NCBI GenBank assembly: GCA_963826125.1
Contig: CAWGVV010000002.1
Location: forward strand, 1,526,855 to 1,590,854
Direction: 5' to 3'
Source: an uncultured delta proteobacterium
GTDB lineage: Bacteria > Desulfobacterota > Desulfarculia > JACQYL01 > CAWGVV01
Length of the DNA stretch: 64,000 nucleotides
Shown here: positions 1-64,000 of the stretch, piece by piece
Layout: each line of letters starts with the position of its first letter
Numbering within the stretch: the stretch's first letter is position 1
The notes under the pieces: generated by a model
The model's database searches: none
What the model was told of the DNA's origin: nothing
The model's input: the letters and a program-made list of their open reading frames with translations, nothing else
Made by a program: the position numbers and the translations under genes

Positions 1-83
1 AGGAAGCATTCGAGCAACTGGGGAGCCCCTTTCTTTTCGACATGAACGAACCGGCCGGCCGCGCGTCCGGCGCGCACCAATGA
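1..83 (+). CDS. 3' end of an upstream gene (partial), possibly the substrate-binding component of the ABC transporter
   Basis: Open frame running into the window (..EAFEQLGSPFLFDMNEPAGRASGAHQ*) and stopping at TGA 81-83, 7 nt before the permease start. No domain can be assigned from 27 aa. Confidence 0.3.
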   Translation, partial: EAFEQLGSPFLFDMNEPAGRASGAHQ

Positions 84-90
84 GCCGATC

Positions 91-879
91 ATGATACGCA
101 CCTTGTTTTGGGACCCCTCGCGCGACGGCCGCCGCATGTCGGCCCCGGTTTTCATCCTGAACCTCTTCCTGGTGCTGGTTGTGCTGGGTGCGGTGTTCAC
201 CTTCGCCTTCAGCCGTCTCACCTATCACTGGAATTGGGAAGCGGTGTACGAATACCGCGCCATGTTCGTGCGCGGCTGGCTCACCACCCTGGCCATTTCC
301 ATTGGGTCGCTGGCGGTGAGTTCCGTGCTGGGCGTTCTGTTCGCCCTGGCCCGGCGGTCCCGGCTGCTGCCCCTGCGGATGTTCGGCACGCTCTACGTGG
401 AACTGGTCCGCGGCACGCCACTGCTGGTGCAGATCCTCATCTTTTTCTACGTCGTGGCCAATGCGTTCGGCATCCAGAACCGGTATCTCGCGGGCATCCT
501 CATCCTTTCGTTTTTCAGCTCCGCCTATATCTGCGAGATCGTCCGGGGCGGCATCGAATCCATTTCCCGCAGCCAGATCGACACGGCCCGGGCCGTCGGG
601 TTCACCCCCCCGCAGACCTACCGCTACGTCATCTTTCCCCAGGCCTTGCGGCGCGTGCTGCCCGCGCTGGCCGGACAGTTCGTCTCGCTGGTCAAGGACT
701 CCTCGCTGCTCTCCATCATCTCCATCAGCGAGTTCACCCTGAACGCCCAGGAAGTAAACGCGTTCACCTTCAGCACCCTGGAAAGCTACCTGCCGCTGGC
801 CGTGGGGTATCTGATCATCACCCTGCCCATTTCCCTGTGGACGCGCGCTCTGGAGAGAAGGTTCTCCTATGAGACTTGA
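91..879 (+). CDS. amino-acid ABC transporter permease (HisM/GlnP-type)
   Basis: 262-aa polytopic ORF with an EAA-loop-like segment ARAVGFTPPQTYRYVIFPQALRRVLP. Overlaps the following ATPase gene by 11 nt. Confidence 0.9.
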   Translation: MIRTLFWDPSRDGRRMSAPVFILNLFLVLVVLGAVFTFAFSRLTYHWNWEAVYEYRAMFVRGWLTTLAISIGSLAVSSVLGVLFALARRSRLLPLRMFGTLYVELVRGTPLLVQILIFFYVVANAFGIQNRYLAGILILSFFSSAYICEIVRGGIESISRSQIDTARAVGFTPPQTYRYVIFPQALRRVLPALAGQFVSLVKDSSLLSIISISEFTLNAQEVNAFTFSTLESYLPLAVGYLIITLPISLWTRALERRFSYET

Positions 880-1600
880 ACTCGACGGGCTCCGGAAGGT
901 CTATCTGCGCCACACGGCACTCGATTCGGTGAGCCTTTCCACGGGCGACGTGCGCAGCCTGGTGATCGTGGGGCCATCGGGCGGGGGGAAATCCACGCTG
1001 CTCCGCATCGTCGGCGGGCTGGAATGCCCGGACGCGGGGTCCGTGTCGCTGGACGGCAAACGGCTGTCGTGCGACGAGAATTTTCTGCGGGAATACCGGC
1101 GGTCCGTGGGCACGGTGTTTCAGGCCTACAACCTCTTTCCCCACTTGAACGCTTTGCGGAACATCACCCTGCCCCTGGAAAAGGTGCACGGGCTTCCCCC
1201 GGAGGAGGCTGAACAGATCGCCCATGCGCTCCTGGAACGGTTTCACCTGAGTGAGCACGCGGCCAAAAAGCCGTACGAGCTTTCCGGCGGCCAGCGCCAG
1301 CGGGTCGCCATCGCCCGCGCGGTATCCATCAAGCCCCGGGTGCTGCTCTTCGACGAACCCACGTCCGCCCTGGACCCGGAAATGACGGCGGAAGTGCTGG
1401 AGATGATCGCGGAAATCAAGGAGGAGGGGCGCAACATCATCATTGTCACCCACGAAATGGGATTCGCCCGGGCGGCCGGAGACGAAGCGGTCTTCCTGGC
1501 CGAAGGCCGCGTGGTGGAACACGGCCCGGCGGCCAGGGTGCTGAGCGAACCGGAAGAGGAACTGACCAGGAAGTTTCTAGAACGGGTTATGAAGTATTGA
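869..1600 (+). CDS. amino-acid ABC transporter ATP-binding protein (GlnQ-like)
   Basis: Walker A GPSGGGKST, ABC signature LSGGQRQRVAIARA, Walker B LLFDEPTSALDPE, H-loop IIVTHEM. Confidence 0.93.
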   Translation: MRLELDGLRKVYLRHTALDSVSLSTGDVRSLVIVGPSGGGKSTLLRIVGGLECPDAGSVSLDGKRLSCDENFLREYRRSVGTVFQAYNLFPHLNALRNITLPLEKVHGLPPEEAEQIAHALLERFHLSEHAAKKPYELSGGQRQRVAIARAVSIKPRVLLFDEPTSALDPEMTAEVLEMIAEIKEEGRNIIIVTHEMGFARAAGDEAVFLAEGRVVEHGPAARVLSEPEEELTRKFLERVMKY

Positions 1601-1856
1601 GAGATGGAGAAGGCGGGGAAGGACTGCCAAATAAAACAGCATGAATCGCTCAGGGAGCAGAATTGTTGTTGCTGAGCGAAGAAATAAAACAGCAGAGCAA
1701 ACCGCCCGGGTATGTCTATTTTGATTCAAAGGCTGAGAGAGGAGGGTTGTTGTGGTGAGCAATCGCTTTTGACGTTGATCGATATTGTTCATCAGATCAT
1801 GTAGATACTGATTGAATGCAATTCATTGTTATTTCATGATTATGGAGATTAATGAA

Positions 1857-2852
1857 ATGATAAAAGATCGATATCCACGAGAAACGTTCCCTGGCAACAT
1901 GCCGATAAGAGTATTAAGGAACAACATTCTTTCTTCTTTTCAAAGTTTTGGCAAAGACTCCATGAATAGACATAAGGAATGGGTGGAAAAAGGCCTTATT
2001 AATCCCGCTATAGTATTCTTGCTGGGGAAAGATAGAGTTAGAACTCCTTATGTTCGCTCTAATTCAAGGAAAATAGTTGTTCAAGATACGTTTCTTTCAT
2101 ATTTATGGGTTATAACATATTTCTTTATTATTCTTAACGAAGAAGGATTTCAACCTAGACTTAGTGGTAAAACATTTGATGGTAAGATAAGGTTCGATAG
2201 CCCAATTCTCAAAGACGCCGCTTTATTATTCAACTGGGCTGTAAGTTTAGCGAATGAATACTCGGACTGGCGATATGATTTACCTAATCCAGAAATAATA
2301 AAAAAAGGGACTACAGAATACTACATTTTAAAAATAAATGCATTGTTTCTCGATGCACTTAATTTCATATTATTACATGAATGTTGCCATTTAGTTAATG
2401 GACATTTTGAATTAGTTAAGGAAATTAACAAAAAACAGCATATAGACATTGCTGAAAATGATCTTTTGATTCTCAAAGAACTTGAAAATGATGCCGATAA
2501 TTTTGCAATAAACTCTTTATTTACCGATGCAAATAATAACGAGAAGAAGTTAATTAAAGGCCTCGCTGTTATGTTGGCCAACGTTTCCTTGTTATTTCTT
2601 ATAAAAAATCCTCAATCGGTATCCTGTAGAAATCATCCAGATATTGATACTAGAATAAGTAACTGCTTAGAATATCTAGGGAAAGATATAAAATCATTTG
2701 ACTATATCTGGCAGATAGCTTGCTTTGCTTCAATGATTTTTTTTCGTTTTCATAATATTTCGGTTGATAACGCGCCTGCTGAAACAAGCATTGATTTATT
2801 TAAAAGATATCTCGATGTGTTTGATGAAATTAAGGCTTATGATAGAAGATGA
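1857..2852 (+). CDS. HExxH zinc-metallopeptidase-like protein (ImmA/IrrE- or Lit-like architecture), orphan gene in a very low-GC islet
   Basis: ORF 1812-2852. The preferred start is ATG 1857, preceded by GGAG at 1844-1847; in-frame alternatives are 1812 (TTG), 1836 and 1842. HECCH lies at 2376-2390 inside LLHECCHLVNGH, followed about 35 aa later by ELENDADNFAINSL. This resembles the HExxH...E..AN.FA layout of COG2856/ImmA-IrrE peptidases. Sampled 60-nt lines are about 27-35% G+C, against about 60% in the flanks. Confidence 0.7.
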   Translation: MIKDRYPRETFPGNMPIRVLRNNILSSFQSFGKDSMNRHKEWVEKGLINPAIVFLLGKDRVRTPYVRSNSRKIVVQDTFLSYLWVITYFFIILNEEGFQPRLSGKTFDGKIRFDSPILKDAALLFNWAVSLANEYSDWRYDLPNPEIIKKGTTEYYILKINALFLDALNFILLHECCHLVNGHFELVKEINKKQHIDIAENDLLILKELENDADNFAINSLFTDANNNEKKLIKGLAVMLANVSLLFLIKNPQSVSCRNHPDIDTRISNCLEYLGKDIKSFDYIWQIACFASMIFFRFHNISVDNAPAETSIDLFKRYLDVFDEIKAYDRR

Positions 2853-2883
2853 TTCAAATCTGTTCGGGACTCCTGTTTTCGTT

Positions 2884-4365
2884 ATGACCGATCAAACAAC
2901 AATAAATCCTCCCCTCTCTTTTGATGTGTGCCGCGCGGCGCGGGTTGCACGGGACGCGCGGTATGACGGTCTTTTCTTCTCGGGGGCGGCAAGCACCAAA
3001 GTCTATTGCCGTCCGACCTGCCCGGGGAAACCGCCTCTTGAGTCGAACACTGTCTTTTTTAAAAGCAGGGCTCAAGCCGAAGCGGCGGGGTTTCGGCCGT
3101 GTCTGCGCTGTCGTCCCGAACTGGCTCCTGACCCGCCCCTGCAAAAAGTCGCCGGGTGGCAGGTGAGATGTGCACTTGGCCGAATCCACCGGGGGATGTT
3201 CCCCGACGACGATTTGCCCGGTGTGCAATCGCTCCTCGTCGGCGCGTCGCCGGACCGGGAGCCCGAAGATTTTCACGCCGTTGTCGGGGCCACGGTGTCA
3301 CAGTATGCGAAAACGTTTCAATCGGGCTTCGCCAAAATGGTGCTCACCGATACCCCGTTCCCCTTGGAAGACGTTGCCGTCGCGGCCGGGTTCGACACGC
3401 CGGAAACCATGCTGAACGTCTTGTCCCGCCTCCATGGGCGCGATCCCCTCGCTTTCCGGCGTCCCCTGCCGGTACAGACGTATCCCGGCGTGAAATCGTG
3501 TGCGTTGATGCTGTCCTACCGCCCCCCGTTCGACTGGTCCGCTTTGCTCGGTTTTCTCCGTGCGCGTACCATTACCGGGGTGGAAACGGTGACGGATGAA
3601 ACGTACCGGAGGAGCTTCAGCCTGCACGGATGCCGGGGCTGGTTCGCTCTGCAAAATGTGCCGCAGATGAATGCTATACGGCTGGGAGTGCATGCATCCG
3701 ATCTGTCGTGTTTGATGCAGGTGGTGTGGCGCGTCCGGCGGATGCTCGATCTCGACGCCGATCCGCTGGCTTTGGGAACCTTTTTTGGTAACGATCCTCT
3801 GCTGGGGATCGTCTGGCAACGCCACCCCGGCCTGCGGGTCCCGGTGTGTTGGGACGGCGTCGAATTCGCGGTGCGCGCCATCGTGGGCCAGGTAGTGTCG
3901 GTCACCGTTGCCACGAAGCTCGTGGGCAACATTGCCGGGGCGCTCGGAGACAACCTTTCCCCGGCACCGCCGGAAGGTATTGAAAAGGTGTTCCCCGGTC
4001 CGGACCGGCTGCTGGAGATCGAAATGCAGTCCTGCGGGTTGTCCCGCAACAAGGCGCTCGCCATAGCGACGCTTGCCCGGGCGGTGGTGGACGGCGATCT
4101 TGACTTGGAAACGGCCTGCAATCCGGACGACTTTATCAAGCGGTGCACGGCCCTGCGCGGCATCGGCGAGTGGACCGCTCAAACCATTGCCATGCGAGGG
4201 TTGGGTGACGCGGATGCGTTTCCCGCGGGCGATCTGGGGATCGTGAAATCGTTGGCCGCCGCCGGGCATCCTTTGACGCCGGCGCTCATTCGCAAAATGG
4301 CCGAACGGTGGCGTCCCTACCGTTCCTACGCGGCCATGCTCTTGTGGATGATGCGCACCAAATGA
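2884..4365 (+). CDS. alkA: bifunctional Ada-N (Zn methylphosphotriester sensor)/AraC-HTH regulator fused to DNA-3-methyladenine glycosylase II (AlkA)
   Basis: N-terminal Ada Zn-finger YCRPTCPGK...FRPCLRCRPE, then an AraC-type HTH region. The C-terminal part has AlkA_N plus HhH-GPD features (LRGIGEWTAQTIAMRGLGDADAFPAGDLG). Start trimmed to ATG 2884, because the TTG 2764 extension overlaps the previous gene. Confidence 0.88.
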   Translation: MTDQTTINPPLSFDVCRAARVARDARYDGLFFSGAASTKVYCRPTCPGKPPLESNTVFFKSRAQAEAAGFRPCLRCRPELAPDPPLQKVAGWQVRCALGRIHRGMFPDDDLPGVQSLLVGASPDREPEDFHAVVGATVSQYAKTFQSGFAKMVLTDTPFPLEDVAVAAGFDTPETMLNVLSRLHGRDPLAFRRPLPVQTYPGVKSCALMLSYRPPFDWSALLGFLRARTITGVETVTDETYRRSFSLHGCRGWFALQNVPQMNAIRLGVHASDLSCLMQVVWRVRRMLDLDADPLALGTFFGNDPLLGIVWQRHPGLRVPVCWDGVEFAVRAIVGQVVSVTVATKLVGNIAGALGDNLSPAPPEGIEKVFPGPDRLLEIEMQSCGLSRNKALAIATLARAVVDGDLDLETACNPDDFIKRCTALRGIGEWTAQTIAMRGLGDADAFPAGDLGIVKSLAAAGHPLTPALIRKMAERWRPYRSYAAMLLWMMRTK

Positions 4366-4376
4366 GGAGAAGTAAC

Positions 4377-4913
4377 ATGCGCTACGACGTCATGGATTCG
4401 GAACTCGGCCCGATCCTTTTCGCCCGCGATGACACGGGCGTCAGCCGGGTGCACTTTCTCGGCAGCGCCAAACCGTTGCCTGATAGTGGCGATTGGCTGC
4501 GGACCGATGGGGACCCCTTACTCCGGGAAACTCGCCGGCAATTAACGGCCTATTTCGAGGGAAAGCTCCGCGCGTTTTCCCTCCCGCTTTCGCTGGCGGG
4601 CACCGATTTTCAACTCCGCGTCTGGAAAACGCTGATGGGCATCCCGTACGGGACGACCCGGTCCTATAAGGAGCTGGCCGCCGCCATCGGAAATCCGGCC
4701 GCTTGCCGGGCGGTGGGCAATGCCAACGGAAAGAACAAGCTGTCTATTATTGTCCCCTGACACCGACTCATCGGTACCGACGGGGGCCTCGTCGGATTCG
4801 CCAGCGGCTTGGAAAGAAAAAAATATTTGATTTCACTGGAACGATCACACGCCGAAAAAAAGGACCTCAGGAACGTTTCGTTGGAAATGTATCCGGTCCC
4901 CGCGGCTATTTGA
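4377..4913 (+). CDS. ogt: methylated-DNA--protein-cysteine methyltransferase (Ogt/MGMT) with in-frame TGA (4758-4760) at the active-site Cys position; candidate selenoprotein, otherwise a nonsense pseudogene
   Basis: GGAG at 4366-4369 and ATG at 4377. The MGMT fold is recognisable (FQLRVWKTLMGIPYGTTRSYKELAAAIGNPAACRAVGNANGKNKLSIIVP). TGA falls where PCHR has its Cys, and the same frame continues HRLIGTDGGLVGFASGLERKKYLISLE... to TGA 4911-4913 with no further stops. Confidence 0.7.
4777..4795 (+). promoter_or_regulatory. putative bacterial SECIS-like hairpin downstream of the ogt UGA
   Basis: CCGACG-GGGGCCU-CGUCGG: a 6-bp GC-rich stem with a G-rich 7-nt loop, starting 17 nt after the UGA. A second small hairpin ACCGA-CUCA-UCGGU lies at 4762-4775. 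Confidence 0.4.
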
Positions 4914-5021
4914 ATTGGTTACAATCGTACCGGACACTAAAGCATGCAGGATGAGAACGAAGGGTATCCTTTACGTTTCCGAACCCTTCCTCTCCCAGCC
5001 CCCCAGTACGGCGTAGGCCGT

Positions 5022-7070
5022 CTACGCAAGCGCCGCGCGGACCTTGTCGGCCAACCCTTTCATCGAGAAGGGTTTGGTGATGAATTGGACGCCCCCTTCG
5101 AGCATGCCGCGTTGGGCCACCACGTCGTCCGTGTAGCCGGACATGAAAAGGCACTGTAGTTCCGGCCGGATCTTCTTGAGCCGTTCGGCCAGGTCCCGGC
5201 CGTTCATTTCGGGCAGGATAACATCGGTCACCAGCAGATCGATTGTTTCGGGATACTCCCCGACCAGCCGCACGGCCTCGCTCGGGCTCGCCGCGGTCAA
5301 TACGGTATAGCCCAGTCTCTCGAGGATTCCGCCGGCGAGGGCCAGCACCGGGGCTTCATCCTCCACCACCAGCACCGTTTCGCCGAGGCTCAGGGGAAGG
5401 GCCGCCTTGCTTTCCTTTCGGATATCCGCGGCCTGTCCCTCCTGTCTGGCCAGGTATATTTTGAAGGTCGTACCTTTCCCCGGTTCGCTGTACACATTGA
5501 TAAAACCGTTGTTCTGTCTCACGATGCCGTACACAGTGGATAACCCCAGGCCGGTCCCCCGCCCCGCCCCCTTGGTGGTGAAGAAGGGTTCGAAAATCCT
5601 GCCGAGGGTTTCCCTGTCCATGCCGCAACCGTCGTCGCTCACGGCCAGCATCGCGTATTCCCCGGGTGCGAATTCGACGTGATCGGCGCAATAGTCCTCA
5701 TCAAAGACAACGTTTTCCGTTTCGATGGTGATGTGGCCGACACCGACGATGGCATCGCGCGCATTCACGCAGAGGTTGGCCAGAATCTGTTCGATCTGGG
5801 AGGGGTCTATCTTGATCGGCCATACGTCGGACGACGGGAGCCAGACCAGATCGATGTCCTCGCCGATCAGCCGTCGAATCACCCTCAACATGCCGTCCAC
5901 GGCCCCGTTCAAGTCGAGCACCTCGGGGGTGACTTCCTGTTTACGGGCAAAGGCCAACAGTTGACGGATCATGGCCGAGGAGCGATCGGAAGCATCCAGG
6001 ATTGCATTGAGGTGGCCGTGGAGCGGATGGGTCGTATCGATTTCACACAGGGCCAGTTCCGTGTGGCCGAGAATCACGCTCAACATGTTGTTGAAATCAT
6101 GGGCCATACCGCCAGCCAGCCGGCCGATCGCCTCCATTTTCTGGGACTGCCTGACCTGGGATTCGAGGGAAAGCCGCTCGGTGATGTCTTCGACCATCTC
6201 GATCGCCGAGGTGACCTTGCCCCGCGCATCAAAAATCGGGGTTGAAACGATGCGGTAATTGCGTACGGCGCCTGCCTGCGGGGTTTGCGTCACGGCTTCG
6301 TGGACCAACCCATCCTGCAGCGTCAGGCAGGTTGGGCAGTAGTCGCACACCACTTCGCGCGGCGGGTCGTTGTATGCGTGGTAGCAGAGGGGGGCCTGAC
6401 TCTGATCGATATCCGGGAACCACTCCCGCATCCGGTTGTTCAGCTCGAGAATCTCCATCCCGGGACTGATGACGGACACGCCGATTCCGATGTTGTCCAA
6501 TATACTGCGGATCTTTGCCTCGCTCGCTCCGAGGGCCGCCTCGGCCCGCTTGCGTTCGCGAATATCGCGTTCCAGGAGGCGATTGGTTTCTTCAAGTTGC
6601 AACATTTTCTCTTCCAGCTTGCGGATGAGCGCCGCATTGTACTGTTCGTGGAATTCCGCTTTTTCAGCGTGCGGAGGAGGATTGACCGGCTTGCCGGCTA
6701 CAAAGTTGGCCCAGGTTTCCCTGAGCATGGCCAGCAGTTTGTCCGGTTCCATCGGTTTGACGATGAACCTGTCCGCCCCCAGGCTGAGCGCGAACGCTTC
6801 GTCCTTGGGGTCCGTATAGGTGGCGGTGTAAAAGACAAACGGGATATCCTTGAGCCGTTCGTCCTCTTTCCATGCCCGGCACAGGGAAAATCCGTCCATC
6901 ACCGGCATCAGGATGTCGCTGACGATCATGTCCGGAACCGTGCGTCGAGCCTGTTCCAGGGCCTCGGCCCCGTTCGAAGCCAGTTCCACGTGAAAACCGT
7001 TGGCGGACAAAAGGATTTTCAACAGGTACAGATTCTGTTCGTTGTCGTCCACGATGAGTAGCGTGGTCAT
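5022..7070 (-). CDS. hybrid sensor histidine kinase/response regulator (REC-PAS-HisKA-HATPase-REC)
   Basis: Start trimmed to MTTLLIVDDNEQN (ATG at 7070). N-terminal REC, PAS, the H-box MAHDFNNML, the G-boxes GTGLGLS, and a C-terminal REC (LVVEDE...DLLVTDVILPEMNG). Confidence 0.9.
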   Translation of the reverse strand: MTTLLIVDDNEQNLYLLKILLSANGFHVELASNGAEALEQARRTVPDMIVSDILMPVMDGFSLCRAWKEDERLKDIPFVFYTATYTDPKDEAFALSLGADRFIVKPMEPDKLLAMLRETWANFVAGKPVNPPPHAEKAEFHEQYNAALIRKLEEKMLQLEETNRLLERDIRERKRAEAALGASEAKIRSILDNIGIGVSVISPGMEILELNNRMREWFPDIDQSQAPLCYHAYNDPPREVVCDYCPTCLTLQDGLVHEAVTQTPQAGAVRNYRIVSTPIFDARGKVTSAIEMVEDITERLSLESQVRQSQKMEAIGRLAGGMAHDFNNMLSVILGHTELALCEIDTTHPLHGHLNAILDASDRSSAMIRQLLAFARKQEVTPEVLDLNGAVDGMLRVIRRLIGEDIDLVWLPSSDVWPIKIDPSQIEQILANLCVNARDAIVGVGHITIETENVVFDEDYCADHVEFAPGEYAMLAVSDDGCGMDRETLGRIFEPFFTTKGAGRGTGLGLSTVYGIVRQNNGFINVYSEPGKGTTFKIYLARQEGQAADIRKESKAALPLSLGETVLVVEDEAPVLALAGGILERLGYTVLTAASPSEAVRLVGEYPETIDLLVTDVILPEMNGRDLAERLKKIRPELQCLFMSGYTDDVVAQRGMLEGGVQFITKPFSMKGLADKVRAALA

Positions 7071-7080
7071 GGAACTCTCC

Positions 7081-7467
7081 TTACGTCTTGCCCCTCTTTT
7101 CCGACGGCAGAAATTGTTCGATTTCGGCCATAAACGTCGCCGGATTGATCGGTTTTTCAAGGTACCCCGAGCATCCCGTGGCCAGAATGCGTTCCCGGTC
7201 GCCGGGCATGGCGTAGGAAGTAACCGCCACAATCGGGATGGCGCGCAGTTCCCCGTCGTCCGTCAGTGCCTGGGCGACGGCGTATCCGTCCATCATCGGC
7301 AACTGGATGTCCAGCAGGATCAGGTCGGGTTTGAACTGGTGGGCCATGGCGATCCCGGCCCCCCCTTCCCGAGCATGTATGACCCGGTACCCGTACTTTT
7401 CCAGGATGAACGTCACCAGGTAGGCGTTCTTTTCATTGTCCTCAATCACCAAAACAGTGGCGCTCAT
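7081..7467 (-). CDS. single-domain response regulator (CheY-like)
   Basis: 128 aa: VLVIEDNEKN...DLILLDIQLPMMDG...AVTSYAM. Confidence 0.9.
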   Translation of the reverse strand: MSATVLVIEDNEKNAYLVTFILEKYGYRVIHAREGGAGIAMAHQFKPDLILLDIQLPMMDGYAVAQALTDDGELRAIPIVAVTSYAMPGDRERILATGCSGYLEKPINPATFMAEIEQFLPSEKRGKT

Positions 7468-10253
7468 GACGGGCTCTCCTCAAAGGGCAACACCAGCTCG
7501 AAGACGCTTCCCTTGCCCCATTGGCTTTCGACCCGAATATGGCCGCCCATCGCCTCCGCCAGCCGCTTGCAGATGGAAAGGCCCAGGCCGGTGCCTTCAT
7601 ACTGGCGGGTGATCCCGGTGTCCACCTGCTGGAACGGCTTGAAGAGCGTACCCATGTCCTGCGGCCGAATCCCGATCCCGGTGTCGATGACCCGCGTGAT
7701 CAGCCGACCGTCCTCAATCCCGCTTTCGATACGCACCTCTCCCCGCTCGGTGAATTTCACGGCGTTGGTGAGCAGGTTGATGATAATCTGCTCGACCCGC
7801 CTCCGGTCGCCGACGATCCGGCCGATTGCCGGATCGATCAAGGCGGTCACCGCCAGTCCCTTTTTCCCGGCCGGCGGCTCGATTTTTTCGACGCTCTTCC
7901 GTATGGCCGCCTGCACATCGAACGAGTCGCGGGTGAGTTCCACCCGGCCCGCCTCGATCTTGGAGATGTCGAGCACGTCGTTGATCAGCTCCAGAAGATG
8001 GCGGGCGCTGTCCTGCACCATGGTGAGTTGCTTTTCCTGCTCTCCGCTCAACGGACCCACCAGCCCCATCAGCAGGATGCCCGTAAAACCGATGATGGAA
8101 TTGAGCGGAGTGCGCAATTCATGCGACATGGTCGCCAGGAACGCCGATTTGAGCCGGTCCGCCTCCTCGGCCTTTTCCTTGGCCACTTCAAGTTCCGCGG
8201 TCCTGTCGGCGACCCGCTGTTCCAATTCCACGTTCAGGCTTTGCAATTCCTGTTCCGCCTTTTGCCGCACCTCCATTTCCCGGCGGAGGTGAGCGACATT
8301 GACGGCATTCGACATGGCCAAGCCAACCGTCTGGCCGATCACCATCAGTTCGTTCTCCAATGTCGACGACGGCATGCGGCAATCCCGGTAGAGCAAATTC
8401 AGGACGCCCAGCACCCTTTCATCGGCCAGGAGAGGCACCGACACGGCGCCGCAATACCCCTGATCGTGAAGCGCCTTCCTGACAACACCATCGATCCTGT
8501 CGTCATCCTCCACATTCCAACTGGCGGCGACTTGACGGTTCTCTACCGCCAGGCCGGAAAGACTGGCGCGGACGGGAAGCCGCCTCGACTTCTCCAGCAG
8601 GGCATCGGTGAATCCCCGGGCATGGATGAGGTTCAGAGAGTCGCCGTTCTCATCCAGCAGAAATATCGCTACCGACGGCGAGTTGCTGCGGAGAATCATG
8701 GCTTGCACCGCCTGCTCGGCGATGGTGTTCATGTCCAGGGTACGGTGGATCTTGTCGGCGATGGATCGGATGGCTTCCAGGGATTCGGTTTTGGCCTCCA
8801 GCTCTCCCTGGTACCGATGCAACCGGTCTTCCGTCTTCTTTCGTTCCGAAATATCGCGAAATCCGACCACGCGAATCGGCTCGCCTCCCATATCGATGGA
8901 CCGGGCGCGCACTTCGATCGGAATCCGGACGCCGTCACGCATGATGGCGGTGACTTCGTACGGCCCGACCGCATCGTTGCGGATTCCCTCCAGTACCGGC
9001 AGGCTGGAGTCCGGAGTCACGAACTCCAGGACGTTCCGCCCGATGACGTCCTCCGGCCGATAGCCCAGCAGTTCCGTCGTGGCCGGATTGACGTCGATGA
9101 TCTTTCCCTCCACGTGGAAGAAAATGCCTTCAAAAGCGGCAGCGAAAAACCGGGAAAGCCGTTCCTCGCTCTTGGCTAGTTCGGCCGTGCGCTGCCGCAC
9201 CATGCCGCGGAGCGAACGGTTCAGCAGCATGGCAAAACCGACCGCCAGCAACGCCACCCCGGTACAGGCCAGGATGATCAAGCCGAGCGCGCGGTGGGAG
9301 GAAACATATCCTTCCTTTTTCAGGTTCACCCACCGCCGAACCAGAGCGTCATGCTCTTCAAGGGAAATGGAATCGAGCGCCTTCTGCAGGATGGAATGAA
9401 GCTGCGGCCACTCCCGACGGGATGCGAACGACAGCGGCCAGACTACCTCCGACTGACCGGCGATGACCAGATTGGTAAGCCCCAGTTGGCCGGTGTAAAA
9501 GGACGCCGTGGCCTCGTTGACCACCATGGCGTCCGCGACTCCGAAAGAGATCATTTTCAGCCCGGTCGGCACATCGGGCACCAGGACCTTGTCCAGGTCG
9601 GGGTAGTGCTCGTTCAGATAGTCGTCGGTAACGTCCCGGGCCAGGGATACCACCTTGAGGCCGCGGAGTTTGTCCAGGGTGAGATCGTGAAAAGCGCCCT
9701 TCTTCACCACGATCGCGGCGGGAAAGCTCACGTAGGGACGCGTGAAGAGCATGGTGGCGGCGCGAGCGACCGTCTCCGTGGCGGCGCCCCAGACGTCCAC
9801 CTCGCCTTTCTCCGTGTATTCCATGATTTCCCGCCAACTGGACAGATGTTTTACCGTGAACCTGACGCCCAGTTTCCTCTCCATGAGTTCGACATAATCG
9901 GCGGCTATGCCGCTGTAGCGGCCTTTTCGGTCAAAGAATTCGATGGGCGGGAAATCGGGAGAGGGCGCGATCACCAGGTTCGGATGCGCCCCGAGCCAGG
10001 CCGTCTCCTCCGGAGTCAACCCGATGCCGTTGCCCGTCGACCGCGGGGAAGCACCATACCCCGTAGCGGTTGCCAGAAGCGTCAACCAGACCAGGGCCGG
10101 AAAACAGCGCCGGAGGACGCGAAGAATCCCCGGAAGGCCGGGACGGTTTTTCCGGCCGGAGGAACCGGCGGACGATGCCGGACGCGGGGAGAAAGCCCGC
10201 GGGGCGGGCGAAGGGGAAGGGGAGGATGGGGAAAAGGTATCTCTCATGGACAT
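7464..10253 (-). CDS. sensor histidine kinase with periplasmic family-3 solute-binding domain, PAS and GAF domains
   Basis: An SBP_bac_3-like segment (VIAPSPDFPPIEFFDRKGRYSGIAADY), a TM helix, PAS, GAF, the H-box MSHELRTPLNSIIGF, and HATPase (GTGLGLSICKRL). ATG 10253 is preferred over the TTG at 10280. Confidence 0.9.
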   Translation of the reverse strand: MSMRDTFSPSSPSPSPAPRAFSPRPASSAGSSGRKNRPGLPGILRVLRRCFPALVWLTLLATATGYGASPRSTGNGIGLTPEETAWLGAHPNLVIAPSPDFPPIEFFDRKGRYSGIAADYVELMERKLGVRFTVKHLSSWREIMEYTEKGEVDVWGAATETVARAATMLFTRPYVSFPAAIVVKKGAFHDLTLDKLRGLKVVSLARDVTDDYLNEHYPDLDKVLVPDVPTGLKMISFGVADAMVVNEATASFYTGQLGLTNLVIAGQSEVVWPLSFASRREWPQLHSILQKALDSISLEEHDALVRRWVNLKKEGYVSSHRALGLIILACTGVALLAVGFAMLLNRSLRGMVRQRTAELAKSEERLSRFFAAAFEGIFFHVEGKIIDVNPATTELLGYRPEDVIGRNVLEFVTPDSSLPVLEGIRNDAVGPYEVTAIMRDGVRIPIEVRARSIDMGGEPIRVVGFRDISERKKTEDRLHRYQGELEAKTESLEAIRSIADKIHRTLDMNTIAEQAVQAMILRSNSPSVAIFLLDENGDSLNLIHARGFTDALLEKSRRLPVRASLSGLAVENRQVAASWNVEDDDRIDGVVRKALHDQGYCGAVSVPLLADERVLGVLNLLYRDCRMPSSTLENELMVIGQTVGLAMSNAVNVAHLRREMEVRQKAEQELQSLNVELEQRVADRTAELEVAKEKAEEADRLKSAFLATMSHELRTPLNSIIGFTGILLMGLVGPLSGEQEKQLTMVQDSARHLLELINDVLDISKIEAGRVELTRDSFDVQAAIRKSVEKIEPPAGKKGLAVTALIDPAIGRIVGDRRRVEQIIINLLTNAVKFTERGEVRIESGIEDGRLITRVIDTGIGIRPQDMGTLFKPFQQVDTGITRQYEGTGLGLSICKRLAEAMGGHIRVESQWGKGSVFELVLPFEESPS

Positions 10254-10694
10254 GGCTTTCTTCCGCCGGGGGTACTGCAACGTGACCGTTCCTTGGCGCC
10301 CGAAGTCCTCGGCCTCGTGGAGAAAACGATTTTTCCATGCACCGAAGGTCCGTTTCGGCGAGTTTCATGTCTCCGGGGAGTAGGGCGACAGTTACGGTCA
10401 CCGGGGTCTCTGCATCCGCGCGCGAGTTCGGGTGAAAGGGACCGGGCATTCCTACATAAAGCAGACCGGAAATTCGCTGTGGCGAGCTATTGGGCCTCAA
10501 CCGGGTCACGTCGGGCACACTGACCAGGAACGGTGGAATTCAATTGATTCCGTCACTCTTAGATGTAAAAAAGGTAATTAATACGAATGAAAATGAAACG
10601 TTTCGACAGTATAGCAGACTTCCCCCCAAGAGCCGAATATTTTTTCCCGTTTAAAAACCCGTGCCGCCGGCGGGCCGGGATATCCGGACGCGGG

Positions 10695-10787
10695 GGCCGC
10701 GTGGCTGGACGGCAGGCAGCCACGGTGCTGAGCGAGCCCGGCGAGGAACTGACACGTCGGTTTCTGGAACGGGTGATGGAGTGTTGA
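10695..10787 (+). pseudogene. orphan 3'-terminal fragment homologous to the ABC ATPase gene end (compare 1505-1600)
   Basis: Translates ..GRVAGRQAATVLSEPGEELTRRFLERVMEC*, against ..GRVVEHGPAARVLSEPEEELTRKFLERVMKY* for the intact gene. Nucleotide similarity continues past the stop codon. No Walker motifs lie upstream. Confidence 0.65.
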
Positions 10788-11073
10788 GAGAAATACAGAG
10801 CGGAAAAGGATTGCCAACAATCATTTTATTGCTCAAAGAGCTGCTCCGAGATGCGCCGGTCCCCGCAAGATACGGTGAAGGGACCTTCTACCTATCCCCG
10901 ATCAAGGATAGCCCCAAAAAGCGGGAACTGTTGCCGCTGATCGAGGAGACAAAATGCAGAGTAAGTTCCCGGTGTTTGTTTATTTAATTCGATGACTCTG
11001 AATCGGACGGGTGGTTGGGTGTTGTGGCGAGGCCGTCCGCTTTTGACACTGATTGGGATCGTTCATCACATCC

Positions 11074-11106
11074 GGTAGGGTGGGTAGAGTGAAACGAAAC
11101 CCACCA
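11074..11106. repeat. palindromic (REP-like) unit GGTAGGGTGGGTagagtgaaacgaaACCCACCA
   Basis: Internal hairpin GGTGGGT/ACCCACC. An inverted partner lies at 11204-11237. Confidence 0.6.
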
Positions 11107-11203
11107 TGCGAGTATTATTATTCCATTGGTGGAATGCGGGCCAATCAATCTCGTGCACGGTTCCGGAGGTAGCGGGGCATTTTTTTATTGGTTGCATATG
11201 AAT

Positions 11204-11237
11204 TGGTGGGTTTCCGCTGCGCTCAACCCACCCTACG
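11204..11237. repeat. inverted copy of the REP-like unit (TGGTGGGTTtccgctgcgctcAACCCACCCTACG)
   Basis: Its reverse complement matches 11074-11106 at both arms. Together the two copies bracket about 165 bp just downstream of the AIPR gene stop, a MITE-like geometry. Confidence 0.6.
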
Positions 11238-11252
11238 CCGTTGTTATTCTTG

Positions 11253-12974
11253 TCAAGATGGGCTAACCATGTTGGCCCAATCTGAATACTGATTTCCTAC
11301 GTTCATCGATAGCATTATGGCAGACACCGTCCTCGAAATAGATTCCACAGCGTCATCTTTTCCCATGCATTCGGAGAGGCTCTCTGGTCGTAATTGAGCA
11401 CAGACAAGGCTCAAGATAGATGTTACTACAGGAAGAGCCGCAGCGACCAATGCTGTGAATGTATAATTGGCTATATTTGCGTTTTCAGGTGAATATGCTA
11501 TAGTACCTATATCGACTCGGCGTCCAATGATCGGCTCTAATGACTTTGCAAGTATCGACATAAAGAAGAATTTGAAACGCAAATTTCTTAAAAGTATTAG
11601 TTGCTGCTCTTCTAATTTCATTAGCCCACCAATTTCTGCTGCCTTTCTCTTGAGTTCCAAACGACGCTCATCAATGGCCCGCGCGAGAGAGTATACAAAT
11701 AAAATATGACGTGCCTTCTTACCGTCAAACGCGGTTTTATAGACCGCACCACGTTCAAATACACGATTCCGCCCGCGGTTTGCCTCGGAATATCGACCTA
11801 CGAAAGCTGCTAGCGGCTGGGCTACATCCTCAATGCTGATTGAGTCTGCTGAAGGACGAAACCCTCTCTTTCGCTCATAAGAATACCCCAAGTCATGAAA
11901 CTCTTTTTCGATGCGAACCTGTTCCGGGTCACCGCTGTATTGATCCCATGTGGTTATCTCATTTTGTGTGTTGTTGAAACGGACAATAGTTCCTATTTTT
12001 TCAGGATCTTGACAGCGTATCACTCGACAGAGAACGCGTAGATTTCTGATGTCGTGCTTACTCAAATCAACGCTTCCAATTGCACCTGTCGTTTGAGCAC
12101 CATTTATTACGGATACACCTGTAAGGCGTGTACCAGAACCCACTTCGGAAAAACCAAGAGTGACAACAGTCACCCCATTATTATATACCCAGAAGTCTGC
12201 GGGGGTTGTCTCTGCTGTGCTACGAATTGCAGTGTTTATCTTACGCCTACGACTAAAACCAAGAAATCCTCGATAGTTAGCAGAAAACAACGCGTCGCCG
12301 TACTTATTAAACATTGCGTGCAGCCAAGAACCAGGAGCTGAAAAAATTCCTGCTTCCCATTCCGGGCCACTTTCCATAAAAGCTATTCTAGCTGGACAGG
12401 TCACCTCGTCCATAACTTCGATATGCGATTCTTGAGAGGCAAACAAGTGTTCTATCTGAGGCGCACCAAGTTCTTTCGCGTTTGAAGTGATGGGAGATGC
12501 AGTACCTAAAAAGTTCCTTAAGTGAGCTACCACAGTTTGTAGCTCTCGATATACGCTCACAGATTCAGGTAGATTGTGGACATATAAAAGGTGGATACTA
12601 CTGATTTCACCTTCATGAAGGGCGTTTCTACATTCCTCGATAGCCGCCCTCAATTCTTTCGGTATTTTTTCTGTATCGCCAGAGAAAAGCCAGGCTATTG
12701 CTGTATTTAGGTCGGCAGCTTTGTTTGAGGGTGCCGTGTCCTTGAGAGATTTCGCATAGTAGCCTTGAGCGAGCACTATCCGACCCTCATCACGATCAAG
12801 ATAGATGAAATCGATCTTTTTGTCGTCATTTCCGTCTGTCAAAGCCTCCGAGGCGAGGGCCTCAAGGTCTGACTCCTGCAGTAAAAGACCGAGTGCCCAC
12901 ACGAGGTGAGCGTTACTCTCACCAATTTTTAATATCAGGGAGTTTTGCGCTCTAAACGCATCTGTATATGCCAT
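11253..12974 (-). CDS. AIPR-family (abortive infection phage resistance) protein
   Basis: 573 aa. The N-terminal segment TDGNDDKKIDFIYLD and the INGAQTTGAIGS motif are typical of the AIPR family as I recall it. AAGAGG RBS. Sampled lines are about 42-47% G+C. Confidence 0.78.
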   Translation of the reverse strand: MAYTDAFRAQNSLILKIGESNAHLVWALGLLLQESDLEALASEALTDGNDDKKIDFIYLDRDEGRIVLAQGYYAKSLKDTAPSNKAADLNTAIAWLFSGDTEKIPKELRAAIEECRNALHEGEISSIHLLYVHNLPESVSVYRELQTVVAHLRNFLGTASPITSNAKELGAPQIEHLFASQESHIEVMDEVTCPARIAFMESGPEWEAGIFSAPGSWLHAMFNKYGDALFSANYRGFLGFSRRRKINTAIRSTAETTPADFWVYNNGVTVVTLGFSEVGSGTRLTGVSVINGAQTTGAIGSVDLSKHDIRNLRVLCRVIRCQDPEKIGTIVRFNNTQNEITTWDQYSGDPEQVRIEKEFHDLGYSYERKRGFRPSADSISIEDVAQPLAAFVGRYSEANRGRNRVFERGAVYKTAFDGKKARHILFVYSLARAIDERRLELKRKAAEIGGLMKLEEQQLILLRNLRFKFFFMSILAKSLEPIIGRRVDIGTIAYSPENANIANYTFTALVAAALPVVTSILSLVCAQLRPESLSECMGKDDAVESISRTVSAIMLSMNVGNQYSDWANMVSPS

Positions 12975-13143
12975 GGTCTACCTCTTGTTCCTTCTCATTT
13001 GCAAAAACCAACGCTTACCCTCAGAGGTTTGCGAGGCGCACAGCGTACAGACAATCTGACAGTAAAGCATTGTTATACTATAAATTTTTGAGTATTGCCG
13101 TCCCACCAAGCAATCAACTTTGCTGATGCTCCTGTTTAACGTG

Positions 13144-14010
13144 CTATAGCGTTTGTTGCTTTCTGAGATTGTTAACGTGTTCAGAGAGAGTACGCGCGTT
13201 TACCGGCCTATAGTGGAACATATTCAGGAACTCCACAGAGTGGAAATCAACATTCCAGAAGCCGGAGTACGCGGTCAGAATATCGCGGTTGGGCAGCACG
13301 ACTATGTCCGTAGGTTTGTATTCTATAGCCACAGAAACTGTTGTCGCACCGAGTTGACCACTGATGCCGAAGCGAAATACGTCTGAGGACTCGTTAAGCA
13401 AACTAACTAATTCGCCTTCAGGCACTAAGTCAGTAAAGAATGTTTGCACCATTAGAGTTATAAACGGACTCCTGAAGGAAGGGCGAACTCTCCAGTCTCC
13501 CCCTAACTTGAAATAGGAAGATATTTCTGCGTTCACTAACCGTGATCTTGTGGTGTTCATATATATCACAAGAAATTTCTCATCTTCTGTGCAGTAATAG
13601 GCATATCTTGAAAAGACTACCGCATTCCTAGGGGGCGAAAGAAACTTTGCAGTGAGCGCCGCAAGAGTAATCCCCAGAATGCCTGTACCAAAAATCGCTT
13701 CTAAGACCGTGATGAAACGAGCGCCATTACCGTCCGGGCTGTAGTCACCATAGCCAATGGTCATAATGCTGATGAAATTGAAATAAACGATATCCCACAA
13801 ACCCACTGCAGAGCAATCAGTAGCTTTGACCCAAGTGTGATCAGGACCGGAGAAATACCACTCTATGCCTGAAATGGCTGCAACCACCAAGACGTAGAGC
13901 GCCAATCCGACAACGGCGATCAACCACATCGGCCAAGAGGCGAGCCACCTTATGCGTAGTCCGGTTCGCTTCCTGGGAAGACGGCACAAGTCCTGATCTT
14001 CATTGTTCAT
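13144..14010 (-). CDS. KirBac-like (inward-rectifier-type) potassium channel
   Basis: 288 aa with a TM1-pore-TM2 core. The K+ selectivity filter TIGYGD is encoded at 13744-13761. The beta-rich cytoplasmic domain starts PPRNAVVFSRYAYYCTEDEKFLVIYMNTTRSRLVNAEI, which resembles the Kir C-terminal domain. Confidence 0.8.
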   Translation of the reverse strand: MNNEDQDLCRLPRKRTGLRIRWLASWPMWLIAVVGLALYVLVVAAISGIEWYFSGPDHTWVKATDCSAVGLWDIVYFNFISIMTIGYGDYSPDGNGARFITVLEAIFGTGILGITLAALTAKFLSPPRNAVVFSRYAYYCTEDEKFLVIYMNTTRSRLVNAEISSYFKLGGDWRVRPSFRSPFITLMVQTFFTDLVPEGELVSLLNESSDVFRFGISGQLGATTVSVAIEYKPTDIVVLPNRDILTAYSGFWNVDFHSVEFLNMFHYRPVNARTLSEHVNNLRKQQTL

Positions 14011-14414
14011 TTTTCTCTCTATAGCTTATATGGCAATTTCGGAATCACTTAACAATAATTAGATATATCCAATGAAATTTAATTTTATCTGTCCGTTGAG
14101 AACATGAGTAGGGATCATTGTCGCCTTGACATCATTGCGGCCTAAGGAATCCCGGGCCGTTTAGATGAGTAACCCGTTTCCAGCAGGTGTGTGGTGAGGG
14201 AACGACAACAAGTATCGTATTTAACCATGCTTGGCTATTACCTTAAAACAGCATATTAAGCAATGAAAATGGTAACGGAGAGAAATCGTCCATGTGCATT
14301 TACAGTAGACGAATCATAACCTAAATCTTTCAAGACAAACCTCCGCAACGCGTCTAAATCGGTAGGATGCGCTGCGTCGCTCGACCCCACCCAAGTCAAA
14401 CGTATCTGCCCATC

Positions 14415-15095
14415 TCAGATCGTCTTGGATAGCTCGACAGCCTCCTGCGAGCACACCAGAAAGCAGCTTCCGCATTCGTCGCAGCGTGAACCGTCCACTC
14501 GGTAGGGATCGCCGAGAACGATGGCTTTGAAAGTGCACGCATCGAAACACTCTCCGCAGGCAGTACATTTTTCAGGGTTGATGCGGGCGCCGGCCTCGTT
14601 GAACGTTTCGCCGCCGAAACCGAAACGGGTGCGCAGGAGTTTGTGGTCGCGGTGCTCCATCTCGAAATCGAAGTCGAAGATTTCACCTTTGCCCTTGAAG
14701 ATGCAGAACAACCGCAGGGCAGGGTACCGGGCCGCGTCTTTCAGGAAGTATTGGTGAACCGCGCTTCCGGCCGCCGCTTTTTCCTTTACCTCGTCTTCGG
14801 GAATTTCGCGGGCCTCCCCGGTGATGCGCAGGGTGAACCCGGGGGCGAAGGTGGGTTGCCCTACCGCGTTCTTCCCAGTCTTGCGGCTGGAAGGGTAGAT
14901 GCCGCACAGGGCCACCTGAGGGTTGTTTTTCAGTTGCCGATAGAACGGCTTCACATACATGGTAAGAAAGTAGATGCCCTGGTCATCGCCGCCAATGATG
15001 CCGACGATCCGGCTGTGCATGGTTTCGCCGTCCAGGGTCGTCATTGAGAGCGAACCGACCTTTTTTATGGCTTCATGAATTTCATGCAACGTCAC
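14415..15095 (-). CDS. pyridoxamine 5'-phosphate oxidase-like FMN-binding protein fused to a 2x[4Fe-4S] ferredoxin domain
   Basis: N-terminal PNPOx-like split barrel. C-terminal CTACGECFDAC and CDECGSCFLVC cluster motifs. Confidence 0.78.
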   Translation of the reverse strand: MTLHEIHEAIKKVGSLSMTTLDGETMHSRIVGIIGGDDQGIYFLTMYVKPFYRQLKNNPQVALCGIYPSSRKTGKNAVGQPTFAPGFTLRITGEAREIPEDEVKEKAAAGSAVHQYFLKDAARYPALRLFCIFKGKGEIFDFDFEMEHRDHKLLRTRFGFGGETFNEAGARINPEKCTACGECFDACTFKAIVLGDPYRVDGSRCDECGSCFLVCSQEAVELSKTI

Positions 15096-15180
15096 TGGAG
15101 CGCCTCCGCTTGCCCGACAGGTTGTTGAAAAAAAGAGAGCTGTATCGGTCGTTGTCGTTGTGCTCCCCCCGGCTTCGCCA

Positions 15181-15199
15181 CCCCCCTCAATGAGGGGGG
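15181..15199. repeat. perfect palindrome CCCCCCTCA-A-TGAGGGGGG
   Basis: 9-bp arms in the spacer between the ferredoxin-fusion gene and ptsP. A related CCCC..GGGG element lies at 15257-15274. Confidence 0.6.
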
Positions 15200-15416
15200 C
15201 AGGGGGGAGTAGGTATGCGCGTGATCCGACCAGAACCCAATGAAATCCCCCTCAATCCCCGTTTTTCAAAGGGGACTTCTTTCCCGTCCATTTCTTCATG
15301 AGTCCTTATTTGGGGCGAGGCACTTTTCAGGCGAAATCCGGCCGGAAATGCCGACCACCTGCGCCTTGGTTCCGTCTTTCCGGCTCGTATCACTCCTCAC
15401 ATCCCGAACCGCCGGA

Positions 15417-17702
15417 TCACGCCCGCAGCGTCGCCGTGAATCCGTTGCCGCTGCCGAACCCTTCCTCTTCCAACACCCGCAGCACGGCGTCCGACCGATT
15501 GAGCGCGAGGACCTTCTCGGCGACCAGCTTCGCCCCGTCCACGGTGATGCGGGAAATGGCCCGCTGGACTCGTATGAGGTAGAGCGGGTCCACGCTGAGC
15601 ACCCGTACGCCGATCCCGATGAGAAACGGCAGGTACCGTGGGTCCCGAGCCATGTCCCCGCAGACGGACACGTCGATGCTCGCCCGGTTCGCGGCGTCCA
15701 CCACCCGTTTGAGCGCCCGCAGCACCGCCGGATGATGGGGAATGTAGAGGCCCGCCACCTTTTCGTTGGTGCGGTCCACGGCCAGGAGATACTGGATGAG
15801 ATCGTTGGTACCGATGGAGAAAAAGTCCGCCTCGGCGGCGAAATCGTCGGCCATGTCCAGCACCGAGGGCACTTCGATCATCATGCCGATGCGGGGGGAA
15901 GCGTTGTGTTCCAGCCCCTCCCTCCCCAGCGCCTTGAGGCAGGACGAGACCATCTGCCGCGCTTCCACGAATTCCTCCACGGAGGAAATCATGGGAAACA
16001 TGATCTTCACTTCCTCTCCGGCCCCGGCGCGCAGGATGGCCCGAATCTGGGATTCGAATATGTCCCTGTGGTGAAGGGTGAACCGGATGGACCTCATGCC
16101 CAGAAACGGGTTCTGCTGGCTGGAGTCGGGGAAGTAGGACAATATCTTGTCGCCGCCGATGTCCAGGGTGCGGAAGGTGATCTCCTTCCCGGTCATGCCT
16201 TCCACCAGCCGCCGGTAGACGGCCAGCTGTTCCTCTTCCACGGGGAAATCGGAACGGATGATGAACGGGAACTCGGTGCGGTACAGCCCGATTCCCTCGC
16301 ATTTCAAGTCCTTGGCCAGCTTCAGGTCCGTGAGCAGATTGATGTTGGCCAGCAGCTTGATCTTCACCCCGTCCCGGGTGAACGTTTCGGGCGCAACGGA
16401 GGAAATTTCGGCGGTGATCGTTTTTCGCGCCTCGTTGCGTTTGTTGAAGCTGCTTACGATGTCGTCGGAAGGATTGACGTAGATGTTCCCCAGTTCGGCG
16501 TCCAGCAGGACGGGGGTCCTGCCCGGTATGCCCAGCAACCGGTGTTCGTCGGTGATGACCATGGGCATGCCCAGGGAGCGGGCCAGAAACGAGAGATGGG
16601 AAGTGACTCCTCCTCCCACCAGCACCACGCCGCCGGCCCCTTCCGAGGAGAGCATGAGCACGTCCGACGGAAACAGCACCCGGGCCACGATGACGCGGCC
16701 CTCGTAGGTGGAGGACACCTCCGGGTCGCGGGTGATGTTTCCCACCAGCCGCAGCACCAGGTCTTCCACGTCGGCCGCCTTTTCCTGAATGTAGGGGTTG
16801 CCGCTGCGGGAGAAAACGTCCATGTACTTGCGGGCAATCTCCATTACGGCGAGCGGCGCATTGGTTCCCCGTTCGATAAGCGCTTCAATGGGTTCCGCGA
16901 ACGCCCGGTCCTTGAGCATGAGCAGATGGGAGGTGAAAAGCAGCGACGCGGCGTCGGAAAGCCGCTCGCCTACCTTTTTCTGCAGAGCCACCAGCTGCTG
17001 CTCCGTTTCGGCCAGTGCGGCGCGAAAGTCGTCCCGCGTGTAACGCTGCGGGTACTCCCTGCGCGAGAGGGTGGCGAAGGTGGAGCTTCTGTCCAGAATG
17101 GCGGCCGGCGCGAAGGCGAATCCTTCCGATGCCGTTTTGCCCTTGACGAATTTCAATTCCTCCAGGGACTTGTCCGGAGCGGCATCACCCTTCCTTTTGC
17201 CGGTGATGAGCATCTTGGCGTTCTCCAGGATGTTGGCCAACTGGGAAGTGACGGCCCGCATGGCCATGAGGTCGTCTTCCCGAAAGGGATTCTCCTTCCT
17301 CCGCTGCAGGGTGAGCACGCCGATGCGGGAGATCCCCCGCAGGATGGGCACGGCGATGAACGCTTCGTATTTTTCTTCGTCGATGCCGGGAATGGACTTG
17401 AAGTTGGGATGTTCGCTGCCCACGTGTTCGTACACCGGGCGGAGTTCCTTCAGGGACAGTCCGGTGAGTCCCTCGCCCAGCCGGAGACTCACTCTCCCCA
17501 CCGCCTCGGGATTGAGGCCGTAGGTCGCGGCCAGTGTCAGGTCCTGTTTTTCTTCGTCGTACAGGTAGATGGAACTTACGTCGGCCCTCATGTGGTCGGC
17601 AACCATGGCCACGATTTTCTGCAGGAAACCTTCTATGCTGGCGCTGTCCGAGAACGTCCAGTGAATTTCCGCAAAATCGCAAAGCATTTTCATGTGGTTC
17701 AC
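15417..17702 (-). CDS. ptsP: phosphoenolpyruvate--protein phosphotransferase with N-terminal GAF domain (EI-Ntr, PtsP)
   Basis: 761 aa. GAF N-terminus, phosphohistidine region GGGVTSHLSFLARSLGMPMV, and PEP-utilizer TIM barrel motifs LYRTEFPF and IGTNDLIQY. Confidence 0.9.
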   Translation of the reverse strand: MNHMKMLCDFAEIHWTFSDSASIEGFLQKIVAMVADHMRADVSSIYLYDEEKQDLTLAATYGLNPEAVGRVSLRLGEGLTGLSLKELRPVYEHVGSEHPNFKSIPGIDEEKYEAFIAVPILRGISRIGVLTLQRRKENPFREDDLMAMRAVTSQLANILENAKMLITGKRKGDAAPDKSLEELKFVKGKTASEGFAFAPAAILDRSSTFATLSRREYPQRYTRDDFRAALAETEQQLVALQKKVGERLSDAASLLFTSHLLMLKDRAFAEPIEALIERGTNAPLAVMEIARKYMDVFSRSGNPYIQEKAADVEDLVLRLVGNITRDPEVSSTYEGRVIVARVLFPSDVLMLSSEGAGGVVLVGGGVTSHLSFLARSLGMPMVITDEHRLLGIPGRTPVLLDAELGNIYVNPSDDIVSSFNKRNEARKTITAEISSVAPETFTRDGVKIKLLANINLLTDLKLAKDLKCEGIGLYRTEFPFIIRSDFPVEEEQLAVYRRLVEGMTGKEITFRTLDIGGDKILSYFPDSSQQNPFLGMRSIRFTLHHRDIFESQIRAILRAGAGEEVKIMFPMISSVEEFVEARQMVSSCLKALGREGLEHNASPRIGMMIEVPSVLDMADDFAAEADFFSIGTNDLIQYLLAVDRTNEKVAGLYIPHHPAVLRALKRVVDAANRASIDVSVCGDMARDPRYLPFLIGIGVRVLSVDPLYLIRVQRAISRITVDGAKLVAEKVLALNRSDAVLRVLEEEGFGSGNGFTATLRA

Positions 17703-18067
17703 GGGCGGAGACTACCCCCTTTTCACAGTATACCCTCAGGGCATTTCGCGAAATGCCTTCGCTGTCCGGCGGAGCGGTTCGATTTTTTTCATATCGCACG
17801 ATAAATGTCAAAGATTGTTGAACTACATTCGATTCGACCACCCGCGCCGCGGTGCGGTCGGTGAACCAATGCCGGTGGAATTCCCCTCGCGGGAACCCTT
17901 TCTCCTTTATTTTTTCACAATTTTGTCGATGATAGTGAAGAACTCCCCTCCGTCCCCGGTCGTATGTGGCGCATCCTGGGAGACGGTAGAATGATGACAG
18001 CTGAACTCCTCCCCTTTTTACGCCGCGGCAAAAACGTATCCCGCGCATCGGAAAGGTAGGCAACCGT

Positions 18068-20719
18068 TTGCTCAAGGAGGCGATCCAGAGCGTGGCAGGA
18101 CCGTTTTCCCCCCTCTCCCAAATACCCGCGCGTCTTGTGGGGCGTTTCAAGTCTCTGTTCCCCCCATGGCCGCGGGGAGGGGACAGCCGTGCCTGGCGTG
18201 AGCATATCTTCGCCATCATCAGCATCAGCTCGGTGGTCCTCGGGGGGCTGGCCTACCTTTCCAGCGTGCGGATCACCATACAACACGGGCTGTGGACTTC
18301 CACCAGCGTTTATACCGTTGTATACGCCGTCGCCATCGCCGTTACCCTGCTGAGGAGAATCCCCTACACCGTTCGCGCCGTCACCGTGGTGCTGCTCTTT
18401 TACGTCCTGGGAGTCGTCGGCGCCCTCGAAGCGGGCGTCTACGGTTCGGGCCGTCTCTGGCTTTTTACGTTCACCATAGTGACCTGCCTCCTGCTCGGCT
18501 TCCGCTGGAGCCTCGCCGCGCTGGTGCTCAACGTGGTTACCATCATCACCGTGCGCCAACTCATCAAAGCCGGCCACGCCACCCTGGCGCCCTGGTCGTT
18601 CGACATGAATCAGGCCTGGCAGGCGCTGAGCGTCTCGTTCATCATGGTGTGCACGGTGGTGACGATCTCGCTCGGGGTGTTGCTGCGGGGGCTGGAATCG
18701 GGGCTGCGCAAGGAGCGAACCCTCGCCGCCGAACTCAAGGGGGTCAACGGGCGGCTGAAAGAGGAAATCGAGGAGCGCAGGTCCGCGGAAGAAGCGTTGC
18801 GGCGAAGTGAGGAACGTTTTCGCATACTGAACGAAAACGCCGCGGATACCATTCTCCTGATGGACGTCAGAGGCAAGACCCTCTTCTCCACGGTCCAGTC
18901 CGACCGGCTCCTCGGTCTCACCAAGGAGCAGATGATGGAAAAGAACGTTATGGAGTTCATCCATCCGGAAGACCGTGCTCGAATACAACGGCAATTCCGC
19001 GCCTGGATCGAAGATGGGTGCGACATGGGTTTCCTCACCTGCCGTCTCTCCGGGGGGACTGGGGTGGAGAGGCACGTGGAGGTCATGGCCTCCAACCAGC
19101 TCGGCAATCCCGCGGTCCAAGGGGTCGTGCTGAACATCAGAGACGTCACCGAACGACGCAAGGCCGAGGAAGCGCTCAAGGCGAGCGAGGAGAAATACCG
19201 GGGCATCTTCGAACATTCGGCCACGGGCATGTTTCAGTTTGCGGCGGACAGTTCCATCATCAACGTGAATCCGGCCTTCGTCTCCATGTTCCGCTACGCG
19301 TCGTCCCGGGAACTGCGTACCGAACTGAAAAATTCGTCGCTGGCGCTTTTCGAAGAAAGCTCGCGCCCCGCGAGCATCCTGAGCCTCGTTACGAAGAACC
19401 CTTCCCCCTCGCCCCGCGAACACGTGTTCAAGAGAAAGGATGGGAGCAGCTTCCCCGGGCTTCTCAACATCGTGGCCGTGCATGACGGCAGCGGAGCGCC
19501 GCCCTTCGTGGAGGGATTTTTACACGACGTCACGGAGCAGAAACACGCGGAGCAGGAGCGGCTCAAACTGGAGGAGCAGCTCAGGCATGCCCAGAAGATG
19601 GAGGCGGTGGGAACGCTCGCCGGCGGCATAGCCCATGACTTCAACAACCTGCTGCAGGCCATTTCGGGCTACACGCAGCTCCTCCTGATAGGGAAAACAG
19701 AAACGGCCGACGACTACAACGCACTGCGGCAGATCGAGAAGTCGTGCGGTCGGGCCGGCGAACTCACCACCCAGCTCCTCACGTTCAGCCGCAAGGTGGA
19801 AAGCCGCCGGTTGCCGCTGAACCTGAATTCGGAAGTGGAACAGATCGGAAGCCTTTTGAAACGGACCATCCCCAGGATGATCGACGTTCACCTGGATCTG
19901 GCTCCGGACCTGAAAATGACCCTTGCCGATCCCACCCAGATCCAGCAGGTGATGATGAATCTCGGCAACAACGCCCGTGACGCCATGCCCGACGGCGGAA
20001 AGCTCACCTTCTCCACCAGGAACGTTCATTATCGTCCGATGTTCGGACAGGATGACGGCGTGGATCCCGGCGATTACGTGGAACTCAAGGTGTCGGACAC
20101 CGGCCACGGCATGGACGAGTTCATCCTGGAACACATCTTCGAGCCGTTCTTCACGACGAAATCGATGGGCGGGGGGACCGGTCTCGGTCTGGCCATGGTG
20201 TACGGCATCGTGACCAATCACCGGGGCGCAATCACCTGCGATTCCGCTCCGGGGGCGGGAACGACGTTCACCGTTCTGCTGCCCGCCCTCGATAATCCGC
20301 CCAACGGAGAAGGAGAGCGGGCGGGCAAACTGATGGACCTGGAAGGCGGCACCGAAACCATTCTTATCGTGGAGGACGAAGAATCCATCCTCGATCTTTG
20401 CACCCAGGCCCTTCAGTATTACGGATACCACGTGCTCACCGCCCGAAGCGGTGAAGAGGCCATCGAACTCTATGCGGCCGATCCGCGGGGAATCGATCTG
20501 GTGATTCTCGATCTCAGCATGCCGGGCATGGGGGGCCACCGCTGCCTGGGCAGACTCCTGGCGCTGGACTCCAACGCCAGGGTCATGATCGCCAGCGGCT
20601 ACGCGGAGCGGCAGCAGGTGCAGGACCTGATGGAGATGGGCGCGGTGGCCTTTCTTTCGAAGCCGTACGACCTGGAGGCGTTGGTCAAAACGGTGCGGGA
20701 ACTGATCGACGGGAAGTGA
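18068..20719 (+). CDS. hybrid sensor histidine kinase (multi-TM sensor, 2 PAS, HisKA, HATPase, REC)
   Basis: Six or so N-terminal helices, two PAS modules, the H-box [18 protein letters not shown], and a C-terminal REC (ILIVEDEE...[13 protein letters not shown]). TTG start, so the start is uncertain. Confidence 0.88.
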
Positions 20720-20745
20720 TCGCGGTACGTGTTCCGGGATGCGGA

Positions 20746-22794
20746 TCAGGGGCGCATGGCGACGGGCTGCTTCACCGGAAGGGTGACGATGAACGTGGAG
20801 CCTTCCCCCTCCCTGCTTTCCGCGGTAATGGTTCCGCCGTGCCGCACGGCGATCCTGCGGCAGATGGCGAGCCCCATGCCGGTGCCGTCGTGGGAGTCCC
20901 GGCCGTGCAGTCTCTGGAACGGGGTGAAGATGATGTGCAGGTATTTTTCATCGAAGCCGATGCCGTTGTCCCTCACGCGAATGCGATACCATCCCCTTTG
21001 AGCGTAGGGAGAGGCGGCGTCCCTGCCCACGTGTTCCCCCGATACGGTAATGACCGGCGGTTCGGAACCGTGAAATTTCAATGCATTGCCGATGAGGTTC
21101 AGAAAGAAACGGTACATCTGCAGCGGCTCGGCCTCGATCGTGGTCAACGATCCCACCGTCACCGTTGCCCCGGTTTCCTCGATGAGCGACTGAAGGTCCG
21201 AAACGGCTTCGGCCGCCGTCTCGTTCAGATTCACCTGCGAAAAGGTCTCTTCCATCGAGTTCACCCGCGAATACTCGAGCAGGGCCCGAATGAGGCTGCG
21301 CATCCGCTCGGCCGAATTCTGCATGCGTTGGATGTAGTCGGACGCCGTTTCATCCAGCAAAGCCCCGTACCGGGTTTTCAGCAAACTGCCGAAAGTCTGG
21401 ATTTTCCTCAGCGGTTCCTGAAGGTCATGGGACGCAACGAAGGCGAAGTCCTGCAACTCCCGGTTGCTCCACTCCAGCTTCTCCGCGTACCTGCGCAGGG
21501 TGTCCTCCGCTCTCTTGCGCTCCGAGACGTCGATGCCGATCCCCACGTGGGTGCCGTCCGACAAGCGGACCGCCGCCCAGGAAGTTTCCAGCACGCCGTT
21601 GTTCCGCTCGAGCAGCCGTATGTCGTGCCATCCCGCATGCGCGCCTTTCAAGCATTCCCATAAGCGGCGGGGACGGTCCTCATCGTCGAGGCATTGCACG
21701 GCGTCGGCCGCTTCCCGCGCGTCTCCGGCGGTGCCGAACATCTGCCCGAACTGTCGGTTGGTTGTTCGTAGCGTGCCCGCGTCGTCGCAGGTGACAAGCA
21801 TGGCGGGGATGTTGTCCACGATGGCTTCCAGAAGTTCCTTTTGCTGCGCCAGGGCCTTTTCCGTCTCTCTCCGTATCAGGTTTTCCTGCCGTAACTCGGC
21901 ATTGGCATTGGCCAGTTCGGTCGTTCGTACGTGCACCATGACTTCCAGTCGGCTGCTGAACTCCCGGAGGTCTTCTTCTTTCCGTTTCAGGTCGCGGAAC
22001 AGCAGGGAATAGGGCTTCATAAGGGACGTTTCGACCACGGCCTTGTAGATGAGATAGAAGGCCAGGATTTTGAAATAGTGGCCGAGGGCATTGGCGAATC
22101 CATAGACGCTGGCGTAGGAGGTCAACGACAGTTCGGCTGCCACGCTTACCGTAAGGGAACCGATGAGCAGCCAAAGGACCTTTCCGTCGAAGTACTCTTT
22201 CTTCCGATAGAGCAGGACCGCCGAGAGCGCCAGAAACAGACAGATGACGTATTCACTGGTTTTCTTGAACGCGGTGAGCCCCTTGCCCTCGATGAACGAA
22301 TCGGGAAAGAGGTCCCGGAAGAAGATGGAGAAGATGAGCAGAACGGTGACGGCCGTATACCCCGCAAACACCAGATGGGGACGCGGCGGCCGGGAAAGGA
22401 AGATGGGGGCCAACAGAAAGGAAAACGCTTGCAGGTAACGGGCCGCGATCCACAGTTGCGTCGGAAGGTTTGCATCATAGGCGGGGAACACGCCCATGCC
22501 CTTGTACGCGAGGGTATGCAGCAGATCGAAGCCTCCGGTGAAAAGGAAGGAGATTCCCAGGAACAGCAGGTAATTGTTCTCGATGAGCCGGCGGGTGTTC
22601 CAAACCACTACGAAGATGGTGACGGCGACGATGACGCTGAACAGTTCCACCAGCGAGTGGAACAGAAGATAGCTGTGGTTCCTGGTCAACCGGAGACACA
22701 CGAGTATCCCGGCCGTGAAGAAAAGGCGCAAGACCCACTTCAAGGTGTTTGACCCTCTTGTCGAGGGCATTGGAGGCGCGAAAAGTATGTTCAT
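20746..22794 (-). CDS. integral-membrane sensor histidine kinase (multi-TM, PAS, HisKA, HATPase)
   Basis: Start trimmed to MNILFAPP (ATG 22794). H-box VASHDLQEPLRKI, and G-boxes DNGIGF..GTGMGLAICRR. Confidence 0.85.
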   Translation of the reverse strand: MNILFAPPMPSTRGSNTLKWVLRLFFTAGILVCLRLTRNHSYLLFHSLVELFSVIVAVTIFVVVWNTRRLIENNYLLFLGISFLFTGGFDLLHTLAYKGMGVFPAYDANLPTQLWIAARYLQAFSFLLAPIFLSRPPRPHLVFAGYTAVTVLLIFSIFFRDLFPDSFIEGKGLTAFKKTSEYVICLFLALSAVLLYRKKEYFDGKVLWLLIGSLTVSVAAELSLTSYASVYGFANALGHYFKILAFYLIYKAVVETSLMKPYSLLFRDLKRKEEDLREFSSRLEVMVHVRTTELANANAELRQENLIRRETEKALAQQKELLEAIVDNIPAMLVTCDDAGTLRTTNRQFGQMFGTAGDAREAADAVQCLDDEDRPRRLWECLKGAHAGWHDIRLLERNNGVLETSWAAVRLSDGTHVGIGIDVSERKRAEDTLRRYAEKLEWSNRELQDFAFVASHDLQEPLRKIQTFGSLLKTRYGALLDETASDYIQRMQNSAERMRSLIRALLEYSRVNSMEETFSQVNLNETAAEAVSDLQSLIEETGATVTVGSLTTIEAEPLQMYRFFLNLIGNALKFHGSEPPVITVSGEHVGRDAASPYAQRGWYRIRVRDNGIGFDEKYLHIIFTPFQRLHGRDSHDGTGMGLAICRRIAVRHGGTITAESREGEGSTFIVTLPVKQPVAMRP

Positions 22795-23162
22795 GACGAA
22801 GTATCCGGTAGAGTCCTTGCCCGAGGTGAATCCTGTTTCGTGATTTCCTTCAATGATATTCGGGAAATATGAGCGGCATGGCCTGATCGGTCGGATTATC
22901 GTGCAACGGCGCGCCGGTTCCCCTGACGGATACCCCTCTCGGGGCCGAACAGGGAAGTCGTCGACGAAGGTGCACACTAATGTATCGGAGAAAATCTTGT
23001 CAAGAAAAGAAAAATGTATTCCGTCCGGGCCACCCACTGTCACAGTATCCGTTTATTTCGAATTTCCTCCGGAAATCATTGTAAGAGAAAGAACAGTGAT
23101 GCGCCGACGGCCGAACGGGGAAAATCGAATTCCCGTACGCGCGGGCATTTGGAGAATCGGGC

Positions 23163-24194
23163 TTATTTCGGCTTCTGATATTTTCGTACCGCCCGGGTGT
23201 GTGCCTCGTAATTGGTGGAGAAGAGGTGAGTGCCGTCGTTTTTCGATACGAAATAGAGATAATCGGTGTGCGCCGGATTGAGCGCGGCGGCAATGGATTC
23301 CCGTCCCGGATTGGCGATGGGCCCGGGGGGGAGCCCCTTGCGCACGTAGGTGTTGTAGGGGGTGTCCGTACGAAGGTCCATTCGGGTGAGGTTGCCGTCG
23401 AAGTGGTCGATGCCGTAAATGACCGTGGGATCGGCGCCCAACGGCATGCCTTTCTTCAACCGGTTCAGAAAAACGGAAGCCACCAGCGGCCTTTCCTGCG
23501 CCGAGGACGTTTCCTTTTCTATGATGGAAGCCAGAGTCATGATTTCGTTGATCGTCATGTCTTCGCCGGCGGTCTCTCCTCCCAATGAGGAAAACACCTC
23601 CCGCCATCGCTTCACCAGGATCGCGGCCACGTCCTCGGGTTTCATTAAACGGCGCAGGTGATAGGTATCAGGGAAGAGGTATCCTTCCAACGATTCGTTG
23701 TTCACGCCGGGGATGGCGGATTTTTCCCGGTTCCGGGCCAGCTGGAGGAAGTCGTCCGCTCCGGTGATCTCCTTCTGTTCCAGTATCCTGGCGATCTCCA
23801 CCATGGTGAACCCTTCGGGGATTGTAACGCTCACCAGCCGTTCCCGGCCGGAAACGAGTTCGGAAAGGACCGTGTCGGGAGTCATGGCGGGGCTGAATTC
23901 ATATTCGCCCGCTTTGAGGGACCTCGCGGCTCCCCGCCAGCGCGCAAGCACCATGAAGCGGAAATCGTTGGAGACGATGCCCTTCTCCTCAAGGAGACGA
24001 GCCACTCCGCGCAGCGACAGTCCCGAGGGGATGGAGACGATCAGGGCTTCGCCCCGGGGGGAAGCGGGGGAATGGATAAAGCGGCTGAAGTCGGCCAGGA
24101 GAAGAACGACGGCGATAAACAGCAGAAAACAGGAAATGGCTAAATAGCCGCTGCCCGTTGTTGTCGAAAAAGTTTGCGTGTCACGTTTCTTCAT
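23163..24194 (-). CDS. mltG: endolytic murein transglycosylase MltG (YceG family)
   Basis: N-terminal TM helix. YceG motifs LASIIEKET, VFLNRLKKGMPLGADPTVIYG and YNTYVRKGLPPGPIANPG. Confidence 0.9.
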   Translation of the reverse strand: MKKRDTQTFSTTTGSGYLAISCFLLFIAVVLLLADFSRFIHSPASPRGEALIVSIPSGLSLRGVARLLEEKGIVSNDFRFMVLARWRGAARSLKAGEYEFSPAMTPDTVLSELVSGRERLVSVTIPEGFTMVEIARILEQKEITGADDFLQLARNREKSAIPGVNNESLEGYLFPDTYHLRRLMKPEDVAAILVKRWREVFSSLGGETAGEDMTINEIMTLASIIEKETSSAQERPLVASVFLNRLKKGMPLGADPTVIYGIDHFDGNLTRMDLRTDTPYNTYVRKGLPPGPIANPGRESIAAALNPAHTDYLYFVSKNDGTHLFSTNYEAHTRAVRKYQKPK

Positions 24195-24538
24195 GGCGGC
24201 GAAATGCTGTCCGGTGGTGCATGGGGGCCGTGCGGGCCCCTCCTTGTCGGTATGCCTATCCTACCAATTTCCACGGCCGAGTCAACCGGTCGGCTCTTCC
24301 GATTCGTCCTAGGGCTTGCCCGGCGGACCCATCCGTGGTATTGAAGAGTGTCCCCCCCGGCAGGCTGTCGAAGAAGTCTTCCCAAAGGCCGCCCCGACGA
24401 AAACACGGGTGGTAAGCGCTTGAAAATACGGGGTTCCGCATTTCGTGGGAATGACGGAATGCAAGAAGAGGCGGAAGTCTTCACTCCCCTGCCGGACTCA
24501 ATCTTGGAACACTCTGCACGACAAGGAGCGACAACTCC

Positions 24539-24967
24539 ATGCTCAATCGAGTGATGCTCATCGGACGTCTCGGGGGCGATCCCGAGGTGCGCTATACCAG
24601 CGGCGGGAGCCAGGTGACCAATTTCACCCTGGCCACCAACGAAAACTGGACCGGCGCGGACGGCAACAAGCAGGAACGCACCGAATGGCACCGCATCGTG
24701 ACCTTCGGAAAACTGGCGGAAATTTGCGGGAAGTACCTGAACAAGGGCAAATTGGTCTATGTGAGCGGCCGCCTTCAGACCCGCCAGTGGGAAGACCGTG
24801 ACGGGAACAAGCGGTACACCACGGAGATCGTGGCTCAGGAGATGCAAATGCTGAGCGGCGGAGCGGGTCAGGGTCAGGGTCAGGGTCAGGGTCAGGAAAA
24901 AAACTATGAATCCCAGCCCCCGGGACCTCCCGGCTCCATGGGGCCGGACGACGACATTCCTTTCTGA
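24539..24967 (+). CDS. ssb: single-stranded DNA-binding protein
   Basis: OB-fold start [20 protein letters not shown], a Gly/Gln-rich linker and the acidic tip DDDIPF. Confidence 0.95.
24866..24895 (+). repeat. (GGTCAG)x5 hexanucleotide microsatellite inside the ssb linker
   Basis: Five perfect tandem units encoding [10 protein letters not shown]. Confidence 0.9.
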
Positions 24968-24976
24968 GCAATCGGG

Positions 24977-25000
24977 ACGGAGGCGATCGGCCTCCGTTTT
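24977..25000 (+). terminator. rho-independent terminator of ssb
   Basis: ACGGAGGC-GATCG-GCCTCCGT followed by TTT. Confidence 0.6.
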
Positions 25001-25004
25001 CCAC

Positions 25005-25073
25005 TGAAAAACGACGCCTCAACCGTTCCCCCGTCACGGCTTGCACGGGAGAATCGTTGAGGCTTCGTTTTTA
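25005..25073. terminator. long hairpin flanked by A-run/T-run, a likely bidirectional terminator (tatA on the minus strand)
   Basis: GAAAAACGACGCCTCAAC...GTTGAGGCTTCGTTTTT with the inner stem CCCGT..ACGGG. It sits between the convergent ssb and tatA. Confidence 0.5.
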
Positions 25074-25089
25074 TCGGGAAAATAGGTGC

Positions 25090-25296
25090 TTACTTGTCTT
25101 CGGTTTTGTCCCTTTTGGCCGTTTTCGTTTCCTCGTCCGGCGTGATGTCGATTTCGTCGGGGGCTTTCGTGGCCTTCTTGAAGTTCTTGATTCCCTCTCC
25201 CAGGCCTTTGCCTATTTGAGGCAGTTTCCCGGCCCCGAAAATGATCAGCACGATCACGAGAATAATGATCAGTTCACTCGTTCCCAGTCCAAACAT
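25090..25296 (-). CDS. tatA: twin-arginine translocase subunit TatA/E
   Basis: 68 aa: [42 protein letters not shown]. Confidence 0.9.
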
Positions 25297-25317
25297 CGAT
25301 AAGGGCCTCCAGGTTCC

Positions 25318-25695
25318 CTAAGACTTAAGATCTTCCAGAAGTTGTGAAAATTCCTTGGACTTGCGGTATTCCACAAGGGATTCCTGATAACCGATCCAGG
25401 CATCCCACAACAACATCCACTGTTCGTTGTGCCAATACATTTCCCTGCTCTGCTTTCCCTCCTTGCGCAACCGGTACTCGCTGTATTCCTCCGAGCATTC
25501 GGGGCAGAAACGGAAAACGAAATCTTTCACTCCCACGCAGCAGTTGTGGTCGGACTCGATTTGTGCTCCGCACTTGGCGCACCGGGAAGGGCATCCGATA
25601 CACATGAACACCTTCCGCGCGGCTTCCAGCTTTTCCTGAGTACGCTGTGTCTTGGCCCGCGCGAGTTTGTCCGACAGGTCGATGATCCCTGCCAT
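25318..25695 (-). CDS. Cys-rich (zinc-ribbon-like) hypothetical protein
   Basis: 125 aa with CIGCPSRCAKCG and FCPECSEEY motifs. Codon GC3 bias matches the host. No family recognised. Confidence 0.55.
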   Translation of the reverse strand: MAGIIDLSDKLARAKTQRTQEKLEAARKVFMCIGCPSRCAKCGAQIESDHNCCVGVKDFVFRFCPECSEEYSEYRLRKEGKQSREMYWHNEQWMLLWDAWIGYQESLVEYRKSKEFSQLLEDLKS

Positions 25696-25860
25696 GTCGG
25701 TTACCTCATGGTAAAAAAGAAACGGAAAATAGTGAAATTCTTCAATTGTCCTTTGTCCCGCTATCCTACCACCGTATTTTTCCCTTCGTCAAGGCGTTCG
25801 GAAACGACCGGGGCGGGAGAGGGCGGGCGGCGGTTCCCACTCTTCGCACACGGCGCCGTC

Positions 25861-25893
25861 TTGACAAATATACCCATAGGGGCTATAGGTATA
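25861..25893 (+). promoter_or_regulatory. candidate cop-operon promoter with a CsoR-type operator palindrome
   Basis: TTGACA at 25861-25866. The near-perfect inverted repeat TATACCCATAG-GGG-CTATAGGTATA (25869-25893) has AT-rich arms around a G-rich centre, as in known CsoR boxes. It lies about 30 nt upstream of csoR. Confidence 0.5.
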
Positions 25894-25919
25894 AAGGTAC
25901 CACGAACGGAGGTTCTCTG

Positions 25920-26192
25920 ATGTTCCCCAGCCACGACGACCAGATCGTCCGTCTCAATCGAATCGAAGGGCAGATACGCGGGATTAAAAAAATGGTCGAG
26001 GAAAACCGCTACTGCATCGACATCATCCATCAGTGCAACTCGGCGACCGCCGCTCTCAACCAGGTGAAGAAGAACATCCTTCGTCGCCATCTGAGCCATT
26101 GCGTGATGGGAGCTTTCTCCGGAGGGGATTCCGAGGACATCGAGAAGAAGATCGAGGAAGTGGTTTCTCTCATGGAATACATGAACAAATAA
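25920..26192 (+). CDS. csoR: CsoR-family metal-sensing transcriptional repressor
   Basis: Start trimmed to ATG 25920 after GGAGG. RLNRIEGQIRGIKKMVEENRYCIDIIHQ...HLSHC carries the family C-H-C ligand pattern. Confidence 0.85.
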   Translation: MFPSHDDQIVRLNRIEGQIRGIKKMVEENRYCIDIIHQCNSATAALNQVKKNILRRHLSHCVMGAFSGGDSEDIEKKIEEVVSLMEYMNK

Positions 26193-26225
26193 CCCACATA
26201 TCCACACAAGGAAGGAGCAGGGAAG

Positions 26226-26435
26226 ATGGCAACGGTGAAAAAAGAGTTCAGCGTGGAAGGCATGAGCTGCATGCATTGTGAAATGGCTACCCAGAAGGCG
26301 CTCATGGCGGTAAAGGGCGTCGTTTCGGCCAAGGCGGACCACAAGGCGAAAAAGGCCGTGGTGGAAGTGGAAGACAGCGTCGACGACGCCACGTTGAAAC
26401 AGGCCATCACCAAGGCCGGTTACCAGGTGGTGTAA
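26226..26435 (+). CDS. copZ: heavy-metal-associated (CopZ-like) copper chaperone
   Basis: 69 aa with the HMA motif GMSCMHC. Confidence 0.85.
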
Positions 26436-26448
26436 CGGCCGGCGGCAC

Positions 26449-28953
26449 ATGCGGGAAAGTCCTCGGGGAGGTGGAAGCGTGGAACAGAATCATATTCGTA
26501 GCGTAAGTGTGTCCATCGGCGGCATGAGCTGCGCCGCCTGCGTGCGCAGGGTGGAAAACGGCCTTAGGGAACTGGAAGGGGTGGAGGATGCGGCGGTGAA
26601 CTTCGCCTCGGAACGGGCCACGGTCGTTTTTGACGACGAAGCGGTTTCGCTGGACACTATCCGCGACCAGGTGCGGGAACTGGGCTACGAGGTACGGGGA
26701 GTCCAGGACGACACTCCCGGGGGCGAAAAGGAAGTCACCATCAACGTGGGGGGAATGAGCTGCGCCGCCTGCGTACGCCGCGTGGAGAACACGCTCGGTT
26801 CGCTTCCCGGCGTAGCGGAGGCCGCGGTCAATTTCGCCGCCAACACGGCGACCGTCCGGTACGATCCTTCGACGGCCTCCCTTGAATCTTTCGGCGCCGC
26901 GCTGGAAGACGCGGGCTACTCCTTCATCGGAGTGCACGAAGAGGCGACCGCCGACCGGGAACGGGAAGCGCGACAGCAGGAAACGCGCCGGCTCACCCGC
27001 GAGTTCATCCTTTCGGCGGTGCTCACGGCGTTCATCATGATCGGGTCGATGCAGCACATGTTCCCGGTCCTCAGGGACGTTCCGCACGGGCTCATGCACG
27101 TGGTGCTCTTCGTACTGACCACGGTGGTGCTTACGGTTTCGGGCAGGCGCTTCTTCAGCGGGGCCTGGAGCGCGGCCAAACACGGCACCTCGGACATGAA
27201 CACGCTCATCGCCATCGGCACCTTCTCGGCATGGGCGTATTCCACCGTGGCCACCTTCCATCCGCAATTTTTCACGTCTTCGGGCATGGAAGCCGCCGTC
27301 TACTTCGACACCGCGGCCATGATCACCACCCTCATCCTGATGGGTCGTCTGCTGGAAGCTCGGGCGCGGTCCCAGACGTCGGACGCCATCCGCAAGCTCA
27401 TGGGGCTGGCAGCCAAAACGGCGCGAGTGATCAGGGACGGCAAGGAAACCGACGTTCCCGTCAGCCTGGTGAGTAAAGACGACCTGGTGGTGGTGCGGCC
27501 GGGCGAGAAAATCCCGGTGGACGGGACGATCGAGGAAGGCCGTTCCTCCGTGGACGAGTCCATGCTCACCGGGGAACCGATTCCCGTGGACAAAAGCGTC
27601 GGCGACGAAGTGATCGGCGCCACCATCAACAAAACGGGCAGTTTCACCTTCCGCGCCAAACGGGTGGGCGGAGACACCGCTCTCTCCCAGATCATACGGT
27701 TGGTGGAGAAAGCCCAGGGCTCGAAGGCTCCCGTGCAGAGGCTGGCGGACAAGGTGGCGTCCATCTTCGTTCCCGTGGTCATCGGCGCGGCCGTGGTAAC
27801 CTTCATCGTCTGGTATTTCTTCGGCCCCGCGCCGGCGCTCACCTACGCCATGCTCAACTTCGTGGCTGTGCTCATCGTGGCCTGCCCCTGCAGCATGGGC
27901 CTCGCCACACCCACGGCCATCATGGTCGGAACGGGCAAGGGCGCCGAGCTGGGCATCCTCATCAAGGACGCCCAGAGTCTGGAACAGGCCCATCGCATCG
28001 ACACGGTGGTCTTCGACAAAACCGGAACCCTCACCCGCGGCAAGCCCCAGGTAACCGACATCCGCACGGTGGAGGGATTCGACGAAAACGCGCTGCTCGC
28101 CATGGTGGCGTCGGTGGAAAAGGCCAGCGAGCATCCCTTGGGCGAAGCCGTGGTGCAGCTGGCGGAGAGCCGGAACATAACACTCGCCCGACCCGAGGAG
28201 TTCAACGCAATATCGGGGTTCGGTGTGGAGGCCAGGCTGAACGGCACCTCCGTTCTGCTGGGGAACGGAAGGCTCATGAGCGAGCGCGGCGTGAGCGCCG
28301 GAACACTCGCGAAGGACGCCGAAAAGCTGCTGAGCGATGGCAAGACGGTCATTTTCGCGGCGGAAAACGGGGAGCTGAAGGGGCTGTTGGCCATGGCCGA
28401 CACCTTGAAGGAACACTCGGCCGAGGCCGTGGAAATGATGAAGAAGATGGGTCTCGAGGTGATCATGATCACCGGCGACCAGCGGCGCACCGCGGAAGCC
28501 GTGGCCCGGCAGGCGGCCATCGACCGCGTGCTGGCCGAGGTGCTGCCCGGCGACAAGGCCGCCGAGATCAAGCGGCTTCAGGAGGAAGGCAGAATCGTGG
28601 CCATGGTGGGCGACGGCATCAACGACGCGCCGGCGCTGGCTCAGGCCGACATCGGCATCGCCATCGGCGCGGGCACCGACGTGGCCGTGGAGGCTTCGAA
28701 CATCACATTGGTGAAGGACGACCTGCGTTCGGTGGTCACGGCCATCAATCTGTCCCACCGGACCATGCGCACCATCAAGCAGAACCTGTTCTGGGCGTTC
28801 ATCTACAACTCTTTGGGCATCCCCATCGCGGCGGGAGTGCTCTTTCCCTTCTCCGGTATCCTGCTGAAACCCGTTTTCGCCGCCGTGGCCATGGCGTTCA
28901 GTTCGGTGTCCGTGGTGAGCAATTCCCTGCGGCTCAAACGCTTCAGGTCCTGA
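26449..28953 (+). CDS. copA: copper-translocating P1B-type ATPase
   Basis: Two HMA domains (GMSCAACV twice), the CPC motif ([12 protein letters not shown]), the DKTGT phosphorylation site, and the GDGINDAP hinge. Confidence 0.94.
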
Positions 28954-29017
28954 ACACGGTTTTTTCGTACCCCCGTACGACGCACGCTCCGACGGAACGC
29001 ATTCGCCGGGGCGTGAA

Positions 29018-29233
29018 TCATTTCTTCTTCCTCTTCAGCACCGAAGAGCCGACCAGCAGCACCACGAAGAACACCGCGATCAACCCCACCACCCAGATAA
29101 GCCGCGCCAGCCAGACGACAAATTCCCCGCTCGCCAGTCCCTGCAGGTAGCGGGGCACCGGCAGGATCAGCGATGCCGCGAACAACAGGACCGCCGCGCG
29201 GAGAATCAAAGGTCCATAGCTGCGTCCGGCCAT
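29018..29233 (-). CDS. small membrane protein, hypothetical
   Basis: Two hydrophobic helices and a basic tail KRKKK. Start set at MAGRSYG. No homolog recognised. Confidence 0.4.
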   Translation of the reverse strand: MAGRSYGPLILRAAVLLFAASLILPVPRYLQGLASGEFVVWLARLIWVVGLIAVFFVVLLVGSSVLKRKKK

Positions 29234-29289
29234 GGCGGAACCTCCGTTGCACAACGTGTGAGCAGAATCGGGGAAGGAGCGGCGCCCCG

Positions 29290-30363
29290 TCATTCGTAGC
29301 GGGACATTTCCTGGGCCGCCAGAAGCTGGTTGACCGCCACGCCCGCCGATCGGCGCACGCGTTCGTCCTTGTCCATCAGCAGCCCCAGAATATCTTCCAA
29401 CGCTTCGACCGCTCCCAGGTTGGACAGGGAATCGGCGGCCGCTTGGCGTACCTCCGCCGCCGGGTCCTTGAGGGCCGCGCGCAGAACGGAGAGGGTATTT
29501 TCGTCCCGTTTCCCCGTGTTCCCGAGGAAAACCGCGGCCACGGTTCGGACGCTTCGATGGGGATCGGTCATTTTTTTCATCACGGCGGGAATGGCGTCGT
29601 TCAATTTTACATGATTGAGGGCGATGATGGCTTCCCGCCGGATGGTCTCCGTCTTGTCTTCCAGCAGTCCCATCAGTTTGGGGGCGGCCTCCGTGATGCG
29701 CAGGATGCCCGTGAATACCACGGTCGCTTTTTTTACTTCGGCGTCGGCGCTGTCGAGGAACGGCACGATCCGTTCGCCCGCCCGGGAAGATTCGAGCGAT
29801 ACCAGTCCGTTCATGGCCGCGATGATGACCTGGGGATTGTCGTTGTCCAGCGCCTGGAGCAGGGGATTCTCAGCAATGGACGGATCGATGCGGTTCAGAG
29901 CGATCGCGGCGGCTTTCTTGACCTGCCACACCTCTTCTTCCTTGGTCCCGCCCTTGGTTTGCTCGGGCGCGGACTTGGAGGAAAGGGCCGCGCAGGAGAG
30001 CACCCGCTGGCGCAGGCTCGGCACATCTCCCCCGACCTTCTTCACCAGCAGGGGACGGGCCTTTTCCGCTTTCAGCCTCCCCAACGTCTCGGCCGCGGCG
30101 GCACGCAGCTGCCACGCCTGGTGGGAAAGGTGCGAAATGACCGCGTCGATGCTTCCCGCGATCGAATGCATACCGGCCAGTCGGATTCCGCAGCGGATCA
30201 CGTTGGGGTCGCTATCGTTCAGAGCCCGGGCTACCACTTGCTCAATTAGTCCCATTATTCCATCCAGTGAGGTTCGCTCCGCCGTTTGTTTCGGAGCGGT
30301 TTTCTTTTCTTCTGCCTTCTCGGCGATAACCCGACCGAACGATTCACACGCGTTGAACGGCAT
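29290..30363 (-). CDS. HEAT-repeat (PBS-lyase-like) protein
   Basis: Repeated roughly 30-aa units of the type D.DP.VR..AA.ALG.LG...A...L across 357 aa. Confidence 0.75.
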   Translation of the reverse strand: MPFNACESFGRVIAEKAEEKKTAPKQTAERTSLDGIMGLIEQVVARALNDSDPNVIRCGIRLAGMHSIAGSIDAVISHLSHQAWQLRAAAAETLGRLKAEKARPLLVKKVGGDVPSLRQRVLSCAALSSKSAPEQTKGGTKEEEVWQVKKAAAIALNRIDPSIAENPLLQALDNDNPQVIIAAMNGLVSLESSRAGERIVPFLDSADAEVKKATVVFTGILRITEAAPKLMGLLEDKTETIRREAIIALNHVKLNDAIPAVMKKMTDPHRSVRTVAAVFLGNTGKRDENTLSVLRAALKDPAAEVRQAAADSLSNLGAVEALEDILGLLMDKDERVRRSAGVAVNQLLAAQEMSRYE

Positions 30364-30508
30364 CCCCCGCTTCGGCCGGGCTTCCCCCTTATACTATCGG
30401 CCGTTTTCCGGAAAAGTTGACCGTACCGGAAGGGACGGTTCTTTTTCCCCGGTTCGTTCCACCGTTGACGGGGCCGTGAGAGGCCCGCAGGCGGCCTCTT
30501 GCCCAAAA

Positions 30509-30853
30509 TCAACGAGATTTTCCCGCTTTATGCCATGTCCGGAAAAATTCCGTTAACATCTTGCCATAGAGCGCCGATATTTGCATCGAGCATCGGATTC
30601 CTGATTTGAAGACGATACGGCAACGGCCGGCACTCCATTTTGCGGAAAACCCGTTCCGCCGAAGAAATTCGTGGAAGCCGCCGATGAACGCCGTTCCTGA
30701 AATAACAAAAACAGGAGAAGAACCCGAAATCAAGTCTTTTCCCGCGTCATTCAATACCCGGGCACGGACCTCAATGCCGAGCTTGTGTAACAGCCGACTC
30801 CGGAAAGGCGGGAAATCACCGCGCAGCGTCGATTGAACAAATTTTTCATGCAT
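30509..30853 (-). CDS. hypothetical protein (weak call)
   Basis: 114-aa ORF in an otherwise empty spacer. No motif recognised. Confidence 0.25.
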   Translation of the reverse strand: MHEKFVQSTLRGDFPPFRSRLLHKLGIEVRARVLNDAGKDLISGSSPVFVISGTAFIGGFHEFLRRNGFSAKWSAGRCRIVFKSGIRCSMQISALYGKMLTEFFRTWHKAGKSR

Positions 30854-30943
30854 CGGAACGGAAAGGACGCCGGTTGTGCGTCGAACGGATCTTCAAAAGA
30901 ATACGGTGGCGCTAATAACTGATTGTTTTATCATAATTCGTGC

Positions 30944-30961
30944 ATGCTCTCTAGAGAGCAT
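30944..30961. repeat. perfect 18-bp palindrome ATGCTCTCTAGAGAGCAT
   Basis: Lies in an AT-rich spacer about 250 bp upstream of the MCP start. Candidate dimeric regulator site. Confidence 0.5.
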
Positions 30962-31207
30962 TCGAGAAGATATTTATTAAAGTTCCACCGTAAGTGACCG
31001 ATAATTTCATTAGGTTATCCATCGGGCAAACCGCGGAGAAGGGAACGATGAAGCGAGGTTAACCACTTTCATCCGCGTACACTGCATGCATGGATGGCGG
31101 ATGTGCCGAAGGAGCGTTTTCAGCGGGAGCGGCTCATGTATCTTTCCAGGGAACGGTAAAATCGGGTGCGCCGGACGGAGCAACCACGTCAAACGGGGGT
31201 AAGGGGA

Positions 31208-34027
31208 ATGAAGGTCAAAAAGAGGAAAACCGGGAAACATCTGTTCGGGAACCTGAGGCTCGGCACGAAACTGGTGGCGGCCTTTCTTCTCGTGGGAGTG
31301 ATTCCTTTCGCGGTCGTGTCGGCCATGTCTCTCTGGCAAGCAAGCCGCGCCTTGTCCTCACAGGCATTCGATCAACTCGAGAGCGTGCGGGAAATCAAGA
31401 AGGCGCAGGTCGAGCAATTCTTCGCCGGGCTGGGCGAAGACATGCAAGTGCTCAAGGATACCGTAGCCAGCCTGCGGCAGGCTGCCTTCGCCAAACTGGA
31501 AATGGTGCAGGAAGTAAAAAAGGCGCAGGTGGAGAAATACCTGAGGAGATGCTTGACCGACATTTCGGTGTTGTCCAAAAGCAGCAGCACGGGGGCCAGT
31601 CTGGGCCGCTTCCAGGCGGCCATCGAAAACGATGAGATGAAGACCGAATCGGCCTTGTGGCAATACGCTGCGAGCCAATACGACGACAGCTACAAGCAGT
31701 TCAAGCGGGAATACGGGTACGAAGATGTCCTGCTGATTTCAACAAAGGGCGACGTGGTCTACTCGACCAACAAGGGGCCGGAGTTAACCGAGAACGTCGC
31801 CGGCGAAAAACTGAAAGGTTCTCCGCTGGCCAAATGTTTCGCCAAATCGTTGAAAGAGATTTCCCTCCAGGACTTCGAACCGTACGCAGTGGCCATGAAC
31901 CGGCAATCCGCGTTTGTGGGCGCCCCCGTTGAGGAAGGCAGGAAGGGCGTGGTGGGAGTGGTGATAGTAAGGTTGTCGGTCGATCCGATCAACGCCATCA
32001 CCCAGACGAACGCGGGCATGGGAAAAGGTCAATCGTATCTGGTGGGAGCCGGCCAAAACGGCCCGGTATTCCGCAGCGACTTGATCAACATGGGGGACAA
32101 ATCCGCCCAGTACAAAATCGGAGCTTCCATATCCACGCCGTATGTGGATAAAGCCCTTGCGGGAGAGACCGGAAGCGGCGTCTTTCTCGATTCGCTCGGT
32201 AATCCGTGTCTGGTTTCCTACAAGCCTCTGAATGTTCCGGGTCTGACGTGGGGTTGCATTTCAAAGGTCGATATGGAAGAAGCCATAGCACCGAAACTGG
32301 TCGGAGAAGAAGAAGACTATTATGCCAAGTATGTGAAGGGATTCGGCTATCGCGACCTGCTCCTGATCAACCCCGACGGAAAGGTGTTCTACACGGTGGC
32401 GCACGCGGCCGACTACGGCACCAACATGTCCGACGGCAAGTACGCGTCATCGCAACTGGGATCGCTCTTCAAGGAAGTCATAAGGACGAAGCTGTTCGGG
32501 GTTTCCGATTGCCAGTTGTACGAACCGAGCAGCAACGAACCGGCCACCTTCATCGCCCAGCCCATCGTCGTCAATGACAAGGTGGAAGTGGTGGTTGCAC
32601 TTAATCTCCCCCTGGACCAAATGAACAAGTTCATGCACCAGCGGCAAGGAATGGGAAAAACCGGCGAAACCTACCTGATCGGCCCGGACAAGTTGATGCG
32701 TTCCGATTCAATGCTCGATCCGAAAACGCATTCCGTGAAAGCATCGTTCACGAACCCGGAAAAGGGGAAAGTGGACACGCCGGCCACGCGTCAAGCGCTC
32801 GCGGGAAAAACCGGTGAGGCGATCATAAGGGACTATTCCGGCGAAGAGGCGCTCACCTCCTACACCCCCGTTTCCGTGGGAGGTCGCACCTGGGCGCTCG
32901 TGGCTCAGATCGACCAGACCGAAGCGTTCCTCGCGGTGCAGCATATTAAGTGGCTTATCGGACTCATTGCCGTGATCGGCATCGGAGCCATCATCATTGT
33001 TGCATGGTTCTCGACCCGCGCCATCACCAAGCCCATCAACAGGGTGATACAAGGTTTGGCGAGGGGGGCGGAACGGGTGACTTCGGCCTCGGAACAGGTC
33101 TCGGCATCCAGCCAGCAGTCGGCCGAAGGGGCCTCGGAACAGGCGGCGTCCATTGAGGAGACTTCTTCCTCCATGGAGGAGATGTCCTCCATGACCAAAC
33201 AGAACGCGGACAACGCCAATCACGCCGACTCGCTCATGAAGGAAACAAAGAGCGTGGTGAATCAGGCCAACGGGTCCATGTCGGCGCTCACTTCTTCCAT
33301 GACCGAAATTTCCAATGCCAGCAAGCAGACGTCCAAGATCATAAAGACGATCGACGAAATCGCCTTCCAGACCAACCTCCTGGCGCTCAACGCGGCAGTG
33401 GAGGCGGCTCGGGCCGGGGAGGCGGGCGCGGGTTTCGCCGTGGTGGCGGACGAAGTGCGCAGCCTGGCCATGCGTGCGGCGGATGCCGCGCGGAACACCG
33501 CCGGCCTCATCGAGGAAACGGTGAAAAAAGTGGACGAAGGCGCCAAACTGGTGAAGCAATCGAACGACGCTTTCTCCGGAGTGGCGGAAAGTTCGTCCAA
33601 GGTGAGCGAGATTGTGGCGGAAATCGCCGCCGCCTCCAACGAACAGTCGCAGGGCATCCAACAGGTGAACAAGGCCATCACCGAAATGGACCGCGTGACC
33701 CAGCAGAACGCGGCCAATGCCGAAGAATCCGCGTCGGCCTCGGAAGAACTCAATTCCCAGGCACGGGAACTCCGCGGCCTGGTGGGCGAGCTGGTGACGC
33801 TCGTCGGCAACGACAAAAACGGTAAGAAGGATCGCCGGAGCAAGGAAACCGCTTCGCCGGGTCTGCCCGCCGGAGCGAACGCGTCGAAAAAACAGCTCGC
33901 TACCCTTCCGCGAGAAGGATCGGCCGGGAAAAAGGCGGCCCCGGAAGGGCGCGGCGGACAAAACAAAAAGGCATTGTCTCCGGAGGATGTCATCCCCCTG
34001 GAAAAGGAGGACTTTGAGGACTTCTGA
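31208..34027 (+). CDS. methyl-accepting chemotaxis protein with large periplasmic (double-Cache-like) sensor and HAMP
   Basis: TM helix, about 550-aa ectodomain, TM helix, HAMP, then the signalling hairpin [37 protein letters not shown]. Start set at ATG 31208 after AAGGGG. Confidence 0.9.
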
Positions 34028-34039
34028 TCGGCCTTTCGG

Positions 34040-35473
34040 TTACCGTCCCCGGAATCTGTTCCAGGCCCGGTGGACCCGCATCCGAAGATAGGCGGCGTTC
34101 ACCGGGAGCAACATGCGGCGATCGAAATTGGGATTGGGAAGACCTCCCAGGAAGGAAAGGTAGTTGACGTGGTCGGCTACCGATACCGGACACCCCGGCG
34201 CGTGGAGGTAGCGCGGCCCTGTGCTCTGCAAGCAGCGCCGGAGGGCATGGGCGGTCTTGAGCAGCATGTCGTTGGATTGCGTGTCGTCGGGGCCGAGCGT
34301 CCGCGATGAACGGTAGGACGGTTCGATGGTGACTTTCCGGCCCTGGATCGTCCCTTCCCAGGAGGTGCATGCGCCGGCAAAGATCACCCGTTCGTCGTCT
34401 TCCAAATCCAACGGCCCTTCCACCCGGCCCACGACGTAACGGATTTTTTTCATCCTCGGAAGCGCGTCGGGGACGAAGCCCTTCAGGATGTGAACCGCCT
34501 CCTGCAACGCTCCGGGGCACCCGCCCCAGCAGTAGTCGGCCGAGTGGCTTTCCGGAAAACTCCCCACTGTACAGCGCAGATTGCCGCCGTTGAAGTAACG
34601 GTCCACCCGTTCCAGCACGAACTGGAAGTTTTTCGTCTTTTCCCGCACCTCGTCGAGCGGGAAATCGCCCAGCACTTCGATTTCATCCGCATCCATGGGG
34701 CCGAGCCCTCTCTGGGAGGCGAGCGCCAGGTGTTTTACGTCTCCCGGTTCCACGCTCACCATGCGGCAGCACACGCTGTCCACGGCGCAGGGATTGGTCC
34801 CCATGACGATTGCGCCGAGAGGGAAGGGGGTGGGGGTGAGCATCATCTTCTGTCCGGCCGTGATGCCGTCCATGGCGATGAAACCGGTATTGACCGCCTG
34901 CTGCAGGTCGGCGATTTTGTGCTCCAGAAAGGTGTTGTGGTCCAGAAGCCGGTGACGGTCGTCCTGGAGGCCGACCAGGTTCTTGATGCTCAGGGTGAGT
35001 CGCGTCCAGGGGTGAGCCTTGAATTTCGGCAGGTTGATGAAGAAATCGCAATCCGCCACGGGCCGGGGCAGCCGGATGACGTTCCGAAGGGGAGCGGTCC
35101 CGCTCAGCGCTACGGGTACGTGCTCCGTTTCGTCGAAATAGTAGGTTTTCACGCCGTGCCGTCGAAGCACGGGCGGATAACCGGCGTTGTCGAAGCAGAA
35201 CCGTGTCGGTATGGTGATGCCGGACCGTTCTCCCACGGCAAGTTCGTCCAGGTCCGGCGCCCTTTCCCTGACCGCAGTAATGACGCCTTCCAGAAATTCC
35301 CGGCGTGTGTGGGCATGGGGAAAGACTTCGGGATGGGCGAGCACCACGTTCGGTTTGAGCAGCACCTTGCCGTGCGGACGCACCTCGAGTTCTTCCATTC
35401 CCTCCCGGACGATGGAAGCGATCCTCGCCGGATCGTATTCGCTGCAGCGCATGATGAGGACTTTTTGTTTCAT
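34040..35473 (-). CDS. DUF362 domain-containing protein
   Basis: N-terminus VLIMRCSEYDP...VLLKPNVV is typical of DUF362. 477 aa. Confidence 0.75.
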   Translation of the reverse strand: MKQKVLIMRCSEYDPARIASIVREGMEELEVRPHGKVLLKPNVVLAHPEVFPHAHTRREFLEGVITAVRERAPDLDELAVGERSGITIPTRFCFDNAGYPPVLRRHGVKTYYFDETEHVPVALSGTAPLRNVIRLPRPVADCDFFINLPKFKAHPWTRLTLSIKNLVGLQDDRHRLLDHNTFLEHKIADLQQAVNTGFIAMDGITAGQKMMLTPTPFPLGAIVMGTNPCAVDSVCCRMVSVEPGDVKHLALASQRGLGPMDADEIEVLGDFPLDEVREKTKNFQFVLERVDRYFNGGNLRCTVGSFPESHSADYCWGGCPGALQEAVHILKGFVPDALPRMKKIRYVVGRVEGPLDLEDDERVIFAGACTSWEGTIQGRKVTIEPSYRSSRTLGPDDTQSNDMLLKTAHALRRCLQSTGPRYLHAPGCPVSVADHVNYLSFLGGLPNPNFDRRMLLPVNAAYLRMRVHRAWNRFRGR

Positions 35474-35650
35474 GGTTTTCCACTCTGCCGAAACGTAATG
35501 TATACCGTATACCGTAAAGAGCGGCCATTGTAAACGCGCGAACCGCCCGGCGGTGCGTGAAAATCAGTTCGGAATCGTTCGGGAAAAATTGAAGAAACAT
35601 TCGCCGAGGCAAGGAGCCGAGGAAACGGCCGGAATTGCCCGAATCGATCC

Positions 35651-36310
35651 TCAGCGCCCGCAGCAGTGTTTGAACTTGCGGCCGCTGCCGCAGGGGCAGG
35701 GGGAGTTGCGGCCGACCTCACGGGCTTTGTCGATAACGGGACGGGAGAAAAAAAGATCCCGTAGGCACAACGCACCCCACAGCAGGAAGGGCATGGCTTC
35801 CATGCGGAACACGAGGAAGAAGCGGTTCAGTCCTTTCACCGCCGCTACCTCCCACTGCGGGTACGTCGCCACCGCCCGTGTTCCGTAATACATGAAATAG
35901 ATCCGTTTGACCTCGGCGAACATGTCCAGGACATGGAGGCCCACCAGCAGGAGGAGCGCGATCGATGCCAATTTGAACCGCCGGGGCCAGGCGATGCCGG
36001 GGGTGGCCAGGATCAGCGCCACGGTGATGGCGACGTTGGCCTGGAAATCCCTCCAGATGAAAAAGTAGCGGCGCTTGTCGGGGTCGTTCTTCACCTTTTC
36101 CGCCTCGGGCTCCACTACGATGCCGTGCTGGTGCAAGGTGAGGGATATGGGGTCCCGGGGCTGGGTGATGTTTACCAGAAACGTTACGGGTCCGCTTACC
36201 GCACCGATATACGGTCCGGCCAGCGGTTTCCAGAAAAAGAGAATGACGGTGAAATACACCCCGGACAATACCAGAAAAAGGAATGCTTTAGCGGGAAGGG
36301 ATTTCGGCAT
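35651..36310 (-). CDS. polytopic membrane protein with C-terminal SEC-C metal-binding motif
   Basis: About five hydrophobic helices. C-terminus [17 protein letters not shown]. Overlaps the upstream exosortase-like gene by 23 nt. Confidence 0.65.
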
Positions 36311-36812
36311 AACGCTGCGCCCATACGAACCAGAGGACCACGCCGAAGGCGATGACCAGCGCCTGCATGACGTAGATGTGCATGTCTTCAAAATAGTGGG
36401 GAAAATACGCCAGGGTCAGGAAAAGCGCCACCACCCGGAGCACGTTCAATATCTGAATGGCCGCGAACCCGACCGTCGCTCCCAGCACTTTGGCTTTCCA
36501 GGAAGCGCGAAAGGCGGCTACCGCGGCCACGAAGATGACGCTCGCCGTAAGGCCGTCGCAGCCTTTGGACACCCGCACGCTTATGCCGTTTCCCGTGAGC
36601 AGGTCGTTCGAAACGCGCACCGCGGAGCCGAAGAGCGACAGCAGCAGACCGGCCGCCTTCGCCGAAAATCCGGCAAAGATGGCCCAGAGGTCCAGCCAAC
36701 GGCCGAGAACCTCCTCGGTCACCAGCAGGTGAAAGACCACCAGAATGGCCAGAAATTTGGCGCAGAAAAGTATGGACTCGCGATGTCTGGAGTACGCTGT
36801 CCGTATATTCAT
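36288..36812 (-). CDS. small exosortase/archaeosortase-family protein
   Basis: 174 aa, polytopic. Candidate catalytic pattern Cys (SKGCDGL), Arg (NVLRVVAL), His (MHIYVMQ), in the order seen in exosortases. Start trimmed to ATG 36812. Confidence 0.6.
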
Positions 36813-37208
36813 CCCTAAACCCCTCACTTCAGACGGAAAAATTCCCGCGGGTGATTCCCCGCAAATTTCGTGCCGCAAGCCTAGCGTTTTCGCGATCAAT
36901 CGTAAAGGTCTTTTGCTGGCCGTGCCGGACTCCGGAGGAAGGCGAAACACGTTCCCTCCCCCATGCCGGAGTCCTCGTTTTCAGGCGAAGCGTTTCCAAT
37001 TCGGCACTATCTCCCGAAATCGATGGGAGTGCATATTATTGCCCCTAAAGTTGTTCCCTCAAGGCGTCGATGAATAAGAAGCACAGTGACGGCGTGTACA
37101 GATTCCGGTTTCGCAGGAGAAAAAGGGGCGTGCATCACCGTCTTTTTTGAAAACGAGACTCTTTACAACGTCGAGCCGATCTCGACAACGGGAAAAGGTA
37201 ATCGAGCA

Positions 37209-38459
37209 ATGAGAACCATGAAGCCTCAGACTCAAATCGGCATGATTTTTCTCGTCATCGCGATAGGGACAATTGCAGGGGCCAGGTTTACCATCCCGTA
37301 CCTTTGGGCCGGGATCGCGGCGTTCACGATTCTTTCCGGTCTCTATGCCTGCCGGATGACGGCCAAACGGGACTTGCGGATGATCTACCTGGAAGGTTCG
37401 CTGGATGCGGTGCAATTGCCCATCACGACAACCGACATGAACATGAACTGGGTGTTCATCAACAAGACAACCGAAAGCCTGCTGGCCATGAACGGTCTGG
37501 ACAAGAAAAGCTGCCTCGGCCTCCACTGTTCCAACTGGAAAGCGGACATCTGCGGAACGGAAAACTGCGGTGTCCACAGCCTGCGTCAGGGAAGGCCCCA
37601 AACCAATTACCACCAGGAGTATCCGGACAAGGCGTCCACCTACATGCAGGTCGATACCAGCTACATTCACGACCGCAAGGGCAATCGGATCGGCCATATC
37701 GAAATTGTCACCAATATCGACGCACAGAACCGGTTGCGGCACACGGTCGAAAACATTGCCGCATCCATGGAGGAATCGTCGGCTTCCCTCGAAGAGATGG
37801 CTTCCCTGACCAAACAGACGGCATCCACGGCGGACGAGGCGGATGCGCTGATGGGAGAAGCGAACAGCACCGTGAACTCGGTGAGCGCCGCCATGGCCAA
37901 GCTGACCGAATCCATGGACGACATCACCAAGGCCAGCGAGCAGACCTCCAAAATCGTCAAGACCATTGACGAAATCTCTTTCCAGACCAATCTGCTGGCG
38001 CTGAATGCCGCCGTGGAAGCGGCTCGGGCCGGTGAAGCCGGCGCGGGTTTCGCCGTGGTGGCGGAAGAAGTGAGGAATCTGGCCATGCGGGCCGCCGATG
38101 CGGCCAAGAACACGTCCGAACTGATTGAAGGAACTGTCCGGAAAATCAACGACGGCCATGCCCAGGTGCAAAACAACAACCAGCAATTCAAGGGATTGTC
38201 GGGCGTCATCAGCCGGGCTTCCGAGTTGTTCGGGAACATCGCCAATTCGGCACGGGAACAGTCGCAGGGCATCGACCACGTAAGCGAAGCCGTGGCGCAG
38301 ATCGAGACGGTGCTGCTGGAAAACAGCGGAGGCGGACCCACGAAGGAACTCGCCGGGATTTCCGGCGGACCGGGCAAGAAAGCTTTCAAGTCGTCCGCCG
38401 GCAAGGCGAAGCCCGCCGCGCTGATCCCCCTGGAGGAAGACGGACTCAGCATGTTCTGA
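37209..38459 (+). CDS. methyl-accepting chemotaxis protein with short Cys-rich sensor module, no HAMP
   Basis: Two N-terminal helices, then a PAS-like segment carrying [22 protein letters not shown], then the signalling hairpin [37 protein letters not shown]. Confidence 0.85.
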
Positions 38460-38504
38460 GGGTATGGTTCCGGGAAGCGAACCGGTAAACATCGTGCCCA
38501 AAGG

Positions 38505-39380
38505 CTATCCATTGATGCTGTCGACGGATTTTCCGTACGCCGCCCCGGCGAAAACCGGGGCCTCTTTCATTAGCGCTTCGATCCGCTCCGCTTCCTGCAC
38601 GTTTCCCCGCTTTTTGCACCCGTTCAGGTAGATGCGCGCTTTGTGTACCAGCATGCCGTGCGCCAGGGCATGCTGTTCGGGAGTGAGCACCCCTTCCGCC
38701 AGAAGCTTTCGGATGGCTTCGATACGGTAGCGGTCGAGGGCGGGGATGCAGGCCGAGAGCTGGTCCGGGCGGCCACCCCGTTTGACGATAAGCTGTTCGT
38801 CGATGAGGTGCACCGGAAAACGGCAGCTCACGCGCAGCCACAAGTCGTAGTCCTCGCAGGCGGGCAGACGTTCGTCGAACCGTCCCACCACATCGGTGAG
38901 CGAGCGGCGGAACATCACGGCGGAGGGGCTCACCATGCACCGTTCCAGCGATACGGCGAAGATGTCACCCGACTGTTTGGCGTGATACGCCTTGGGATTG
39001 ACCCTTCGGCCGCCGCGCACCCAGGTTTCCTGCGTCTGGCAGATGACCGCGTCTTCGTTTTGGCGAAAGAAACGCATCTGAGCTTCGAGCTTGGCGGGCA
39101 TCCACAGATCGTCCGAATCGAGCAGGGCGATAAATTCGCCCCGGGCTTCGTCCAATCCCCGGTTGCGGGCCGCGCTCACCCCGCGGTTGTCCTGCCGCAG
39201 GGAAACCACACGGCCGCCGTAGCGTTCGACCACGGCGGCCGTACCGTCGGTGGACCCGTCGTCCACCACGATGAGTTCGAAATCGGTGAAGGTCTGGGCC
39301 AGCACCGAATCGATGGCCTCCGCCGTCATTCGCGCCCGGTTCCAGGTCGGAACGATGACGGAAACGAGCGGGCGGTTCAG
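38505..39380 (-). CDS. family-2 glycosyltransferase (start codon unresolved)
   Basis: VSVIVPTWNRARMTAEAIDSVLAQTFTDFELIVVDDGSTDGT...LLDSDDLW. There is no ATG/GTG/TTG between the nitroreductase stop and the first conserved GT2 strand. The nearest candidate is a CTG at 39380 overlapping that stop. Confidence 0.75.
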   Translation of the reverse strand: MNRPLVSVIVPTWNRARMTAEAIDSVLAQTFTDFELIVVDDGSTDGTAAVVERYGGRVVSLRQDNRGVSAARNRGLDEARGEFIALLDSDDLWMPAKLEAQMRFFRQNEDAVICQTQETWVRGGRRVNPKAYHAKQSGDIFAVSLERCMVSPSAVMFRRSLTDVVGRFDERLPACEDYDLWLRVSCRFPVHLIDEQLIVKRGGRPDQLSACIPALDRYRIEAIRKLLAEGVLTPEQHALAHGMLVHKARIYLNGCKKRGNVQEAERIEALMKEAPVFAGAAYGKSVDSING

Positions 39381-39958
39381 CTTTTCACCTCGTCGAAGAA
39401 CAGCACGTCGGCCAGGACGCGTTTGGGCACGTGAAGAACGCGGTCTTCGTCCAGCCAGTACTTCACGCTCTCCTGCAACGGCTCCACCAGGGACGTTTGG
39501 TCGGGGTATCCCAGCGCCACCACGCTGTCGATGACGAAGTGATCGGGCAGGTTGAACAGCCCGGACAGCGCTTTGACGTTGACGGTGGCGATCCAGCAGC
39601 CGGCCACCCCTTCGCCCTCTCCGGTGAGGAGGAGGTTTTCCACCGCCGCCCCCAGCCCGCGCTGATAGCCGGAATCCTTGATGCGGGTATCCACCAGCAC
39701 CAGCACGTACGCCGTGGGCCGTTTTCCCTCGGGCGGGTTGCCCCGGGGCGCAATGTAGCCCGCCCACTTTACGTGCTCAAACACCCGGGGAAGCAGATCC
39801 TCCCGGTCCACCACCAGCCACTTCAGCGGCTGGGTGTTGCTCTCGGACGGCGCGAGCCTTGCCGCGTCCACCATCCGGGTGAGGATTTTCCGGTCGATGG
39901 GATTTTGAGTGAAACAGCGGATGGACCTTCTCTTTTGCACGACTTCCCAAACATCCAT
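39377..39958 (-). CDS. nitroreductase-family protein
   Basis: RRSIRCFTQNPIDRKILTRMVDAARLAPSESNTQPLKWLVV. Confidence 0.88.
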   Translation of the reverse strand: MDVWEVVQKRRSIRCFTQNPIDRKILTRMVDAARLAPSESNTQPLKWLVVDREDLLPRVFEHVKWAGYIAPRGNPPEGKRPTAYVLVLVDTRIKDSGYQRGLGAAVENLLLTGEGEGVAGCWIATVNVKALSGLFNLPDHFVIDSVVALGYPDQTSLVEPLQESVKYWLDEDRVLHVPKRVLADVLFFDEVKS

Positions 39959-39970
39959 GATCGTACCTTT

Positions 39971-41713
39971 CTAGAACCAGTGGTTCCATGAGTATGCTAC
40001 TAGCCCGGCGACGATGAAGTTCGATTCCACCAGGAAAACGAACCGTTCGCTGAGCAGTATGTCCTTTCGTTCGAACGCGGCCACGTAGCCGAGGGCGAAG
40101 AGGCAGGGGATGACCTGCCGGATGAACAGGCTCGGTCCCAGATGAGCCACCCACATGAGCGGCATCAGCACCAGCAGCAGCGCACCAAGGCCGAACAACA
40201 ACCGCAGTGCATTTTTTTCGCCCAGGAAGATCGGGGTGGTTTCCGACCCCACGATGAGATCGCCCTGGATGTCCATGAATTCGATGAGCACCGAACGCAT
40301 GAATACCAGGACGACGACGAACACCAGGGCGACCGGAATGGTAAGGTCGAAGTCCGGAGCGACCGCCAGCGCAGGAAGCACGGTGGTGGCCGCGCCCCAT
40401 CCGGCCGCTATGGAGAGGGTTTTGGATGCCGGAATGTCCTTGAGTCGCCGGATGCGCCTGCGGCGGAACCAGGAGGCGGGAATGACCGGCAGACTGTAGA
40501 CCAATCCCAGCGCGCTCAAGAGCAGCAGGAACAGAAAAGGGAGCAGTCCCAGGAACCAGGTGAGCAGCAGGGCGCACCCCCCGGACGCCAATCCCGTGCC
40601 GATGAGGACTTTCCGGTAGCGGTCGAAAAAACGGCTGCGATCCGGGTCGTTGTACCGCGTGGCTTCCTTGTCCAGGAACCGGTTGAGCATGTGCACGCTG
40701 TAGAGGTAGAACGCCGATACCACGAGAAAAACGGGCAGGGAGGGGCTGGTGTTCAACCCCATGAGCGACACGCTGGCATAGCACAGGGCCGCCGCTCCCA
40801 GCGCCACGTACAGATCGCTCTGCATGAGAAACTTCACCAGCCGGACGGCGCCGTAGCGCAGAAAGGATTCGTCCCGTCCCCGGATGCGTTCCAGCCGCTG
40901 CACCACCTGCTTGATCATCCAGTTGGGCGTGGATGCTCCCGCCGTCACGCCCACCGTGCCCACCGCGGAAAGCATCTGTTCGTCCAGTTCTTCATCCGTT
41001 TCCACGTGCATGGTGGGGACGCCGGTGTCGGCGGCGATGGTCGCCAGCCTTCGGGTGTTTCCGCTGTTTTTGCCCCCCACCACCACCATGCATTCCACCT
41101 GCTCGGCAAGTGCCTGCACTTCCGACTGCCGCCGGTGGGTGGCCCCGCAGATGGTGTCGAACACCTTGAGATTCTTGAACCGGGCGCGGGCATGGGCGGC
41201 GATTTCCTGGTACTTGCCTTCGTGCTGGGTGGTCTGGGCGACCAGGACCGCGGGACCGTCGGGGTCCAGCGCGTCCAGTTCCTCGGGTTCGCCGATCACC
41301 ATCCCCCGCCCGTTGCTGTGTCCCAGCAGCCCGACCACCTCGGGATGGTCCGCGTCGCCCACGATAAGGCCCCGGTAGCCCTGTCCGGTGTATTTATTGA
41401 GGATCACCTGTACCCGGATCACGTGCGGACAAGTGGCGTCCACCATGTCCACGCCGTTTTTCTCGAGTTCCGATTTTACCCGAAGCGGCACGCCGTGCGC
41501 CCGAATGACCACGCACCCGCTGGAACACTCCTCGTCCTCCGCCAGGGGCCGGACGCCCAGGGTTTCCAGCAGTCCCAGGACCTGGGGGTTGTGGATGAGC
41601 GGTCCGTGGGTGGTCACCGGCCCCGCATGCTCGTGAGACACGCGAAGCACCATTTCCAACGCCCGGCGCACGCCCATGCAGAACCCGGCGGTCTTGGCCA
41701 GCTTAACTTTCAT
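39971..41713 (-). CDS. ispH: 4-hydroxy-3-methylbut-2-enyl diphosphate reductase (IspH/LytB) fused to a C-terminal UbiA-family prenyltransferase-like membrane domain
   Basis: The N-terminal ~285 aa are IspH (MKVKLAKTAGFCMGVRRA..., ATCPHV, GGKNSGNT). The C-terminal ~290 aa have 7-8 helices and Asp-rich motifs NRFLDKEATRYND and MDIQGDLIVGSETTPIFLG (D-x3-D-x3-G-x2-T-x-P). Confidence 0.88.
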   Translation of the reverse strand: MKVKLAKTAGFCMGVRRALEMVLRVSHEHAGPVTTHGPLIHNPQVLGLLETLGVRPLAEDEECSSGCVVIRAHGVPLRVKSELEKNGVDMVDATCPHVIRVQVILNKYTGQGYRGLIVGDADHPEVVGLLGHSNGRGMVIGEPEELDALDPDGPAVLVAQTTQHEGKYQEIAAHARARFKNLKVFDTICGATHRRQSEVQALAEQVECMVVVGGKNSGNTRRLATIAADTGVPTMHVETDEELDEQMLSAVGTVGVTAGASTPNWMIKQVVQRLERIRGRDESFLRYGAVRLVKFLMQSDLYVALGAAALCYASVSLMGLNTSPSLPVFLVVSAFYLYSVHMLNRFLDKEATRYNDPDRSRFFDRYRKVLIGTGLASGGCALLLTWFLGLLPFLFLLLLSALGLVYSLPVIPASWFRRRRIRRLKDIPASKTLSIAAGWGAATTVLPALAVAPDFDLTIPVALVFVVVLVFMRSVLIEFMDIQGDLIVGSETTPIFLGEKNALRLLFGLGALLLVLMPLMWVAHLGPSLFIRQVIPCLFALGYVAAFERKDILLSERFVFLVESNFIVAGLVAYSWNHWF

Positions 41714-42689
41714 GCGGAGAATCGCTCCCGTTGAGAGTGGAAAAGTAGTCGGAAACCGCCTCCCGCAACCCTTCCAGGGTCGTGCGATTTTGCACCCGTT
41801 TGCGGAGGGCCGAGCATTCGTGCAGTCCCTTGATGTACCGGATGACCTGATAGCGGATTTTCGGTATCACCATGTTTTCCCGTGCGTATTCGGCGGTGAG
41901 TTGCAGGTGGCGCAGTATCATGCGGTATCGATCATCGGGTGAGGGATTCACCGGAACGCGCTGTTCCAGCACGGCCCGGCACTGTCCGAAAAGCCAGGGA
42001 TTCCCCATCGAGGCCCGTCCTATCATCACGCCGTCGCACCCCGTTTGATCCAGCATCCTGCGTGCGTCGTCCGGTTGCGTCACGTCGCCGTTGCCGATGA
42101 CCGGAATCGAGACCGACCGCTTGATTTCGCCTATGACATCCCAGTCGGCGCTTCCCTCGTACCCCTGCGCGGCGGTTCGCCCGTGCACTGCCACCGCGTC
42201 CGCGCCGCAGTCTTCGGCCAGCCGGGCGATTTCCGCCCCGTTCAATTGTCCCTGGTTCCACCCGGTCCGGATTTTTACGGTGAGCGGACAGGAGACGGCG
42301 CGCCGCACTTCCTTGAGTATCGATCCGGCGACGGCGGGAGTGCGCATGAGTGCCGCCCCCGCGCCGATTTTCACTATTTTTTTCGCCGGGCAGCCCATGT
42401 TGATGTCGACCAGCGCTGCTCCGTATTTTTGCGCCAGTGCCGCGGCGCGAGCCATGGTCAGGGGGTGGGCGCCGAAAATCTGCACCGAGAGCGGCGACTC
42501 CCGCAGCGAGGTGGCAAGATAGCCCAGAGTGCGCCCGTTGCCGTACAAGAGCCCGTCGGCGCTCACCATTTCGGACGTAACCAGGCCGCAGCCCTGTTCA
42601 CGCGCCAGAATGCGCATAACCAGGTCCGTATGGCCGGACATGGGGGCCAGCACAAGAGGGGTTTCAAAAATGAGAGAGCCGATTTTCAT
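41703..42689 (-). CDS. dusB: tRNA-dihydrouridine synthase
   Basis: LVLAPMSGHTD..., DINMGCPAKKI, VKIRTGW, AVHGRT. Start trimmed to ATG 42689. Confidence 0.88.
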   Translation of the reverse strand: MKIGSLIFETPLVLAPMSGHTDLVMRILAREQGCGLVTSEMVSADGLLYGNGRTLGYLATSLRESPLSVQIFGAHPLTMARAAALAQKYGAALVDINMGCPAKKIVKIGAGAALMRTPAVAGSILKEVRRAVSCPLTVKIRTGWNQGQLNGAEIARLAEDCGADAVAVHGRTAAQGYEGSADWDVIGEIKRSVSIPVIGNGDVTQPDDARRMLDQTGCDGVMIGRASMGNPWLFGQCRAVLEQRVPVNPSPDDRYRMILRHLQLTAEYARENMVIPKIRYQVIRYIKGLHECSALRKRVQNRTTLEGLREAVSDYFSTLNGSDSPHES

Positions 42690-42845
42690 GGAGAGGAAGT
42701 ATACGGTACGAACGCCGAATGCGCAATCGTCATTGCCGCCCGTCCCGGCGCGCGGTTGACCGGGGAGTATTTTTTCCCTATAGTCCGCACACGTCTTCCG
42801 GCACACCGCCGCGAGAAATCCTCCGTCCGGAGTATCCGTACCGTC

Positions 42846-43400
42846 ATGAAGCAGTCATCCAACAAATACGTTACGCTCGTCACCGGCGGCTCACGCTGCG
42901 GCAAGAGCAGCCATGCGCTGGCTCTGTGCAACCGGCACGAGGGAAACAAGATTTTCCTGGCCACCGCCGAGGCGCGGGATGACGAGATGACGGAACGCAT
43001 CCGCAGGCACAAGGAGGAACGGGGCGCCGAGTGGCGCACCGTCGAGCAGCCCCTGGAAATAGCCGACGCATTGGTGCGGCTGTCCGGCCCCGGCCGGGTG
43101 GTGCTCCTGGACTGCATCACCCTGTGGCTCAGCAACTTGCTGATGAAATATCGCAACGACGAGGAAACCGTAGTCGCCCATGTTCGAACGCTGCGGGACG
43201 TCCTCGCCGCCTGCACCGGCCCGGTGATCGTCGTCACCAACGAGGTGGGTATGGGCATCGTGCCGGGGGACAGCCTCAGCCGTCTGTACCGCGACCTGGC
43301 GGGCTCCGCCAACCAGGCCATCGCCTCGGTGGCCGGAACGGTCATCCTCATGGTGTCCGGCATCCCCCTCGAGGTGAAGAGTCCGCCCGCGCCCCAGTGA
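42846..43400 (+). CDS. cobU: adenosylcobinamide kinase/adenosylcobinamide-phosphate guanylyltransferase
   Basis: P-loop VTGGSRCGKSSHA, then IFLATAEARDDEMTERIRRHKEER and VTNEVGMGIVP. Only the last 184 codons of ORF 42045-43400 are coding; the rest is antisense to dusB. Confidence 0.88.
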   Translation: MKQSSNKYVTLVTGGSRCGKSSHALALCNRHEGNKIFLATAEARDDEMTERIRRHKEERGAEWRTVEQPLEIADALVRLSGPGRVVLLDCITLWLSNLLMKYRNDEETVVAHVRTLRDVLAACTGPVIVVTNEVGMGIVPGDSLSRLYRDLAGSANQAIASVAGTVILMVSGIPLEVKSPPAPQ

Positions 43401-43440
43401 AAACCAAAACATCCCATCACGATAACAGGAGAAATCCGTC

Positions 43441-44496
43441 ATGTCTCTGTTTCACGATACTTTGCGTTCCATACCGCCCATCGATCCGACCGTCGGCCAA
43501 AAGGCCCAGGCCCGATTGGACAACCTCACCAAACCGCGAGGCAGCCTCGGCCGGCTCGAAGAGTTCGCCCGATCCTACGTTTCCATGCGTAACGACCTGA
43601 ACGCGTCCATCCACAGCAAGGAAGTCCTGGTTTTCGCCGCGGACCACGGCGTGGTGGAGGAAGGCGTAAGCGCCTACCCGCGGGACGTCACCTATCAGAT
43701 GGTGCTCAATTTCCTCAACGGCGGCGCCGGCATCAATGTGATCGCCCGCCACGTGAACGCCCAGGTGACCGTGGTGGACATCGGGGTCGACCATGATTTC
43801 GAACCCGTGCCCGGACTGGTGATGCGCAAGGTGGCGCCGGGTACGGCCAACATGGCCAAGGGTCCGGCCATGTCGGAAGAAACGACGGTGAAGGCCCTGG
43901 AAGTGGGCATCGTCACGGCATTCGAAGCCATCGATCACGGGGCGGACATCCTCGGCACCGGCGAAATGGGCATCGGCAACACCACGGCCAGCAGCGCGGT
44001 CACCGCCGTGTTCACCGGCAGGCCGGTGAAGGAAGTCACCGGACGGGGCACGGGAATCGACGACGCGGCGCTGGCCGCCAAGGTGGAAGTGATCGAACGG
44101 GCCATCGCCTTGAATCGACCCGATCCTTCCAACGGGCTGGACGTGCTGGCCAAGGTGGGGGGGTTGGAGATTGCGGGAATCGCGGGCATGATCATCGGCG
44201 CCGCGTCGCGAAGGGTGCCGGTGGTGCTGGACGGATTCATCTCCTCGACGGGCGGTCTGGTGGCCCGTGAACTGAACCCGGAAATCGCGAACTACCTTTT
44301 CGCCGCCCACCGTTCGGTGGAAATCGGCCACCACGCCATCCTCGAACGGATCGGGCTCATCCCCTTCGTGGACCTCAACCTGCGGCTGGGCGAGGGCACC
44401 GGGGCCGCCATCGGCATGGACATGATCGAGCTGAGCCTGAAAATAATGAACGAAATGGCGACGTTCGACGAGGCGGGGGTGAGTGACAAGGAATAA
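43441..44496 (+). CDS. cobT: nicotinate-nucleotide--dimethylbenzimidazole phosphoribosyltransferase
   Basis: [32 protein letters not shown], and [10 protein letters not shown]. Confidence 0.92.
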
Positions 44497-44518
44497 AACG
44501 CTGTACACCACAGGCGTG

Positions 44519-44565
44519 GAAATCCCCCCCGGCCCCCTTTGAAAACGGGGGAGAGCGGATTTCCG
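44519..44565. repeat. nested palindromic element (GGAAATCC...CCCCCTTTGAAAACGGGGG...GGATTTCC)
   Basis: 8-bp outer arms enclose a 5-bp inner hairpin. It sits directly after the cobT stop. Confidence 0.55.
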
Positions 44566-44625
44566 GCGCCTTGGCCCGGCAGACCCTGATTGTTCTGATC
44601 GGCTGACACGATTTCTCGGCCTGTC

Positions 44626-44653
44626 TGTCATTTCGACCGAAGGGGGAAATCTC
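44626..44653 (+). repeat. dispersed 28-nt repeat R1 (TGTCATTTCGAnCGnnnGnGnGAAATCTC), copy 1
   Basis: TGTCATTTCGACCGAAGGGGGAAATCTC abuts the GIY-YIG start codon. Confidence 0.7.
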
Positions 44654-44983
44654 GTGCCAAAAGAGTATCGTTATTTCGTCTACCTTATGACGAACAAGTA
44701 CGACAAAGTCATGTATGTTGGAGTAACGGGCAATCTTTTACGCCGTGTCTATGAGCACAAGAAAAAGCTGGTAGATGGTTTTACCAAGAAGTACAATGTA
44801 AATAAGCTGGTGTATTTTGAAGAGACCAATGATGTTTACGCGGCTATAGAAAGAGAAAAAGAGATCAAGAAGTGGCGTAGAGAGAAGAAAGATAATCTCG
44901 TAAGGACCGTGAATCCTGAGTATCTTGATTTAAGCGATACATGGTATGCAGCCTCTCCCTTGGGTCGAGATAATCTGCCATGA
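44654..44983 (+). CDS. GIY-YIG nuclease-family protein (COG2827-like, stand-alone URI domain)
   Basis: YFVYLMTNKYDKVMYVGVTGNLLRRVYEHKKK...YAAIEREKEIKKWRREKK. GTG start. Sampled lines are about 33-47% G+C. Confidence 0.85.
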   Translation: MPKEYRYFVYLMTNKYDKVMYVGVTGNLLRRVYEHKKKLVDGFTKKYNVNKLVYFEETNDVYAAIEREKEIKKWRREKKDNLVRTVNPEYLDLSDTWYAASPLGRDNLP

Positions 44984-45009
44984 GATTTCTTGCTGGCGCT
45001 CGAAATGAC
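44981..45009 (-). repeat. R1 repeat, copy 2 (inverted)
   Basis: GAGATTTCTTGCTGGCGCTCGAAATGACA is the reverse complement of TGTCATTTCGAGCGCCAGCAAGAAATCTC. It overlaps the GIY-YIG stop codon. Confidence 0.7.
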
Positions 45010-45165
45010 AGCCCGTGGGCGAGCGTTCGTGATGATTCCATAAGGAAGAAGCCCGCACCTCTTCCCTGTCGGCTGGACATCGTAAGGTTCAGATGGGCGT
45101 TAGTAAGCGGGATCGCACGGTTTGGCTATTGTAATGAACCCTAAGTCATTCTCAAGGCCCGATCA

Positions 45166-45915
45166 ATGAAAGCATTCCTCCTTTCCCTGCAGTTTCTCAC
45201 CGTCATCATGGTGAAACGCGATCTGCACGCCGAGCCTCGGGACCTCGTTCGCAGCGCGGCCTTTTTCCCGCTGATCGGGCTCATCATCGGGCTTATCCTG
45301 GCCGGCGCGTATGCGCTCTTTTCCCGGCTGTGGCTGCCCATCGTGGCGGACGCGCTTACCGTGGTCCTCCTGGTGGTGCTTACGCGCGGATTTCACCTGG
45401 ACGGTCTGGCCGACACCTGCGACGGCCTGCTCGGTTCCTATGACCGGCAGCGTTCTCTGGAAATCATGAAGGACAGCCGGGTGGGGGTGTTCGGCGTCGC
45501 GGGGATCGTCTGCGTACTGCTGCTCAAGGTAATGCTCCTCACGGCCATTCCGTCGTTCATCAAATACCAGGTGCTGGTGGTGATGCCGGTGGTTTCCCGC
45601 TGGTCCATGACGCAGCTTGCCTGGCGCACTCCGTATGCCAGGGAAAAGGGGCTGGGCGGCGGCATCGCCGGCCGGCTGGGTTCGGGAGAAGTCCTCGTCG
45701 CGCTGGTCACGGCGTTCACGGTTTCCTCCCTGCTCATGAGGACCATGGGGCTGATTGCGCTCGGGGTGGCGACGCTGATCACGCTGCTCGTGCGTGCCAT
45801 GTTCATGCGGAAGCTCGGGGGAGTGACCGGCGACTCGTTCGGTTTTGTAAATGAAATAAACGAAACGATATTTTTACTGACAGCCTCCGCCTTCGTGCGC
45901 TATTATGCCGGATGA
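45166..45915 (+). CDS. cobS: adenosylcobinamide-GDP ribazoletransferase (cobalamin synthase)
   Basis: 249-aa polytopic protein with HLDGLADTCDG and GGVTGD motifs. Confidence 0.9.
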   Translation: MKAFLLSLQFLTVIMVKRDLHAEPRDLVRSAAFFPLIGLIIGLILAGAYALFSRLWLPIVADALTVVLLVVLTRGFHLDGLADTCDGLLGSYDRQRSLEIMKDSRVGVFGVAGIVCVLLLKVMLLTAIPSFIKYQVLVVMPVVSRWSMTQLAWRTPYAREKGLGGGIAGRLGSGEVLVALVTAFTVSSLLMRTMGLIALGVATLITLLVRAMFMRKLGGVTGDSFGFVNEINETIFLLTASAFVRYYAG

Positions 45916-45968
45916 TAAGGAGAGGGGAGTTTTCTCACATCATCATCCACGATAAGGGGGTTGTCGTG

Positions 45969-46385
45969 ATGGTGCGCGCGGGATGGGCCACGCTTGCCTT
46001 TTTGGTATTCATCTGTTCCCCTTTGCCCGGGGCTTGGGCTGAATCACCTTCCATGGTGGTGGAAGACGCGGTGATCTGCCGTGAGGTGAATGACCTGAAT
46101 CCCGAGGGAATCAGCAATGTTTTCCCTTACGATACTCATCAGGTCTACTGCTTCACCCGCATTGTCAACGCTCAACCGCCCACCAGCATAATCCACGTGT
46201 GGTACTACGGCAATCGGGAGATGGCTCGTATCACCTTGCCGGTTTCCTATTCCACCTGGAGGACCTACAGCACCATCACGATCTACGAGGAGTGGACGGG
46301 AAGATGGAGCGTGGCGGTGCTTTCTCCGGAAAACAATATTCTGAAGGTGCTTACATTCACCATTGAAACCAAGGGCAGGCCATAG
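45969..46385 (+). CDS. DUF2914-like secreted protein
   Basis: Signal peptide MVRAGWATLAFLVFICSPLPGAWA. Then VYCFTRI...IHVWYYGNREMARITLPV..STWRTYSTITI...GRWSVAVL. An ATG at 45912 (ATGA overlap with cobS) is an alternative start. Confidence 0.7.
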   Translation: MVRAGWATLAFLVFICSPLPGAWAESPSMVVEDAVICREVNDLNPEGISNVFPYDTHQVYCFTRIVNAQPPTSIIHVWYYGNREMARITLPVSYSTWRTYSTITIYEEWTGRWSVAVLSPENNILKVLTFTIETKGRP

Positions 46386-46464
46386 TATAATCGCTTTCTA
46401 TTATTCCGTCGAAACCGCCCGCTAATCGCTTGCCCGCGATTTGACACTCGAAAAGGGGACATCA

Positions 46465-46935
46465 ATGGCCGAAGAGAACGTATGTTACAGTTTTGAAGGA
46501 GCCATGAAACTGGCGATCGATCAGGAAAGGGCCTGTTTCAGGACCTTTATCACCGGAGCGGAGAGGATCAAGGACAAGCAGGTGGCCCAGTTCTTCAAGG
46601 AATTGGCCGTCAAGGACCTTGAACATATACACAGCCTGGAAAGCGCCCTCTATACCGGCGACGCCGAAACGGTGGGGCTGGACAAGCGCGTGGAAACCAT
46701 GCGCATCGAGGACTTCCTCATCACGCCCGAAATGAAGGCCGACTTGGGCATGCAGGACGCCATGATCCTGGCCATGAAGGAAAAGCGGCGCTGCATCGAC
46801 ATCTACGAGAAAATGCTCCACAGCTGTTCCGGCAGTCCCATGGAAAAGCTGTTCTCCAAGCTGAGGAACGAAGATTCGGCGGACCTGCAGCGCATGGAAG
46901 ATTCCTACGAATCGCACTTCATGCAGGATATGTAA
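46465..46935 (+). CDS. ferritin-like/rubrerythrin-family domain protein
   Basis: Four-helix-bundle pattern with paired E..H-type segments (AIDQERACFRTF..., KDLEHIHSLE, AMKEKRRCIDIYE, NEDSADLQRME). Confidence 0.72.
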   Translation: MAEENVCYSFEGAMKLAIDQERACFRTFITGAERIKDKQVAQFFKELAVKDLEHIHSLESALYTGDAETVGLDKRVETMRIEDFLITPEMKADLGMQDAMILAMKEKRRCIDIYEKMLHSCSGSPMEKLFSKLRNEDSADLQRMEDSYESHFMQDM

Positions 46936-47074
46936 CAAAGCGTCAGGCAGGCCGGACGCGCACTCCGCTTTCCGGCCGACCGCAAAAGCCGAACCAACAG
47001 CGCCGTCCGCCGCGAAGCCAGTACACGATTCCCGGTGACGGCGCTTTTTTTCTGCCCTCACAAGGCTCTTGAAC

Positions 47075-47557
47075 ATGGAAACGACGCTGCTCATCCTTTC
47101 CCTGATCGTCATGCTGGCGGGCCTCGCCGGGACGGTTCTGCCCATGATGCCGGGAATCCCGGTGATCTATGCCGGGTACTTCATCTACGGGTTCGCTTCC
47201 GGCTGGAGCCGGTACGGCCTGTGGGTGATGGTGGTGCTGGGCGTGATCACCGCCGTCAGCCAGGTCCTCGACTATTACGCGGGAGCCATCGGCGCCCGCA
47301 AGTTCGGCGCATCCCGGGCCGGTGTCTGGGGAGCGCTCATCGGCGGCATCTTGGGCGCCATCTTCTTCAATGTAGTGGGACTGGTGGCGGGGCCGTTCGT
47401 GGGGGCCCTGGCGGGGGAACTGCTGGCGGGCAGGAACCTGCGGGATTCCATCCGTTCCGGCTGGGGCGCTTTCCTGGGGTTCGTGGCGGGCAGTTTCTTC
47501 CGCCTGATCCTGGGGCTGTCCATGATCCTGGCCTTCGTGTGGCTCATCGTTTTTTAA
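47075..47557 (+). CDS. DUF456 family membrane protein
   Basis: LAGLAGTVLPMMPGIPVIYAGYFIYGF plus three further Gly-rich helices. Confidence 0.78.
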   Translation: METTLLILSLIVMLAGLAGTVLPMMPGIPVIYAGYFIYGFASGWSRYGLWVMVVLGVITAVSQVLDYYAGAIGARKFGASRAGVWGALIGGILGAIFFNVVGLVAGPFVGALAGELLAGRNLRDSIRSGWGAFLGFVAGSFFRLILGLSMILAFVWLIVF

Positions 47558-47588
47558 GACCGCTCTCGATTGGAAAACGGAGGACGAC

Positions 47589-47921
47589 GTGACCGACGAC
47601 TGGGGACAAGACCCCTCGGTGCAGGCCATGCGGCGGGTGTTTGCCGCCATGGATAAGGAACAGCGCGATCTGCTCGGCGCCCTCGGCATCTCGCCGCTGG
47701 ACCCAAGGCTGCGCCGCGTGCGGGACCGCGCTCGCGCGCTCTACGAACTGGCCCTGACGCGGAAAGTCCAAGGAGGAGAGCGGCCGGCCGAATCCGACTC
47801 CGCCGTCCTCTACGGCCGCTGCTTTGCCCATGCCCTCGGCAACGAGGGGATAGCCGTCCCCCCCGAGCTTCTCTCAACGGACCCGGTGCCGTTCCCCGGA
47901 ACCAGGGGGGTGATTTCGTGA
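47589..47921 (+). CDS. hypothetical protein
   Basis: 110 codons with a GTG start and strong GC3 bias. 4-nt (GTGA) overlap with the next ORF. No family recognised. Confidence 0.4.
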   Translation: MTDDWGQDPSVQAMRRVFAAMDKEQRDLLGALGISPLDPRLRRVRDRARALYELALTRKVQGGERPAESDSAVLYGRCFAHALGNEGIAVPPELLSTDPVPFPGTRGVIS

Positions 47922-48253
47922 TTCGTCTTCGCCTCTTCGGCCGATGCAGAATCTATCACGATCCGGTGAGCCCCGTGCTGCGGGCGCCGGCTCAGATCGG
48001 ATGGGACGCGTGGTTCCGCACCATCGATCTGGTGACCCCGCGCAAGCTCAAGGGTGAGGAACTGCTCATGCGCACCCGCGGCTGGTGGACGGTGGAACCG
48101 GACGGCGTGCACGAAACGGTCGCCGCCCACGGAAAACTGGTGGTGGGCGACGGCGGGGAACTCATGGTGGAACTGGAAGATCGACAGGCCGCGGATCGGC
48201 TGGCCGCCGCCCTGGAAGCGCGGTTCGGCGACCAGGTGATGATCTGTCCGTAG
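47918..48253 (+). CDS. hypothetical protein
   Basis: 111 codons with GC3 bias, translationally coupled to the previous ORF. No family recognised. Confidence 0.4.
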   Translation: MIRLRLFGRCRIYHDPVSPVLRAPAQIGWDAWFRTIDLVTPRKLKGEELLMRTRGWWTVEPDGVHETVAAHGKLVVGDGGELMVELEDRQAADRLAAALEARFGDQVMICP

Positions 48254-48278
48254 GAGATGATGGAGAATGGAATGAGTC

Positions 48279-48333
48279 GGGGAACCTCCTTTTGACAAAA
48301 GGCGGTTCCCCGAGCCCCTCCGTGAAAATGTTC
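48279..48333 (+). repeat. repeat family R2, copy 1: long hairpin GGGGAACCTCCTTTTG-A-CAAAAGGCGGTTCCCC plus tail GAGCCCCTCCGTGAAAATGTTC
   Basis: 15/16 complementary arms. Related copies lie at 53804-53857 and 54264-54322. Confidence 0.65.
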
Positions 48334-48399
48334 AGGCCGCCCCGCTTTCCGCGGGGCGGGATTCTGCTGTTGCTGTAAGCCGTTGAACAAACGAACGTC

Positions 48400-48419
48400 A
48401 CCCCGGCGAAAGCCGGGGT
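48400..48419. repeat. GC hairpin ACCCCGGC-GAAA-GCCGGGGT
   Basis: Perfect 8-bp stem with a GAAA tetraloop, between the R2 and R1 copies. Confidence 0.6.
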
Positions 48420-48483
48420 CCGGAAGTATTTGAAAAGACTCGCCGCTTTCGTCGAAATGACGAAGCAAGGGGCTTCCTTCTCA

Positions 48484-48512
48484 TGTCATTTCGAGCGACA
48501 GCGAGAAATCTC
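48484..48512 (+). repeat. R1 repeat, copy 3
   Basis: TGTCATTTCGAGCGACAGCGAGAAATCTC. Confidence 0.7.
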
Positions 48513-48613
48513 ATTCGGTATACCGGCCGCCCCGTAAAAACGATGGTTGGCGGACGCCCGCCTGAAAATTCGAAACCCGAACGGCTACCGACAGACTGCG
48601 GGAGGAAAGGTCC

Positions 48614-49006
48614 ATGGGAGTGTGGCGGAAACCGCCCCGGGAAGTGATCGATCTCTTTTACGAATGTCTTCCCAACGATTACGGCGTGGAGCCGCGCCGG
48701 ATGTTCGGCTGTCCCTGCGCGTTCGTGAACGGGAACCTGTTCACCGGCGTGCACCAGGAGAACATCTTCATGCGGCTGGGGGAAGAGGACCGGAAAGTGA
48801 TCCTCGATCTGCCCGGCTCATGCCATTTCGAACCTCTGGTCGGCCGCCCCATGCGCGAATACGTGGTTGCGCCGCCGAAGCTCATGGTCGACCCGGGGCT
48901 GCTCAGGCAGTGGATGGCCCGGTCCCTGTCCTACGCTGCGTCGCTTCCACCCCGGACCAAAAAAGAAAAATCCGCCCGAAGGAAGAAATCCTCCGGACGG
49001 AGTTGA
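48614..49006 (+). CDS. TfoX/Sxy N-terminal-domain family protein
   Basis: RRMFGCPCAFVNGNLFTGVHQENIFMRL is typical of the TfoX_N domain. Confidence 0.78.
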   Translation: MGVWRKPPREVIDLFYECLPNDYGVEPRRMFGCPCAFVNGNLFTGVHQENIFMRLGEEDRKVILDLPGSCHFEPLVGRPMREYVVAPPKLMVDPGLLRQWMARSLSYAASLPPRTKKEKSARRKKSSGRS

Positions 49007-49166
49007 GAACGCCACGCCTTTTATTGAGATCTCGGGATTGCGCGCTTTCCGTACTCGAGCGGATCGCCACTCCATAATTGTCAGGTGGAAGGCACCACCC
49101 TTACGCACGATTCACGTGCAATCCCATAACTTTCTTGACTTGAAGATAAGGCCGTTTCCGGCCGGG

Positions 49167-50357
49167 TCAAGCGCATTTTCCGAAGAGTCCCGTTTTTTGG
49201 AATTCCCCGATTTCATCCTCGGTGTACCCCAACCCGCTCATCACTTCACGGGTGTGTTCGTCCGCCCGGCCGCCGGCCGTTGTCGGGCGGGCGGGAGTTT
49301 CCGAAAAACGGATCGGCACGCCCGGCTGCTTCACCGGCGTGCCGTCAGACAGCGGTACCTCCACGATCCATTCCCGCTCCCGCGCCAGAGGCTGCGCGTA
49401 CGCTTCCCGCAGATCGAGCACCGGTTCCACGCATGCATCCGTCCCCGCGAACACGGCCTCCCACTCGTCGCGTGTCTTCGTCCCGATGACGACGCGCAGC
49501 TGTTCCTTCACTCCGTCCACGTCGCCGGGCATCACCGAACCGCTCGACAGGTCCGGCCTTCCGACGGCATCGCAGAAGGAAGCGAAAAACTGAGGCTCCA
49601 GACACCCGACGCTCAGATACTTGCCGTCCAGCGTTTCGTAGAAATCGTACAGGGAACCCCCGTTCAGCCGGGAATCCTCGTAGCAGGGGACTTTTTCGTC
49701 CACCAGAAAGGCCGCCCCCCGCATGCAGTTCAAGGCGGCCATGCCGTCGGCCATGGAAACGTCGATGAACTGTCCCTGCCCGGTGAAGGTGCGATGGACC
49801 ACGGCGGCCAGAATACCGATGACCGCATGGCACGAACCGCCCGTCAGGTCCGCGACCTGGGATCCGAACAGGACGGGGCCTCCGGCTCTGCGTCCCGAAT
49901 AGGACATGATGCCCGAGCGCGCCAGGTAGTTGATGTCGTGCCCGGCGCGATGGGCGAGCGGTCCGGTCTGGCCGTATCCGGTGATGGAACAGTAGATCAC
50001 GGCCGGATTCACCTTGCGCACGGCGGGGTAGTCCAACCCCAGCCGGGCCATGACGCCGGGGCGAAACTGTTCCACCAGCACGTCGTGGCCGGCGAGCAGC
50101 CGATGCACGACCCCGGTCGCCCGGTCGTCCTTCAGGTTCAGGTGCATGGACCGCTTGCCGCGCCGCAGCCATGCGGTAGTGGAGGAAATTTCGGTGCCGG
50201 GAATGAAGGGGGGAGCGAGATTGTTGAAAGCGGGCCGGTCGGGCGCGCGGATGCACAGCACCTCCGCACCCATATCGGCCATCATCATCGTGGCGTAGGG
50301 CCCCGGCAGAAGGGTGGTGAAATCGAGGACTTTCAATCCGGCCAGCGGTCCCGGCAT
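49167..50357 (-). CDS. family III CoA-transferase (CaiB/BaiF / alpha-methylacyl-CoA racemase-like)
   Basis: PLAGLKVLDFTTLLPGPYATMMMADMGAEV, GHDINY, and FGSQVADLTGG. Confidence 0.9.
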   Translation of the reverse strand: MPGPLAGLKVLDFTTLLPGPYATMMMADMGAEVLCIRAPDRPAFNNLAPPFIPGTEISSTTAWLRRGKRSMHLNLKDDRATGVVHRLLAGHDVLVEQFRPGVMARLGLDYPAVRKVNPAVIYCSITGYGQTGPLAHRAGHDINYLARSGIMSYSGRRAGGPVLFGSQVADLTGGSCHAVIGILAAVVHRTFTGQGQFIDVSMADGMAALNCMRGAAFLVDEKVPCYEDSRLNGGSLYDFYETLDGKYLSVGCLEPQFFASFCDAVGRPDLSSGSVMPGDVDGVKEQLRVVIGTKTRDEWEAVFAGTDACVEPVLDLREAYAQPLAREREWIVEVPLSDGTPVKQPGVPIRFSETPARPTTAGGRADEHTREVMSGLGYTEDEIGEFQKTGLFGKCA

Positions 50358-50408
50358 GGTACGGTCCTCCTCTTCCCGATTGATGCGGACGGCGTTAATG
50401 CCGCTCCG

Positions 50409-50909
50409 TCAGTCGACGCGGGAAAACTTGGCCTTCACCGCGCCGCATACCGGACAGTTGTCCGGCGCCTCGTCCTCCGCTATGTAGCCGCACACGCCGC
50501 ACACCCAGTATTCGGTTTCCCGATCGGAGAGCATGTCGTTCATGGCTTTCTTGTACAAGTCGGCGTGTCGGTTTTCCACGTCCCGCGCCTGGCTGAAGGC
50601 GTTCACGGCCGCCTTCTGTTCCTCGTCCGAGGCAGTTTTAATGAGGGTGGGGTACTCGTCCACGTTGGCCTTGATTTCACTGTTGAAGGCCGCGTCCAGG
50701 TTTTCCTCGGTGGAACCGATTTTGCCCCGCATGAGCATCAGATAGCGCCGGGCATGCACCGACTCGGCGGCGCTCACCGCCCGAAACAGCCGGCTGATCT
50801 GCGTATATCCTTCCTGGTCCGCCTTGGCGGCGAATGCCTTGTTCCGTTCGGCGGCCTTTGATTCGGCGGCAAAGGCGTATCCTAGGTTCTTGTCCGTTTT
50901 TTCTCCCAT
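50409..50909 (-). CDS. rbr: rubrerythrin
   Basis: Diiron ferritin-like domain (ESKAAERNKAF..., AAESVHARRY) plus a C-terminal rubredoxin-like CGVCGY...CPVCG. GGGAGG RBS immediately after the stop of the upstream gene. Confidence 0.9.
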   Translation of the reverse strand: MGEKTDKNLGYAFAAESKAAERNKAFAAKADQEGYTQISRLFRAVSAAESVHARRYLMLMRGKIGSTEENLDAAFNSEIKANVDEYPTLIKTASDEEQKAAVNAFSQARDVENRHADLYKKAMNDMLSDRETEYWVCGVCGYIAEDEAPDNCPVCGAVKAKFSRVD

Positions 50910-50923
50910 TCCGAAATCCTCCC

Positions 50924-52507
50924 TCACTCGCGAATCGAAACCTGCTCCCCCGCGTGGGGCACAAAAGCCGGAAAACCTTCACGGTCCAGCAACTTGGCAA
51001 AGGCCGTGGCCTGATCTTCTTCGCCGTGCACCACGGCGATCCTTTTTACCTCCAGATTGGACGTTTTCAGGAAGCCGAGGAGTTCGTTCCGGTCGGCGTG
51101 AGCGCTGAAGCCGTCCAGTTTCACCACCCGGGCCTTCAACGGGTAGGTCTTGTTGAGGAACCTGATTTCCGGGGCCGGGCCGCTTCGGCCGTGTTCTTCG
51201 TATTCCAGACCCTTCTCCAGGATGCGGCGCCCGAGGGTGTTCTCCGCCATGTAACCCACGATGAGGATGGTGGCGCGCTCGTCGTGCACCTTGTAGCGCA
51301 GGTGGTGCAGGATACGGCCTCCTTCGCACATGCCCGACGAGGAGATGACTACGTGGGGGCCCTCCTTCCGCATGAGAGCCATGGAGTCTTCCACCGATTC
51401 CACGTACTGTATCTGCTCGAACTGGAATGGATTCTGCCCCCGGCTCAGGAACGTTTCCTGCGTTTCCCGGTCGTAGACTTCGGGATGCTCGCCGAACACC
51501 CTCGTGATCTTGGTGGCCAGCGGGCTATCCACGTAGACGGGCACCCGGGGAACTTCCCTGTTGTTGTAGAGTTCGTGGAGCACGTACACCAGTTCCTGGG
51601 TACGGCCGTAGGCAAAGGAGGGGATAAGCACCGTGCCGCCCCGGCCCAGCGTATCCACGAGCGCCCGGGCAAGCCGGTCCTTCAGATCTTCCACCGGCTC
51701 GTGCAGCCGGTTTCCGTAGGTGCTCTCCATAACGAGGAGGTCCAGGTTCCGGTCTTCCGCTGCGAAATCGAGCGCGGGGTCCCGCAGGATGGGTTTGCCT
51801 ATCCTGCCCAGATCCCCGGTGTAGCCGACGGTATATTGCTTCCCGTTTTCCCGGACGTTGAGGATACAGATGGCCGAACCTAGGATGTGGCCGGCCTCGT
51901 AGAACGTGCACCGGACGCCCCGGCCGCAGGTGACCGGGTAGCGGTAGGGATAGCCGTCGAAGAATCCCAAGGCGGTTCGCGCGTCTTCCATGGTGTAGAG
52001 CGGGCTTACCGCTTCCAGGTGGTATTCCGCCAGAAGATCGTTGATGATCTCATTGTTGAGGTCGTGCCGGCCTTTTTTCAGGAGCTGCTTTATCCGGCGT
52101 ACCTGGCGGTGGGAAACCTGCCCGGTGCGGGGCGATGTTTTCATCTGGTACAGCAGGGACCGGACGGTTTTGTAGTTGAGGTAGGCGGCGTCCGATTCCT
52201 GGATTTTGGCGCTGTCCTGCAGCAGGTAGCCCGCGGCGTCGGCGGTGGGCCGCGTGCAGAGGATACGGCCGTTGAACCGTTCCCGGGTCACCAGGGGAAT
52301 GCGGCCCGAATGGTCCACGTGGGCGTGGGAGAGCACCACGTTGGTGAGAATGCGCGGATCGAACGGCAGGGTCCTGTTTTTGAGTTCGCTCTCCTTCCGG
52401 CGGCCCTGGTACATGCCGCAGTCCAGCAGAATGCGATCTTCTTCCGTGGTGATGAGGTGCATGGAGCCGGTCACTTCCCGCGCCGCTCCGTAGAACGTCA
52501 TATGCAT
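50924..52507 (-). CDS. MBL-fold beta-CASP ribonuclease (CPSF/RNase J-like)
   Basis: HAHVDHSG motif, beta-CASP segment, and a C-terminal RNA-metabolising domain (GFSAHADRNEL). Confidence 0.88.
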   Translation of the reverse strand: MHMTFYGAAREVTGSMHLITTEEDRILLDCGMYQGRRKESELKNRTLPFDPRILTNVVLSHAHVDHSGRIPLVTRERFNGRILCTRPTADAAGYLLQDSAKIQESDAAYLNYKTVRSLLYQMKTSPRTGQVSHRQVRRIKQLLKKGRHDLNNEIINDLLAEYHLEAVSPLYTMEDARTALGFFDGYPYRYPVTCGRGVRCTFYEAGHILGSAICILNVRENGKQYTVGYTGDLGRIGKPILRDPALDFAAEDRNLDLLVMESTYGNRLHEPVEDLKDRLARALVDTLGRGGTVLIPSFAYGRTQELVYVLHELYNNREVPRVPVYVDSPLATKITRVFGEHPEVYDRETQETFLSRGQNPFQFEQIQYVESVEDSMALMRKEGPHVVISSSGMCEGGRILHHLRYKVHDERATILIVGYMAENTLGRRILEKGLEYEEHGRSGPAPEIRFLNKTYPLKARVVKLDGFSAHADRNELLGFLKTSNLEVKRIAVVHGEEDQATAFAKLLDREGFPAFVPHAGEQVSIRE

Positions 52508-52542
52508 GGAAATACCCGTACCCTCAAAGGCCGGAGGGCTTT

Positions 52543-53562
52543 CTATACGTTGAACCGTACGTTCATGATGTCGCCGTCCTGGACGATGTAATCCTTCCCT
52601 ACCACGCGCATCAGCCCGGCTTTTTTCAAAGCCGCTTCAGATCCGTGGGACAGCACGTCTTCCCAGCGCATGATCTCCGCCCGGATGAACCCTCTCTTGA
52701 GGTCCGTATGGATGGTCCCGGCGGCATCGTCGGCCTGGGCGCCCCGGTGGATGGTCCAGGCCCGCACTTCATCCTCGCCCACCGTGAAGAAGCTGATGAG
52801 GTCCAGTGCCCGGTAGCTGGCGGCGATGAGACGATCCAGCGCACTCTCCTCGATCCCCAGGTCCGCCATGAACTCCTGCCGCTCCTCGGGTCCCAGTTCG
52901 GCCAGTTCCGCTTCGATGCGCGCCCGTATCACCACGGCGTCGTCACCACCCAGGTCGGGAGGTTCGGGGTTTTCGTCCTCGTTGTTGGCCACCAGGATCA
53001 GCGGACGGCCCGACAGCAGACCGAACCCGCGCATGCGCGGGTGGCCGGCAAGTTCCGGAGACTCCCGGAGCGGCTTTTCTTCCGAAAGGAGCCGATGGGC
53101 TTCTTCCACCATCTGCGCTTCTTCGGGGTCGGGTTTTCTCCCGCGCTGCCGCTCCTTCTCCATCCGCTCCAACCTTCGTTCGATGGTGATGAGGTCGTTG
53201 AGGATCAGTTCGTCCTGGAAACTGCGGTGGTCCGACAGGGGGGACGGATCTCCCAGACCGGCGTCGAAGTTGCGTACGACTTCCACCAGTCCGTCGGCCG
53301 TCCGGAGTTCGTCGGGCAGCTTGGAAGTGGGGTCGTCGGCCTTGACCATCACCGGCGGCGGGTCAACGTAGTTGATCTGGGCATGGATGGTTTTCTTCGG
53401 GTGATAGAGCGCCGACAGACGGTCCACACGGTCGTCGGGCACGGATAGCAACGCCTGATTGCTCTCGTCCCTTCCCCGCCCGTCGGACAGGCGGCGGCTG
53501 GTGAGCGCGGCGAAAATGGTCGTCTTCCCGCCACCCGGCATGCCGCAGAGTGCGAGCTTCAT
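52543..53562 (-). CDS. ychF: YchF/OLA1-type ATPase (divergent P-loop)
   Basis: P-loop GMPGGGKTT. The C-terminal YchF signature is FFTVGEDEVRAWTIHRGAQADDAAGTIHTDLKRGFIRAEI...GKDYIVQDGDIMNVRFNV. Start at ATG 53562 after GGAGG. Confidence 0.85.
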   Translation of the reverse strand: MKLALCGMPGGGKTTIFAALTSRRLSDGRGRDESNQALLSVPDDRVDRLSALYHPKKTIHAQINYVDPPPVMVKADDPTSKLPDELRTADGLVEVVRNFDAGLGDPSPLSDHRSFQDELILNDLITIERRLERMEKERQRGRKPDPEEAQMVEEAHRLLSEEKPLRESPELAGHPRMRGFGLLSGRPLILVANNEDENPEPPDLGGDDAVVIRARIEAELAELGPEERQEFMADLGIEESALDRLIAASYRALDLISFFTVGEDEVRAWTIHRGAQADDAAGTIHTDLKRGFIRAEIMRWEDVLSHGSEAALKKAGLMRVVGKDYIVQDGDIMNVRFNV

Positions 53563-53640
53563 TTGATGTTCCTCCGATTTTCCGTATTCGGCCGAGACTC
53601 CGGCGCTTTTTTGTCGCACACGGCTCGGACCGTGTCAACG

Positions 53641-53800
53641 GGAATTGAGGAAGAGAGCGAAAAGAGGAAAGGTGAGGCGAAAGAGTAAGGAGGAAGAGAG
53701 GGGAGAGGGAGACAAAAGAGGGAACGGAAAGCGGGAGCGGAAAGAGGAAGGGAAGAGAAGAAAAAAGTGAGGGGAAGTGATGGGAAGAAGAAATAATGCG
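53641..53800 (+). repeat. ~160-bp polypurine (G/A) / polypyrimidine tract
   Basis: Hand count gives about 16 pyrimidines in 160 nt on the + strand, with at least 12 GGA triplets. It lies 80-240 nt upstream of the ychF start codon. Confidence 0.9.
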
Positions 53801-53803
53801 GCG

Positions 53804-53857
53804 GGGGAAACCCTTTTGACAAAGGGTTTTCCCCGCACCCCCTTCCCAAACTTTCTC
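53804..53857 (+). repeat. repeat family R2, copy 2
   Basis: GGGGAAACCCTTTTGACAAAGGGTTTTCCCC plus tail GCACCCCCTTCCCAAACTTTCTC. Confidence 0.65.
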
Positions 53858-53895
53858 GGCTGCTTCGCAAAAACGACCGAAAATTTTGGCGGCGG

Positions 53896-53922
53896 GATTT
53901 CTCGCTGCCGCTCGAAATGACA
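53896..53922 (-). repeat. R1 repeat, copy 4 (inverted)
   Basis: GATTTCTCGCTGCCGCTCGAAATGACA is the reverse complement of TGTCATTTCGAGCGGCAGCGAGAAATC. Confidence 0.7.
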
Positions 53923-54109
53923 TACTCCGTCCCTCCTTCGCTGCTGTATGGAATGAGTGGAGTGTGGTCGCTGCCGAAATTGAATTCGGGTTAGGAGGGA
54001 TTTTCCTGCCCGCGATATCGACCGGCCGGTCGCCCTACCATGGATCGGGAAGGAACTATTTAAAATGAAAGCCGAAAAAAGGCACAGTCGGGGTACACGG
54101 AAGGAAGGT

Positions 54110-54133
54110 AGGGGCGTATTGCAATACGCCCCT
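54110..54133. repeat. perfect 24-bp palindrome AGGGGCGTATTG|CAATACGCCCCT
   Basis: 12-bp arms with no spacer. Confidence 0.7.
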
Positions 54134-54194
54134 GTCATAGTAACTATTTGTTTTCACGATGAATAGCACGGTAGAATTCGTATGGGGAGGCCCT

Positions 54195-54222
54195 GTGGGG
54201 GCACGGCATGCCGTACCCCCAC
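54195..54222. repeat. near-perfect 28-bp palindrome GTGGGGGCACGGCA|TGCCGTACCCCCAC
   Basis: 13 of 14 arm positions are complementary. Confidence 0.65.
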
Positions 54223-54263
54223 GAACAACGCAAAAGAATCGCCTGGAATGCCGTTCGAAAATT

Positions 54264-54322
54264 CTGAAAAGTTTTTGGGGGAGGGTTCGGGAGGACCCTT
54301 TTTGTCGAAAAAGGGTCCTCCC
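54264..54322 (-). repeat. repeat family R2, copy 3 (inverted orientation)
   Basis: Perfect 15-bp stem GGGAGGACCCTTTTT-GTCG-AAAAAGGGTCCTCCC, preceded by the reverse-complemented tail (GAAAAGTTTTTGGGGGAGGGTTC). Confidence 0.65.
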
Positions 54323-54366
54323 GATATACTTTTCCGTTCGATTACCTACAGGAACGACGACTATTC

Positions 54367-55701
54367 TTATTCCTCGTCGCCGCCCTCATCATCTTCGTCG
54401 GGGATCATTTCCGGAGGGATGATCATGGCTTCGCAGATCAGTTCCTTGAACTGGACGATCTTGATGCCGAGGTCGTATTCCTTGTTGAGGTCGGTGATCT
54501 GGTCGAAGCAGTTGTGGCAGGGAACGACCAGCAGTTTGGCTCCCGTGGCCCGTATCTGGTCGGCCTTTACCTTGCCCGACGCCAATCGGTCCTTGCGCAT
54601 TTCGCCGCCCATGGGCATGGCGCCTCCGCCTCCGCCGCAGCAGAAGTTGAGGTTGCCGTGGGGGTTCATGTCGCGGAAATCGGTGCAGAGCTGGTTCACC
54701 AGATACCGGGCATCTTCTTCAAGCCCGCCGCTCCGGGAGACGTTGCAGGGGTCCTGATAGGTTACCGGCACGGTGACTCTCTTGGACGGATCGAGCTTGA
54801 TCCTCCCTGTCCGAACGTAGTCCGCGAAAATTTCCACCGAGTGGAGGACCTTCTGTTTGGGGTCGTACCCCAGCCAGGCGGGCGCTTCCCATTTGACCGC
54901 CCGGTAGGCGTGGCCGCATTCGGTAATGGCCACGTATTCCGCGTTCAGTTCGGTCGCGGCATTGAAGGTCTGTTCCACGATGTATCTGGCCGTCTTGGTA
55001 TCGCCCGCGAACATGGCCAGATTGGTGTCGTCCCAGCCGTAGGTGGGGACGGTCCAGTTCTCCTTGGCCACGTTGAAGATCTTGGCCGCGTACTGGATGT
55101 CCATGGGATAGAACTTGGGTTCCCGTGCGTTCACCGTGTACATGATCCGGGCGTTTTTTTTGTTGATGGGGATGGTCGCTCCCTTGATTTCCTCCCGGAG
55201 TTCCTCTTCCATCCACTGAATGGTGTCGACCCATTCCTCTTCGGTGACCGCCATCTGGTTGCCGCTGGCGACATAGTTGGCGATGGCCGCGGTGAGGCCC
55301 TTGGGTGCGCGGCCGATGCCGGTCAGGATGGACCGCAGGGTGGAGATCATGCTGGCCATGTCGATGCCGAAGGGACAGAACAGGGTGCAGCGCCTGCACA
55401 TGGTGCACTCGTGGAAGGCCCGCTTGTAGCACTCGTCCAGGAAAGCTTCGTCCACTTCGCCCTTCTTTTTATAAAGATCCGTGAGCATCCGCACCTTGTA
55501 CGAGGGGATCATCTTCGGGTCGTTATCGTGGGCCAGGTAGTAGTGACACGTATCGGCGCACAGGGCGCAATGGGCGCACATGTCCATCCACATCTTCAGC
55601 CGTGCGTTCTTCTTTTCCTTCAGGAACTGCTTGATGGCCTGAACGTCGACGGGCGGCTTCGGCTTTTCCCCGGTTTCTTTTTGGATCTGTTCGGTGCTCA
55701 T
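54367..55701 (-). CDS. (Fe-S)-binding CCG-domain oxidoreductase subunit (DsrK/HdrD/HmeD-like)
   Basis: Two ferredoxin-type motifs (CAHCALCADTC, CTMCRRCTLFCP) followed by two Cys-rich CCG-type segments (ECGHAY..., PCNVSR, CCGGGG, VPCHNC). Confidence 0.85.
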   Translation of the reverse strand: MSTEQIQKETGEKPKPPVDVQAIKQFLKEKKNARLKMWMDMCAHCALCADTCHYYLAHDNDPKMIPSYKVRMLTDLYKKKGEVDEAFLDECYKRAFHECTMCRRCTLFCPFGIDMASMISTLRSILTGIGRAPKGLTAAIANYVASGNQMAVTEEEWVDTIQWMEEELREEIKGATIPINKKNARIMYTVNAREPKFYPMDIQYAAKIFNVAKENWTVPTYGWDDTNLAMFAGDTKTARYIVEQTFNAATELNAEYVAITECGHAYRAVKWEAPAWLGYDPKQKVLHSVEIFADYVRTGRIKLDPSKRVTVPVTYQDPCNVSRSGGLEEDARYLVNQLCTDFRDMNPHGNLNFCCGGGGGAMPMGGEMRKDRLASGKVKADQIRATGAKLLVVPCHNCFDQITDLNKEYDLGIKIVQFKELICEAMIIPPEMIPDEDDEGGDEE

Positions 55702-56360
55702 ATGGAGTACCCCCTCCTTCCGAATTCAATTCCTGCCGCGCCGCGGGAGAAAAAGAAGAGGACATAATGGATCAGCTTGGTGAACGGGATAAGGATCAGC
55801 ATCAGCTCCCCGCTCAACACGTGGATAAGGTGAATGGTGCCCGAATCGATGACCGATCCGAGTGTTCCGTGTGCGCTCAGGTAGCCGGTGAGGAACGGAA
55901 GACCGGCAACCGCCAGGGCCAGGTAATCGGACGCCGTGGTGATGATGCGGGCGTCGGGGGAAATCATCCGTCGAAGGATGAAGAAGACGACCACGGCCAG
56001 CACGATGAGAGTCATCCAGTCCGCCCACGCGTCGGGCATGGTCCACCAGGACCATCCGAAGCGCGAGTCTTCCCAGAGGCTCACGTGGGTGGCATAGAAA
56101 ATGGGCACCATCAATAAACAGAAATGGAAGACGTATCCGGCCACCGTGTAGACGGGATTTTTCCTCAGGTCCCGGTTCAACGGGAGGAGCCAGCGGAAGA
56201 TGGTGAGCAGCACCCATTTGATGTTGAAATGTTTGTAAATGATTTTATCGCGCTTGGTGCTCATGGAGATAAGCATGCCGACTTTCAGGATCGTACCGAG
56301 AATGAACACGAGGAACGCGATCCACAGCAAGGGTCCTTCCACAAACTCTGAGAATGTCAT
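55698..56360 (-). CDS. NarI-like dihaem cytochrome b membrane subunit (DsrM/HmeC-like)
   Basis: 220 aa with five helices and conserved His in helices 2 and 5 (YVFHFCLL, IHLIHVLSG). 4-nt overlap with the downstream Fe-S subunit gene. Confidence 0.7.
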   Translation of the reverse strand: MTFSEFVEGPLLWIAFLVFILGTILKVGMLISMSTKRDKIIYKHFNIKWVLLTIFRWLLPLNRDLRKNPVYTVAGYVFHFCLLMVPIFYATHVSLWEDSRFGWSWWTMPDAWADWMTLIVLAVVVFFILRRMISPDARIITTASDYLALAVAGLPFLTGYLSAHGTLGSVIDSGTIHLIHVLSGELMLILIPFTKLIHYVLFFFSRGAAGIEFGRRGYSI

Positions 56361-56905
56361 AGCAGGGTATCCTCAAACTCACCGCGTCGGTGTGAGTTTT
56401 TCCTCCACCAATGGCGACAAGGTCTACCGGCACTCGATGGAATCCGCACGAGATGAATCGGATTCATTTCACTGGTCATCAGCGTCATTCGAGTGAGTAT
56501 CCGTTGAGCCGGGAGAGGGCAAGATATTAGATTTGGATAGGAAAAAAGCATTGTTCACTATTTTGTACAGCATAGTTATTCGCCCTTCCTATGTCAACAC
56601 TTTATTATCTGAACATTATTTTGTTCATATCCCTAAACGCCGAATTCTGTTATTTCCGCAAATCGAACGCAGATGACTCCCGCCGCCGATCATCCGGATT
56701 TTCAGAACTTGCGGGAAGAGGCAAGATTAGCAGCTGAAAAACGCGAATGCACAAGGTTGCGGTCAAGCAGATTGCGATACCGACCCGAAGAAGTGAAACG
56801 CCGTCCGAATCGCCCTTTTCCCGGTGGAAACATTCATGAAAAAGCACCCTTCTTTCCGATACCTGCGGATGGACATAACTCCCCGTGGACCAATACGATT
56901 TCCTC

Positions 56906-56976
56906 TTGACAAATTCGGAGTGTTATCCCAGAATGGGGATAAGTGGATGCATGTGGTGTGTGGTGGGGATAAGTAG
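56906..56976 (+). promoter_or_regulatory. candidate Pmra promoter with downstream GTGG(G) repeats (possible MraZ operator)
   Basis: TTGACA at 56906-56911, a 17-nt spacer, and CAGAAT at 56929-56934. The direct repeat GGGGATAAGT(G/A)G lies at 56935-56946 and 56965-56976, 30 bp apart. GTGG motifs lie at 56943, 56953, 56960 and 56963. Confidence 0.4.
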
Positions 56977-57093
56977 TGCTGGTCAGCTCTTCAAAACCTC
57001 CTTCGGGTGGGGGATGATTCCCTCTCATCGCCAATTCCTTATCACGAAGCACAATGGCTCGCCCCCTCCGGGGCGACATGATTCCGGGCGGTC

Positions 57094-57549
57094 ATGTTCC
57101 GAGGACGATCATATCATACTATCGACGAAAAGGGCAGAATTGCCGTTCCCGCCCGCTTTCGCGAGCCGCTCAGGAATAGTGGGGAATCCCAGGTGGTGGT
57201 CACGAACTACTCGGATTATCTCGTGGCCTTCCCTCTGCCGTTCTGGCAGGAGATAGAAGACAGTCTGAACAAGAACGTCAGCTTCCTCGACAGGCAGAGG
57301 CAGAAATTCATCCGTTTTCTCGTCGGTTCGTCCGAGGTACTCGATATCGACAAGCAGGGCCGCATCCTCATCCCACCCGCCCTTCGCGATTACGCGCATC
57401 TCACCAAGGACGTGGCCCTCGTGGGAATGGGAAACCGGTTTGAAATCTGGAACAAGGAGGCATTCGACAAGGATTTGGCGGAAGCGCTCACCCTCACCGG
57501 GGACGACGAGTCGCTGAGAGAGTTGGCGGCGTGCCTGCAGAAAGACTGA
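57094..57549 (+). CDS. mraZ: division/cell wall cluster transcriptional regulator MraZ
   Basis: MFRGRSYHTIDEKGRIAVPARFRE and the second SpoVT-AbrB repeat DKQGRILIPPALRDYA. Confidence 0.93.
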   Translation: MFRGRSYHTIDEKGRIAVPARFREPLRNSGESQVVVTNYSDYLVAFPLPFWQEIEDSLNKNVSFLDRQRQKFIRFLVGSSEVLDIDKQGRILIPPALRDYAHLTKDVALVGMGNRFEIWNKEAFDKDLAEALTLTGDDESLRELAACLQKD

Positions 57550-58484
57550 TCCAGCCCTTCCACGAACCGGTAATGGTTCGCGAGGTGCTCGAACACCTGA
57601 TCGTAAAAGGAGGTACCGTGTATGTGGACGGTACTACTGGGCAAGGCGGCCACTCCCTCCATATTCTTGGGCATACGCCCGCGAACACGCGCCTCATTTG
57701 CATCGATCGGGACGAGTCGGCGCTCGACGCGGCCCAAAAAAGGCTGGACGAACACCGGGACAGGGTGGCGTTCATCCACGGCAGCTATGCCGATCTGGGG
57801 AGCATCCTCGCCCGCTGTTCGATTCCGTCGGTTTCCGGTATCCTGCTCGACCTCGGTTTCTCCTCTTTCCAGATCGATGACCCCCGGCGCGGCATGAGCT
57901 TCCACAGCAAGGAGCCGCTTGACATGCGATACGACAGGGAGCAGGAAACCGACGCCCGCACGCTGGTCAATACCCTGTCGAAGGAAGAACTGAAGAAATT
58001 GTTTCGTACGTGGGGAGAGGAACATCGGGCGTCGTCCATTGCGGGAGCCATCGTCCGGCGGCGCGGCCGCTCCCCCATCGAAACGGCGAGCGAGTTGGCG
58101 GAGGTGGTGGAAAGCGCCGTCCCCCCCAAGGAGCGATACGGCAGGATACATCCTGCCACCAGAGTGTTTCAGGCGCTGCGCATCGCGGTCAACGGAGAAC
58201 TGGACCACGTGACCAGGTTTCTGGAAGGGTTCTCCGAATGGCTGCAACCGGGAGGAAGAGCAGTGGTGATTTCCTACCATTCCCTGGAAGACCGCGCGGT
58301 GAAAAATGCGTTCCGCTTCCTGGCTTCCCCGTGCCGCTGCCCCCGGGACCTTCCCCGCTGCGTCTGCGGGGCGCAGCCGGTGGTCAGAGTGCTCACTCCG
58401 CGGCCGATCGCACCGGGCATCGAAGAAACGGAACGAAACCCGCGGTCCCGAAGCGCACGGCTGCGTGCCGTGGAAAGGATATGA
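57531..58484 (+). CDS. rsmH: 16S rRNA (cytosine1402-N4)-methyltransferase
   Basis: HEPVMVREVLEHL, DGTTGQGGHS, LLDLGFSSFQIDDPRRGMSF, SYHSLEDRAVK, and NPRSRSARLRAVER. Confidence 0.93.
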   Translation: MPAERLIQPFHEPVMVREVLEHLIVKGGTVYVDGTTGQGGHSLHILGHTPANTRLICIDRDESALDAAQKRLDEHRDRVAFIHGSYADLGSILARCSIPSVSGILLDLGFSSFQIDDPRRGMSFHSKEPLDMRYDREQETDARTLVNTLSKEELKKLFRTWGEEHRASSIAGAIVRRRGRSPIETASELAEVVESAVPPKERYGRIHPATRVFQALRIAVNGELDHVTRFLEGFSEWLQPGGRAVVISYHSLEDRAVKNAFRFLASPCRCPRDLPRCVCGAQPVVRVLTPRPIAPGIEETERNPRSRSARLRAVERI

Positions 58485-58487
58485 CGT

Positions 58488-58835
58488 ATGTCTGCCTCGG
58501 TGGTGGCCGCACAGAAGAAAACCCTGGTCACGCGCGTACGAACCGTTTCGCAGCCCACGAGAAGGTTCGGATTGACGCTGCTGGCCGTCCTGATCATCTC
58601 CCTGTGCCTGGGCGGGTTTTTCATTAAGACCTGGATCAGTCACCAGACCGTGAGGACGGGAATCTCGATCAATGCCCTGCGGCAGGAGATACGGGCATTG
58701 GAGGAATCGCACCGACAGATGACGGTGGAACTTGCCAATCTGTCGTCGCCCATGCGTATCGAACGAATCGCCACCAAGGAACTGGGGATGAAGGCTCCCG
58801 GTCCCGAGCAGATCGTCAAGATGAAGGACCAATGA
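58488..58835 (+). CDS. ftsL: cell division protein FtsL
   Basis: 115 aa with a single TM helix then a coiled coil. Canonical position between rsmH and ftsI. Confidence 0.75.
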   Translation: MSASVVAAQKKTLVTRVRTVSQPTRRFGLTLLAVLIISLCLGGFFIKTWISHQTVRTGISINALRQEIRALEESHRQMTVELANLSSPMRIERIATKELGMKAPGPEQIVKMKDQ

Positions 58836-60859
58836 CCACGGACGAAAAGAAAATCGAACGAAGGCTGGTATGGCGGTGGCGCATCGCCTTGGCCTTCTTC
58901 GTCTTTGCGTTCCTGGGGGTGGGCTCGCGGGCGGCGTATCTGCAGGTCATCGATGCCGGCCGCCTTGATGCTCTGGCCAAAAACGAAATTTACGGAACGA
59001 TCGAAATCCTGCCCAAACGGGGGGATATCTTCGACCGCTCCGGGGGCAAGCTGGCCGCCAGCCTCAACGTGCAGTCGGTCTATGCCCAACCGAAGGAAAT
59101 CAAGGACGTACTTTCCGTCTCCAGTGGGCTGGCCCGCATCCTCACCCTGAACCAGAGCGAAGTGCTGGAAAGGCTTCGCTCCGGAAAGTCGTTCGTGTGG
59201 ATCAAGCGGAAGATCGCGCCCACTGAGGAAGCCGCGCTGCGGGAAGCGAAGCTGCCCGGGATCGGGTTCCTGCCGGAAACCAAGCGCGTGTATCCCCGCT
59301 TCACGTTGGCGGCCCACGTGTTGGGCTTCGTCGGACTCGACGGCGGGGGTCTCGAAGGATTGGAACTGAAATACGATTCATGGCTGCGGGGACGCAAACT
59401 CACCGAACAGGTGGTGCTCGACGCCCGCAAACGGGTCATCGATCAGCGGGAAAGCCGGAACGGGGACAACAGTCTGGAAGGCGCGAGCCTGGTGCTCACG
59501 CTGGACGAGTACATCCAGTATGTGGTGGAGAAGGAACTGGCGAAGGTGCGGGCGGAGCAGGAAGCCAAGGCGGCCATGGCCATTGTGGCCGATCCACGCA
59601 CGGGCAGGATTCTGGCCATGAGCGTGCAGCCGACCTTCAACCCCAACATCTTCTCCGAATACGAAACCGCGGTGCTGCGCAACAAGACGGTGACCGACTG
59701 CTTCGAACCCGGTTCAACCATGAAGGTGTTCACCGCGTCTATGGTACTTGAGAATCACGCGGCACGGCCGACCGACATGTATTTCTGTGAAAACGGAGCT
59801 TTTCGGCTGGGCAGACACACCATTCACGACACCCACAAGTACGGTTGGCTCTCCCTGCAGAAAATTATTCAGGTTTCCAGCAACATCGGCGCGCTGAAGA
59901 TCGGCCAGCAGCTCGATGCGGACGTGTTTTTCGACGGGTTGAAGAAATTCGGGTTCGGCCGCCAGCTCGGCATCGACCTTCCCGGCGAATCGCCGGGCAT
60001 CCTGCGGAACGGCGCTTCCTGGTCCATGACGGACAAGGCGGTCATCAGTTTCGGACAGGGGATTTCCGTATCCCCCTTGCAGGTGATGATGGGCATTTCG
60101 GCCATCGCCAACGGCGGCTTGTTGATGAAACCCTACCTCGTCGACCGGATCGTCTCTCCGGACGGCAAGGTCTTGCGGCAGACCGAACCCCAGGTGCTGG
60201 ACCGGGCCATCTCCAAGGAAACCGCCGCGCAGATGGCGTCCATCCTTCAACTGGTGGTGTTGGAGGGGGGTACCGGCACGCAGGCGGCCATCGAAGGGTT
60301 TGCGGTTGCGGGCAAAACGGGCACCGCTCAGAAGGTGAATCCCGGAACCAGGGGATATGCAAAATCCAAATATGTATCCTCCTTTGCCGGATTTCTGCCG
60401 GCGGACAACCCCCAACTGGCGGTGCTGGTCATGGTGGACGAGCCCAAAAAACGGTCGTACGGGGGATTGGTGGCCGCGCCCGTGTTCAAAACCATCTGCG
60501 AACAGACCATCCCCTACCTCGGCATCCGACCCACCGAAGTATTCCTCGCCCAGAAGCACCTGGAGAGGGCACTGCAGGAGGTGAAGGACGACCTGAAGAA
60601 GCCCGCGCCCAGCGCCGGGCCGTCTTCGGCCGAGGCGGCGGAGGTGGAAGCCATCAGTGACGACGAAGAAGAAACCATGCCCAACCTCGTGGGAATGGAT
60701 TTGCGCACCGCGCTTTCCTCTTTGGACGAGCTGGGATTGGACGTACAAATCGAGGGGAGCGGATACGTGGTGCGGCAACAGCCGCAGGCCGGCCAGTCCC
60801 TTACTAAAATAGAGAAGTGCAGGTTATGGCTGTCGCAAAGCAAAGGTCTGCAAAGCTGA
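58832..60859 (+). CDS. ftsI: peptidoglycan D,D-transpeptidase FtsI (class B PBP) with C-terminal PASTA domain
   Basis: PBP dimer domain, the STMK active site (PGSTMKVFT), SSN (VSSNIG) and KTGT (GKTGTAQ). PASTA segment MPNLVGMDLRTALSSLDELGLDVQIEGSGYVVRQQP. Confidence 0.92.
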   Translation: MTTDEKKIERRLVWRWRIALAFFVFAFLGVGSRAAYLQVIDAGRLDALAKNEIYGTIEILPKRGDIFDRSGGKLAASLNVQSVYAQPKEIKDVLSVSSGLARILTLNQSEVLERLRSGKSFVWIKRKIAPTEEAALREAKLPGIGFLPETKRVYPRFTLAAHVLGFVGLDGGGLEGLELKYDSWLRGRKLTEQVVLDARKRVIDQRESRNGDNSLEGASLVLTLDEYIQYVVEKELAKVRAEQEAKAAMAIVADPRTGRILAMSVQPTFNPNIFSEYETAVLRNKTVTDCFEPGSTMKVFTASMVLENHAARPTDMYFCENGAFRLGRHTIHDTHKYGWLSLQKIIQVSSNIGALKIGQQLDADVFFDGLKKFGFGRQLGIDLPGESPGILRNGASWSMTDKAVISFGQGISVSPLQVMMGISAIANGGLLMKPYLVDRIVSPDGKVLRQTEPQVLDRAISKETAAQMASILQLVVLEGGTGTQAAIEGFAVAGKTGTAQKVNPGTRGYAKSKYVSSFAGFLPADNPQLAVLVMVDEPKKRSYGGLVAAPVFKTICEQTIPYLGIRPTEVFLAQKHLERALQEVKDDLKKPAPSAGPSSAEAAEVEAISDDEEETMPNLVGMDLRTALSSLDELGLDVQIEGSGYVVRQQPQAGQSLTKIEKCRLWLSQSKGLQS

Positions 60860-62352
60860 CCGAACTGATACATGCCGGCGAAGCGCTCGAGTGGGCGGGG
60901 CCCGGTGACCTGCCCATCAGCGGAATCGCGTATCATTCCGGCCGGGTGGAGCCGGGTTGCCTGTTTGTGGCCACCCCGGGCCAGGCGGCGGACGGCCATG
61001 ACTACATCGACCGGGCATTGGAAGCCGGAGCCGCGGCCGTCGTGTATTCAAGGGAAATCCCCGTGCGACCGGGGGCGGCCATGATCCGGGTGGCGGACAC
61101 CAGGCTGGCGCTGGCCCGCTGCGCGGCCAGGTTCTACGGACACCCCTCGCGGGAGCTGACCGTGGTGGGCATCACCGGCACCAACGGCAAAACCACCACC
61201 ACCTTCCTGCTGGAGTCCATTCTGCGGCAAGCGGGGTTTTCGGTGGGCGTCATCGGGACCATCAACTATCGCTACGGCGGCAGGACGTTCAAGGCCCCCA
61301 CGACCACGCCCCAGTCCCTGGATTTGCAGCGTATGTTCCGCGAGATGCGGGAGGAGGGCGTGAGCCACGTGGTCATGGAGGTTTCCTCCCACGCGTTGGA
61401 GCAGCGACGCGTGGATGAAGTGGACTTCAAGGCCGCGGCTTTCACCAACCTCACCCACGACCATCTCGATTACCATACCGACATGGAAGATTACTTCCGG
61501 GCCAAGTTCCGTCTCTTCACCCTTTCGTCCGAAGAGGGCGGGGAACCCCCGGCGGCGGTCGTCAACGTCGACGATTCGTACGGCCGGCGCATCGTGCAGT
61601 CGTGCGGCCGACGCTGCCTGAGCTACGGGTTCGCTTCCCCGGCTGACCTTCGGGCCGAGGACGTCCGGGCCACGGCGGACGGCTTGTCGGCGACCCTTAT
61701 CGGGCCGAGCGGGACGTTTTCCGTCTCGTCCCGGCTGGTGGGGCGCATCAACGGTTACAACATCCTGGCGGCGGCCGGAGTGGCGCTTTCCCTGGGCATC
61801 TCTTCCGAAACGGTTGCGCGGGGGATCGCGGCGCTGGAATCGGTGCCGGGCAGGCTCTTTCCCGTACGGGGCGCGACCGGCGTCACGGTGTTCGTTGATT
61901 ACGCCCATACGCCCGACGCCTTGCAAAAGACGCTGGAATCGGTGAAAGCCATGGCCTCCGGCCGGGTGATCACCGTGTTCGGGTGCGGAGGCAACCGAGA
62001 CCGGACCAAACGGCCGGTCATGGGCCGCATCGCCGGGAGCCTGAGCGACGTGGCGGTGGTGACGTCGGACAACCCGCGCAACGAACGTCCCATGGACATC
62101 ATTCTGGAAATCGAAGCAGGTGTGAAAGAATCCGGCCTGGCGCGTTTCGAGGGCGGGAGGCCGTCCGGACGAGGGTATGCGGTCATTGAGGATCGAGCGG
62201 CGGCCATAGCGCGGGCCGTGGAATGGGCCCGGACCGGAGACATCGTCCTCATTGCGGGAAAAGGGCACGAAAACTATCAGATCGTGGGCTCCACGGTGCG
62301 CGATTTCGACGACGTGGTCGAGGCGCGCAAGGCCCTGGGCCAAACACTTTGA
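60826..62352 (+). CDS. murE: UDP-N-acetylmuramoyl-L-alanyl-D-glutamate--2,6-diaminopimelate ligase
   Basis: GITGTNGKTTT, the DNPR motif (VTSDNPRNE) and GKGHE. GTG 60817 is an alternative start. Confidence 0.93.
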   Translation: MAVAKQRSAKLTELIHAGEALEWAGPGDLPISGIAYHSGRVEPGCLFVATPGQAADGHDYIDRALEAGAAAVVYSREIPVRPGAAMIRVADTRLALARCAARFYGHPSRELTVVGITGTNGKTTTTFLLESILRQAGFSVGVIGTINYRYGGRTFKAPTTTPQSLDLQRMFREMREEGVSHVVMEVSSHALEQRRVDEVDFKAAAFTNLTHDHLDYHTDMEDYFRAKFRLFTLSSEEGGEPPAAVVNVDDSYGRRIVQSCGRRCLSYGFASPADLRAEDVRATADGLSATLIGPSGTFSVSSRLVGRINGYNILAAAGVALSLGISSETVARGIAALESVPGRLFPVRGATGVTVFVDYAHTPDALQKTLESVKAMASGRVITVFGCGGNRDRTKRPVMGRIAGSLSDVAVVTSDNPRNERPMDIILEIEAGVKESGLARFEGGRPSGRGYAVIEDRAAAIARAVEWARTGDIVLIAGKGHENYQIVGSTVRDFDDVVEARKALGQTL

Positions 62353-62544
62353 AAGACCCCCGGTTTGGGGGAGAGGCGCCGGAATGAAACGGACGGCCCA
62401 TACATCGGTGAGCGGTGCGTACATGCAGAATACCCCAAGTTTTTTGCATAAACGTTTCAAGGACGTACGCATCGATCGATCGTTGGGACCCGCCGATGGC
62501 CGGCGCTTCTCCCCGAACCCGGAAGCACGCGACATGGAGCGCGC

Positions 62545-63957
62545 ATGCAACTGAGCACCGCCGAAATCCTCGCGGCCGTCAACGGCAGGCCGGCGAGAGG
62601 GAATGAGTCCACGCAGTGGAGTTCCGTTTCCACGGATTCCAGGGCCGCTCTTCCCGGTGCGCTCTTTTTCGCCCTGTCGGGTGAAACGTTCGACGGCCAC
62701 GATTTCATCGAGCAGGCCGTGCGCGGGGGGGCGATGGGCGTGGTGGCGGCTTACGGCCGGTTGAGCCGGGACCGGATGAACGGTCTGCCGCCCGAAGTCG
62801 CGGTGGTGGAAGTGGACGATACCCTGCGGGCGCTGGGAGATGCGGCCGCGGCGTGGCGGCGGAAGGTGAATCCGCTGGTGATGGCGGTGACGGGCAGCGG
62901 CGGCAAGACCACTACCAAGGAGATGATTTTCTCCATCGTATCCCTTGCCCACACCACATTGAAAAACGAGGGCAATTTCAACAACCTCATCGGCCTGCCC
63001 CTCACCCTGTTCCGGCTCGAAGCGGTTCATCGCACGGCCGTGCTGGAGATGGGGATGAACATGCCGGGGGAAATCGGCCGGTTGTGCGAGATCGCCCAGC
63101 CCAACATCGGGATCATAACCAATATCCGGAGCGCCCACGTGGGGAAGTTGGGTTCCATGGAAAACGTGGCCCGAGCCAAGTGCGAGATGCTGCCCGCACT
63201 CGCCAACGGCGGCACGTTCGTGCGCAACCTGGACGACGAGTGGGTGGTGCGCGGCAGTGAAGGAAGGAAAGGCCGCACCGTCACGTACGGGACGTCCCGA
63301 GGAGCGGACGTCCGGCTGGAGTCGTGGCGGGAGCGGGGCGGAGAGGGCGGCATCGTGCGGATGGCCCTCCCCGACGGATCGGTGGACGTTGAAATGCACG
63401 CCTACGGTGCCCACAACGTCATGAACGCACTGGCCGCCGCTGCCGTTTCCTCGGCGCTGCTCATCGACGCCGATATCATCAAACGCGGATTGGAACGGTT
63501 CCGCCCGGTGGACAAACGCATGAAGCTCTACCGGCTGGCGGGCAACGTCCGGCTTATGGACGACAGCTACAACGCCAATCCCGAAGCCATGGCGCTGGCC
63601 ATCGACACCGTGGCCGGGATGCGCGGGGCCGACAAGGGCCGTTTCATCGCCGTGCTGGGAGACATGGGGGAACTGGGCGAATTCGCGGCGGAAGCTCACG
63701 CCGCTTTGGGAAGAAAAACGGCCGACGCGGGCGTGGACGAGGTGTTCTACCTCGGCTCCATGTCCGATCGTTTCGCGCGGGGAGCCGAAGAGCGGGGCAC
63801 GGCGCCGGGGCGCATTCACGCCTTCGGTGACCATACATCCCTCTCGGACGCGCTCGTCGCGGACATACGGGAAAACGACTGGATTCTGGTGAAGGCATCC
63901 CGAGCGGTAGGACTGGAACGGGTGGCCGAAGCCATACGAAAAAGCAGGGAACGCTAG
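62545..63957 (+). CDS. murF: UDP-N-acetylmuramoyl-tripeptide--D-alanyl-D-alanine ligase
   Basis: VTGSGGKTTTKEM, NNLIGLPLTL, DDSYNANP, and GDMGELG. Confidence 0.93.
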   Translation: MQLSTAEILAAVNGRPARGNESTQWSSVSTDSRAALPGALFFALSGETFDGHDFIEQAVRGGAMGVVAAYGRLSRDRMNGLPPEVAVVEVDDTLRALGDAAAAWRRKVNPLVMAVTGSGGKTTTKEMIFSIVSLAHTTLKNEGNFNNLIGLPLTLFRLEAVHRTAVLEMGMNMPGEIGRLCEIAQPNIGIITNIRSAHVGKLGSMENVARAKCEMLPALANGGTFVRNLDDEWVVRGSEGRKGRTVTYGTSRGADVRLESWRERGGEGGIVRMALPDGSVDVEMHAYGAHNVMNALAAAAVSSALLIDADIIKRGLERFRPVDKRMKLYRLAGNVRLMDDSYNANPEAMALAIDTVAGMRGADKGRFIAVLGDMGELGEFAAEAHAALGRKTADAGVDEVFYLGSMSDRFARGAEERGTAPGRIHAFGDHTSLSDALVADIRENDWILVKASRAVGLERVAEAIRKSRER

Positions 63958-64000
63958 TGCTGTATCATATCCTCTATTCGCTGCATCAATATAACTCGGT
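63957..64000 (+). CDS. mraY: phospho-N-acetylmuramoyl-pentapeptide transferase, 5' end (partial)
   Basis: A GTG overlaps the murF TAG by 1 nt. (M)LYHILYSLHQYNS resembles MraY N-termini, and the position in the dcw order is as expected. Confidence 0.6.
   Translation, partial: MLYHILYSLHQYNS

Follow-up and report, generated by a model that had tools for sequence, protein, structure and literature searches.

The ogt gene described here lies in the window (the whole stretch of DNA that was analyzed, 64 kb in length) and carries a UGA codon at the position of its catalytic Cys residue. This raises the question of whether the codon terminates the protein or is translated and, in the latter case, which amino acid it specifies. 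The evidence presented below favors its decoding as selenocysteine (Sec), in which case ogt would encode a selenocysteine form of the suicide DNA repair protein Ogt/MGMT; the estimated probability of this reading is approximately 0.88.

The ogt gene and its active-site codon

The segment from 4377 to 4913 on the forward strand is a complete Ogt/MGMT gene. Its features are as follows:

4377-4913, + strand: ogt (O6-alkylguanine-DNA alkyltransferase), 178 codons with one in-frame UGA at codon 128
4758-4760, + strand: predicted Sec128 codon (UGA), at the alkyl-acceptor Cys of the PCHR motif

Starting from the ATG at 4377, the frame comprises 127 sense codons, the last of which are GNANGKNKLSIIVP (encoding NKLSIIVP), followed by the TGA at 4758-4760; it then continues with HRLIGTDGGLVGFASGLERKKYLISLE and remains in frame for 50 codons up to the stop codon at 4911-4913. 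In protein searches, for which Cys was written at the TGA position, the product matched Pfam families PF02870 (4.5e-12; profile positions 1-71 of 71) and PF01035 (4.3e-31; 1-80 of 81) and scored 109.9 bits against the NCBIfam model TIGR00589, which has a cut-off of 46.4. The best solved structures were those of Mycobacterium tuberculosis OGT (4bhb/4wx9), aligned to residues 2-160 with an E value of ∼5e-38. The original prediction of an ogt frame broken by a single TGA at the PCHR Cys site agrees with the sequence as read, and the two Pfam domains, one ribonuclease-like at the N terminus and one DNA binding at the C terminus, are complete.

The active-site motif in this gene is P-[UGA]-H-R, and the Cys codon itself is absent. 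The PCHR motif would be chemically retained only if Sec is inserted, and the comparative data support such insertion, short of proof. The residues lining the nucleophile in characterized alkyltransferases, namely, the conserved Tyr, the Arg finger, the Asn hinge, His, and Glu, are represented in the product by Y97, R111, N120, H129, and E155, all correctly spaced from residue 128; they are the equivalents of Y114, R128, N137, H146, and E172 of hAGT (for the numbering, see PMC4150793).

Conservation of the UGA codon among homologs

Homologous loci were compared using DNA from species-representative genomes and metagenomes. In the same alignment column, the site is TGA in all 23 close homologous loci in which it is readable, as opposed to TGC or TGT in all 136 of the more distant ones, so that the aligned Cys/Sec pairs that had been anticipated are found at exactly this codon. 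Among the best 120 protein database matches, 110 are gene calls that were ended at the ogt UGA codon or just past it; these are 127 to 129 residues long (with one of 147), end with IIVP, and display 68 to 80% identity. More than 100 database protein clusters (again among the best 120 matches) stop at residue 127. The named TGA-type genomes are Deltaproteobacteria/Desulfobacteraceae MAGs, including “Candidatus Desulfacyla euxinica,” and one of the shortened TGA-type proteins carries the label Desulfosarcina sp.

Across 19 distinct TGA genes, dN/dS was 0.14 upstream of the UGA and 0.08 downstream (codons 129 to 156), with frequent synonymous changes in the latter part at R130, G133, G144, R147, L151, and L154. 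Because of the value of 0.08 over codons 129 to 156, the stretch 3′ of the UGA is evidently translated and under strong purifying selection. This value and the 50 codons in frame bear out the initial view that the frame after the UGA is not that of a decaying pseudogene. Past the UGA, the frame is open in 22 of the 23 TGA loci. In the exception, L092 (positions 3075-3165), the G run of the hairpin described below has lost 1 nucleotide (GGGGG to GGGG), which puts the C-terminal part out of frame; this loss is probably an error, because the coverage of the contig is only 3.6x.

A conserved stem-loop downstream of the UGA codon

The region immediately 3′ of the UGA contains a putative SECIS element with the following parts:

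4763-4807, + strand: extended SECIS-like stem-loop, with two 3-bp lower helices and an upper stem (RNAalifold, 18 TGA genes)
4778-4794, + strand: invariant upper stem (7 bp) and apical loop, with the core CGACGGGGGNCTCGTCG

A GC-rich hairpin at 4777-4795, 17 nucleotides past the UGA and within the SECIS distance range, was part of the original prediction and was recovered here. It begins 16 to 17 nucleotides downstream of the UGA; in the window sequence, an extra C-G pair lengthens the stem to 8 bp (4777-4795), with a folding energy of −10.9 kcal/mol, and the apical loop, GGC at 4785-4787, starts 24 nucleotides after the UGA. [quoted passage not shown] 2). The hairpin, with its 3-nucleotide GGC loop, 7- to 8-bp stem, distance of 24 nucleotides, and energy of −10.9 kcal/mol, lies within all these limits. 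The generic bSECIS model alone has little discriminating power, because a loose version of it also accepts 47% of the Cys homologs within the first 60 nucleotides. Position offers a stronger control: at the homologous 19 nucleotides, an energy of −7 kcal/mol or lower is reached by only 2 of the 132 distinct sequences of the Cys form, both of which are nested within the TGA clade (see below).

The core CGACGGGGGNCTCGTCG (4778-4794) is shared unchanged by the 19 distinct TGA genes apart from the third base of the loop, which is U in most members of the TGA clade and C in the window, the loop codon G137 being GGT, GGA, or GGC. No compensatory covariation was detected in the upper stem by RNAalifold (18 TGA genes); compensatory double changes are missing because this stem never varies. 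A synonymous-site test was used in place of covariation. Among the 64 codon columns in which the amino acid is invariant and more than one codon is possible, just 6 are devoid of synonymous variation; four of these form the stem (D135 GAC, G136 GGG, L138 CTC, and V139 GTC), and another is H129 (CAC), which adjoins the UGA. When the comparison is narrowed to the 41 columns with four- or sixfold degeneracy, the only ones that never vary are G136, L138, and V139. The clustering of the unvarying codons has a permutation P value of ∼0.001, and the codons that flank the hairpin core vary freely at synonymous sites in the 19 TGA genes. The changes seen in the lower helices are exclusively one-sided and keep the pairs, such as GC to GU or CG to UG (RNAalifold).

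Comparison of the TGA genes shows the stem-loop to be under constraint at the RNA level. The original prediction had left open whether the hairpin is conserved together with the TGA, and the synonymous-site conservation was seen only in the TGA forms. The support for the hairpin comes from this comparison between sequences and not from thermodynamics, as a single-sequence fold of 4758-4820 was not more stable than shuffled sequence (z = −0.46). No Rfam family was matched in the window at the gathering thresholds, and a permissive Rfam scan of 4700-4900 returned only chance matches to mir-1231 and to a lncRNA (E = 2.1). The core is present once in the window, which ruled out the hairpin as a dispersed repeat. 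The element resembles the E. coli fdhF-type SECIS and the bSECIS consensus in being an intragenic stem-loop just 3′ of the UGA with a small apical loop that starts with GG; SelB is its putative binding partner, and Rfam offers no model against which the element could be scored.

Alternative readings of the UGA codon

If the UGA were a true stop codon, ogt would yield only a 127-residue N-terminal fragment and would represent either a decaying pseudogene or a noncatalytic, ATL-like lesion binder. Annotation of 127-residue products by gene callers throughout the clade is in line with such termination, as is the fact that no Sec machinery is visible in the 64-kb window, but the 28 codons past the UGA evolve more slowly (dN/dS of 0.08) than the part that precedes it and retain His129 and Glu155 of the catalytic network. 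In addition, the open frame is disrupted only in L092, the locus with 3.6x contig coverage, among the 23 TGA loci, and a fragment ending at Pro127 would be without the last part of the DNA_binding_1 domain. These observations make termination at codon 128 very improbable. Next to no weight can be given to the possibility that an ordinary TGC or TGT codon was misread during sequencing or assembly, a concern already raised with the original prediction and favored by nothing beyond its prior possibility: a separate assembly, that of run ERR11571143 in Logan, matches positions 3637-5645 of the window exactly, TGA included, and 18 further distinct sequences from different samples and species-level genomes have TGA at this site as well.

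The UGA could also be read through without Sec, by a near-cognate tRNA-Trp or tRNA-Cys or owing to an altered genetic code, with the hairpin serving as a general stimulator of read-through. In other systems, read-through can be stimulated when a leaky UGA-C context is followed by a stable hairpin; besides, the Sec machinery of the organism is itself presumed. This explanation is nonetheless improbable. In the window, ∼20 genes confirmed by Pfam, among them the one immediately preceding ogt, have TGA as their normal stop codon, so the genetic code is standard and not reassigned, and the use of Trp or Gly as the nucleophile residue would abolish alkyl transfer. Further, the hairpin agrees in location and shape with the SelB-dependent SECIS model (PMC13188914), and a UGA that aligns with a catalytic Cys residue is the usual hallmark of selenoproteins (PMC1287953, PMC1976440).

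Cys-containing relatives of the TGA genes

The nearest full-length Cys proteins (P0002 to P0010) share 70 to 75% identity with the ogt product, and the DNA was traced for three of the corresponding loci, L162 to L164. In a neighbor-joining tree (constructed with no bootstrap), the TGA forms make up one clade, and L162 to L164 fall within this clade as neighbors of the TGA locus L088. Such nesting is suggestive of Sec-to-Cys reversions. L162 and L163, the two Cys forms that fold to −7 kcal/mol or lower, have retained the hairpin with one A-U pair turned into G-U; in L164, the loop is changed and a synonymous GTC-to-GTG substitution, found in no TGA gene, breaks a stem pair. This is the pattern that would be expected after replacement of Sec by Cys, with the SECIS freed from constraint. 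The three loci also differ from the TGA forms, which mostly follow adaA-alkA, in their genomic neighborhood, as their genes are preceded by a YjbQ gene and an ORF of 86 residues.

Genomic neighborhood of ogt

The ogt gene follows a gene for another type of alkylation repair protein, with the junction between the two organized as follows:

2884-4365, + strand: adaA-alkA fusion (Ada zinc methyl-acceptor domain, AraC-type HTH, and AlkA 3-methyladenine glycosylase), first gene of the operon
4366-4369, + strand: GGAG ribosome-binding site, 7 nucleotides before the ogt ATG at 4377 (read from the sequence)

The fusion protein matched the Pfam domains Ada_Zn_binding (1e-24), HTH_18, and AlkA_N (5.5e-38), as well as the NCBIfam model PRK10308 for AlkA (2.6e-56). 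Its stop codon, TGA at 4363-4365, is directly followed by the GGAG. The proposed linkage of ogt to an Ada-AlkA fusion (stop at 4365, GGAG, ATG at 4377) thus stands, with the domains confirmed and the layout being that of M. tuberculosis, in which an adaA-alkA fusion and a separate ogt belong to an alkylation-induced system (PMC5751216). M. tuberculosis OGT (Rv1316c) is at the same time the best structural match of the ogt product, and the gene order, with the AdaA-AlkA fusion preceding a separate ogt, is the same; unlike the protein described here, it has an active-site Cys and needs no recoding signal.

A homolog of adaA-alkA is encoded directly upstream of the TGA-type ogt in most of the related loci. 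In L001 (3570-3710) and L003 (2632-2712), the sequence upstream of the TGA-type ogt codes for just a 27- to 47-residue remnant of the AlkA C terminus; some lineages have therefore lost their adaA-alkA partner. A promoter and terminator scan of 2500-5200 found nothing above the shuffled expectation. Directly upstream of adaA-alkA, at 1812-2852 (+ strand), there is an ORF with a Peptidase_U49 (Lit-like) domain, situated in a stretch of lower GC content (∼0.49).

Search for Sec machinery and other genes of the window

No selA, selB, or selD genes were found by Pfam analysis of ∼50 ORFs in the 64-kb window, which is a part of an ∼2.67-Mb contig, and tblastn searches with E. coli SelA, SelB, and SelD gave no match in the window or in any of the fetched loci. 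ARAGORN detected no tRNA genes in the 64-kb window and hence no tRNA-Sec there. The gene itself, together with a lineage described as selenoprotein rich (PMC1976440), is the basis for inferring that the source organism decodes Sec.

A listing of every in-frame TGA between long open stretches was too noisy and was replaced by Pfam analysis of the ∼50 ORFs, from which no further selenoprotein gene emerged in the 64-kb window. A same-frame pair on the reverse strand separated by one TGA (49167-50408 and 50409-50978) was considered as a selenoprotein gene and rejected, as it consists of two complete unrelated genes, coding for a family III CoA-transferase and a rubrerythrin, respectively. At 25746-28953 (+ strand), a gene for a CsoR-type metal repressor is followed by one for a P-type ATPase with HMA domains, with no in-frame TGA; a Sec form of that ATPase family was reported in Carboxydothermus hydrogenoformans by Wu et al. 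(PMC1287953).

Two other parts of the window look like ordinary chromosomal context: a cobalamin lower-ligand cluster at 42045-45915 (cobU, a cobT-type DBI_PRT gene, and cobS) and a cell division and cell wall cluster at 57444-63957 (rsmH, a gene for an FtsI-type penicillin-binding protein, murE, and a large ORF after these). A single ORF at 39971-41713 (− strand) joins a LytB/IspH domain with a UbiA prenyltransferase domain. The segment from 10300 to 14400, of low GC content (0.46 to 0.52), codes for an AIPR abortive infection-type protein (11253-12974, − strand) and an Ion_trans_2 channel protein (13144-14010, − strand) and may be a small defense or mobile islet.

Proposed mechanism

With the UGA read as Sec, SelB carrying Sec-tRNA(Sec) would bind the stem-loop as a bacterial SECIS and deliver Sec to the UGA codon, giving a 178-residue protein with Sec at position 128. 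The selenolate, already deprotonated at neutral pH, would take the alkyl group from O6-alkylguanine in a single irreversible step, like the Cys thiolate of ordinary Ogt. Where selenium or the Sec machinery is limiting, translation would be expected to halt at codon 127, leaving an inactive fragment. As the presumed second cistron of an adaA-alkA/ogt adaptive response operon, ogt would probably be induced by alkylation damage, as the operon as a whole probably is, by analogy with the M. tuberculosis system (PMC5751216).

The presence of selenium in this form of Ogt and its ability to transfer alkyl groups are predictions from the sequence. Such Sec chemistry is workable, because the engineered human AGT variant C145U protects E. 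coli against MNNG; this variant also tolerates the loss of Asn137, unlike the Cys form (PMC4150793). The likeness lies in the use of Sec for the alkyl-acceptor Cys, with O6-methylguanine repaired in vivo (PMC4150793, Haruna et al. 2014), but C145U is an artificial construct, with Sec inserted at UAG via EF-Tu without a SECIS, and not a natural gene.

Relation to previously predicted Sec-MGMT proteins

The statement in the original prediction that a Sec form of this family had been predicted in selenoproteome surveys is correct. [quoted passage not shown] Later surveys added two sequences from the metagenome of the Olavius symbionts (PMC1976440) and one from GOS (PMC2398784), and the Sec-MGMT family has also been cataloged in reviews from 2022 and 2026 (PMC9312934 and PMC13188914). 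The literature searched contained no natural Sec-Ogt that had been shown experimentally to contain selenium. The ogt gene of the window is a new member of this known, so far only predicted selenoprotein family.

Compared with the published description of CHY0809, ogt is alike in belonging to the PF01035 family, in having the UGA at the active-site Cys, and in the stem-loop that directly follows. It differs in coming from a large clade, the named members of which are Desulfobacterota MAGs, and not from a thermophilic firmicute, as well as in its linkage to adaA-alkA. In the 2005 paper, the Sec form was taken to be confined to a single organism, whereas more than 100 clusters among the best 120 matches carry it here. 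The size of this clade, the invariant SECIS, the link to adaA-alkA, and the putative Cys revertants were not found in the literature in a nonexhaustive search; a large Desulfobacterota-type clade with these properties, including such revertants nested within it, may go beyond the published accounts.

Implications

No new category is introduced by this gene, as publications on the family go back to 2005 and an engineered Sec-AGT has proved functional. The use of Sec in such a protein is nevertheless odd, in that each residue of this expensive amino acid would be spent in one reaction. A broader reading, which we consider unlikely, is that the Sec form is old, monophyletic, and strongly maintained in the sulfate-reducer-type Desulfobacterota, where it would be tied to adaA-alkA and would rarely revert to Cys, and that selenium gives the protein a property that Cys cannot. 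If this were true, the possible gains would include activity without Asn-assisted deprotonation, resistance to inactivation where sulfide or metals abound, action on a broader set of adducts, and even regeneration of the alkylated selenium site, i.e., turnover; alkylation repair in these organisms would then depend on the selenium supply.

With its invariant SECIS and nested Cys forms, the clade provides a clean natural set of genes for testing what selenium contributes to alkyl transfer as opposed to redox reactions and how a SECIS decays after the replacement of Sec by Cys. In the public annotation, ogt and more than 100 of its relatives are shortened to a 127-residue fragment that does not include the active site. 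Because the annotation stops at residue 127, the selenoproteome of these anaerobes is undercounted, as is their capacity for repair.

Follow-up and report, generated by a model that had tools for sequence, protein, structure and literature searches.

The window, that is, the whole stretch of 64,000 nucleotides that was analysed, contains a low-GC islet at about 11200-14400, where the G+C content was 0.43-0.47 as compared with 0.57-0.64 on either side and about 60% in the genome. The islet holds two ORFs, one of 288 aa (13144-14010, minus strand) and one of 573 aa (11253-12974, minus strand), which are co-oriented and separated by a 169-bp spacer. The ORF calls thus bore out the two minus-strand genes at this spacing given in the preliminary description. 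The claimed drop in G+C was also confirmed, and the GC3 values agreed with it: they were 0.40 for the AIPR gene, 0.52 for the channel gene and 0.72-0.82 for the flanking host genes. The features of the region are as follows.

10665-11078, plus strand: left junction, in which the 3' end of a putative ABC-transporter ATPase gene and the spacer downstream of it recur as a diverged copy
11075-11236, no strand: inverted-repeat element of about 160 bp with imperfect 28-nt arms GTAGGGTGGGT...ACCCACCCTAC, right 3' of the AIPR stop codon
11253-12974, minus strand: predicted AIPR-family protein, AbiU-like, 573 aa, with a conserved acidic/basic N-terminal motif (DGNDDKKID), NGAQT within the central AIPR core and a C-terminal third made up of helices
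12975-13143, minus strand: spacer of 169 bp between the channel and AIPR genes, common to no homologous locus (blastn, islet versus every locus fetched)
13144-14010, minus strand: predicted divergent Kir/KirBac-like K+ channel, 288 aa, with N-terminal helices, TM1, pore helix, filter, TM2 and a beta-rich cytoplasmic domain
14095-14210, minus strand: tyrosine-recombinase relic, a decayed, IntI/XerD-like C-terminal catalytic region (three-frame translation)
14211-14414, no strand: right border zone, in which G+C climbs to the host level (composition profile)

On the right side, the host gene for a PNPOx-4Fe4S protein (14415-15095, Pfam) has its end at 14415, and the DNA homology of this PNPOx-Fer4 gene to the copy in the loci L055-L058 stops exactly there. 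On the left side, the junction is homologous to positions 1505-1805 of the window (76-84% identity, blastn). The intact ATPase ORF lies at 869-1600, and its assignment as an ABC-transporter component is read from its sequence. Pairwise alignment of the two junction copies showed that the homology stops at 1805 and at 11078; a second low-GC islet (1812-2852) starts at the former position, and the channel/AIPR islet starts at the latter. The duplicated junction module claimed for the islet border was therefore recovered by both blastn and pairwise alignment.

The region had also been described as free of integrase. This holds for an intact gene, but a relic of the C-terminus of a tyrosine recombinase lies upstream of the channel gene. 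A frameshift and a stop codon interrupt it, and Pro stands in place of the catalytic Tyr (..MIPTHVLN). Among PDB sequences, the hand-joined relic peptide matched IntI4, an integron integrase, best (2a3v, residues 272-307, E=0.0037), and XerD came next; the peptide gave no Pfam match, probably because it is short. In a comparison with integron cassettes, only this 116-bp IntI4/XerD-like relic was found, oriented toward the channel gene and not away from it, and the sole inverted repeat at the islet was the pair at 11075-11236. Taken together, the low G+C, the low GC3, the recombinase relic and the left border at the duplicated junction support the view that the block is foreign low-GC DNA acquired horizontally.

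The upstream gene had been described as that of a complete K+ channel with the sequence TIGYGD at 13744-13761. We found the filter exactly there, at residues 84-89, and the beta-rich cytoplasmic domain at residues of about 126-288. Among 37 family members, G86 of the filter was invariant, and T84, Y87, G88 and D89 were conserved in at least 90%. In Pfam (hmmscan, E<=0.1) the channel matched Ion_trans_2 (E=1.9e-11) together with a sub-threshold Lig_chan, and neither IRK (PF01007) nor IRK_C (PF17655) was matched.

The AF2 model of the channel had a pLDDT of 89.9, and its strands within residues 131-239 exceeded 90. In a Foldseek search of the PDB, the first 50 matches were KirBac3.1, a K+ channel of Burkholderia pseudomallei (2wll), Kir2.2, GIRK2, Kir4.1, Kir6.2 (KATP) and Kir7.1, the remaining entry among them being 9ma5, labelled only as "a transmembrane protein". 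The alignments to KirBac and Kir structures had E values of about 3e-11 and extended over about 250 of the 288 residues, the beta-rich C-terminal domain included, at 17-19% identity. A profile search of the PDB recovered the pore only, with a Kir chimera matched over residues 63-161. The model and the Foldseek matches support a Kir/KirBac fold including the cytoplasmic domain, as had been claimed earlier, although Pfam sees Ion_trans_2 only.

Like KirBac1.1, KirBac3.1 and the eukaryotic Kir2, Kir3 and Kir6, the channel has a 2-TM pore, a pore helix, the TxGYGD filter and a beta-rich domain right after TM2. The segment that follows TM2 in Kir channels is P-K-K-R-x-x-T-L-x-F-S-x-x-A-V, and the stretch K-F-L-S-P-P-R-N-A-V-V-F-S-R-Y-A in the present channel resembles it. 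The low identity, the absence of a Pfam IRK or IRK_C match and the small family of one architecture set the channel apart from KirBac and Kir. Furthermore, this channel family occurs in mobile DNA and in defence-island contexts and not at conserved chromosomal positions.

The family comprises 96 clusters with one architecture of about 285 aa throughout, and the cytoplasmic domain alone, used as a query, retrieved only 53 representatives among 1.84e9 proteins. Its members occur in Acidobacteriota, delta-proteobacterial MAGs, Planctomycetota, Alphaproteobacteria and Bacteroidota, with 40-80% identity and near-identical architecture. The family was not found in phage and plasmid collections, and our literature search returned no description of it. 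As judged from these searches, the family is rare, patchy, distributed across phyla and very divergent from known Kir channels.

The downstream gene had been described as encoding a 573-aa AIPR protein with the motifs DG.DD..ID and NGAQT. This description agrees with our analysis: Pfam AIPR (PF10592) matched residues 230-499 (E=2e-28; 100.3 bits against a cut-off of 25), and the motifs DGNDDKKID and NGAQT were located at residues 47-55 and 291-295. In an alignment of 36 homologues, the invariant columns included D47, D51, K52, K53, D55, N291, G292, A293, Q294 and T295. PADLOC, the check proposed earlier for both proteins, assigned AbiU to the AIPR protein (E=1.7e-29) and had no model for the channel. 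The AbiU match covered the core only, at profile positions 242-444 of 537, leaving the N- and C-terminal thirds unmatched; this is the difference from AbiU of Lactococcus lactis (AbiUi), which has the central AIPR core in common with the window protein. The AF2 model (pLDDT 84) gave no significant PDB fold match. These matches support the assignment of the second gene to a known type, namely that of AIPR/AbiU-like abortive-infection proteins. AbiUi is a single sufficient protein, which by itself confers phage resistance in Lactococcus (review, PMC13064643); its abortive-infection phenotype is a delay of phage transcription. The AIPR core also matched MzaE (PADLOC E=3e-15; NCBIfam 63 bits). We rejected membership in MZA, since the NCBIfam cut-off is 1050 bits and no MzaA-D gene is adjacent, the islet consisting of two ORFs.

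Homologues of the AIPR protein form more than 1,597 clusters, mostly of about 572 aa. In the contexts examined, the genes upstream were a divergent DUF192 gene, an HSDR_N_2-like gene, an integrase gene or a 108-aa TIR gene; in L050/L051, the same AIPR subfamily lies 15 bp downstream of the small TIR gene. In view of these contexts, the subfamily is large and appears to move singly into many different mobile contexts.

The preliminary description had claimed that the two genes form a Kir-AIPR defence module and had named a neighbourhood survey of this adjacency as the test. We fetched 45 channel loci, about 25 of which are independent with flanks of several kb; 42 were searched by tblastn and the AIPR HMM, and the other three by Pfam gene tables and blastn with the islet. 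Within the flanks available, an AIPR gene was next to the channel in none of the 45. Likewise, no channel was found upstream of AIPR homologues of 82-68% identity in the four cases with a readable upstream flank (P0099, P0101, P0104, P0105); P0098 (82% identity), with 160 bp upstream only, was uninformative. When the islet was compared by blastn with all fetched loci, the matches were confined to 11253-12990 or 13150-14018, and the spacer was never spanned. An all-against-all BLAST of channel neighbours (120-179 neighbour ORFs) revealed no recurring partner gene of the channel. Because there is no shared adjacency, no recurring partner and no DNA homology beyond each ORF, the channel and AIPR genes are, by this comparison, two separately mobile genes whose pairing is not conserved. 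The survey thus spoke against the claimed module. This negative result is useful in itself, since it illustrates that neighbouring genes within a low-GC islet are no proof of a system.

A dedicated two-gene abortive-infection system, in which the AIPR protein would be the sensor or nuclease and the channel the membrane effector or trigger, is in our opinion very improbable. The genes are indeed co-oriented, 169 bp apart and in one low-GC block; a consensus scan of the spacer (12975-13143) found neither promoter nor terminator, and with no terminator there the two genes may be co-transcribed. An ion-channel effector with a soluble partner also has a precedent in HalA/HalB of Hailong (PMC13434031; PMC13586616), and the TIR gene beside the AIPR subfamily in L050/L051 suggests that this subfamily may accept variable partners. 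Against this reading, the adjacency was missing from all the channel loci and the AIPR contexts examined, and the homology to relatives does not reach beyond either ORF. Moreover, the excess of AIPR clusters over the roughly 96 channel clusters implies that most AIPR proteins lack such a partner, the GC3 values of the two genes are unequal, and AbiUi works alone (PMC13064643).

The neighbours of the channel family point to defence in another way. Of about 24 independent loci, at least 14 had defence genes immediately next to the channel; this is a raw count without a matched background control, and about 10 loci had no recognised defence neighbour. The neighbours included TIR-FGE-sulfatase, an integrase and a second TIR (L013); PycTM, PycC, a PycC-like protein and Peptidase_U49 (L014); LRR-Roc-COR-TIR and PemK (L053); DUF4062-NACHT-FGE-sulfatase (L054); bSEFIR (L009); short pAgo (L027); the type I restriction-modification protein HsdS (L029); UG13b reverse transcriptase (L006, L008); a PDC-M62B/PtuB-like protein (L010); SoFic (L004); DrmD (L034); a type II methyltransferase / PD-Lambda-5_B (L037); and a YafQ toxin-antitoxin (L052). 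The Pfam and PADLOC tallies of 120 neighbours were led by TIR_2, HTH, IS21, RT, HipA, AbiEii and NotI, and they also held general families such as Response_reg and AAA. These contexts support a real link of the family with defence, by guilt by association: it appears to be repeatedly embedded among defence genes in several phyla. The idea that the channel is a defence gene thus retains its recurrent position beside defence genes in unrelated bacteria, but not the partnership with AIPR. At some loci the channel is surrounded by housekeeping genes, as in L052, which is located between tRNA synthetase genes.

The last observation would fit an accessory K+ channel of the ordinary kind, serving ion homeostasis or osmoadaptation, that hitch-hikes in variable regions rich in defence genes. 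The canonical K+ filter, the ordinary Kir architecture, the loci without recognised defence neighbours, the absence from phage and plasmid collections and the lack of a PADLOC model all agree with such a channel. We nevertheless regard this reading as unlikely, because the spread across phyla is very patchy with near-identical architecture at 40-80% identity, the family is rare, and its members so often lie directly beside defence genes.

We think it equally unlikely that the channel is a promiscuous, swappable effector behind varied sensors (TIR, SEFIR, PycC-like cyclase, NACHT, pAgo), gated by a nucleotide-type second messenger through the Kir-like domain, and that in the window it is orphaned or has its sensor encoded elsewhere. 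In favour of this reading, the upstream neighbour was co-oriented in about 14 of 19 loci and was often a signalling-type immune protein, as with the TIR-FGE-sulfatase, the LRR-Roc-COR-TIR, bSEFIR, the PycC-like cyclase and the short pAgo operon. In addition, Kir6.2 binds ATP at its homologous cytoplasmic domain. However, the upstream partners are mutually unrelated, and several are self-sufficient systems (PycTM+PycC, L014) or predicted to be so (a 466-aa gene with pAgo, L027). The gaps are commonly 100-480 bp wide, a neighbour of this kind is missing from many loci, and no nucleotide-binding motif was identified.

From the observed gene structures, fold, foreign composition, lack of conserved pairing and defence-island context, we consider it probable that the region from about 10665 or 11075 to 14414 is a mini defence islet gained by horizontal transfer, in which two independent single-gene modules are neighbours by chance and do not make up a dedicated two-gene system. 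The first module would be the AIPR-family (AbiU-like) abortive-infection protein, acting as a single gene. The second would be the rare K+ channel of about 285 aa with a TxGYGD filter and a Kir-type cytoplasmic beta-domain, which has no conserved partner gene and is a candidate for an infection-gated K+ effector that stands alone. The two cassettes have probably accreted at a recombination hotspot, and in the window the two genes may have become functionally coupled, locally and recently.

More tentatively, and with the balance somewhat against it, we suggest that the Kir-type family (about 50-100 clusters) is a stand-alone single-gene anti-phage system. The channel would be a tetramer that is closed in healthy cells, and its cytoplasmic domain would sense an infection cue, such as a phage protein or a shift in some nucleotide or other small ligand, much as Kir and KATP channels are gated by ligands that act on this domain. 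On opening, K+ would flow down its gradient, K+ homeostasis and membrane energetics would collapse, and infection would be aborted. A lethal or abortive outcome of opening is not obvious, because a strictly K+-selective pore clamps the membrane near E_K and does not simply depolarise it.

The Kir architecture is known from the animal heart, brain and pancreas. If the proposal is true, this architecture enters bacterial immunity as an ion-selective, partner-free effector. Such a minimal one-gene effector, whose K+ filter is canonical and whose fold is well understood, would make decades of structural and electrophysiological work on Kir directly applicable, would join the few immune effectors that are ion channels (RexB, HalA) and would raise the question of which ligand the Kir cytoplasmic domain reads in bacteria. 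Lambda RexAB (RexB) and the CBASS/Pycsar membrane effectors (PycTM, Cap15) abort infection by loss of membrane ion homeostasis. The concept proposed for the channel is the same, whereas the folds are unrelated and those effectors need a sensor or cyclase partner, of which the channel has no conserved counterpart.

Hailong consists of the ion-channel effector HalA and the nucleotidyltransferase HalB, and a variant from a P4 hotspot carries a pentapeptide + IRK-domain protein (PMC13434031; PMC13586616). The likeness lies in an anti-phage effector that is a tetrameric ion channel regulated through a cytoplasmic domain, and in an IRK-type K+-channel domain within a validated defence system. In contrast to Hailong, no HalB-type nucleotidyltransferase was present in the islet or next to any channel family member (120-179 neighbour ORFs). 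Pfam reported no pentapeptide-repeat family for the channel, and HalA reportedly conducts Na+ inward, in contrast to the canonical K+ filter found here. HalA was compared by description, and no entry named HalA or Hailong was among the first 50 Foldseek PDB matches.

Finally, the arms of the inverted repeat (11075-11102 and 11209-11236) were 79% complementary in the repeat search and can pair as one long stem over 11075-11236, with an RNA folding energy of -62.9 kcal/mol (z = -4.0). Paired REP-like inverted repeats had been described here. The pair is present; the label "REP-like" is not demonstrated, because the 11-mer core had no further copy in the window beyond its two sites. The element matched no Rfam family, and it may be either MITE-like or a stem that terminates transcription. 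At the paralogous junction, the second low-GC islet encodes a Peptidase_U49/Lit-like protein, the third Abi-type gene of the window.

The islet carries two minus-strand ORFs with a spacer of 169 bp between them. Their positions, together with those of the other features considered here, are listed below.

Features of the islet and of a second low-G+C islet (window coordinates)
1505-1805: counterpart of the left border of the islet, consisting of the 3' end of an intact ABC ATPase gene and its downstream spacer
1806-2900: second low-G+C islet, with an ORF at 1812-2852, plus strand, encoding a 346-aa Peptidase_U49 protein (Lit-like abortive-infection protease family)
10665-11078: left border, a diverged copy (76-84% identity) of 1505-1805
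11075-11102 and 11209-11236: arms of an inverted repeat, 79% complementary
11253-12974, minus strand: AIPR ORF, 573 aa
13144-14010, minus strand: channel ORF, 288 aa
14095-14210, minus strand: probable recombinase relic upstream of the channel, with one frameshift and one stop codon, reading ..RSLTTHLLETGY..LGRNDVKATMIPTHVLN

The G+C content was 0.43-0.47 over about 11200-14400, as against about 0.57-0.64 on both sides, and the third-position G+C was 0.40 in the AIPR gene and 0.52 in the channel gene, compared with 0.72-0.82 in the flanking host genes. The islet DNA is foreign in origin. Both ORFs and the composition profile agree with the preliminary description, and the motifs that it quoted are present at their positions. 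A consensus scan of the spacer found no promoter and no terminator, no tRNA gene was detected in the window, and an Rfam search over 10000-15000 gave nothing relevant.

The same description had proposed that the channel and the AIPR protein form a two-gene defence module. We consider the loci of their homologues. Of the channel-homologue loci fetched, 12 came from reference genomes (spanning Acidobacteriota, delta-proteobacterial MAGs, Thermoguttaceae, Shimia, Sulfitobacter and Bacteroidota), 27 from metagenomes, and 6 more were obtained by exact look-up. No AIPR gene was found in the fetched flanks of any of them (0/45); 42 loci were searched by tblastn and with an HMM made from 40 AIPR homologues, and the last 3 by Pfam gene tables and blastn with the islet. 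Conversely, among the nearest AIPR homologues whose upstream flank could be read (82-68% identity), none has a channel as a neighbour.

Neighbours of the closest AIPR homologues (locus, identity, neighbour)
L049, 82%: divergent DUF192 gene
L016/L017, 80%: HSDR_N_2-like gene and 68-aa ORF
L018, 73%: integrase
L050/L051, 68%: 108-aa TIR gene

A fifth homologue (L048, 82%) has only 160 bp of upstream sequence and is uninformative on neighbours. When the ORFs neighbouring the channel (130, then 179) were compared with one another by BLAST, no recurrent partner of any kind emerged, and the sole clusters came from duplicate or closely related contigs. The homology of the islet DNA to every other locus stays within one ORF (11253-12990 or 13150-14018) and never spans the spacer. 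Since AIPR is absent from the channel loci examined, the channel is absent from the AIPR loci examined and the spacer is never crossed, the proposed module is not supported. The channel and AIPR genes are separately mobile cassettes, whose independent mobility is evident from these comparisons, and they have accreted as two independent genes in a small islet of defence type.

The Kir-like channel, not AIPR, is the interesting part of the islet. Pfam assigned the channel to the generic pore family Ion_trans_2 alone, NCBIfam gave nothing beyond the generic pore domain, and no PADLOC model matched. The term "Kir-like" therefore needed a structural test. The AF2 model was confident (pLDDT 89.9, pTM 0.75) and matched KirBac3.1, a Burkholderia pseudomallei K+ channel (2wll), Kir2.2, GIRK2, Kir4.1, Kir6.2 (KATP) and Kir7.1, with E of about 3e-11 over about 250 of the 288 residues at 17-19% identity. 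Because these matches include the beta-rich cytoplasmic domain, which spans residues about 126-288, the name KirBac-like is right at the level of the fold, although by sequence the protein is not covered by the curated Kir families. It belongs to a small family of 96 clusters at 90% identity, all of about 285 aa. When the cytoplasmic domain alone was used as the query against 1.84 billion representatives, 53 proteins were obtained, nearly all with the same architecture; tblastn against plasmid and phage collections found no relative of the channel. In one family member (P0092) the TIGYGD filter is lost and GAG-TE stands instead, and in the L012 locus (7998-8875) the channel copy is broken into two ORFs. 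Therefore some copies of the channel appear to be decaying or altered in function.

The channel homologues have no fixed partner, yet their neighbours are very often immune genes, as listed below.

Neighbours of channel homologues (by locus)
L013 (channel 81% identical): TIR-FGE-sulfatase directly upstream; integrase; second TIR protein
L014: complete Pycsar pair PycTM and PycC; further PycC-like protein; Peptidase_U49
L053: LRR-Roc-COR-TIR; PemK
L054: DUF4062-NACHT-FGE-sulfatase
L052: YafQ toxin
L009: bSEFIR
L027: short pAgo operon
L029: type I HsdS
L006, L008: UG13b defence reverse transcriptase
L010: PDC-M62B / PtuB-like
L004: SoFic
L034: DrmD
L037: Type II methyltransferase / PD-Lambda-5_B

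A Pfam tally of 120 neighbour ORFs was led by TIR_2, HTH, IS21 transposase, RT, HipA, AbiEii and NotI, and also contained some general families, Response_reg and AAA among them. A recognised defence or toxin-antitoxin gene lay within about 4 kb of the channel in at least 14 of about 24 independent loci, an association that is suggestive and not statistical, as these are counts without a matched background; about 10 loci had no recognised defence gene among the neighbours scanned. The Kir-like channel represents a rare family that is unannotated and is associated with defence islands.

Several arrangements at these loci are worth recording. At 2830-6888 of L014, the genes for PycTM, PycC and a 436-aa PycC-like protein precede that of the channel homologue, all in one orientation, and the Peptidase_U49 gene lies 4 kb downstream. 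At 4918-8894 of L027, a 466-aa gene, the short pAgo (PADLOC pAgo_I, E=4e-193) and the channel homologue are consecutive on one strand, with a gap of 88 bp between pAgo and channel. The channel gene is convergent with the UG13b reverse transcriptase in both L006 (Shimia, 8846-10288), where the two genes overlap, and L008 (Sulfitobacter, 8912-10372). This reverse transcriptase, 64% identical between the two loci, is the only channel neighbour common to two different genera. FGE-sulfatase-domain proteins adjoin two of the closest channel homologues, as a TIR fusion (L013) and a NACHT fusion (L054), and a third homologue (L052) adjoins a true sulfatase.

The fold, selectivity filter and defence-island context of the channel are established. 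By inference, it would rest as a closed tetramer, its Kir-like cytoplasmic domain may sense infection, and its opening would dissipate K+ homeostasis. It is also possible that the channel is a promiscuous effector, gated by nucleotide signals that TIR or cyclase proteins encoded nearby would supply; what speaks specifically for this, and it is a single observation, is that the upstream neighbour of the channel is co-oriented in about 14 of 19 loci. Defence systems with ion-channel effectors have been described before. In Hailong, HalB produces oligo-dA, which keeps the tetrameric channel HalA closed (PMC13434031), and in a validated P4-hotspot system a protein with pentapeptide and IRK domains is paired with an NTase/HEPN protein (PMC13586616). 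Both systems have an NTase partner, whereas the present channel family has none. It also differs from them in its canonical K+ filter and, according to Pfam, in the lack of pentapeptide repeats. Our literature search on Kir or K+ channels in phage defence yielded the Hailong-related IRK-domain protein alone; no publication that it returned described a solo Kir-like channel in such islands. The channel is a reasonable candidate for a single-gene K+-channel defence.

The right border of the islet is set by the stop codon, at 14415, of a host PNPOx-4Fe4S gene. This gene (14415-15095) has an 85% DNA-identical copy in metagenome contigs (L055-L058), and the homology stops at the two ends of the gene, on the islet side exactly at 14415. 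As a test of presence or absence of the islet in a close relative, these contigs were uninformative, since the gene alone is shared and the flanks are unrelated (an MFS transporter on one side, and a D12 methyltransferase and a 498-aa ORF on the other). The hand-joined peptide of 14095-14210 had as its best PDB sequence match by phmmer the catalytic C-terminus of the integron integrase IntI4 (E=0.0037), with XerD ranking next; in the peptide, the catalytic Tyr is replaced by Pro. Neither Pfam nor the integrases of L013 and L018 supported this match, and the segment is, on this modest evidence, probably a recombinase relic.

At the left border, the junction homology stops at 1805 and 11078, and the second islet starts at the former position and the present islet at the latter. 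As the duplicated junction copies end where each islet begins, both islets lie at the same kind of junction. The G+C of the second islet is about 0.32-0.35 (0.32 in the ORF, 0.35 in the bin 2001-3000). The shared junction looks like a recombination or integration hotspot collecting Abi-type genes. The segment 10665-10790 is a truncated pseudogene remnant of the ABC ATPase gene (..VLSEPGEELTRRFLERVMEC*). The paired repeats noticed earlier at this border do form a real inverted repeat, able to fold into a single long stem (z = -4); the label "REP-like" is unsupported because the core occurs nowhere else in the window.

The AIPR gene adds an ordinary new member to a known family. Its assignment is secure (Pfam PF10592, 100 bits against a cut-off of 25); the PADLOC AbiU model matched its central core only (E=1.7e-29), and the score against MzaE models was far under the equivalog cut-off. 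The subfamily is large and uniform, with proteins of about 572 aa in more than 1,597 clusters. Foldseek of the AF2 model (pLDDT 84) against the PDB gave no significant fold; the top hit, a CdiA-CT toxin, had E=0.17, and a nuclease fold is not claimed. AbiUi acts as a stand-alone abortive-infection protein in Lactococcus (PMC13064643), and on this model AIPR may act in the same way. In two contigs (L050, 241-567; L051, 144-470), the 68%-identical AIPR homologue sits 15 bp downstream of the TIR_2 gene, and these two genes could be a real pair.
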